A DNA stretch of 28,954 nucleotides, taken from IMG/VR virus record IMGVR_UViG_3300021142_000137, positions 1 through 28,954 of that record; one strand, written 5' to 3'. A program made the translations under genes and the position numbers. The notes beneath the pieces were generated by a model that was not told the DNA's origin, ran no database searches, and was given only the letters and a program-made list of their open reading frames with translations. The stretch comes from a virus. Its lineage: Duplodnaviria > Caudoviricetes. Numbering within the stretch: the first letter of the stretch is position 1; each line of letters opens with the position of its first letter. Shown one piece after another: positions 1 to 28,954 of this stretch.

Positions 1-61
1 ACTAATTTTGGACAAATCCACGTTTTTATTTGCTAATCAACTGTAAAGAACTGGATTGTTA

Positions 62-385
62 ATGGATGCAGCAACCGCAGTAGTAACTATATCTTCCGGA
101 CTAGCTATAGCGGGTTCCGTAGGCGGAGTAGCTAGATGGTATGTAAAGCAGCACTCAGTAGAGTCTCTTAAAGAGTACTTGGAGGAGCTAAAGCCTAATC
201 ATGGCGGCTCACTAAATGACGCTGTAAAGCTGGAGATACTTCCTATCATCAAGAGCGTCAAAGAAGACATCAAAGAGATTAAAGAAGACGTAAAAGAACT
301 TCGCACCCATCAGATAGAGATTGTTAAAGACCTTTCTAGATTAGAAGGCAGGGTTCAATCTCACATCGAGGAACCCCGTAAATAA
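62..385 (+). CDS. Small membrane protein (N-terminal TM helix + coiled coil), probable lysis-cassette/holin-associated protein
   Basis: Hydrophobic AATAVVTISSGLAIAGSVGGVARW, then ELKPNHGGSLNDAV (resembles the PN.GSSLRDAV motif of actinophage membrane proteins) and a heptad-rich tail. ATG at 62 preferred over TTG at 56. Confidence 0.6.
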   Translation: MDAATAVVTISSGLAIAGSVGGVARWYVKQHSVESLKEYLEELKPNHGGSLNDAVKLEILPIIKSVKEDIKEIKEDVKELRTHQIEIVKDLSRLEGRVQSHIEEPRK

Positions 386-394
386 GGAGAGACA

Positions 395-868
395 ATGTAC
401 GAACCTCGTATAGGCGATTACGGAGTAGTAAAGACTAACGGGTTCTTTGGGTTGTTAATCCGCATTGGCACCACCAGCCGTTGGAACCACGCCATAGTCT
501 ACGTAGGTGACGGCAGGGCCGTTAGTGCTGATCCTACAGGCGTAAAGCTTGTAAACATTGCCGACTATAAAGACATTGCTTGGAACAGACACGAGCAGCT
601 GACTGATGAGCAACGCGAGCACATTGCAAAGAATGCTCTGTCCTTTGTTGGCCGTCCTTATGACTTCTTTACTATCGCCCTTCTTGCGCTAAGAATCTTG
701 GGTCTTAAGTTAAACCTACCTTTGTTTACTTACCTGGCCAAGAAAGATGGCTTTATCTGCTCAGAGCTTGTTGCTGAGGCCTATGACAAAGCAGGGGTTG
801 CTCTACTGAATAAGCCCGACTATCTGATTGTCCCAGGAGATCTAGCAGAGAGGTTGATCTACCAGTGA
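395..868 (+). CDS. Permuted papain-like NlpC/P60 amidase (YiiX/YebB, peptidase C92-like)
   Basis: His before Cys: WNHAIVY ... GRPYDF ... FICSELVAEAY ... IVPGDL. SD AAGGAG upstream. Confidence 0.85.
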   Translation: MYEPRIGDYGVVKTNGFFGLLIRIGTTSRWNHAIVYVGDGRAVSADPTGVKLVNIADYKDIAWNRHEQLTDEQREHIAKNALSFVGRPYDFFTIALLALRILGLKLNLPLFTYLAKKDGFICSELVAEAYDKAGVALLNKPDYLIVPGDLAERLIYQ

Positions 869-1305
869 CAGACGCCCACAAGCAGATGATGAATCTACAT
901 CTGGCTGTTTCTATTCCAGAGCATGAGCCGCGCGAGAGTGACCCTCACTACCACCTGTTTAATCAGGCTAAGGCCAAGATCAAAAAGGCCGGCTTGTGGA
1001 AGTGCGCTATAAACGATGACCTCTGCTCTGGTGAGCCGGAGCTACATCACAGCCATATTGAGTTCTCTCAAGTAAACAATATGGACCCGCATAAGGTTGA
1101 ACAGGCCTTTGGTACCCACTTTGCTACAGACGAAGAGTTCCAAGAGTGGATCGAGAGCCCAGGAAACCTGGAGGTCTTGTGCATGGCGCATCATAGAACT
1201 CGCTACGGTATCCACGAGATTCCTGCCCCTTTATGGGAAACATTTAGATACCGCAGAGCTAACACAGATGCTGCGGCAGAGGTTATAAAGGAGGACAGCA
1301 AGTGA
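865..1305 (+). CDS. HNH-like (His-Me finger) protein with an insertion
   Basis: CAINDDLC..ELHH ... NLEVLCMAHHR...GIH pattern. GTGA overlaps with both neighbouring genes. Confidence 0.55.
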   Translation: MTDAHKQMMNLHLAVSIPEHEPRESDPHYHLFNQAKAKIKKAGLWKCAINDDLCSGEPELHHSHIEFSQVNNMDPHKVEQAFGTHFATDEEFQEWIESPGNLEVLCMAHHRTRYGIHEIPAPLWETFRYRRANTDAAAEVIKEDSK

Positions 1306-2177
1306 CTGCAGGCGTTGATATTGTTAACATTGCTCGTACTCAAATAGGTTTTGTAGAAGGCGCTAACAACGAGAACCCATATGGAACTTGGTATGGAGTA
1401 CCTAACCAGTCTTACTGCGCTATGGGTATTAGCTGGTGTTTTGCACAGGCTAATGCGTCCCACCTAGTCGCGGCTCAGACACCTAAAGGATTTTCTTACT
1501 GTCCAGACGGGCTGACCTGGTTCCAAAAGAATAAGCAAGTAGTAGACAAGTACTCTGCACTTCCTGGAGACCTTGTGTTCTTTTCTTGGTCTGGGAATGG
1601 GGTAGCAGATCACGTAGAGATCGTAGAGGCCGCTTCTAAAGACGGTCTAACCACTATTGGGTTCAATACTGGTCCTGAATCCTACACTGGCAATCAGGCT
1701 AACGGAGATGGCTGCTATCGCCGTCATCGCCCATACCTTTATGTGCTAGCTATTGTGCGACCAGCCTACACAGCAAGCTCAACCCCAGCTAAATCAAATG
1801 GAACTAGCAAACCTTTAGCAATAGGTGTTGCTGGTGCTACCGCTCTTACTGGTGGAGGAGCGGCTGCAATCCATAGTGCGACAACCAACACCCCAGCACC
1901 TATCCCTACAACTAAGCCGACTGTCATAGTCGCGCCACCATTCCCAGGATCATCGGTGTTTAAGGTGGGGGCTAAGGGTAACGTTGAGTTAGTAGTTGCT
2001 AAGGCACTAGCAAACGCTGGGCTTATGCCTGCCAACCTAGTTACAAATGTACTAACCGAAGAAGAGATTGCTCTTATACCTGTTTATCAAGGAATGTACC
2101 CAGGACTTAAGGCGTCTAAGGGTAAAGGTGTTGATCTAGCAACGTACACATCTATGGTAGCAAAGGCTAACGAATGA
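1302..2177 (+). CDS. Endolysin: N-terminal CHAP domain, hydrophobic/Pro-Thr linker, degenerate peptidoglycan-binding-like C-terminus
   Basis: ARTQIGFVEG..NENPYGTWYG...YCAMGISWCF, PGDLVFFSW, DHVEIVE, TIGFNT; C-terminal PFPG...FKVGAKG. SD GGAGG upstream. Confidence 0.85.
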   Translation: MTAGVDIVNIARTQIGFVEGANNENPYGTWYGVPNQSYCAMGISWCFAQANASHLVAAQTPKGFSYCPDGLTWFQKNKQVVDKYSALPGDLVFFSWSGNGVADHVEIVEAASKDGLTTIGFNTGPESYTGNQANGDGCYRRHRPYLYVLAIVRPAYTASSTPAKSNGTSKPLAIGVAGATALTGGGAAAIHSATTNTPAPIPTTKPTVIVAPPFPGSSVFKVGAKGNVELVVAKALANAGLMPANLVTNVLTEEEIALIPVYQGMYPGLKASKGKGVDLATYTSMVAKANE

Positions 2178-2500
2178 AAACTTTTCAGAAGATGTCTGAT
2201 TGGGCCTCTGTAGCCTTTGGTTCACCGTGGTTTCTTATCTTCCACCTTATCTTTTGGTCTATCTGGATGACCTTTGCTGTCTTTGATCCATACCCATTTA
2301 ACCTACTGACCCTAACTGTTTCCCTGGAGTCCATCCTGCTTTCGGGCCTATTACTGAACGCGACTAACCGTTCTGGGGACGAAGACAGGCGTATTATTAC
2401 TAAAGACCTTAAATTAGACCAGGAGACCCATAACCATATTGAGGAGCTCCGTAGGCATATGAGAGAAGTATTGGAGCATCTTCGTGGGGATCAAGCTTAA
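2174..2500 (+). CDS. DUF1003-like two-TM membrane protein
   Basis: FGSPWFLIFHLIFWSIW..FDPYPFNLLTLTVSLESILLS matches the DUF1003 DPYPF.LL.L..S..A pattern. ATGA overlap with the endolysin gene. Confidence 0.8.
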   Translation: MKTFQKMSDWASVAFGSPWFLIFHLIFWSIWMTFAVFDPYPFNLLTLTVSLESILLSGLLLNATNRSGDEDRRIITKDLKLDQETHNHIEELRRHMREVLEHLRGDQA

Positions 2501-2711
2501 CTTCAGCAGCCCGGTCCATGTGGCTTTTGGCGGAACAGCCGCCCTAGGCACCTGGGCGGCTACAGGATATTCTACTGAACCAAAACACCTTGTAGCCGTT
2601 GCATTGGCGGGCTTTGGTGGTGTAGCATCGCATACTGAGAGCTCAGCTAAACCAAACGTTCAGGCAGACTCTCATATCATAACGCCATACGCGAATAACA
2701 TAGAGGAGTAA
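2484..2711 (+). CDS. Small two-TM holin-like protein
   Basis: Two Gly/Ala-rich hydrophobic segments. GTG start preceded by GGAG (2473-2476). Lies in the lysis cluster. Confidence 0.5.
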   Translation: MGIKLNFSSPVHVAFGGTAALGTWAATGYSTEPKHLVAVALAGFGGVASHTESSAKPNVQADSHIITPYANNIEE

Positions 2712-2713
2712 TA

Positions 2714-2902
2714 ATGAACGCAAAGACAAAGGCGCTCTTCGAGCACTACGTCATCTCAACAGTCGTTGCTGGAGTAGCCATCTGGCAGGGCGGCAATCAT
2801 CACCTAAAGCAGGTTGCATGGGCAGCTGTAGTCGGTGTTTTTGGTCCTGTACTTAAGGGTGCTTACGAGCACTTCAATACGCCAGCAACACCAGCAAAGT
2901 AA
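2714..2902 (+). CDS. Small two-TM holin-like protein
   Basis: YVISTVVAGVAIW and VAWAAVVGVFGPVLK helices; strong SD GAGGAG; followed by a terminator. Confidence 0.6.
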   Translation: MNAKTKALFEHYVISTVVAGVAIWQGGNHHLKQVAWAAVVGVFGPVLKGAYEHFNTPATPAK

Positions 2903-2915
2903 GCTTTTAAGCATT

Positions 2916-2942
2916 AAGGGCGCTCTACGGGGCGCCCTTTTT
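2916..2942 (+). terminator. Intrinsic terminator ending the lysis operon
   Basis: AAGGGCGCTC-TACG-GGGCGCCCTT stem with a C(UACG)G tetraloop, running into a T tract. Confidence 0.85.
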
Positions 2943-2950
2943 GCTATACT
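2942..2950 (+). promoter_or_regulatory. Extended -10 promoter element (TGCTATACT)
   Basis: TGn-TATACT directly after the terminator and upstream of the SD AGGAGG and ATG at 2974. Confidence 0.6.
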
Positions 2951-2973
2951 ACTGTAGATCTTAGGAGGATTAC

Positions 2974-3204
2974 ATGGCAATCAAATGCGATAACTGCAGT
3001 AACTCAGCTTCATACACAACGGCTGATCCTGGAGTAAACCCGGTTCACTACTGCACATCTTGCCTACCTGCCTGGTTGTATGACCGCGCTAACTCGGGGC
3101 ACTTCCCTCTTATGGAAACTATTGCAGAACCTACTGTAGAAACTCCTGTAGAAGACAAGCCAAAGAAGAAAGCCGCACCAAAGAGCTCTGACGTTCAGGA
3201 GTAG
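2974..3204 (+). CDS. Small Zn-finger-like protein
   Basis: CDNC ... HYCTSC; Lys-rich low-complexity tail; SD AGGAGG. Confidence 0.65.
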   Translation: MAIKCDNCSNSASYTTADPGVNPVHYCTSCLPAWLYDRANSGHFPLMETIAEPTVETPVEDKPKKKAAPKSSDVQE

Positions 3205-3206
3205 TC

Positions 3207-3548
3207 ATGGGAATTGACTACGAGGTTTTTGGCGCTTACACGCCTAGAAGCCGTGAGGTTGACTACGAGTTAGACTTAGTTGCGCCTCATTTAATAACAC
3301 GAATTGATGCTCCACAGGCGCACCCAGTACCAGATAAAGTTACTCATGCTTACGGGCCGTTCTCACCAGAACTACTAAGAGAACCTGAGATAGTTATTGC
3401 TACCCCAGCCTTTAACGAGGACGGCTCTGACTTCCCACTAGGAGCCACCTCACAAAATAACTTTAAGCCGCCTAGATACCTGAGGTGCGGAGCGTGTATG
3501 GTTCGTGTACTAGAGACAGAGACCGCCGATCATGTATGTGAGGAATAA
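3207..3548 (+). CDS. Hypothetical protein with C-terminal CxxC...HxC zinc-binding motif
   Basis: RCGAC ... DHVC; tightly coupled to neighbours (TAATG overlap with the next gene). Confidence 0.6.
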   Translation: MGIDYEVFGAYTPRSREVDYELDLVAPHLITRIDAPQAHPVPDKVTHAYGPFSPELLREPEIVIATPAFNEDGSDFPLGATSQNNFKPPRYLRCGACMVRVLETETADHVCEE

Positions 3549-4039
3549 TGGGTAGAAAAGCAGCGCCGTTAAATCCGGATGACTTCTTTAAGACCCAGCG
3601 GTCTAATGAATCTGTAAAAGAGTACCTATCAAAGCCTGAAGAGGTAGATGTTGATATTGACATCGCCATCCCTAATGATGTGACCAACGTCGGGTTTGAG
3701 ACCACTACGGCACCTACACAGAAGCCATCTAGACCACGAGCGCTAACCATTGCGTATAACCCAAACACCAAGACTGTGTACATAGTGTTTAGAACTAATC
3801 ACTGGCATCAATATAACGATGTCTCTACTGAGATCTGGCTTGGATTAAAGAACAGCGCATCTACTAATGACTATCTACCCACTTTAGAGTCGGCTTGCTC
3901 TTCTCACGAACCTGCTCAGTTAAGGACGCTATCAGCGGGCACTGTGGCTAGACTAAGCGACTCATCTGCACGAGCCTCATCTATTCAGCGGGGAGACCTG
4001 CGTAACTGGGGAGCTTTTGACTTTTTCAAGGAGAACTAA
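3548..4039 (+). CDS. KTSC-like domain protein
   Basis: IAYNPNTKTVYIVFRTNHWHQYNDVSTEIWLGLKNSASTNDYL fits the KTSC pattern (Y.....L...F......Y..V....W..L..A.S.G.Y). Confidence 0.7.
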   Translation: MGRKAAPLNPDDFFKTQRSNESVKEYLSKPEEVDVDIDIAIPNDVTNVGFETTTAPTQKPSRPRALTIAYNPNTKTVYIVFRTNHWHQYNDVSTEIWLGLKNSASTNDYLPTLESACSSHEPAQLRTLSAGTVARLSDSSARASSIQRGDLRNWGAFDFFKEN

Positions 4040-4339
4040 ATGAAATCATACGGACCACTATACGGCGGAAAGCTAAAGTACTGGCATAGACATCTACTAC
4101 CGGTTATTGAGGTAGGAACAACTCAGGAGACTGACCGCCCTTACAGACTAGGTAAGTGCTTAGTATTCCGCTTCCCATTTACTCACCCAGGGTTTTATCT
4201 GGGGGTATGGTTTAAGAAGCCAAACATCGACCTAGATGACGAAGACTCTATTGACGCGCTACTATTCAGGACTATGCGAGGCCGAAACGCTTGGAGGCCT
4301 CAGGACGGACTATTTGATGAAACTTTTTTCTCGGAATAA
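4040..4339 (+). CDS. Hypothetical phage protein
   Basis: ATG directly after the previous stop; SD AAGGAG. Confidence 0.7.
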   Translation: MKSYGPLYGGKLKYWHRHLLPVIEVGTTQETDRPYRLGKCLVFRFPFTHPGFYLGVWFKKPNIDLDDEDSIDALLFRTMRGRNAWRPQDGLFDETFFSE

Positions 4340-4562
4340 GGTCTGGGACAAGCCATTCTCTGAGAAAGTATCTAAGAGAGTAACAAGACTACAAACTGCT
4401 GAGATTGAGGGTTGGTTAGACCAATCCATATATGAGGTAGGCCGTTGCCTCTCTATGTACCAGCGCAGTAGGGATGACATCTACTTAGATGAGGCTTTAA
4501 AGGGCGCAGAGGCTCTTCACGCTATGGTGGATCAACTTAGAAAGCGTACGCCACGCCGCTAA
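4317..4562 (+). CDS. Hypothetical helical protein upstream of terminase
   Basis: In frame with the 4236 ORF. ATG at 4317 gives a short overlap with the previous gene and is more plausible than 4236. Confidence 0.6.
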   Translation: MKLFSRNKVWDKPFSEKVSKRVTRLQTAEIEGWLDQSIYEVGRCLSMYQRSRDDIYLDEALKGAEALHAMVDQLRKRTPRR

Positions 4563-4566
4563 ACTC

Positions 4567-4604
4567 ATTTGTCGACAAATAGACATTTATGCTATTATTG
4601 TCTA
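4567..4604 (+). promoter_or_regulatory. Promoter/operator upstream of the candidate sRNA and terminase
   Basis: -35-like TTGTCG (4569-4574, inside the palindrome ATTTGTCGACAAAT), 18-bp spacer, extended -10 TGCTATTAT. The 23-mer at 4582-4604 recurs at 7143-7165. Confidence 0.7.
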
Positions 4605-4671
4605 CGCCTCTCTTCCTCTCCCCGTAGATGGCGCAAAGAGCCTGGGTTTAACGACTTAGGCTCTTTGTTTT
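4605..4671 (+). ncRNA. Candidate small RNA or attenuator leader (CU-rich loop + terminator)
   Basis: Starts about 6 nt after the -10; hairpin with loop CTTCCTCTCCCCGT followed by a terminator hairpin and T tract. Confidence 0.45.
4634..4671 (+). terminator. Intrinsic terminator between the promoter and the terminase start
   Basis: 14-bp stem CAAAGAGCCTGGGT/ACTTAGGCTCTTTG (2 G-U pairs), loop TTAACG, then TTTT. Confidence 0.75.
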
Positions 4672-4691
4672 AAAATAAACTAAAGGTTTAT

Positions 4692-6275
4692 ATGGACCAA
4701 CTAATTGATGATGAAGACGACGAGTTCTACCCCGATGAAATAGAGGGCGATGAGCCCGAGATAGAAGACGAAGAGGTTGAGCTTGATGAGCTCTCCCGTG
4801 CTTTTGTCAACAAGCTTGTTGACCGCTGCATTCAATTCCAGACTGCCCTTGTAGGTCATGAGCTTCACCCTTATCAAATGCCGCTTGCCCGCCGCATTAT
4901 TGAGTCCGTCATTATTAATGACAGCGAAGAAATCACAGCTTTAGCAGCTCGTCAGAGTGGTAAGTCAGAGACTATTGCTAATACTGTGGCTACCCTAATG
5001 GTCTTACTCCCACGCCTAGCAAAGATGTACCCAGACCTCCTTGGTAAGTTTAAAGACGGCATTATGATCGGTATGTTTGCACCTGTTGAGGGACAGGTTG
5101 AAACTCTATTTGGACGTACAGTAAACCGCCTTACCTCTGAGCGAGCTTTAGAGATCCTAGGTGATCCTGAGATTGATGACAGCGTAGGCCGTGTGGCAGG
5201 TGTTACCCGCCAGATTAAGCTAAAGAACTCTGGCTCATCTCTAATGATGATGACCGCTAACCCACGTGCAAAGATTGAATCTAAGTCCTTCCATCTTATT
5301 GTTATTGATGAGTGCCAAGAAGCTGATGACTTTGTAGTATCTAAGTCAATTGCTCCTATGCTTGCGTACTACGCGGGAACTATGGTTAAAACTGGCACCC
5401 CAAATACCCACAAGAACAACTTCTACAACAGCATCATGCTTAACAAGCGTAGGCAGACCAGCAGAACCAAACGCCAAAACCATTTTGAATGGACTTGGCG
5501 AGATGTGGTTAAGGTCAACGCTAACTATGAGAAGCACATTAAGCGTGAGAAGCTGCGCATTGGCGAAGACTCAGATGAGTTTCAAATGTCGTACAACTGC
5601 AAGTGGCTTCTTGAGCGCGGTATGTTCGTTACCTCAACCACCATGGATAAGCTTGGCGACACCTCTATGGAAATTCAACGCGCCTGGCATAGAACTCCAG
5701 TAGTTGTTGGTATTGATCCAGCCCGTAAGATTGACTCTACAGTAGTAACTGTTGTCTGGGTTGACTGGGATCGCCCAGATGAGTTTGGCTATTTTGACCA
5801 TAGAGTGCTTAATTGGTTAGAGCTGCAAGGGGATGACTGGGAGGACCAATACTTCCAGATAGTAAAGTTCTTAGAGAACTACAACGTTATGTATGTTGGC
5901 GTAGATGCTAATGGTGTTGGTGACGCGGTTGCCCAGCGCCTAAAGCTTCTGCTTCCTAGGGCAGAGGTATTTGCCGTAGGTAGTAGCCAGCCTGAGCAAT
6001 CTAAACGCTGGAAGCACTTAAAAGCGCTTATGGACCGCGAGCTCATTAGTTGGCCTGCCCACGCTAAGACAAGAAAGCTTCGTAGTTACCGCCGATTTCG
6101 TCAGCAGTTAGAGGATCTAGAGACCAAGTTTACTGGTCCTAACTTCCTAGCTAAAGCGCCAGACGAAGCCCACGCGCACGATGACTACGCAGACTCGTTG
6201 GCTATCGCCTGTTCTTTAACCATCGAAATGACGATGCCACAGATTGAAGTTTCATCCAGTCCGTTTTTTAGATAA
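4692..6275 (+). CDS. terL: Terminase large subunit
   Basis: Q-motif LHPYQ, Walker A AARQSGKS, Walker B LIVIDECQ, coupling motif TGTP, RNase H-like VGIDPA and HDDYADS; acidic N-terminal extension. Confidence 0.95.
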   Translation: MDQLIDDEDDEFYPDEIEGDEPEIEDEEVELDELSRAFVNKLVDRCIQFQTALVGHELHPYQMPLARRIIESVIINDSEEITALAARQSGKSETIANTVATLMVLLPRLAKMYPDLLGKFKDGIMIGMFAPVEGQVETLFGRTVNRLTSERALEILGDPEIDDSVGRVAGVTRQIKLKNSGSSLMMMTANPRAKIESKSFHLIVIDECQEADDFVVSKSIAPMLAYYAGTMVKTGTPNTHKNNFYNSIMLNKRRQTSRTKRQNHFEWTWRDVVKVNANYEKHIKREKLRIGEDSDEFQMSYNCKWLLERGMFVTSTTMDKLGDTSMEIQRAWHRTPVVVGIDPARKIDSTVVTVVWVDWDRPDEFGYFDHRVLNWLELQGDDWEDQYFQIVKFLENYNVMYVGVDANGVGDAVAQRLKLLLPRAEVFAVGSSQPEQSKRWKHLKALMDRELISWPAHAKTRKLRSYRRFRQQLEDLETKFTGPNFLAKAPDEAHAHDDYADSLAIACSLTIEMTMPQIEVSSSPFFR

Positions 6276-6349
6276 GACTTTAGGCTGACTGTAGCTACTT
6301 TCTGTAGCACACTTTTACTGAGGTCCTCAACCTAATATAGGAGTAAATA

Positions 6350-6748
6350 ATGGCAATTGCACCAGATCCAAAGTTCCCAGAACGTCCTGGCACTGTCTAC
6401 GACCGCAAAGTCTCACCAGCAACCCCTGGTCAGCGCGGCCCACTTCGTTTTGAAGAAGGCATTGCAACAGATACAGACGTCCCACAGGAATTCACAAAGG
6501 GCGCTATGCAGGGATACGTTCCTGCAGCAGGTCGTCCAAACCGTAATCAGAATGTATTTGAGAAGCTTCCAGAAGAGACAATGCGTGAGCGCGCTCACGT
6601 TGGTTCTGCTGCATGGGTAGAAGCTCCAGATCATCTTAAGGAATTTGCTGCTGGTGGTTTTGCAGACCACGGTGACAACCGCATTGAGGAAGCATTCCGC
6701 AGCGGTGGTCCACAGAAGGCTGGCAATCCTGCAGTCGTCCACGACTAA
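6350..6748 (+). CDS. Hypothetical protein between terminase and portal (possibly virion-associated)
   Basis: SD AGGAG; codon usage resembles the capsid gene (GCA, CCA, GGT, CGT); followed by a strong hairpin. Confidence 0.75.
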   Translation: MAIAPDPKFPERPGTVYDRKVSPATPGQRGPLRFEEGIATDTDVPQEFTKGAMQGYVPAAGRPNRNQNVFEKLPEETMRERAHVGSAAWVEAPDHLKEFAAGGFADHGDNRIEEAFRSGGPQKAGNPAVVHD

Positions 6749-6754
6749 GAAATA

Positions 6755-6797
6755 AGTAAGTCATCCCTGCCTCACTAACGGGGCAGGGCTGGTTACT
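6755..6797 (+). terminator. GC-rich hairpin without U tract (terminator or mRNA-stabilising stem)
   Basis: CCCTGCCTC-ACTAAC-GGGGCAGGG core extended by AGTAA/TTACT. Confidence 0.55.
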
Positions 6798-6812
6798 ATC
6801 TAAGGATGATTA

Positions 6813-7121
6813 ATGGCGTTAATTACAGGTAAAGAAGTAAAAAAGGGTCCTAAGCAGATCCCTGCAAATCAAAAGCTTTGGAACATGCTTACTACTCAAG
6901 CGCGCTCTAAGTTCCGCACATACCCTTCTCCTGCAGCTGCCCACTGGGTTCACTCCCGCTACGTTCAACTGGGTGGCAAGTTTGTAACGTCTGAGAAAGA
7001 CGTAGATCCACGCTTCCGCGATTACGCTAAAGAAGCGCAGGATAAAAAAGAAAAAGAACAAAAGAAGGTAGTAACTAAGCCGGTAGGCCAGAACCTCATT
7101 AGAGGCGAACGTTTCCGCTGA
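6813..7121 (+). CDS. Basic hypothetical protein
   Basis: ANQKLW...ARSKFRTYPSPAAAHWV..RY..LGG; Lys-rich; SD AAGGA. Confidence 0.7.
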   Translation: MALITGKEVKKGPKQIPANQKLWNMLTTQARSKFRTYPSPAAAHWVHSRYVQLGGKFVTSEKDVDPRFRDYAKEAQDKKEKEQKKVVTKPVGQNLIRGERFR

Positions 7122-7127
7122 GTGTCG

Positions 7128-7165
7128 TTTTGTACATAAGTCGACATTTATGTTAGTATTGTCTA
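7128..7165 (+). promoter_or_regulatory. Promoter/operator upstream of the portal gene
   Basis: TTGTAC (7130-7135), 18-bp spacer, extended -10 TGTTAGTAT; 7143-7165 is 21/23 identical to 4582-4604. Confidence 0.7.
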
Positions 7166-7184
7166 AAGTTGAAAGAGGTGAGCA

Positions 7185-8897
7185 GTGAGCGGTATGGATT
7201 TCTCTCCACCGAGTTATCGTGCAGCCTCCTCTGATTTAACCATCTCCATCTCTCCGCTTGGGTTAGTAGAACTAGCGGATGAAGAGTTTGAAGTACACGG
7301 CCCACGCCTAAATCGCTACTCACTTAACTGGGCTATGTATCTTGGTCACCACTGGTCTTATCGCCGTCAGACAGGTGAGACACAGATGGTTCTTAACTAC
7401 TATCGCGCATTCAGCGACTTCATCATTAACTTTACCTTTGGTAAGGGTGTTAATTTCCGCAGCCCTAAAGAGACCGAAGCAATCGTTCCAGACCTACTAG
7501 AGCGCGTCTGGGAAGTAGATAACAACAAGGCCACAGTCCTTTGGGAAATTGGTCAGCAAGGTACGGTGTCAGGTGACTGCTTTATTAAAGTGGCTTATGA
7601 AGAGCCTTATGTGGATCCTGCTGGCCGTAAGCACCCTGGTCGTGTACGAATTTTGCCTCTTAACTCTAGTTTCGCTTTCCCCGAGTTCCATCCACACGAC
7701 CGCGAACGCCTTGTCCGTTTTAAGCTTAAGTACCGTTTTTGGGGTACTAGCTTGGAAGGTACGCGCCAAGTATTCACGTACACAGAAATCCTCACAGATG
7801 ACATCATCGAGGAATATATCAATGACGAACTCATTGACTCGCGCCCTAACCCGCTTGGCACAATTCCAGTTATTCATATCCCGAATGTTCGTATTAGTGG
7901 TAGTCCTTGGGGCCTTTCTGATTGCAATGACATTATCAATATTAATCGTGCTTACAATGAAACTGCTACTGATATTGCAGACATTGTTAATTATCACGCT
8001 GCGCCGGTTACGGTCATTATTGGCGCCAAAGCTTCTCAGCTTGAGAAAGGCGCTAACAAAGTATGGGGAGGCCTTCCAAAGGACGCACGAGTAGAAAACT
8101 TAGAAGGTGGCGCACAGGGTCTAAAGGGCGCTATGGACTTCCTAGCAATGATGAAGAAGTCTATGCACGAAATGATTGGTGTTCCTGAGACCGCTCTTGG
8201 TCAAGCTCAGCCTATCTCTAACACCTCTGGCGTTGCTCTTTCTATTCAGTTTCAGCCATTGATGAACCGTTATCACCAGAAGATCGTCCAGTATGCACAC
8301 GGTCTTGAGCGCGTAAATGAGCTTATCCTTCTTAACCTTGCCCTTAAAGAGCCAGAGACCTTTACTTGGGATCCTAACTCAAGCACTGTTCCGCTAAAGC
8401 AGGGTCAGGTCGCCAAGCTAGATGTAAATGACCCTATTACTTTCCGATCCTACGTGCACTTCCCACAACCATTGCCTCTTGACAAGCTAATTGCTATCAA
8501 TGAAGTTCAGTCAATGCTATCTCTTGGTCTTGAGTCTAAGGAAGGCGCATTGCGCATCCTGGGCGAAGAGTTCCCTATTGAGAAGCTTTCAGAGATCCGT
8601 CAAGAGCTTCAAGACGAGGCTATGGCAGATGGAGCACTCAAGCTTATCCAGACACAGATTGAGCAGGACATCATGGCCCTTACAGGGTCAATGCCAGCAC
8701 AAACAGGCCCTGGTGGTTCCTCTGCACCGGGCGCTCCAAGCGCAGAAGCACCTGCGGCCCCAACAGAGCCAGTATTACTAGATGATGCAACTATCGCCGC
8801 CCAAATGGGTGATGAGAAGGTACGCACTCGGCTAGTAACGGAAGCCTACGGTACTCAATTGCCACAGCGCAGAGTCCCAGACGGTTACCAAAAATAA
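7185..8897 (+). CDS. Portal protein (SPP1 gp6-like)
   Basis: 570 aa located between terminase and scaffold; GTVSGDCFIKV, NPLGTIPVIHIPN, WGLSD, SGVAL motifs typical of SPP1-type portals; SD GAGGTG. Confidence 0.9.
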   Translation: MSGMDFSPPSYRAASSDLTISISPLGLVELADEEFEVHGPRLNRYSLNWAMYLGHHWSYRRQTGETQMVLNYYRAFSDFIINFTFGKGVNFRSPKETEAIVPDLLERVWEVDNNKATVLWEIGQQGTVSGDCFIKVAYEEPYVDPAGRKHPGRVRILPLNSSFAFPEFHPHDRERLVRFKLKYRFWGTSLEGTRQVFTYTEILTDDIIEEYINDELIDSRPNPLGTIPVIHIPNVRISGSPWGLSDCNDIININRAYNETATDIADIVNYHAAPVTVIIGAKASQLEKGANKVWGGLPKDARVENLEGGAQGLKGAMDFLAMMKKSMHEMIGVPETALGQAQPISNTSGVALSIQFQPLMNRYHQKIVQYAHGLERVNELILLNLALKEPETFTWDPNSSTVPLKQGQVAKLDVNDPITFRSYVHFPQPLPLDKLIAINEVQSMLSLGLESKEGALRILGEEFPIEKLSEIRQELQDEAMADGALKLIQTQIEQDIMALTGSMPAQTGPGGSSAPGAPSAEAPAAPTEPVLLDDATIAAQMGDEKVRTRLVTEAYGTQLPQRRVPDGYQK

Positions 8898-9012
8898 AGT
8901 GATTTATACAGACAATTAAGACATCTATTGTCAAAATAAATACTGTAATACCACGTTAGGTCATTTGTGCCCCCACATCGGAGAACGACCCCTAGGATAA
9001 AAGGATAAACGC

Positions 9013-9795
9013 ATGTCAGAAACTGCAGAACAAATGGCTACTGCTTTTGAAGCAGAAGCAAATACCGCTCCAGTAGTAAATGTGTCGGGCGTTGACGCGC
9101 CTACTGTTACCTCTGGAAAGACCGAACCTACTCAGAAGTTTTATACCGAAGAGGATCTTGCAAAGGTTCGTTCACAAGAAAAAGAGAAGCTTTACCCAGA
9201 GATCGATCGATTGAAGGAAGAAGTTTCACTTCTCAAGAAGGAGCGGGAAGAAAAAGCAGCTCGCAAAGCAGCAGAGGCGGAAGCCAAAGCAGCTGAAGAA
9301 AAGGCTAAGCTTGAAGAGAACTTGGACGCCAAGGACTTTGCAAAAGCTACAGCTGATGAGTTGCGAGAGCAGTTGGCACGTGAGCGTCAAGAACGCGAAG
9401 CGGCCTTCGCTCTTCTGGAGCAGGAAAGAAAGTTTGCAGAACTGCAAGCATACCGTCAACAAGCTGTTGAACAGAACCGCGACAATATCATCCCTCAACT
9501 CATTGATTACGTCCAGGGCAATACCTTGGAAGAGATCAACGAGAGCATTGCAGGATTGGTTGAGCGATCTAACAGTATTCTCGAATCTGCACAGTCTGCT
9601 ATTCAGCAGCAGCGCAGAGATATGCCGGGCGTAAGGGCGACCTTGCCAGGCGTTGGACCACTGGAAACTAATTCGGAACCACGTCAGTTTACTGCCGCAG
9701 ATATTGCGTCAATGCCGATGAATGAATACGCAAAAGTCCGCACTCAGATCTTGAGCAACCGTGCTCTTGGTAAGACCAGCGGAATATTGGGCTAA
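9013..9795 (+). CDS. Capsid scaffolding protein
   Basis: Glu/Lys/Ala-rich coiled coil directly upstream of the capsid gene; C-terminal DIASMPMNEYAKVR motif typical of scaffolds. Confidence 0.85.
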   Translation: MSETAEQMATAFEAEANTAPVVNVSGVDAPTVTSGKTEPTQKFYTEEDLAKVRSQEKEKLYPEIDRLKEEVSLLKKEREEKAARKAAEAEAKAAEEKAKLEENLDAKDFAKATADELREQLARERQEREAAFALLEQERKFAELQAYRQQAVEQNRDNIIPQLIDYVQGNTLEEINESIAGLVERSNSILESAQSAIQQQRRDMPGVRATLPGVGPLETNSEPRQFTAADIASMPMNEYAKVRTQILSNRALGKTSGILG

Positions 9796-9837
9796 CACTT
9801 AATCTATTAAAAACTACTATCAAGGAGTCAAAGCCAA

Positions 9838-10911
9838 ATGGCATCAGGTATCACAGGTACAGGCAATCTTGCCGCAGCCCCTACAGCGTACTCAGGTACC
9901 AACACCCAGCTCACTCAGGCGATTCAGACTATCTGGTCCAAGGAAATCTTGTTCCAGGCTATGCCTATCCTTCGCTTCGAGCAGTTTGCAGTCAAGAAGA
10001 CTGAACTCGGTGTTGCACCTGGTCTACAGATCAACTTCATGCGTTACAACAACCTCGGATTCGCTTCACCTCTTGTTGAAGGTGTCCGTATGCAGACTAA
10101 CGCTCTCACAGCACAGCAGTTCTCAATCACTGTAACTGAGCATGGTTATGCTCTTGCAGTATCTGAGCTCTTGCTCAACGCTTCATTCGATGACGTAATG
10201 GCTTCAGCCTCACGTCTTCTCGGTCGTAACATGGCTATCTACCTAGATCAGCTCTCACGCGACACACTCTACGCAGCTTCTTCAACCCTTTACGGTGAAG
10301 ATCGCTCATCAGTCTCATCAGCTGTTAACAACTGGTACGGTTATGGAACCTTTGCTGCAAATCGCGCAGCAATGACAGGTGCTGCTTACCTCACACCACA
10401 CGTTATCAAGGACACAGTTGAGACCTTGGCAACAAAGAACATCCCACGGTTGGGCGAGACCTATGTCTGCTTCGTTCACCCACACCAGAGCCGTACTCTT
10501 CGTGACAACCCTGAGTTCATCGAAGTCACTAAGTACGCAGCTCCAGGTAACTTCATGCTCGGTGAAATCGGTCGTCTCTACGACGTAGTATTCATCGAAA
10601 CCACCCAGGTCCTTAAGGTTGTTGGTGGCGCAGGTTCTTCATACACAACTGATACAGCTGTTGCTAATCCAGTAGTTGTACCTGGTGGAGGCTACACAAC
10701 CCCTGCTACCCTCACAGGTAACGGTGCTTCAGATCGCTATGCAGCTATCATGATCGGTGATAACGCATTCGGTCACGCTATCTCACTCCCAGTCGAACTC
10801 CGCGATGGCGGTATTCTTGACTTCGGTCGTGAGCACGCGCTTGCTTGGTACTCAATCTTCGGTTTGGGATTGATTACTGATCAGAGCGTAGTAATTGTGG
10901 AGACTAACTAG
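9838..10911 (+). CDS. Major capsid protein (N4-gp56-like, HK97 fold)
   Basis: 357 aa; strong codon bias; LRFEQFA, LVEGV, TEHG, YVCFVHPHQ, GEIGRLYDVVFIET, DFGREHALAWY; SD AAGGAG. Confidence 0.93.
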   Translation: MASGITGTGNLAAAPTAYSGTNTQLTQAIQTIWSKEILFQAMPILRFEQFAVKKTELGVAPGLQINFMRYNNLGFASPLVEGVRMQTNALTAQQFSITVTEHGYALAVSELLLNASFDDVMASASRLLGRNMAIYLDQLSRDTLYAASSTLYGEDRSSVSSAVNNWYGYGTFAANRAAMTGAAYLTPHVIKDTVETLATKNIPRLGETYVCFVHPHQSRTLRDNPEFIEVTKYAAPGNFMLGEIGRLYDVVFIETTQVLKVVGGAGSSYTTDTAVANPVVVPGGGYTTPATLTGNGASDRYAAIMIGDNAFGHAISLPVELRDGGILDFGREHALAWYSIFGLGLITDQSVVIVETN

Positions 10912-10920
10912 CCTAAACAG

Positions 10921-10966
10921 TGGTAAGATTCTCCTAGTAGGTAACTAGCCTGCTAGGAGGTCTTAC
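10921..10966 (+). promoter_or_regulatory. RBS-sequestering hairpin with overlapping extended -10 promoter
   Basis: GTAAGATTCTCCTAGTAGG / CCTGCTAGGAGGTCTTAC stem covers SD AGGAGG (10955-10960); TGGTAAGAT at 10921-10929. Confidence 0.75.
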
Positions 10967-10970
10967 AGTT

Positions 10971-11555
10971 ATGGCAGTACAGCACGTAAAAACAGAGTGC
11001 CCGCAAGGGCACTCTTATACAGAACAAAATTCATACATAGATAAAAACGGATACCGCCACTGCAGAGGTTGTCGTAAAGAAACGATGAGAAACCGCAGAA
11101 AAGGTAATCTTAGAGTTGGTCGAGGAGTCAATAACTCCTCTAAAACTGAGTGCCCCAAAGGCCACCCCTATGATGAAGAAAATACAATTACATATGTAAA
11201 GCCTAATGGTAAATCAAGAAGATGTTGCAGAGAGTGCGCCAGAGTTAATATGGTTACCCAAAACGTGAAGCGTTATGGCATAACTAAACAGGACTTTGAA
11301 TCATTAATAGAAGCACAGGACTCTAGATGCGCCATATGCAAGGGTAAGTTCTGGGATGAGGTCTCCTCGCCCCACATTGACCACGACCACACATGCTGTA
11401 ATAAGCAGATGAGTTCTTGCGGTAAATGTATAAGAGGGCTACTTTGCAGAGGCTGTAATCAACTCCTTGGCGTTGCTAAGGATGATATCGGGACCCTAAA
11501 GGCCGCGATAAAGTATTTACAGTCAGGAAATCTGACTTTTTCATTGAGATACTAA
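10971..11555 (+). CDS. Free-standing homing endonuclease: two Zn-finger repeats + endonuclease VII-type HNH domain
   Basis: KTECPQGHSY..N..CRGC and KTECPKGHPY..N..CREC repeats; RYGIT..Q..RCAIC..HIDHDH..IRGLLCRGCNQLLG; codon usage differs from the flanking head genes. Confidence 0.9.
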   Translation: MAVQHVKTECPQGHSYTEQNSYIDKNGYRHCRGCRKETMRNRRKGNLRVGRGVNNSSKTECPKGHPYDEENTITYVKPNGKSRRCCRECARVNMVTQNVKRYGITKQDFESLIEAQDSRCAICKGKFWDEVSSPHIDHDHTCCNKQMSSCGKCIRGLLCRGCNQLLGVAKDDIGTLKAAIKYLQSGNLTFSLRY

Positions 11556-11568
11556 TTAGGAGAATATA

Positions 11569-11934
11569 ATGGCTAAATCAAAGCCCACTGATGTAACCGG
11601 TCGTGTACGTGAGCAGCTTGCAGAACAAGCAGCCGCTGATATGAACGACCGCGCAGCTGAAATGTCTATGGCAACAGCTCAAGCCCAGGTTAAACTAGAG
11701 ACCGAAGTTATTGACGCTACTAAGCCTTCCCGTCAAACCGTTATTGTTGATGACCCTGTGACTATTGGAAGCACAGACGATTCATCTGTTGAGATTCGTG
11801 TTGTTCAAGACCTCGAGAACATGACTCTAGGTAAGGGTAATAACTACAGCTTCAAGGCTGGAGTTAAGTACAAGGTTACAAAGCAAGTAGCGCAGCACCT
11901 TAAGGAAAAAGGTTATCTGGCCGGCGTTATCTAA
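11569..11934 (+). CDS. Hypothetical head-region protein
   Basis: SD AGGAG; C-terminal YSFKAGVKYKVTKQVAQHLKEKGY; position after the capsid gene; followed by a terminator. Confidence 0.75.
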   Translation: MAKSKPTDVTGRVREQLAEQAAADMNDRAAEMSMATAQAQVKLETEVIDATKPSRQTVIVDDPVTIGSTDDSSVEIRVVQDLENMTLGKGNNYSFKAGVKYKVTKQVAQHLKEKGYLAGVI

Positions 11935-11951
11935 GGCATACTTAGCGAAGT

Positions 11952-11979
11952 GGGCGCCTCTTTTTTGAGGCGCTCTTTT
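11952..11979 (+). terminator. Intrinsic terminator ending the head operon
   Basis: GGGCGCCTC-TTTTTT-GAGGCGCTC-TTTT. Confidence 0.8.
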
Positions 11980-12040
11980 CGTATGTAGAGATTTTTTATC
12001 GGTTCTACGACATCATTGGTTATAACGAGTGTAGGGAGTT

Positions 12041-13129
12041 TTGGTGGCTTTATTATCTGACATACTCTCTAGGGTCCGTTTAGACCTCGGAGATATTCAA
12101 AAGAACTTCACCTTCACAGCCACAGGCGATGGCGTAACAACAATCTTTTCTACTGGCATTAAGCCTATTGAGATTGTAAACCTTACGGTTACTGAGAATG
12201 GTAACCCTATTGGCTACCCATACGGGTACACAGTTGAGCAAGATACGGGCATTATCACCTTTGCCAACGCCCCTGCAGCAAACGCCACCATCCTTATTCA
12301 AGGCGTTCAAGATCGCTACTTCTTAGACTCAGAGCTCTGCGTCTTTATTAATGACGCTGTAACAGAGCACACATACAACCGCGTTGATGCCTACGGTACT
12401 CAAGTTACCCTTGCTAGCATCTCCCCAGTTGAGACTTACCCAATCGCTATCTTGGCAACCATTGAGGCGCTCTGGGCACTTGCTACAGACGCAGCCTTTG
12501 ATATCAACATCACCGCCCCTGATGGAGTTATGATCCCAAGAGCTCAGCGTTATCAACAGCTCTCAACTATTATCCAGCAGCGTTGGGAACAATATAAAGC
12601 CCTATGCTCACAACTCAATGTTGGCCTATGGAAGATTGAGATGGGCACGCTCATCCGCACATCTCGTACGACTAACAAGTACGTTCCAATCTACATCGGT
12701 CAAGAGGTAGATGACGCCCGTAAACCTGAGCGCGTCTACATTACTAACAACCTTACTGGCCGCAGCCCTATGCCAACCAACGCACAGAACTACGATATTA
12801 TTCTTTACCAGGGCAATAACTTTTCTGTTGAGTTTGACTTTCCATTTGACGCCTCGCTTTATGCTTGGGCTGCTCAGATCAGAACCTACCCTAACTCCCC
12901 ATCTTTATACGCAAACTTTGGTATAACAGTAACCTCTCATTCGTCAACGCTTAGCAAGGTAGTCCTTACATTACAACCTAAGGACACAGAGTATCTGCCA
13001 ACTCGCGCTTTCTGGGATCTAACAGCTACATTAAAGACAGACGATACTCAGGTTACAACTTACGTCAAAGGACAAGTATTTACGACTCAGGCTGTAAGCC
13101 TTGACGTCGGCACCTACGGAAGTTGGTAG
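12041..13129 (+). CDS. Head-tail adaptor/neck protein with an inserted beta domain and a C-terminal BppU-like Ig domain
   Basis: LLSDILSRVRLDLGD...YFLDSELCVFINDAV helical adaptor pattern; C-terminal YDIILYQGNNF..AQIR..VVLTL..WDL..TYVKGQV. Start may be TTG 12041 or GTG 12044. Confidence 0.65.
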   Translation: MVALLSDILSRVRLDLGDIQKNFTFTATGDGVTTIFSTGIKPIEIVNLTVTENGNPIGYPYGYTVEQDTGIITFANAPAANATILIQGVQDRYFLDSELCVFINDAVTEHTYNRVDAYGTQVTLASISPVETYPIAILATIEALWALATDAAFDINITAPDGVMIPRAQRYQQLSTIIQQRWEQYKALCSQLNVGLWKIEMGTLIRTSRTTNKYVPIYIGQEVDDARKPERVYITNNLTGRSPMPTNAQNYDIILYQGNNFSVEFDFPFDASLYAWAAQIRTYPNSPSLYANFGITVTSHSSTLSKVVLTLQPKDTEYLPTRAFWDLTATLKTDDTQVTTYVKGQVFTTQAVSLDVGTYGSW

Positions 13130-13132
13130 GAC

Positions 13133-14404
13133 TTGAATACTTGTAATACTTGCGGTAACTGGCCGTGTACTTGCCCAATTATAGTGGTGCCTCAACCACC
13201 AGTAGCTATTACAGTTGTTCCACAAAATCCTGGTCAAGGCGTACAAGGTATTCAAGGTATTCAAGGACCCGCTGGTTCTGGTAGCGGTGGTTCACAGGGA
13301 ACAGGTGCGCAAGGCGTACAAGGTATTCAAGGCGTACAGGGCGCTTATGGTTTACAAGGACACGTTGGGCAGATCGGTGTTCAAGGTTTTACAGGTGCAC
13401 AAGGCCCTCTTGGTGTTCAAGGATCTTCTGGTTACATTGGTGCAGATGGTCATCAAGGTACACAAGGCGTTCAAGGTCTTGCTGGTCAGTTTGCTGGTCA
13501 AGGTGTGCAAGGTCTACAGGGACAAACTGGTTTACAGGGAGCAACTGGTCTACAAGGTAGCGTAGGCTTACAAGGCTCAGTTGGTTTACAAGGAACAATT
13601 GGCGCTCAAGGTACACAGGGCGTACAAGGTAATTATGGTAATCAAGGAACTACTGGTTCTCAAGGTTCTATTGGCGCACAAGGTGTTCAAGGTTTGCAAG
13701 GCCCTCAAGGAGTTCAAGGACTTCAAGGTATACAAGGTGTTCAAGGACACTACGGTAATCAAGGTACGACTGGTGCGCAGGGTATTCAAGGCACTCAGGG
13801 TTTGCAAGGAGTGCAGGGCTCTGTTGGCGCACAAGGCGCTCAGGGTATTCAAGGGCTTCAAGGTCTTATTGGTCTACAAGGCGTAAATGGTATTCAAGGA
13901 TTTATTGGCTTTCAAGGATCAACTGGCTCTCAAGGTCTACAAGGACTTATAGGTCTTCAGGGCTTTAGTGGTATTCAAGGCCTTACCGGTTTTCAAGGTG
14001 CAACTGGCGCTGGTGCGCAAGGTACAACTGGTACTCAAGGTGTTCAGGGTATCCAAGGATTTGGTTATGCCCAGCTACAAGGTGTCCAAGGAACTACTGG
14101 TAGTCAGGGAATTATCTCTGGATCTTCGGCTCCTGCCAACACTGGAGTCCTATGGTTAGACACCTCTGTAGGCGGAATTGTTGGTACCCAAAAGGTTACC
14201 TTCTTAATCGGTGATGGAACCAACACTACTTACACAGTCACACACAATTTGGGCACTAGAGATATTGAAGTTACTGTCTACGATCAGACCACCTACGCGG
14301 TAATTATCCCGTCATCTTTGGTCTACTCAACCATAAATACCGCAACACTAACTTTTGCCTCCCCACCCGCCTTAAATAACTACAAAGTAGTGGTCCTGGG
14401 ATAA
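13133..14404 (+). CDS. Collagen-like (Gly-X-Gln) fibre protein 1
   Basis: Cys-rich N-terminus, long GxQ tract, APANTGVLWLDTS motif, C-terminal GDG..TYTVTHNLGTRD.V.VYD domain. TTG start is uncertain. Confidence 0.85.
   Translation: MNTCNTCGNWPCTCPIIVVPQPPVAITVVPQNPGQGVQGIQGIQGPAGSGSGGSQGTGAQGVQGIQGVQGAYGLQGHVGQIGVQGFTGAQGPLGVQGSSGYIGADGHQGTQGVQGLAGQFAGQGVQGLQGQTGLQGATGLQGSVGLQGSVGLQGTIGAQGTQGVQGNYGNQGTTGSQGSIGAQGVQGLQGPQGVQGLQGIQGVQGHYGNQGTTGAQGIQGTQGLQGVQGSVGAQGAQGIQGLQGLIGLQGVNGIQGFIGFQGSTGSQGLQGLIGLQGFSGIQGLTGFQGATGAGAQGTTGTQGVQGIQGFGYAQLQGVQGTTGSQGIISGSSAPANTGVLWLDTSVGGIVGTQKVTFLIGDGTNTTYTVTHNLGTRDIEVTVYDQTTYAVIIPSSLVYSTINTATLTFASPPALNNYKVVVLG
13235..14110 (+). repeat. 9-nt-periodic GGN-NNN-CAR coding repeat
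   Basis: Recurrent CAAGG/CAGGG every 9 or 18 nt; boundaries approximate. Confidence 0.9.
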
Positions 14405-14477
14405 TGATGACGGAATTTAACCCCACAGAAATAGATTTAAGACTTAACATTAATGCTGTAGCCAACCTAGGAGAGCC

Positions 14478-17400
14478 ATGTCCCAATTAAAGTATTATGA
14501 CACCGGATCCGGTCAATGGATTGCGGCCATTGTTGGCGCACAAGGCGCTCAAGGAACAACTGGTATTCAAGGCACCCAAGGCGTACAAGGTACGCAGGGT
14601 ATTCAAGGAACGCAGGGCGTGCAGGGTACAACTGGTATCCAGGGTACGCAGGGTACACAAGGTATTCAGGGAGTTCAGGGAACTCAAGGCTTACAGGGAA
14701 CACAAGGTACTCAGGGTGTACAAGGTACACAGGGTATTCAAGGAATTCAGGGACCACAGGGTACACAAGGAACACAAGGTGTTCAGGGTACGCAGGGTAT
14801 TCAAGGCATTCAAGGTGTGCAAGGCACACAAGGTACGCAAGGCACACAAGGCGTACAGGGAACACAAGGCATTCAAGGTGTCCAAGGTAATCAAGGTACT
14901 CAAGGAATCCAAGGCGTTCAGGGAACGCAAGGTATCCAAGGAACTATTGGTCAGACTGGTTCGCAGGGTACACAGGGAATTCAAGGACTTCAGGGAGTTC
15001 AAGGTACACAAGGTGTACAAGGTACAACTGGCCTACAAGGAACTCAAGGCACGCAGGGTGTTCAAGGAACACAAGGTGTGCAGGGTACAACTGGTATTCA
15101 AGGTACGCAGGGAACACAAGGAGTTCAAGGAACTCAGGGTGTTCAAGGCACAACCGGTATTCAGGGAACACAAGGCACACAAGGAGTTCAGGGAACTCAA
15201 GGTGTGCAGGGCACACAGGGAATTCAAGGAATTCAAGGTATCCAAGGCCTACAGGGTCTACAGGGTGCTGCTGGCTCACAGAACGCACACGCATCTGTTT
15301 ACACTACAACAACAACCGCACTTGCTGGTTCACCTTCATACACTGCAGGAACAGCAGATGCCTCTAACGGTCTTGGTGTAGGCGCTTACCTTCAAGCAAC
15401 AACTAACGGTTATTTGGTAGTTGACGGTTACACATACTCTGGACCACTACCAGCAGATACTCGCATACTTGTTAAGAACCAGGCCGATGCTCGTCAAAAC
15501 GGTATCTATACAGTTACAAGTGCAGGCTCTGCATCTACTACCTGGAAACTTACTCGCGCGACTGACTATGACAACCATCTTGCAGATCAGGTAGAGCCTG
15601 GCGACTATTTATACACAGTTGCTGGTTCAACTAACGTTGGTACCTCATGGATCCAATATGATCTTGGCTCTAACACTAACGGCACCATTAAAATCGGTAC
15701 CGATAACATCAACTTCTCTCAGACCTCTGCTGTTGGTAACCAGGGTACAACTGGTGCCCAAGGTACTCAGGGTGTTCAGGGAACACAGGGTCTACAGGGC
15801 ACACAGGGTATTCAGGGCACCCAAGGCATCCAGGGTATTCAAGGAGTACAAGGACCTCAGGGAACCCAAGGAGTTCAAGGAACTCAGGGAACCCAGGGAC
15901 TACAGGGTATCCAGGGACCACAAGGAACTCAGGGTACGCAGGGCGTACAGGGAACCACTGGTATCCAAGGAACTCAAGGCACCCAGGGAGTACAAGGTAC
16001 TCAGGGAACGCAAGGAATTCAGGGTACTCAAGGTATCCAAGGAATCCAGGGACGTTCTTACACTGGCGTAACCTCAACTACCTCTAACACAATTGGTACT
16101 GGTTCACTAACCTTTGCCGTAGCAAACTCTGGCGCATTTGCGCTCGGTCAGTTTGTAACAGTTGCGTACACAGTAACGCCTGCTAACTATGTATCTGGTC
16201 AGATCACATCGATCACAACAGATACCAGCATTACTATCAATGCAACAAGCACTGGCGGTTCTGGAACATTCTCACAGTGGACAATCTCTACTGCTGGTGT
16301 TCAGGGTACAACTGGTTCACAGGGAACCCAAGGCACTCAGGGAATCCAGGGTATTCAGGGCCTACAAGGACCTCAAGGAACTCAAGGAGTTCAGGGTACA
16401 CAAGGAACGCAGGGTACTCAGGGAGTTCAAGGAACTCAGGGTATTCAGGGAACCCAAGGTAACCAAGGAACCACCGGTACACAGGGTACGCAGGGAACTC
16501 AAGGCCTACAAGGTCTTCAGGGAACTCAGGGAACAACTGGTACCCAGGGTCTAACAGGTACCCAAGGTACACAGGGTATCCAAGGTCTCCAGGGACAATC
16601 TATCCAGGGTGTACAGGGTACGCAGGGTATTCAGGGTGGCGTAACAAACGCTCCAGTATTTACTACAACTGAATTCACCGCTACATCTGGTCAGACAACC
16701 TTCAGCGTTACATATAACCCAGGTTATATCAACGTCTTCCTCAATGGTGTCCGCCTAAGCTCAGCAGACTACACAGCAACTAACGGAACATCTGTTGTTC
16801 TGGCGGTTGGGGCAGTAGCCGGGGATATCGTTGTTGTTCAGAACATCACTCTCGGTCTTGGTGCTCAAGGTGTCCAAGGTCTACAGGGTGTGCAGGGCAC
16901 ACAAGGTCTACAGGGACTACAAGGTCTCCAAGGTCTACAGGGTCAGATCGGTGTACAGGGCCTTGCTGTAGGAAATACTGCTCCGGCAAACCAGGGCGTA
17001 CTATGGCTTGATACCTCAGTAACTGGCGTAGTCGGTCTCTCCTCTGCAAACTTCACTGCTAAGGGTGACACAATTGCGGGAACTGGCTCAGGAACCTTTG
17101 CTACTCTCCCAGTTGGTGCTAATAACACTATCCTCACAGCCGACTCAACACAAACAACAGGTGTTAAGTGGACAACAAACCTATCAGGTTTAAGCCTACA
17201 ATCACCAAACACCTACAACTCAGTAATTGTAGCGCCTTCAATTTCCTATAACATCAATGCTCAAACTGGTGCTTACACAACTGTTCTAGCGGATGCTGCG
17301 GCAATTATTACTGCAAGCTCTGGCTCAGCGTTTACGGTCTCGATCCCAACTAACGCATCAGTGGCCTATCCAGTAGGATCTTCAATCACGATTATACAAA

Positions 17401-17564
17401 CTGGCGCAGGACAGGTTACAATTGCTGCTGTGACATCAGGTACAACAACGCTTAACTCAACGGGTGCTACCTCAGCTACTCCTAAGTTAAGAGCGCAGAA
17501 CTCATCAGCCACCTGTATCAAGGTTGCTACAGATGTCTGGCAAGTAGTAGGAGATATCGTCTAA
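14478..17564 (+). CDS. Large collagen-like (Gly-X-Gln) fibre protein 2 with interspersed globular modules
   Basis: Four GxQ tracts separated by RILVKNQ..NGIY..W.LTRATD, TSTTSNTIGTG, and FTATSGQTTF..VFLNGV modules; then GVLWLDTS, TAKGD and a C-terminal ...VVGDIV domain. SD AGGAG. Confidence 0.9.
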   Translation: MSQLKYYDTGSGQWIAAIVGAQGAQGTTGIQGTQGVQGTQGIQGTQGVQGTTGIQGTQGTQGIQGVQGTQGLQGTQGTQGVQGTQGIQGIQGPQGTQGTQGVQGTQGIQGIQGVQGTQGTQGTQGVQGTQGIQGVQGNQGTQGIQGVQGTQGIQGTIGQTGSQGTQGIQGLQGVQGTQGVQGTTGLQGTQGTQGVQGTQGVQGTTGIQGTQGTQGVQGTQGVQGTTGIQGTQGTQGVQGTQGVQGTQGIQGIQGIQGLQGLQGAAGSQNAHASVYTTTTTALAGSPSYTAGTADASNGLGVGAYLQATTNGYLVVDGYTYSGPLPADTRILVKNQADARQNGIYTVTSAGSASTTWKLTRATDYDNHLADQVEPGDYLYTVAGSTNVGTSWIQYDLGSNTNGTIKIGTDNINFSQTSAVGNQGTTGAQGTQGVQGTQGLQGTQGIQGTQGIQGIQGVQGPQGTQGVQGTQGTQGLQGIQGPQGTQGTQGVQGTTGIQGTQGTQGVQGTQGTQGIQGTQGIQGIQGRSYTGVTSTTSNTIGTGSLTFAVANSGAFALGQFVTVAYTVTPANYVSGQITSITTDTSITINATSTGGSGTFSQWTISTAGVQGTTGSQGTQGTQGIQGIQGLQGPQGTQGVQGTQGTQGTQGVQGTQGIQGTQGNQGTTGTQGTQGTQGLQGLQGTQGTTGTQGLTGTQGTQGIQGLQGQSIQGVQGTQGIQGGVTNAPVFTTTEFTATSGQTTFSVTYNPGYINVFLNGVRLSSADYTATNGTSVVLAVGAVAGDIVVVQNITLGLGAQGVQGLQGVQGTQGLQGLQGLQGLQGQIGVQGLAVGNTAPANQGVLWLDTSVTGVVGLSSANFTAKGDTIAGTGSGTFATLPVGANNTILTADSTQTTGVKWTTNLSGLSLQSPNTYNSVIVAPSISYNINAQTGAYTTVLADAAAIITASSGSAFTVSIPTNASVAYPVGSSITIIQTGAGQVTIAAVTSGTTTLNSTGATSATPKLRAQNSSATCIKVATDVWQVVGDIV
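14534..16962 (+). repeat. Four GxQ coding-repeat tracts (about 14534-15266, 15735-16052, 16297-16638, 16860-16962)
   Basis: GTQGVQGTQGIQ units with synonymous variation; boundaries approximate. Confidence 0.9.
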
Positions 17565-19087
17565 TGCCAATTATCTTTGGAACAACGGCTTCGGGTGGAG
17601 ACAAGTACTTCACCCCACAGCCACCTACTATTGGTACCGCTACTAACGTAGGCACATCTCGCGCCTACAACAATGGCGCGGCTACTGTTACATTTACTCC
17701 TTCAACATCTGGTGGTACAGCTACTAGCTTTACCGCTACATCTACACCTGGATCATTTACAGGCTCAGCCTCTTCTAGCCCAGTCACAGTAGCGGGTCTA
17801 CAGAGCGCTACCTCTTATACATTTGCAGTTACTGCAACAGACGCTGAGGGCACATCTTCTGCCTCCTCTGCCTCTAACTCAATCACGGCTACAACAATTC
17901 CTGATGTTCCAGGAACCCCAACTGCATCGGTAACTAACTCAACAACTGTATCTTTGGCATTTACTGCGGGTAATACTGGTGGGTCAACAATCACTTCTTA
18001 CACAGTTACTAGCAGTCCTTCAATTTCTCTCTCTGTATCTGGAACATCAAGCCCTTTGACAATTACAGGAACATTTGTACAAGGCACCGCATATACATTT
18101 ACTATTGCTGCTGTAAATGCTAACGGGACTTCAACTACTTCTTCAGCATCTAATTCTATTACACCTTACCCTCTTCCTTCAGTATCTGGTGGAACACTGA
18201 CATCAGATGCTACTTACTATTATAGAACGTTTACTGGTAATGGGACTCTTACAGTTTCTGGCGGAAGTATTACCTCAGATGTGTTAGTAGTTGCTGGCGG
18301 CGGCGGCGGCGGTGGTACCTGTAACACTAGAGGTGGCGGTGGCGGTGGCGCTGGTGGCGTACTTTATAATGCCTCACAGACTCTTTCACCAAGTTCTTAC
18401 ACTGTTACTGTTGGTTCAGGAGCAAGTGGAGGAACTCCTTCTTACTATTCTTGTTATAGTTGTGGAACAAGTACACACCCAGTACACGGTGCACAGGGAT
18501 GTGGTTCAAGTTTAGGTTCTTATGTTGCTACTGGCGGCGGCTACGGAGGTAGCGGAGATTACCGTGGCGGCGGAGTTCAAAATGCTGGTCCAGGAGGCTC
18601 AGGCGGTGGCGGTGGCGGCTATCAAAATGGAACTGCACAAGGTGCGGGCGCAGGAACCTCTGGTCAAGGAAATAACGGCGGATATGCCACCGCTTGTGGT
18701 AAGCCTGGAGGCGGTGGTGGTGGCGCAGGTGCCGCAGGTCAAAGTGGAACAGCCTACCCTGGTGGAAATTACGGTGGTGCTGGCGTTTCTTATTTTGGTT
18801 CTACCTATGGCGGTGGCGGTGGAGGAGCAAGTGTAAGCGGTGGTAGCCCAACAACTGCTGGTGCAGGAGGCTCTGGTGGGGGCGGAAGAAGCGCTTATCA
18901 AGTAAACTCAATTACTCTTTACGAAGCTGTTGCGGGAACTACCAACACTGGCGGTGGCGGTGGCGGTGGCGGCTATCACATCTTTCAAGCCAATGGTGCG
19001 GATGGATATAAAATTGGCGCTTATGGAGCAAATGGTGGTTCTGGAATCGTTATTGTTCGTTACACACGCTCACAGGTAGGTGGATAA
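17564..19087 (+). CDS. Adhesin/fibre tip: two FN3-like domains + glycine-rich domain
   Basis: P.PPTIGTAT...GLQSATSYTFAVTAT and GTAYTFTIAAVNANG; YRTFTGNG..VLVVAGGGGG...GGSGIVIVRY. TAATG overlap with the previous gene. Confidence 0.85.
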   Translation: MPIIFGTTASGGDKYFTPQPPTIGTATNVGTSRAYNNGAATVTFTPSTSGGTATSFTATSTPGSFTGSASSSPVTVAGLQSATSYTFAVTATDAEGTSSASSASNSITATTIPDVPGTPTASVTNSTTVSLAFTAGNTGGSTITSYTVTSSPSISLSVSGTSSPLTITGTFVQGTAYTFTIAAVNANGTSTTSSASNSITPYPLPSVSGGTLTSDATYYYRTFTGNGTLTVSGGSITSDVLVVAGGGGGGGTCNTRGGGGGGAGGVLYNASQTLSPSSYTVTVGSGASGGTPSYYSCYSCGTSTHPVHGAQGCGSSLGSYVATGGGYGGSGDYRGGGVQNAGPGGSGGGGGGYQNGTAQGAGAGTSGQGNNGGYATACGKPGGGGGGAGAAGQSGTAYPGGNYGGAGVSYFGSTYGGGGGGASVSGGSPTTAGAGGSGGGGRSAYQVNSITLYEAVAGTTNTGGGGGGGGYHIFQANGADGYKIGAYGANGGSGIVIVRYTRSQVGG

Positions 19088-19464
19088 TGGCGCACTGGGC
19101 AAAGATAGAAAACGGTATTGTTACACAAGTACTCGTTGGTGATAACAATGACCCAGCGGGTGATGAGGGCTACCAGTGGCTAGTAGATAATCTTGGCGGT
19201 ACTTGGGTTAAAACCTCATATAACACACATGCTGGGGTTCACTATGGCCCAGATGGAACCCCTGACGGTGGAGTTGCTCTACGTAAAAACTATGCAAGAG
19301 TAGGCCATACCTACGACGAGACATTGGACGCGTTTATTCCACCAAAACCAGAGTCCGTTTTTTCTAAGAAGACTGGTGTAGAGGTAGAGTACAAAGAGCC
19401 CGAAGTAACATTTTATGTAGACCCTGATACTGGGCTTTGGATGACTAAGTTTACCAATAAGTAG
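19087..19464 (+). CDS. Small protein following the Gly-rich tip (fibre-associated/chaperone-like)
   Basis: MAHWAKIENGIVTQVLV...WVKTSYNT...LRKNYA..G.TYD...DAFIPPKP; TAATG-coupled to the tip gene. Confidence 0.8.
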   Translation: MAHWAKIENGIVTQVLVGDNNDPAGDEGYQWLVDNLGGTWVKTSYNTHAGVHYGPDGTPDGGVALRKNYARVGHTYDETLDAFIPPKPESVFSKKTGVEVEYKEPEVTFYVDPDTGLWMTKFTNK

Positions 19465-19541
19465 TAGGGATAGCACCTACCGTTTGACACACTTAGTATA
19501 GGCATGTGCTAAGGTTAAGGCATCTAATTAAGGAGCCTTAT

Positions 19542-20240
19542 ATGGAGATTATCTTTACGGACGTACATAACCCTGATGGCGTATTAGAAAAGCCAAAACC
19601 CGCGATTGAGTACATCCCTCAATGGTATAAAGATGCTAAGGCTTATCTAGATATTAGCGGTAAAAAAGCCCCACCAATAGAGCCAATACCTGGAGCAACT
19701 ATTAAACGCTGCATGCCTGTATGGGACATGATGACTGCTGGCTATATCATGGAGACTCCATACGATATATACATCCGACAAACTCAAGATGGTCCATACT
19801 TTCAATGGGGTGCAAACGAAGCAATTATATTTCAATCTATGGACCAGTTCCAAAATCACCCTTACTCAAAAGATATTAACTACGCAGTAAGAATTAACAT
19901 TCCATGGTCAATCAAAACCCCTAAAGGCTGGTCTATTATGATAATGGAGCCACAACATCATGAGCCAGGCCCTATTACCTGCGCCAGTGGAATTGTAGAC
20001 TCTGATGATTTCTCTATCCCATTTAATATGTTCCTTAAACTTCGTGACCCTAATTTTGAGGGCATGATTCCTGCGGGAACTCCTTTCCTACAGATTATTC
20101 CTTTTAAGAGAGAGTCTTGGACCTCATCACTGGGTGGGGATAAGGAGCGCAAAAAGTACGAATCTGATTATAAAAAGTTTCTGCGGGTCTTCTTTGACAG
20201 ATATAAGAAGTTCTGGTGGAATAAGAAGGAATACAAGTAG
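19542..20240 (+). CDS. Uncharacterised beta-rich protein (DUF6065-like, possibly dUTPase-like fold)
   Basis: TIKRCMP..D.MTAGY, PWSIKTPKGWS, SGIVDSD, IPAGTPFLQIIPFKRE. ATG 19542 has SD AAGGAG and is preferred to GTG 19506. Confidence 0.65.
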   Translation: MEIIFTDVHNPDGVLEKPKPAIEYIPQWYKDAKAYLDISGKKAPPIEPIPGATIKRCMPVWDMMTAGYIMETPYDIYIRQTQDGPYFQWGANEAIIFQSMDQFQNHPYSKDINYAVRINIPWSIKTPKGWSIMIMEPQHHEPGPITCASGIVDSDDFSIPFNMFLKLRDPNFEGMIPAGTPFLQIIPFKRESWTSSLGGDKERKKYESDYKKFLRVFFDRYKKFWWNKKEYK

Positions 20241-20311
20241 CAGTTTCGCCCTCGTAAGCGCGGGCTTTAGGGGATAATAAAAGCACCTTCCCCTAAGCCC
20301 AGTGAGGTTTC

Positions 20312-20770
20312 ATGTCTCAGATTAAGTACTACGACACTGGCTCCAGTCAATGGATTGCAGCGATCGTAGGCGCGCAGGGCGCTCAAGGCACTCAGGGTGT
20401 TCAGGGACTTGGCTATGCTCAATTGCAGGGTGTACAGGGCATTCAGGGCGTTACTGGAGCACAAGGAACCACAGGCCTACAAGGTATAACTGGCTCTCAA
20501 GGTACGCAGGGCTTACAAGGCCTACAAGGTATTCAGGGAACAACTGGTATTCAGGGCTCACTTGGTACGCAGGGAACAACTGGAGCGCAAGGCTCTCAAG
20601 GCACAACTGGTATCCAAGGCCTTACTGGTTTCCAGGGCGTACAAGGTCTACAGGGTATTCAGGGCTTTCAAGGAACTACAGGTATTCAAGGTAACCTTGG
20701 TGTACAGGGTATTCAAGGCTCTTACGCTTTTGACCCAACAGTTAGCTTCTTAATGCTAGGTGGGATGTAA
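20312..20770 (+). CDS. Short collagen-like (Gly-X-Gln) fibre protein 3
   Basis: N-terminus almost identical to fibre 2; GxQ tract; hydrophobic C-terminal peptide FDPTVSFLMLGGM; SD GAGGT. Confidence 0.9.
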   Translation: MSQIKYYDTGSSQWIAAIVGAQGAQGTQGVQGLGYAQLQGVQGIQGVTGAQGTTGLQGITGSQGTQGLQGLQGIQGTTGIQGSLGTQGTTGAQGSQGTTGIQGLTGFQGVQGLQGIQGFQGTTGIQGNLGVQGIQGSYAFDPTVSFLMLGGM

Positions 20771-21106
20771 CTAAGCGCGGTTGTAGTCATCCTCTAAGCG
20801 CACGATGTCATCTTCGCCTAGATAGTCACCAAGCTGTACCTCAATAAATACTAGATCCGACTCACCAAGATTCTGAATGCGGTGTGGGTCGCCCTTATCA
20901 ATGTAAACAGCATCGCCAGTCTTAATGGCAGTCTCTTCACCTTCTAGAGTAATAAGGCCATGGCCTTCAACAATAGTCCAGTACTCAACTCGCTGTTCGT
21001 GAGTCTGATACGAAAGTCGTTGAGCAGGCTTAACAACAATACGTTTTACCTTATATGAACCATCTTCTGCTAGTACCTCGTAGGTACCCCAAGGGCGCTT
21101 TTCCAT
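20771..21106 (-). CDS. Stand-alone cupin, mannose-6-phosphate isomerase type II C-terminal-like
   Basis: RPWGTYEVL, YKVKRIVVKP..RLSYQTH..RVEYW, HRIQN, IEVQLGDYLGEDDIVRLEDDYNR. Confidence 0.92.
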   Translation of the reverse strand: MEKRPWGTYEVLAEDGSYKVKRIVVKPAQRLSYQTHEQRVEYWTIVEGHGLITLEGEETAIKTGDAVYIDKGDPHRIQNLGESDLVFIEVQLGDYLGEDDIVRLEDDYNRA

Positions 21107-21112
21107 AGCGCA

Positions 21113-21121
21113 AGAATAGCA
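21113..21121 (-). promoter_or_regulatory. Extended -10 promoter for a leaderless cupin mRNA
   Basis: Minus strand reads TGC-TATTCT-tgcgct-ATG; no SD. Confidence 0.65.
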
Positions 21122-21163
21122 GAGATAAATGTAGTTACGCCATGTATGTACTAACCCGTGTTG

Positions 21164-21169
21164 TACACT
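21164..21169 (+). promoter_or_regulatory. -10 promoter element for a leaderless glycosidase-like mRNA
   Basis: TACACT-tcaggt-ATG(21176); no properly spaced SD. Confidence 0.6.
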
Positions 21170-21175
21170 TCAGGT

Positions 21176-22183
21176 ATGAATTTGGTGCAACGTTCGGTGC
21201 AAAACGGCGGCAAATTAGCCCCACTTATTATTGAAAAGGGTTTGACCGAGGGCACCGGGTTGATGAACCCCTCCATATTTATAGATGATGACGGAGATAT
21301 CCTCTGTATTTTGCGCCACGTCAACTACACCCTTTACCACTCTGAGCATATGCAGAAGTTTCCTTCTAACTGGGGGCCGCTCTCCTATCTGCATCCAGAA
21401 AAAGACCAGCGTCTAGTAACAATTAACTACCTTTGCCGCCTAGATAAAGACTTAAATGTTACCGACTACTGCCGCATAGATACCTCTGATCTAGATGTAC
21501 CCGCAGTCTGGGAGTTCGTTGGTCAAGAGGATGCGCGCTTAGTCCAGTGGGAGGGTGACTATTACGCTATTGGTGTTCGCCGTGATACTAAAGAAAATGG
21601 CGAAGGTCGCATGGAGTACTCCAAGTTAAAAATTGATAAGAAGAATTGGAGCGCTAAAGAGATTAAGCGCGTTCGCATACCGGCCCCAGGTAAAGATGAT
21701 TCGTACTGTGAGAAGAACTGGTATCCAATCCTAGATAAGCCTTATCATTTTGTTAAGTGGACTAGCCCAGCAGAGATTGTAAAGGCTGACCCTAAGAAGC
21801 CTAAGACTGAGGCTGCTATACAAAAGACTAAGCGCGTGCCGCTATCTGATCAGCGTGGGGGCTCTCACCTAGTTACCTATGGAGATGTATACCTATCAGT
21901 AACCCATGAGGTGGGGCTATTTAAGAATTACCTTAGCCAGAAGGACGGCTTCTACCGCCATCGACTGATTGTCTGGGATAAAGAGTTTAATATCATTGGG
22001 GTATCTCCAGAAGAGTTCTCTTTCTTAGACGCGCGTATTGAGTTTGCTGCTGGCGCCGCTGTATTAGGTAAAGACTTACTGATCTCATTTGGCTTTCAAG
22101 ATAACTGCGCTTTTGTTCTGCGCGTGCCAGAATCTGTTGTAGAAGAGATGATCGAGGAGGCTAAGAACAGTGGACTCTATTAA
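21176..22183 (+). CDS. Five-bladed beta-propeller glycosidase/phosphorylase-like protein (GH130/GH43/DUF377-like)
   Basis: MNPSI, GQEDARLV, CEKNW.P, RGGS, IEFAAG, ISFGFQD motifs. ATG 21176 preferred to GTG 21158. Confidence 0.75.
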   Translation: MNLVQRSVQNGGKLAPLIIEKGLTEGTGLMNPSIFIDDDGDILCILRHVNYTLYHSEHMQKFPSNWGPLSYLHPEKDQRLVTINYLCRLDKDLNVTDYCRIDTSDLDVPAVWEFVGQEDARLVQWEGDYYAIGVRRDTKENGEGRMEYSKLKIDKKNWSAKEIKRVRIPAPGKDDSYCEKNWYPILDKPYHFVKWTSPAEIVKADPKKPKTEAAIQKTKRVPLSDQRGGSHLVTYGDVYLSVTHEVGLFKNYLSQKDGFYRHRLIVWDKEFNIIGVSPEEFSFLDARIEFAAGAAVLGKDLLISFGFQDNCAFVLRVPESVVEEMIEEAKNSGLY

Positions 22184-22727
22184 GGCTTTAATTGAGAAGG
22201 CCTCCTATCAGCCATTTAATCCAGAGACAAACTTTTGGATTGGTGAAGAGTACCTAAAGATAGATCAGACAGCATCGGCTGTATCTTTCTATCTACGCGC
22301 TGCTGAATACGGGCACGAGACCCACCCCAACATTGTTTACACATCTTTGTTAAGAATCGCCCTCTGTTTTGATAAACAGCAAGGACGCGGGCATAGCAGC
22401 GCTACTTCTATTCTTCAAGCCATCTCTTATCTACCTAACAGACCAGAGGCTTACTTTTATCTCTCACGATATAACGAGCGCATCGGTAACTGGCAAGAGG
22501 CCTATACTTTTGCAGAGATTGGGCTTACTCATGCTGGCCGACAAGAACCACTGCCTGTAGATGTTGAATACCCAGGAGAGTATGCCTTGCTCTTTGAGAA
22601 AGCCGTAAGCGGTTGGTGGCTTGGGCGCAAAGATGAAAGCAAAGATATCTTTACTGATCTACTAGAAAACCATCCTATCTCTGATGCTTATAGAAAAGGC
22701 ATCGAGGGTAATCTCAAGCATGTATAA
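22170..22727 (+). CDS. TPR-repeat protein
   Basis: SAVSFYLRAAE, QAISYLPNRPEAYFYLSRY helical TPR-like repeats; SD GGAGG; overlaps the previous gene. Confidence 0.75.
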   Translation: MDSIKALIEKASYQPFNPETNFWIGEEYLKIDQTASAVSFYLRAAEYGHETHPNIVYTSLLRIALCFDKQQGRGHSSATSILQAISYLPNRPEAYFYLSRYNERIGNWQEAYTFAEIGLTHAGRQEPLPVDVEYPGEYALLFEKAVSGWWLGRKDESKDIFTDLLENHPISDAYRKGIEGNLKHV

Positions 22728-22736
22728 GGAGAAAGC

Positions 22737-23456
22737 ATGATCCCGCACGCAGTTCACCATAAGCCAGTAGAGATAAGCAGCAGGGTCTTCTTTGACATCG
22801 GCGCTAATAAAGGAGAGGCTACTTGGGCGGCTCTTTTCCTCAAGGGCTTTACTAATGTAATCGCGCTAGAGCCAGCGCCTAAAGTATTTTATCAACTAGT
22901 CTTTAACTACAAAGATGACCCTAGAGTAATTCCATATCGTTTAGCGGCATCCGGCACTACTGGTGATGTAGTTGACTTTTATGAGTGCGTTGAGGATGGG
23001 TTATCTACTCTTAATGAAGAGTGGCTCACCGGAGACTCTTACAGATATAAGGGAAAGAAGTACGAGACTATCAAGGCAACCACAGTAAAGCTTGACGACC
23101 TTATCTATGAGTACGGCACCCCTGAGTTAATTAAAATCGATGTTGAGGGCGGAGAAGATCTAGTCTTTGCAGGCTATACAGGCAAAGCCCCCAAGCTATG
23201 TTTTGAGTGGACATTAGAGGATGTGCCTAAGCACATTAAGCAGTTAGAGCGCCTAAGCATGGTCAACGGCTACACAGAGTTTGCGCTTCAATACATTGAG
23301 CATCACCTTGATGAGCCTACAGAATATCGTCCAATTACTACGGCTAGAGACCTACCTAAGTGGATCGAAGAAACCGCGCCTGCGTGGGAAAATGGGGGCT
23401 GGAAGGCGGCTGGACTGCGATCATCAGCAGATGTAGGAATGATTTGGGTACGTTAG
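22737..23456 (+). CDS. FkbM-family SAM-dependent methyltransferase
   Basis: FFDIGANKG, VIALEP, KLDDLI, LIKIDVEGGE, CFEW. Confidence 0.9.
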   Translation: MIPHAVHHKPVEISSRVFFDIGANKGEATWAALFLKGFTNVIALEPAPKVFYQLVFNYKDDPRVIPYRLAASGTTGDVVDFYECVEDGLSTLNEEWLTGDSYRYKGKKYETIKATTVKLDDLIYEYGTPELIKIDVEGGEDLVFAGYTGKAPKLCFEWTLEDVPKHIKQLERLSMVNGYTEFALQYIEHHLDEPTEYRPITTARDLPKWIEETAPAWENGGWKAAGLRSSADVGMIWVR

Positions 23457-23517
23457 TTTAGCCATACAAACGGGGTGCTAATAGGGATAATTTCTTTATA
23501 ACCTTTAAAGGAGTCCC

Positions 23518-23850
23518 ATGGCAACCGCTTATAAAGTCTTGGCTCAAGCCAATCCCGCAGCTACAACAGAGACAACCCTTTACTCGCCAAGTGGCTCAGC
23601 CGCTGCCGTAGTATCTACCCTAACTATCTGTAACCAGGCTAACTCCCCAGCCACTTACCGTATTGCCGTGTGGCCAAATGGAACATCCTCTTCAGTTGCT
23701 AAGAGCTGGATTGTTTACGGAGCAACAGTAAACGCCAACGATACAACCGCGCTCACTCTTGGACTTACCCTAGAAAACGGAGCAACCCTCCGCGTCTACG
23801 CCTCTTCAGCTAACTTGTCCTTCAATGCGTTTGGAAGCGAAATCTCCTAG
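23518..23850 (+). CDS. Small beta-sandwich fibre-associated/adaptor protein
   Basis: MATAYKVLAQANPAATTETTLY...STLTICNQ...LSFNAFGSEIS; SD AAGGAG. Confidence 0.75.
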   Translation: MATAYKVLAQANPAATTETTLYSPSGSAAAVVSTLTICNQANSPATYRIAVWPNGTSSSVAKSWIVYGATVNANDTTALTLGLTLENGATLRVYASSANLSFNAFGSEIS

Positions 23851-24476
23851 TGAGTATCTCTACAGCTAATACTTCTGCAGCGAGTGTCTTTAGATATCGC
23901 TATGTAGCCACGGGCGGAGAGACCTCTGTCTCTGGCGTGGACGCTAATGGTGCAACTATCTCTTACCTTGTAGGTAAAGAGCAGGTTTACTATAACGGCG
24001 CCCTTTTAGTCCGTGGTCAAGACTACACAGCCACTGATGGCGCAACTATTGGCTCTCTAGCCGCCCTTAAAGCGGGAGATACCCTAGAGCTAATTACCTT
24101 CTCCGCCTTTAACTTGGCGACTATCTCTGGCGCAACGATCACCGCATCAACTATTACCTATGCCATTAACGCCCAAACATCTTCATATACAGCCGTCCTA
24201 AATGACGGAGGCGCGGTTGTAACTATGACAAGCGCCAGCGCTAATACTTTTTCAATTCCCACCAATAGTTCAGTGGGATTTCCTGTGGGTTCTTCCATTA
24301 CTATTATCCAAGCGGGAACTGGACAGACAACCATTCAGGCGGTCACATCCGGAACCACAACTGTAGCTTCAACTGCAGCTACTGCAAGCGCGCCTAAACT
24401 ACGCGCCCAGTACTCAACAGCTACAGTATTAAAGATAGCAACAGACACCTGGTATGTCTTTGGAGACATCCTCTAG
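23850..24476 (+). CDS. Two-module fibre adaptor; both modules paralogous to parts of fibre 2
   Basis: YVATGGET..VYYNG..DYTATDG module plus INAQT..Y...PKLRAQYS..W.VFGDIL module; TAGTG overlap with the previous gene. Confidence 0.8.
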   Translation: MSISTANTSAASVFRYRYVATGGETSVSGVDANGATISYLVGKEQVYYNGALLVRGQDYTATDGATIGSLAALKAGDTLELITFSAFNLATISGATITASTITYAINAQTSSYTAVLNDGGAVVTMTSASANTFSIPTNSSVGFPVGSSITIIQAGTGQTTIQAVTSGTTTVASTAATASAPKLRAQYSTATVLKIATDTWYVFGDIL

Positions 24477-24489
24477 TGGAGGTAAGTAG

Positions 24490-24951
24490 ATGACATCAGC
24501 TCGTTCCGAGGCAGCCTTAATTGACGCCTTAACTACTAAAGGCGACCTCATTGCCGCCTCTGCTGCGCAGACCCCAGTCACTGTTGGCGTAGGAACTAAC
24601 GGACAGGTATTAACCGCTAACTCCGCTAACACGTCTGGTCTTGGCTGGACAACTATCTCAACTGTCCCTTATACCTCGTCTTCTGTATCTAGCAATATTA
24701 CAGCGGTAGCGTTTTACAACTACTTTGCTGATACTTCTGCTGCTAGAACAATTACCCTTCCTGCATCCCCAAATATCGGAGATGAAATTCGCATTGACGA
24801 TGCCACAGGAAGCGCGGCAACCAATAACATCACTGTTGCCTCAAACGGTAATAAAATTCAAGGTTCCGTACAGAACCTCATTATTGACGTTAACTACGGT
24901 CTTGCAACTCTTATTTACACAGGCAGCACTTACGGATGGAAGGTCGCATAA
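24490..24951 (+). CDS. Short fibre/adaptor protein
   Basis: TTKGDLIAA..VGTNGQVLTANS..GLGW plus DTS..RTITLPASP..GD.I...D...NNITV..NGNKI domain; SD GGAGGT. Confidence 0.8.
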   Translation: MTSARSEAALIDALTTKGDLIAASAAQTPVTVGVGTNGQVLTANSANTSGLGWTTISTVPYTSSSVSSNITAVAFYNYFADTSAARTITLPASPNIGDEIRIDDATGSAATNNITVASNGNKIQGSVQNLIIDVNYGLATLIYTGSTYGWKVA

Positions 24952-25446
24952 ATGGCAATTAATCTATCAACTCTTGGTGGTTCTAAGACTCGTTACCAAC
25001 TCACTCTTACTTCTGGAACTTCGTACACAGTTCCCTCTGGAGTTACTTCTCTTAACGTTACTCTGTATGGTGGCGGTGGTGGTGGCGGTGGTGGTTATTT
25101 TGGTTGGGGTACATCTGGTCAAGGTTTGCCAGGACAAGTTATATCTTCTATTGTTTCTACCAGTGGTGGAGCAAGTATTGGCTATTCAATCGGCGGTGGT
25201 GGTAGTGGAAGCGCTGGTGGTGCTGCTGTTTCTACAGGTGGTGCTGGAGGAACTACAACCTTTACTGGTGCAACAAGTGCAACAGGCGGTAATGGAGGCT
25301 CAGGCGGAACTACTGCTAATGGTTCAACAGGAACACAAGCGGGAACCCAAAACAATGGCGGAGGTGGGTCTAGTAATAACAATAGTGGCAACCAAAGTGG
25401 TGGCGCTGGTGGTTCTGGAAAAATTGATATTGAGTACTGGGCATAA
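24952..25446 (+). CDS. Small glycine-rich fibre tip protein
   Basis: LTSGTSYTVPSGVT..VTLYGGGGGG...GGSGKIDIEYW. Confidence 0.8.
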   Translation: MAINLSTLGGSKTRYQLTLTSGTSYTVPSGVTSLNVTLYGGGGGGGGGYFGWGTSGQGLPGQVISSIVSTSGGASIGYSIGGGGSGSAGGAAVSTGGAGGTTTFTGATSATGGNGGSGGTTANGSTGTQAGTQNNGGGGSSNNNSGNQSGGAGGSGKIDIEYWA

Positions 25447-25456
25447 GGAGATATAA

Positions 25457-25663
25457 ATGACATTACGTCCTGAAGACCGCAAGTTTGCGGTTATTGAAGA
25501 TAACAAGGTAGTCAATATCATTGTTGGCGTAGAAGATGAAGTAGTTGCTGCCAACCCTGGCAAGTATGTTGAATACACTAATGGCTGGGTGTGCCCTGCT
25601 GGTGTAGATGACTCTGCATTCTTCCCTAAGCCAGTAGACGCGTCAGCAGAACCAACAGCTTAA
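25457..25663 (+). CDS. Small protein following the Gly-rich tip (fibre-associated/chaperone-like)
   Basis: FAVIEDNKVVNIIV...FFPKP resembles 19087-19464; SD AAGGAG. Confidence 0.7.
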   Translation: MTLRPEDRKFAVIEDNKVVNIIVGVEDEVVAANPGKYVEYTNGWVCPAGVDDSAFFPKPVDASAEPTA

Positions 25664-25686
25664 GGTCTTATCTATAGGAGTGTAAA

Positions 25687-28143
25687 TTGAGTATTCGTCA
25701 CGCTAGTGAAGAGGGCTTCAGTTTTCCTCCTGGAAGTAAGCTTGAGCGCGGTAGTTCTATATCGCGCCCAGAGTTTAAGATTAAAGATGTACCAGATGCG
25801 CCTAGTGCGCCTTCTGCTACAGATGTAGGCACTGGCCGCGCGCTTAATAATGGCGCGGCTACAGTCTCATTTACCCCAGCAGTTACAGGGGGCGCAGCCA
25901 CTTCTTACACAGTTACCTCTAGCCCTGGATCATTTACGGGCACTGGCGCCTCTTCTCCTGTTACCGTTACAGGGTTACAAAGCGCGACTTCATATACATT
26001 CTCTGTAAGCGCGGCTAATACAACTGGTACATCTTCTTCATCTGGCGCCAGTGGATCTATTACTGCAACTACTGTCCCAGGCGCGCCTACAGTAGGTACT
26101 CCAACAGTACCAACAGGCCAAGCATATGGAGCTAACGCTAACGTATCTGTCCCATTTACCGCACCCACTGCTTCGGGCGGTAAAGCTATTACCTCTTATA
26201 CAGTAACCTCATCAAGCGGTAATACTGGATCTGGGTCTTCATCTCCTATTGCTGTGTCTGATGTGGTAGGAACTGCCCGTACCTACACAGTCACTGCTAC
26301 TAACGCTAATGGCACAGGCTCAGCGTCGTCTGCTTCAGCATCAACCACTCCGCTCTCTGTTCCACAAGCGCCTACTATTGGAACTCCCACTGTAGCCACT
26401 GGACAAGCCTATACAGGGTCTGCATCTGTATCTGTACCGTTTACTGCGGGTGCAACAGGTGGCTCCTCTATTTCTTCTTACACTGTTACCTCATCAAGTG
26501 GCAATACTGCATCTGGAGCATCTAGCCCAATATCAATTTCAGATACAGTAGGAACTGCTCGTACTTATACAGTAACAGCAACAAACGCTAATGGAACTTC
26601 AACAGCCTCTTCTGCTTCGGCTTCTACTACCCCATCCTCAGTTCCACAGGCGCCAACTATTGGAACTGCTACGGCGGGTAACGCAAGTGCAACAGTGACT
26701 TACACAGCAAATGCTAATGGTGGAGCAGCAGTAACTACATACACCGCAACATCTTCTCCAGGAGGATTGACTGGAACAGGCGCAAGTCCTATTACTGTTT
26801 CAGGTCTTTCTAATGGAACTTCTTATACATTTACCGTAACAGCAACTAACTCAAATGGAACCTCAGCCGCGTCTTCTGCAAGTAATTCTGTCACCCCTAT
26901 TCAACCAGCGTATGTTGGTGAATTAAAATCATCAAATGCTGGGTACGGAATTTACTCGTACCTTGACGCAAGTAACAATGGGTATTTTGTTACTATAAAT
27001 AGCGGTCTTACTGGGGGTTATGGAGGCGTATTTTACAACGTTTCTCCTACTGGAGCGGTAAACTCAGCGGTTCAATGGACAGCATCTAGTGGAATTCAAC
27101 TTGCTTCTGCAACAGTTGATTCTTCAGGAAATATTTGGATAGTTGGTAGTGAAGGTAGTTACCCTGCTCTATGGAAATTAAATTCAAGCGGTTCCCTTTT
27201 ATTTAGTAAAACATGGACTGCAGGAGTTACAAGTCAAGCAAACGGTATTACCGTAGACTCTTCTGGAAACTTTTATGTGGCGTTTATTTCTGGTGCTATT
27301 GCAAAATACAACTCTTCAGGAACAAGGCAGTGGGCTACTAAAAAAAATACAGGCTCTACTGTAAGTTTTAACTCAGTTGCTATTGATAGCAGTGGAAACG
27401 TTTGGGGGTATGGTAACGTCACTGGAGCAAATAACTACTCATTTTTAGCAGAGTTTAACTCTAGCGGAACCTTGCAACAACAAACTGTATACAACACTAG
27501 TAATGGAAGTTCAATTGGCTATAGCATTGTATACGACTCAGCAAGTAGTTCGTTCTACGCCGTAGCAATGGCAACTGATACTAACAATTTAATAGTTGCT
27601 GCAACTATAAAGTTTGACTCCTCAGGAAACATTTCTTGGCAAAGATTTGGAAGTGAAGGTTCTTCTCGTCCTGGACAAGGATACAATCAAGTGTTTTTTG
27701 ATGGAACTTACGTCTATTCTGGTTTTTACACTGGCACTTCTACTGGTAACTTAGCAAAATATAACTCTTCTGGAACTTTGCAATATGCAAAAGACGTTTA
27801 CGGTAATTCTGGCCCTGGTGGATACGTCACTGGACCATTTGCAAGAGGTAACTACCTTGCGCTTACTGGTCAAGTATATTCTTCTTCTGCAGGAGGGCCT
27901 AATACATTCTTTGCATCTATTCCAGCGGACGGCTCTAAATCAGTAAGCACGTCTACTAATTTAAACACTACTTTTAGAATACAACCTGCTACTGGCTTTA
28001 CTGATGCTGCGGGAACATTTGGTGCCAATAATAACGTTTCAGGAGTAACCACTCCTACATGGACAACTGTTACCCCAACAGAATCAACAACTACCGCTAC
28101 TTTTGCTTCATCTACACTTACCTATGGCTATACATCTGTGTAA
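25687..28143 (+). CDS. Large adhesin: four FN3-like repeats + C-terminal beta-propeller
   Basis: Repeated VP.APTIGT...YTVTATNANGT; then VDSSGNIW, VDSSGNFY, IDSSGNVW, KYNSSGT and KFDSSGNISWQR blades; TTG start with SD AGGAG. Confidence 0.85.
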   Translation: MSIRHASEEGFSFPPGSKLERGSSISRPEFKIKDVPDAPSAPSATDVGTGRALNNGAATVSFTPAVTGGAATSYTVTSSPGSFTGTGASSPVTVTGLQSATSYTFSVSAANTTGTSSSSGASGSITATTVPGAPTVGTPTVPTGQAYGANANVSVPFTAPTASGGKAITSYTVTSSSGNTGSGSSSPIAVSDVVGTARTYTVTATNANGTGSASSASASTTPLSVPQAPTIGTPTVATGQAYTGSASVSVPFTAGATGGSSISSYTVTSSSGNTASGASSPISISDTVGTARTYTVTATNANGTSTASSASASTTPSSVPQAPTIGTATAGNASATVTYTANANGGAAVTTYTATSSPGGLTGTGASPITVSGLSNGTSYTFTVTATNSNGTSAASSASNSVTPIQPAYVGELKSSNAGYGIYSYLDASNNGYFVTINSGLTGGYGGVFYNVSPTGAVNSAVQWTASSGIQLASATVDSSGNIWIVGSEGSYPALWKLNSSGSLLFSKTWTAGVTSQANGITVDSSGNFYVAFISGAIAKYNSSGTRQWATKKNTGSTVSFNSVAIDSSGNVWGYGNVTGANNYSFLAEFNSSGTLQQQTVYNTSNGSSIGYSIVYDSASSSFYAVAMATDTNNLIVAATIKFDSSGNISWQRFGSEGSSRPGQGYNQVFFDGTYVYSGFYTGTSTGNLAKYNSSGTLQYAKDVYGNSGPGGYVTGPFARGNYLALTGQVYSSSAGGPNTFFASIPADGSKSVSTSTNLNTTFRIQPATGFTDAAGTFGANNNVSGVTTPTWTTVTPTESTTTATFASSTLTYGYTSV
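26071..26637 (+). repeat. Tandem duplication of an FN3-like unit (~285 bp x2)
   Basis: GTPTV.TGQAY...VSVPFTA...SYTVTSSSGNT.SG.SSPI..SD.VGTARTYTVTATNANGT..ASSASASTTP occurs twice; boundaries approximate. Confidence 0.85.
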
Positions 28144-28238
28144 TAATGGCAAACTACAGAACGGTTTATAAGGACTTCTTTTTCTACTTTTTTAAGTAAA
28201 TCCTTTATTATCCCTATAGATAGGGGAGAATAGTACCT

Positions 28239-28763
28239 ATGAGTAGAGCGTATACCCCTGGTGGCAGATTTACATCTGACTTTGAGCGCGGCTCTATCTC
28301 TACAGGTATTACTAATGACCTTACTAATCCTGTAGGAACCCACGCTCAATGGTGGCTTTATAACCCAACTGATACCGCCGTAGACCCTATCTATGATGTG
28401 GGCGACTCTTACTACAACGGCTCAGGCGGCAAGATGTGGACCGGCCCTTACCAGATCCAGGTTATTCGGGCGATCATCAAGCAAGGCGATACCAAGATTA
28501 GCCAGCAGGGTTTCTACAACGCTGACTACCTCCACCTAACCATTAACGCGCTAGATATTGAGAAGATAGCGCCAGGAACTATGGCTAACCCAGACTCCCG
28601 CGACCGCGATCGTATTGTCTGGAAAGGCGAAGTATTCCGCCCCTATAAGTCCCAACAAGAAGGTATTATTAGTGAGGACTTCATCCTTCTAACTGTTGAC
28701 CTAGTTCAGGTTCAACCAGAAGAAATGCAGAACGACGTTCAATTTTCTCAGTACGCTAACTAA
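28239..28763 (+). CDS. Virion structural protein, probable head-closure/neck protein
   Basis: DPIYDVG...W.GP...GFYNAD.LHLT...DRIVWKGEVFRP resembles head-closure beta-barrels; SD GGGGAG. Confidence 0.55.
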   Translation: MSRAYTPGGRFTSDFERGSISTGITNDLTNPVGTHAQWWLYNPTDTAVDPIYDVGDSYYNGSGGKMWTGPYQIQVIRAIIKQGDTKISQQGFYNADYLHLTINALDIEKIAPGTMANPDSRDRDRIVWKGEVFRPYKSQQEGIISEDFILLTVDLVQVQPEEMQNDVQFSQYAN

Positions 28764-28771
28764 GGAGCCAC

Positions 28772-28954
28772 ATGGCACTCACACACTCGGTTGTTACGCT
28801 TAATGCCTCAACCGCAACCCTACTTAACAATGACCCTGCGGTTACTGTTGGCCCAGAAGTTCGTAACACCTGGCAGTATGGAAGCATCTCTATTCAGAAC
28901 ACAGACGCATCTATTGTTGTCTATGTAGGCGCATCTAACGTTACTTCTACCTCT
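28772..28954 (+). CDS. Partial hypothetical protein (runs off the window)
   Basis: SD AAGGAG, ATG 28772, open to the end: MALTHSVVTLNASTATLLN...SISIQNTDASIVVYVGASNVTSTS. Not in the supplied ORF track. Confidence 0.75.
   Translation, partial: MALTHSVVTLNASTATLLNNDPAVTVGPEVRNTWQYGSISIQNTDASIVVYVGASNVTSTS

Follow-up and report, generated by a model that had tools for sequence, protein, structure and literature searches.

The fibre locus and its recurring motifs

How separately encoded, collagen-like fibre proteins of one phage may be joined to each other is the question raised by this locus, in which two short motifs recur in three fibre genes. The window, i.e., the whole stretch of DNA analysed (28,954 nucleotides, IMG/VR record IMGVR_UViG_3300021142_000137), corresponds to the virion module of a tailed phage, given the presence of the terminase large subunit, portal and major capsid genes, and the fibre genes sit downstream of the capsid gene. 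Runs of freshwater metagenome DNA contain the window stretch, and the phage is known here from metagenomes alone. No RNA run is listed among the runs containing the stretch, and a scan for promoters and terminators gave a chance-level result only. The features referred to below are the following.

4692..10911, plus strand: terminase large subunit, portal and major capsid genes (matches in family searches; virus record)
12041..13129, plus strand: 362-aa gene, 5' of fibre 1, with a head-tail-adaptor-like N-terminal part and an LtfC/BppU-like C-terminal part
13133..14404, plus strand: fibre 1 (putative root), with 92 G-X-Y triplets and a socket, without a plug
14108..14170, plus strand: socket 1, predicted strands 1-2 of the knob (motif, profile, model of the whole knob)
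14478..17564, plus strand: fibre 2 (putative middle), with an N-terminal plug, 169 G-X-Y triplets, a socket and a C-terminal part of ~180 aa
14478..14534, plus strand: plug of fibre 2, predicted strands 3-4, a hairpin (motif, profile, models)
16959..17021, plus strand: socket 2 (motif, profile)
17564..20240, plus strand: three intervening genes (fn3 plus Gly-rich protein; phrog_7759; DUF6065-like)
20312..20770, plus strand: fibre 3 (putative tip), with a plug, 38 G-X-Y triplets and a short hydrophobic C-terminal peptide, without a socket
20312..20368, plus strand: plug of fibre 3 (motif, profile)

The product of the 362-aa gene is likely a fibre anchor, with a Pfam match to LtfC (E 6e-4, below cut-off) and Atlas leads (<0.9) to BppU_N, HCP and Phage_connect_1. 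Fibres 1-3 all match PF01391 (collagen), and PHROG tail-fibre entries are matched as well; Pfam gave nothing besides collagen on them, and the family search found no depolymerase family. Their bodies consist of collagen tracts, made of Pro-poor G-X-Q repeats, interrupted by non-collagen stretches no longer than about 200 residues, and in fibre 2 the triplets are spread over several tracts with globular inserts. Fibre 1 has an N-terminus rich in Cys and Val/Ile/Pro and, after the socket, a C-terminal domain of ~70 aa, which matches cultured-phage proteins annotated as virion structural or head decoration. Two proteins matching this domain, Phrappuccino gp70 and PBS1 gp87, were set aside, having no socket ahead of it. 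The C-terminal part of fibre 2 gave one Atlas lead (<0.9), T4_gp9_10_N, on 13% of members. The fibre genes of this family are highly mosaic. In the close relative L013, the plug of fibre 3 is kept and everything behind it is exchanged, so that fibre 3 has 590 aa there and its body differs.

The first-pass annotation had placed two sockets and two N-terminal plugs in these genes, and a six-frame scan of the window agrees, with W[LAV]DT, [LI]KYYD and GVLW each found exactly twice. The socket cores, APANTGVLWLDTSV in fibre 1 (14129-14170) and APANQGVLWLDTSV in fibre 2 (16980-17021), each stand directly behind a G-X-Y tract, and the full socket of 21 residues starts ~7 residues before the motif originally recognised, at strand 1 (14108 and 16959). 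That the motif is not continued after the sockets, as had also been pointed out, is borne out by the unrelated sequence found there, through which the chain runs on for 79 residues in fibre 1 and about 180 in fibre 2. The plug, of 19 residues, belongs to the N-terminus MSQ[L/I]KYYDTGS[G/S]QWIAAIVGAQG common to fibre 2 (from 14478) and fibre 3 (20312-20770), and a ribosome-binding-like AGGAG or GAGG precedes each of the two plugs. Between the two plugs, 13 of the 26 codons differ synonymously and 2 non-synonymously, and between the two socket cores 7 and 1 of the 14, respectively. As these differences are mostly synonymous, the copies are held alike at the protein level, and not via recent duplication.

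One knob cut in two

The proposal that the two motifs are parts of one domain split across genes finds agreement in natural fusions and in a structure model. In the fusion L197, both signatures are present in one chain, the socket being followed directly by the plug, and further natural fusions were identified (P0001, P0002, P0016, P0033, P0045, P0058, P0062, P0099 and P0144), so that the concatenated halves do have contiguous counterparts among fibre domains; in the window, by contrast, the halves occur only apart from each other. AlphaFold2 models the L197 fusion with four strands (mean pLDDT 84), of which 6-9 and 19-22 come from the socket half, 27-32 and 38-41 from the plug half. The split point corresponds to the loop between model strands 2 and 3. 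Modelled by itself, the plug is a hairpin. A natural 56-aa protein consists of little but plug and socket, spaced like one unit of the tandem whole-knob arrays, and in its monomer model (pLDDT 62, 7 near-identical sequences) the plug hairpin forms alone and the socket is unstructured. A socket of two strands would thus be unlikely as an autonomous fold.

The socket profile reached an hhalign probability of 93.8 against contiguous knobs. The plug profile reached 10.8 against the first set of 24 contiguous knobs, on which its best score was 10.4 bits, versus 9.1 for the best shuffled sequence; because this match is weak, the link between plug and knob depends on the fusions found later, inside which the plug profile scores 10-16 bits. 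No Pfam family covers the whole inter-collagen knob, the 24 whole knobs matching, weakly, DUF7360 in 4/24 and DUF2793 in 1/24, and the whole-knob profile gave nothing below E 0.07 among PDB sequences. About 50 diverged copies of each half share invariant residues; P, W, D and T of the socket are kept ahead of unrelated sequences or near a stop, and the plug heads many unrelated bodies. Judged from these alignments and models, a knob that is whole in related phages is split over three collagen-like fibre genes in this freshwater phage.

Joint occurrence of the halves

The socket profile matches 703 protein clusters (50% identity), whole knobs being counted among them. A plug lies downstream of the socket in 26/29 testable socket lineages, in 20 of them at most 300 nt from the end of the socket gene, and a socket lies upstream in another gene in 25/28 testable plug lineages, these being overlapping sets scored by profiles that were trained on the same loci. 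Among 18 control lineages, chosen by a marker, the 362-aa gene upstream of fibre 1, 15 have neither half, 2 have both, 1 has the plug only and 0 the socket only, and 11/12 control records are without either half. Given this, the comparison with related genomes called for in the first-pass annotation shows the halves together far beyond the control level of 2/18. Neither this comparison nor the search for contiguous counterparts, two of the three refuting conditions named there, refuted the proposal.

The numbers of the two halves also correspond. Plugs equal sockets in 10/13 selected whole records, the closest relative, G001 (92% complete), has a ratio of 2:2, the counts rise in step across records (2:2, 4:4), and the halves still co-occur at gene distances of 1.8-5.5 kb. 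In gene order, sockets alternate with plugs. Many lineages possess a single gene for each half and none that combines them, and proteins with plug plus socket amount to 14 of the 147 that have a socket match. An unselected second locus of G005 contains three sockets and three plugs, and its middle protein has two sockets with collagen on both sides of them. Plugs outnumber sockets in G006, G008 and G011, and L166 stands at 3:2. In L054/L057, whose record is 48% complete, a 39-aa plug gene is present without any socket, L092 has a plug with only whole knobs in the 3.7 kb upstream, and L210 has a socket-like match with no plug within 8 kb. The socket profile found no match in the record of L081, nor did tblastn find one in cultured phages for the window plug or for P0062. 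A match in Grayson was rejected, as it lies on the strand opposite to its gene, and one in S-B68 was rejected as split halves, being whole knobs.

The proposed joint and its alternatives

By motif and model, socket and plug are the halves of a four-stranded knob of ~40 residues that probably re-forms in trans, in which case a fibre with a plug would dock at a branch point on a fibre with a socket. The joint is likelier to be such a branch point than to link fibres end to end, because both window sockets are mid-chain and, among 79 distinct sockets in other phages, 27 are followed by more collagen; the sequence after these sockets varies, with a stop within 20 residues in 6/79. The chaining of fibre 1 to 2 to 3 put forward initially therefore keeps its split halves and probably loses its end-to-end linking, since the sockets lie in chains that continue. 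Nor do the motifs specify the order 1-2-3, because they are near-identical; therefore, any plug could fit any socket, and pairing probably depends on supply and timing.

The plug-less fibre 1 would be attached to the virion through its N-terminus, each of the three sockets in its trimer would take up the N-terminal hairpin of one of three fibre 2 chains, and fibre 3 would dock likewise on socket 2, with the C-terminal part of the socket-bearing chain itself splaying or bending aside. The flanking G-X-Y tracts suggest the trimeric state of the fibres and the knob. Two helices leaving one three-fold knob, as at 27/79 sockets, would need broken symmetry. At the collagen rise of about 0.87 nm per triplet, the 299 triplets may give the appendage a collagen path as long as about 260 nm, and its outer segments would be swappable by exchange behind the plug.

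The halves may instead be fission products that are by now independent, the plug acting as a folding or trimer-nucleating hairpin or docking elsewhere on the virion, the socket being a half-knob in its own right, and linkage accounting for their co-occurrence. This is unlikely, given that the halves co-occur across 1.8-5.5 kb, that their counts rise together, that P, W, D and T of the socket are conserved whatever follows, and that the socket would hardly fold alone, even though the plug alone models as a hairpin, neighbouring genes are co-inherited, a few plug-only loci exist, and DT57C fibres dock on other proteins through N-terminal strands, as excerpted from PMC10713586. An open-ended polymer of variable length, in which fibre 2 adds repeatedly to itself and fibre 3 terminates, would draw on the absence of a visible pairing code in the near-identical halves and on the frequency of proteins with both (14/147), the 56-aa protein included; it is nevertheless quite unlikely, as the alternating gene order and the mostly equal counts fit a fixed tree without polymerisation, and in many lineages no protein unites the two halves.

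Completion of the knob in cis, by the sequence behind the socket, by the protein's own plug folding back, or by recoding or splicing that joins the halves covalently, is very improbable. The sequence behind sockets is unrelated case by case, a conserved domain and then a stop stand behind socket 1, 169 triplets separate plug and socket in fibre 2, fibre 1 lacks a plug and fibre 3 a socket, each plug is preceded by a ribosome-binding-like site of its own, and the distance from socket 2 to the plug of fibre 3 is 3.3 kb, with three genes between that contain neither plug nor socket. The 56-aa protein is not self-closing in its monomer model, a weak indication in view of its shallow alignment, and cis completion would be compatible with a few proteins (L127 type) whose plug-socket gap is 7-15 residues and with the stop/start overlap between some socket and plug genes. 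The mosaic fibre genes and one degenerate 39-aa plug gene might speak for halves that are relics without function, left by gene fission where the knob is prone to recombination, but this is scarcely credible: the synonymous excess largely refutes this reading, invariant residues are kept in about 50 diverged copies per half, and L013 retains the plug though the body was replaced. The evidence against these alternatives also led to the rejection of artefact and frameshift.

Comparison with known joints

A knob completed in trans, as proposed here, would be similar to several known attachments. In the Klebsiella podophage RBPs KP32gp37/gp38, a branching domain is found together with a conserved 29-aa N-terminal peptide, which, in the excerpted account, docks the secondary fibre on the primary whatever body is fused behind it (PMC13352976), and T4 gp10-like branching is described, in an excerpt, for phiKp24, G7C and CBA120 (bioRxiv 2022.03.15.484430). 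As in KP32, the window has a conserved short N-terminal peptide, the 19-residue plug found on many unrelated bodies, which is predicted to dock a secondary fibre in a branched, swappable adhesion device. On the other hand, in KP32 a T4 gp10-like domain, distinct and carried by depolymerase spikes, is the acceptor, and here a 21-residue half-knob would take that role; the peptide here is the other half of a knob that is unsplit in relatives, its carriers are collagen-like, one protein can hold both halves, and the bodies of the window fibres are collagen tracts, beta-helical depolymerase bodies being absent from them.

In the BppU-BppA pair of Tuc2009, as far as the excerpt describes it, the beta-hairpin of one protein completes the sheet of the other, and the composite domain attaches the accessory protein (PMC4742702). 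The joint predicted here would likewise form a composite domain by hairpin donation, whereas the hairpin of Tuc2009 is C-terminal and its composite domain titin/Ig-like, used a single time in the baseplate, not repeated and not collagen-borne, according to the same excerpt. In DT57C LtfA-LtfC, N-terminal strands of the fibre augment the sheets of another protein, in the excerpted description, in which the LtfA-LtfB branch is not resolved (PMC10713586); unlike the present case, a complete collar-ring domain is augmented there, and not a half-domain. Possibly, LtfA-LtfC is the model for how fibre 1 is anchored by the product of the preceding gene, whose match to LtfC is weak. The proposed joint would work like KP32 docking and like Tuc2009 sheet completion, and yet it belongs to neither.

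The best fold match of the whole-knob model was the N-domain of crAss001 gp21 (7qof_l; VIA Z 4.2, rmsd 2.4 over 37 residues), followed by a C-terminal stretch of CBA120 TSP3 (Z 3.7) and by the collagen XV/XVIII trimerisation domain and Mtd (Z 3.3 and 3.0); the best Foldseek E was 0.62, and no VIA match reached Z 5 or more. The small beta-knobs matched belong to trimeric proteins, several of them in phage fibres or collagens, as excerpted from PMC10172136 and PMC8822698, and are all single-chain domains, unlike the split knob. As the scores lie below significance, homology to trimeric beta-knobs is taken as a lead only.

Completion by an N-terminal extension, with a logic of root, extender and tip, would be shared with the chaperone-usher pili, in which each subunit has an incomplete fold that its neighbour completes with an N-terminal extension (donor-strand complementation). 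These pili have an Ig fold, one donated strand and monomeric subunits, and require a chaperone and an usher, whereas here a four-strand knob of ~40 residues is cut two plus two, and a donated hairpin and likely trimers would be involved. No chaperone or usher gene was found among the 32 proteins scanned in the window, a 29-kb fragment.

Implications for phage adhesion fibres

No description of such a joint was found in the literature, in the Creative Commons PMC and bioRxiv texts covered. As a tentative extension, the split knob may be a general, promiscuous connector in tailed phages, including the freshwater collagen phages and possibly SPbeta (YomF-YomE). It would branch and chain trimers into trees, maybe templating the trimerisation of the incoming collagen, and dual-half proteins such as fibre 2 would extend the appendage to a variable length, ending with the addition of a tip that has a plug only. 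If the halves do bind, two motifs of ~20 residues would predict the wiring of fibre proteins from sequence in many uncultured phages, and would explain both the exchange of outer adhesion-fibre segments and the runs of separate fibre ORFs. The same binding would also make available a small connector of three-fold symmetry by which trimeric proteins, collagen-like or other, could be joined.

Fibre Genes and Motif Copies

The window, a virus record of 29 kb, carries a tailed-phage virion module in which the terminase, portal and major capsid genes are followed by fibre-like genes, and it is present as DNA in 20 of the 23 runs listed, all labelled freshwater metagenome. Three of these genes are collagen-like:

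13133-14404: fibre 1, collagen-like, 92 triplets
14478-17564: fibre 2, collagen-like, 169 triplets
20312-20770: fibre 3, collagen-like, 38 triplets

The first-pass annotation had read in them two sockets and two N-terminal plugs, and a check of the sequence upheld both their number and their positions, each diagnostic motif word occurring exactly twice in all six frames. In the model described below, the socket supplies strands 1-2 of a small four-stranded knob and the plug the hairpin of strands 3-4. The two plugs, each preceded by a ribosome-binding-like sequence, show 13 synonymous changes and 2 non-synonymous ones over 26 codons, and the socket cores 7 and 1 over 14; judged from the codons, the likeness of these paralogous halves is maintained by selection on the protein, not by recent copying.

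The start of fibre 1 (13133-13240) is rich in Cys and has two segments rich in Val, Ile and Pro, a candidate metal site and candidate anchoring strands, and similar starts occur in several relatives (L018, L027, L030, L037, L045). On visual comparison, the C-terminal domain of fibre 2 (17200-17564) looks like the second half of a 208-aa ORF (23850-24476). Among the fibre genes, 20771-23456 encodes a cupin (mannose-6-phosphate isomerase C-terminal-like, minus strand), a 341-aa protein, a TPR protein and an FkbM methyltransferase, possibly a cassette for fibre glycosylation or modification, and an endonuclease VII-type gene lies at 10971-11555, directly 3' of the major capsid gene. Fibre 3 ends (20726-20770) in a short hydrophobic peptide, DPTV...LGGM, which also closes further collagen proteins (L026, L033), with related endings in L027, L039 and L155. 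A homologue of the window's 110-aa protein (23518-23850, phrog_1276/693) is encoded in these loci as well, directly downstream in L027/L030, and peptide and protein may possibly form a second docking pair.

Socket and Plug as Halves of One Domain

The proposal that socket and plug are halves of one domain is borne out by natural fusions, the direct evidence, and by the AlphaFold2 model of one of them. In this fusion (L197), a window-type socket is followed by three residues and then a plug, and the model (mean pLDDT 84) has four strands, two per half, and the split falls in the loop that joins strand 2 to strand 3. The plug takes the form of a hairpin here, as it does when a natural protein with plug and socket is modelled. 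Among 80 loci gathered through the 362-aa gene directly upstream of fibre 1, whole knobs predominate in relatives with 51-71% identity. Single collagen proteins there carry up to 11 whole knobs (L018:11058-17354, L027, L030, L124), and some members of this group have, at the N-terminus, short aromatic-rich modules of a different type.

The expectation that each half would match contiguous knobs held for the socket, whose profile aligned to the first half of 24 whole knobs (probability 93.8), and hardly for the plug, which aligned poorly (probability 10.8; best score 10.4 bits, the top score among 960 shuffles being 9.1). A profile search with the socket alignment against 1.84 billion representatives gave 703 matches, and the best 150 held 183 socket motifs in 147 proteins, a plug-like stretch directly following 16 by pattern (e.g., P0062, P0016); the other 167 are an overcount of orphan sockets, because the pattern misses some whole knobs. 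Fold matches of the whole knob model form a weak but coherent set, all below significance: crAss001 chain 7qof_l (38 residues, Z 4.2), which by our own matching to PMC10172136 corresponds to residues 1-38 of the gp21 trimer; CBA120 TSP3 (Z 3.7); the trimerisation domains of collagens XV and XVIII (Z 3.3 and 3.0); and Mtd (Foldseek E about 3).

Co-occurrence of the Halves

Viral contigs were scanned twice, independently, with DNA patterns, which yielded 85 plug and 77 socket stretches, grouped into lineages by shared 21-mers; one lineage per scan is the window's own, some lineages belong to both sets, and these loci also served to train the profiles. A downstream N-terminal plug follows in 26 of 38 socket lineages, at most 300 nt from the end of the socket gene in 20. 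Three have no downstream plug: L210 is non-collagen, and L145 and L202 have a plug or plug-like start within the socket gene itself, their sequence breaking off 2.2-2.5 kb later. Three more have under 1 kb downstream, two are short ORFs, and four fall outside the peptide pattern (the L197 fusion, two short ORFs, and L223, with a divergent C-terminal socket and a plug-like gene 3 kb downstream). Among 38 plug lineages, 25 have an orphan socket further upstream, in a separate gene, three are cut off upstream, seven lack a profile plug, and three have no upstream socket by profile; the pattern reveals divergent sockets in two of these (L119, L141), and neither profile nor pattern found one upstream in L092.

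The halves travel together, as the first-pass annotation had expected, whereas among 32 control lineages picked by the 362-aa gene, the 18 with at least 6 kb downstream comprise 15 with neither half, two with both, one with a plug only and none with a socket only. The plug-only case is a 39-aa gene (L057:14530-14646) with Lys replaced by Met; no socket was found in its record (48% complete), and its sibling L051 has one in the first fibre gene.

Counts in 25 whole records, many of them fragments, gave equal numbers of plugs and sockets in 10 of 13 selected records, such as the closest relative (92% complete; 2:2) and G005 (4:4), and neither half in 11 of 12 control records, the twelfth having a plug only. 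Plugs outnumber sockets in G006, G008 and G011, where the local search, by profile or by pattern, detects 3, 2 and 2 sockets. In an unselected test, the second locus of G005 (L227, G005:C1:23000-40000) has a socket protein, then a 1031-aa protein that bears one plug and, flanked by collagen, two sockets, then two plug proteins, and so spells out a predicted tree. A conserved 56-aa gene with little beyond a plug, a 7-residue linker and a socket (L127:2580-2747; also L099, L107, L114, L126, L132, L158) sits within chains of socket and plug genes that reach four members.

Probable Architecture of the Joint

The split knob is real, conserved and widespread, with co-occurring halves, near 1:1 counts and a socket-before-plug gene order. 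Probably the halves re-form the knob in trans, the hairpin of the plug completing the socket, a polymer variant included in which fibre 2 might add to itself. The end-to-end chaining of fibres 1, 2 and 3 proposed earlier stands as regards a likely joint between halves; end-to-end linkage is less apt than branching. Both window sockets are internal, 79 and about 180 residues following them, and elsewhere more collagen follows 27 of 79 distinct sockets and the chain ends within 20 residues in six; this favours a branch point over a splice as the reading of the joint, and the socket-bearing chain beyond it would have to splay or bend. The order 1-2-3, also claimed, is not encoded in the motifs, since their copies are near-identical.

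Fibre 1, which has no plug, is likely anchored by its N-terminus on the upstream 362-aa protein. For this protein there is an LtfC-like match below threshold, and further leads point to families of head-tail connectors and to BppU-like ones; the fibre 1 C-domain matches cultured-phage proteins annotated as head decoration or virion structural. Fibre 3 appears to be an exchangeable tip, a near-identical plug heading a different 590-aa body in L013. In L166 and L119, some plugs sit on Gly-rich proteins that are not collagen-like, and there are more plugs than sockets, as might be expected if the proteins were single chains or if alternative plugs competed for a socket.

Comparison with Known Systems

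Donor-strand complementation is known from pili, from which the split knob differs in having no Ig fold. A literature search over Creative Commons papers in PMC and over bioRxiv turned up no account of a knob that is split and used repeatedly. Functionally, the closest system is KP32, where a branching domain takes up an N-terminal peptide of 29 residues (PMC13352976), from which the window differs in having no depolymerase body and an acceptor of 21 residues; phiKp24 extends such branching to multi-level trees (bioRxiv 2022.03.15.484430; PMC6872550). Mechanistically closest is Tuc2009, where a BppU hairpin completes the BppA sheet (PMC4742702); in DT57C, LtfC sheets are augmented by fibre N-terminal strands (PMC10713586), and a phage tailspike has a collagen XVIII-like N-domain (PMC8822698).

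Finally, the plug scan also picked up proviral loci of the L081 type, where two socket-like stretches close the gene upstream, as they do in its homologue YomF of B. subtilis phage SPbeta (60% identity), the final stretch lying at the stop codon; YomE starts with a plug-like stretch without Trp.

L232:4125-5222: SPbeta yomF-yomE, socket-like ends and plug-like start
L081:9170-10100: L081-type locus, socket-like ends of the upstream gene

Profile scores are low (3.6-7.2 bits), YomE gave no match above 1 bit, and the socket profile found nothing on the L081 record. As a lead only, a putative YomF-YomE joint might offer a possible laboratory model of the joint.
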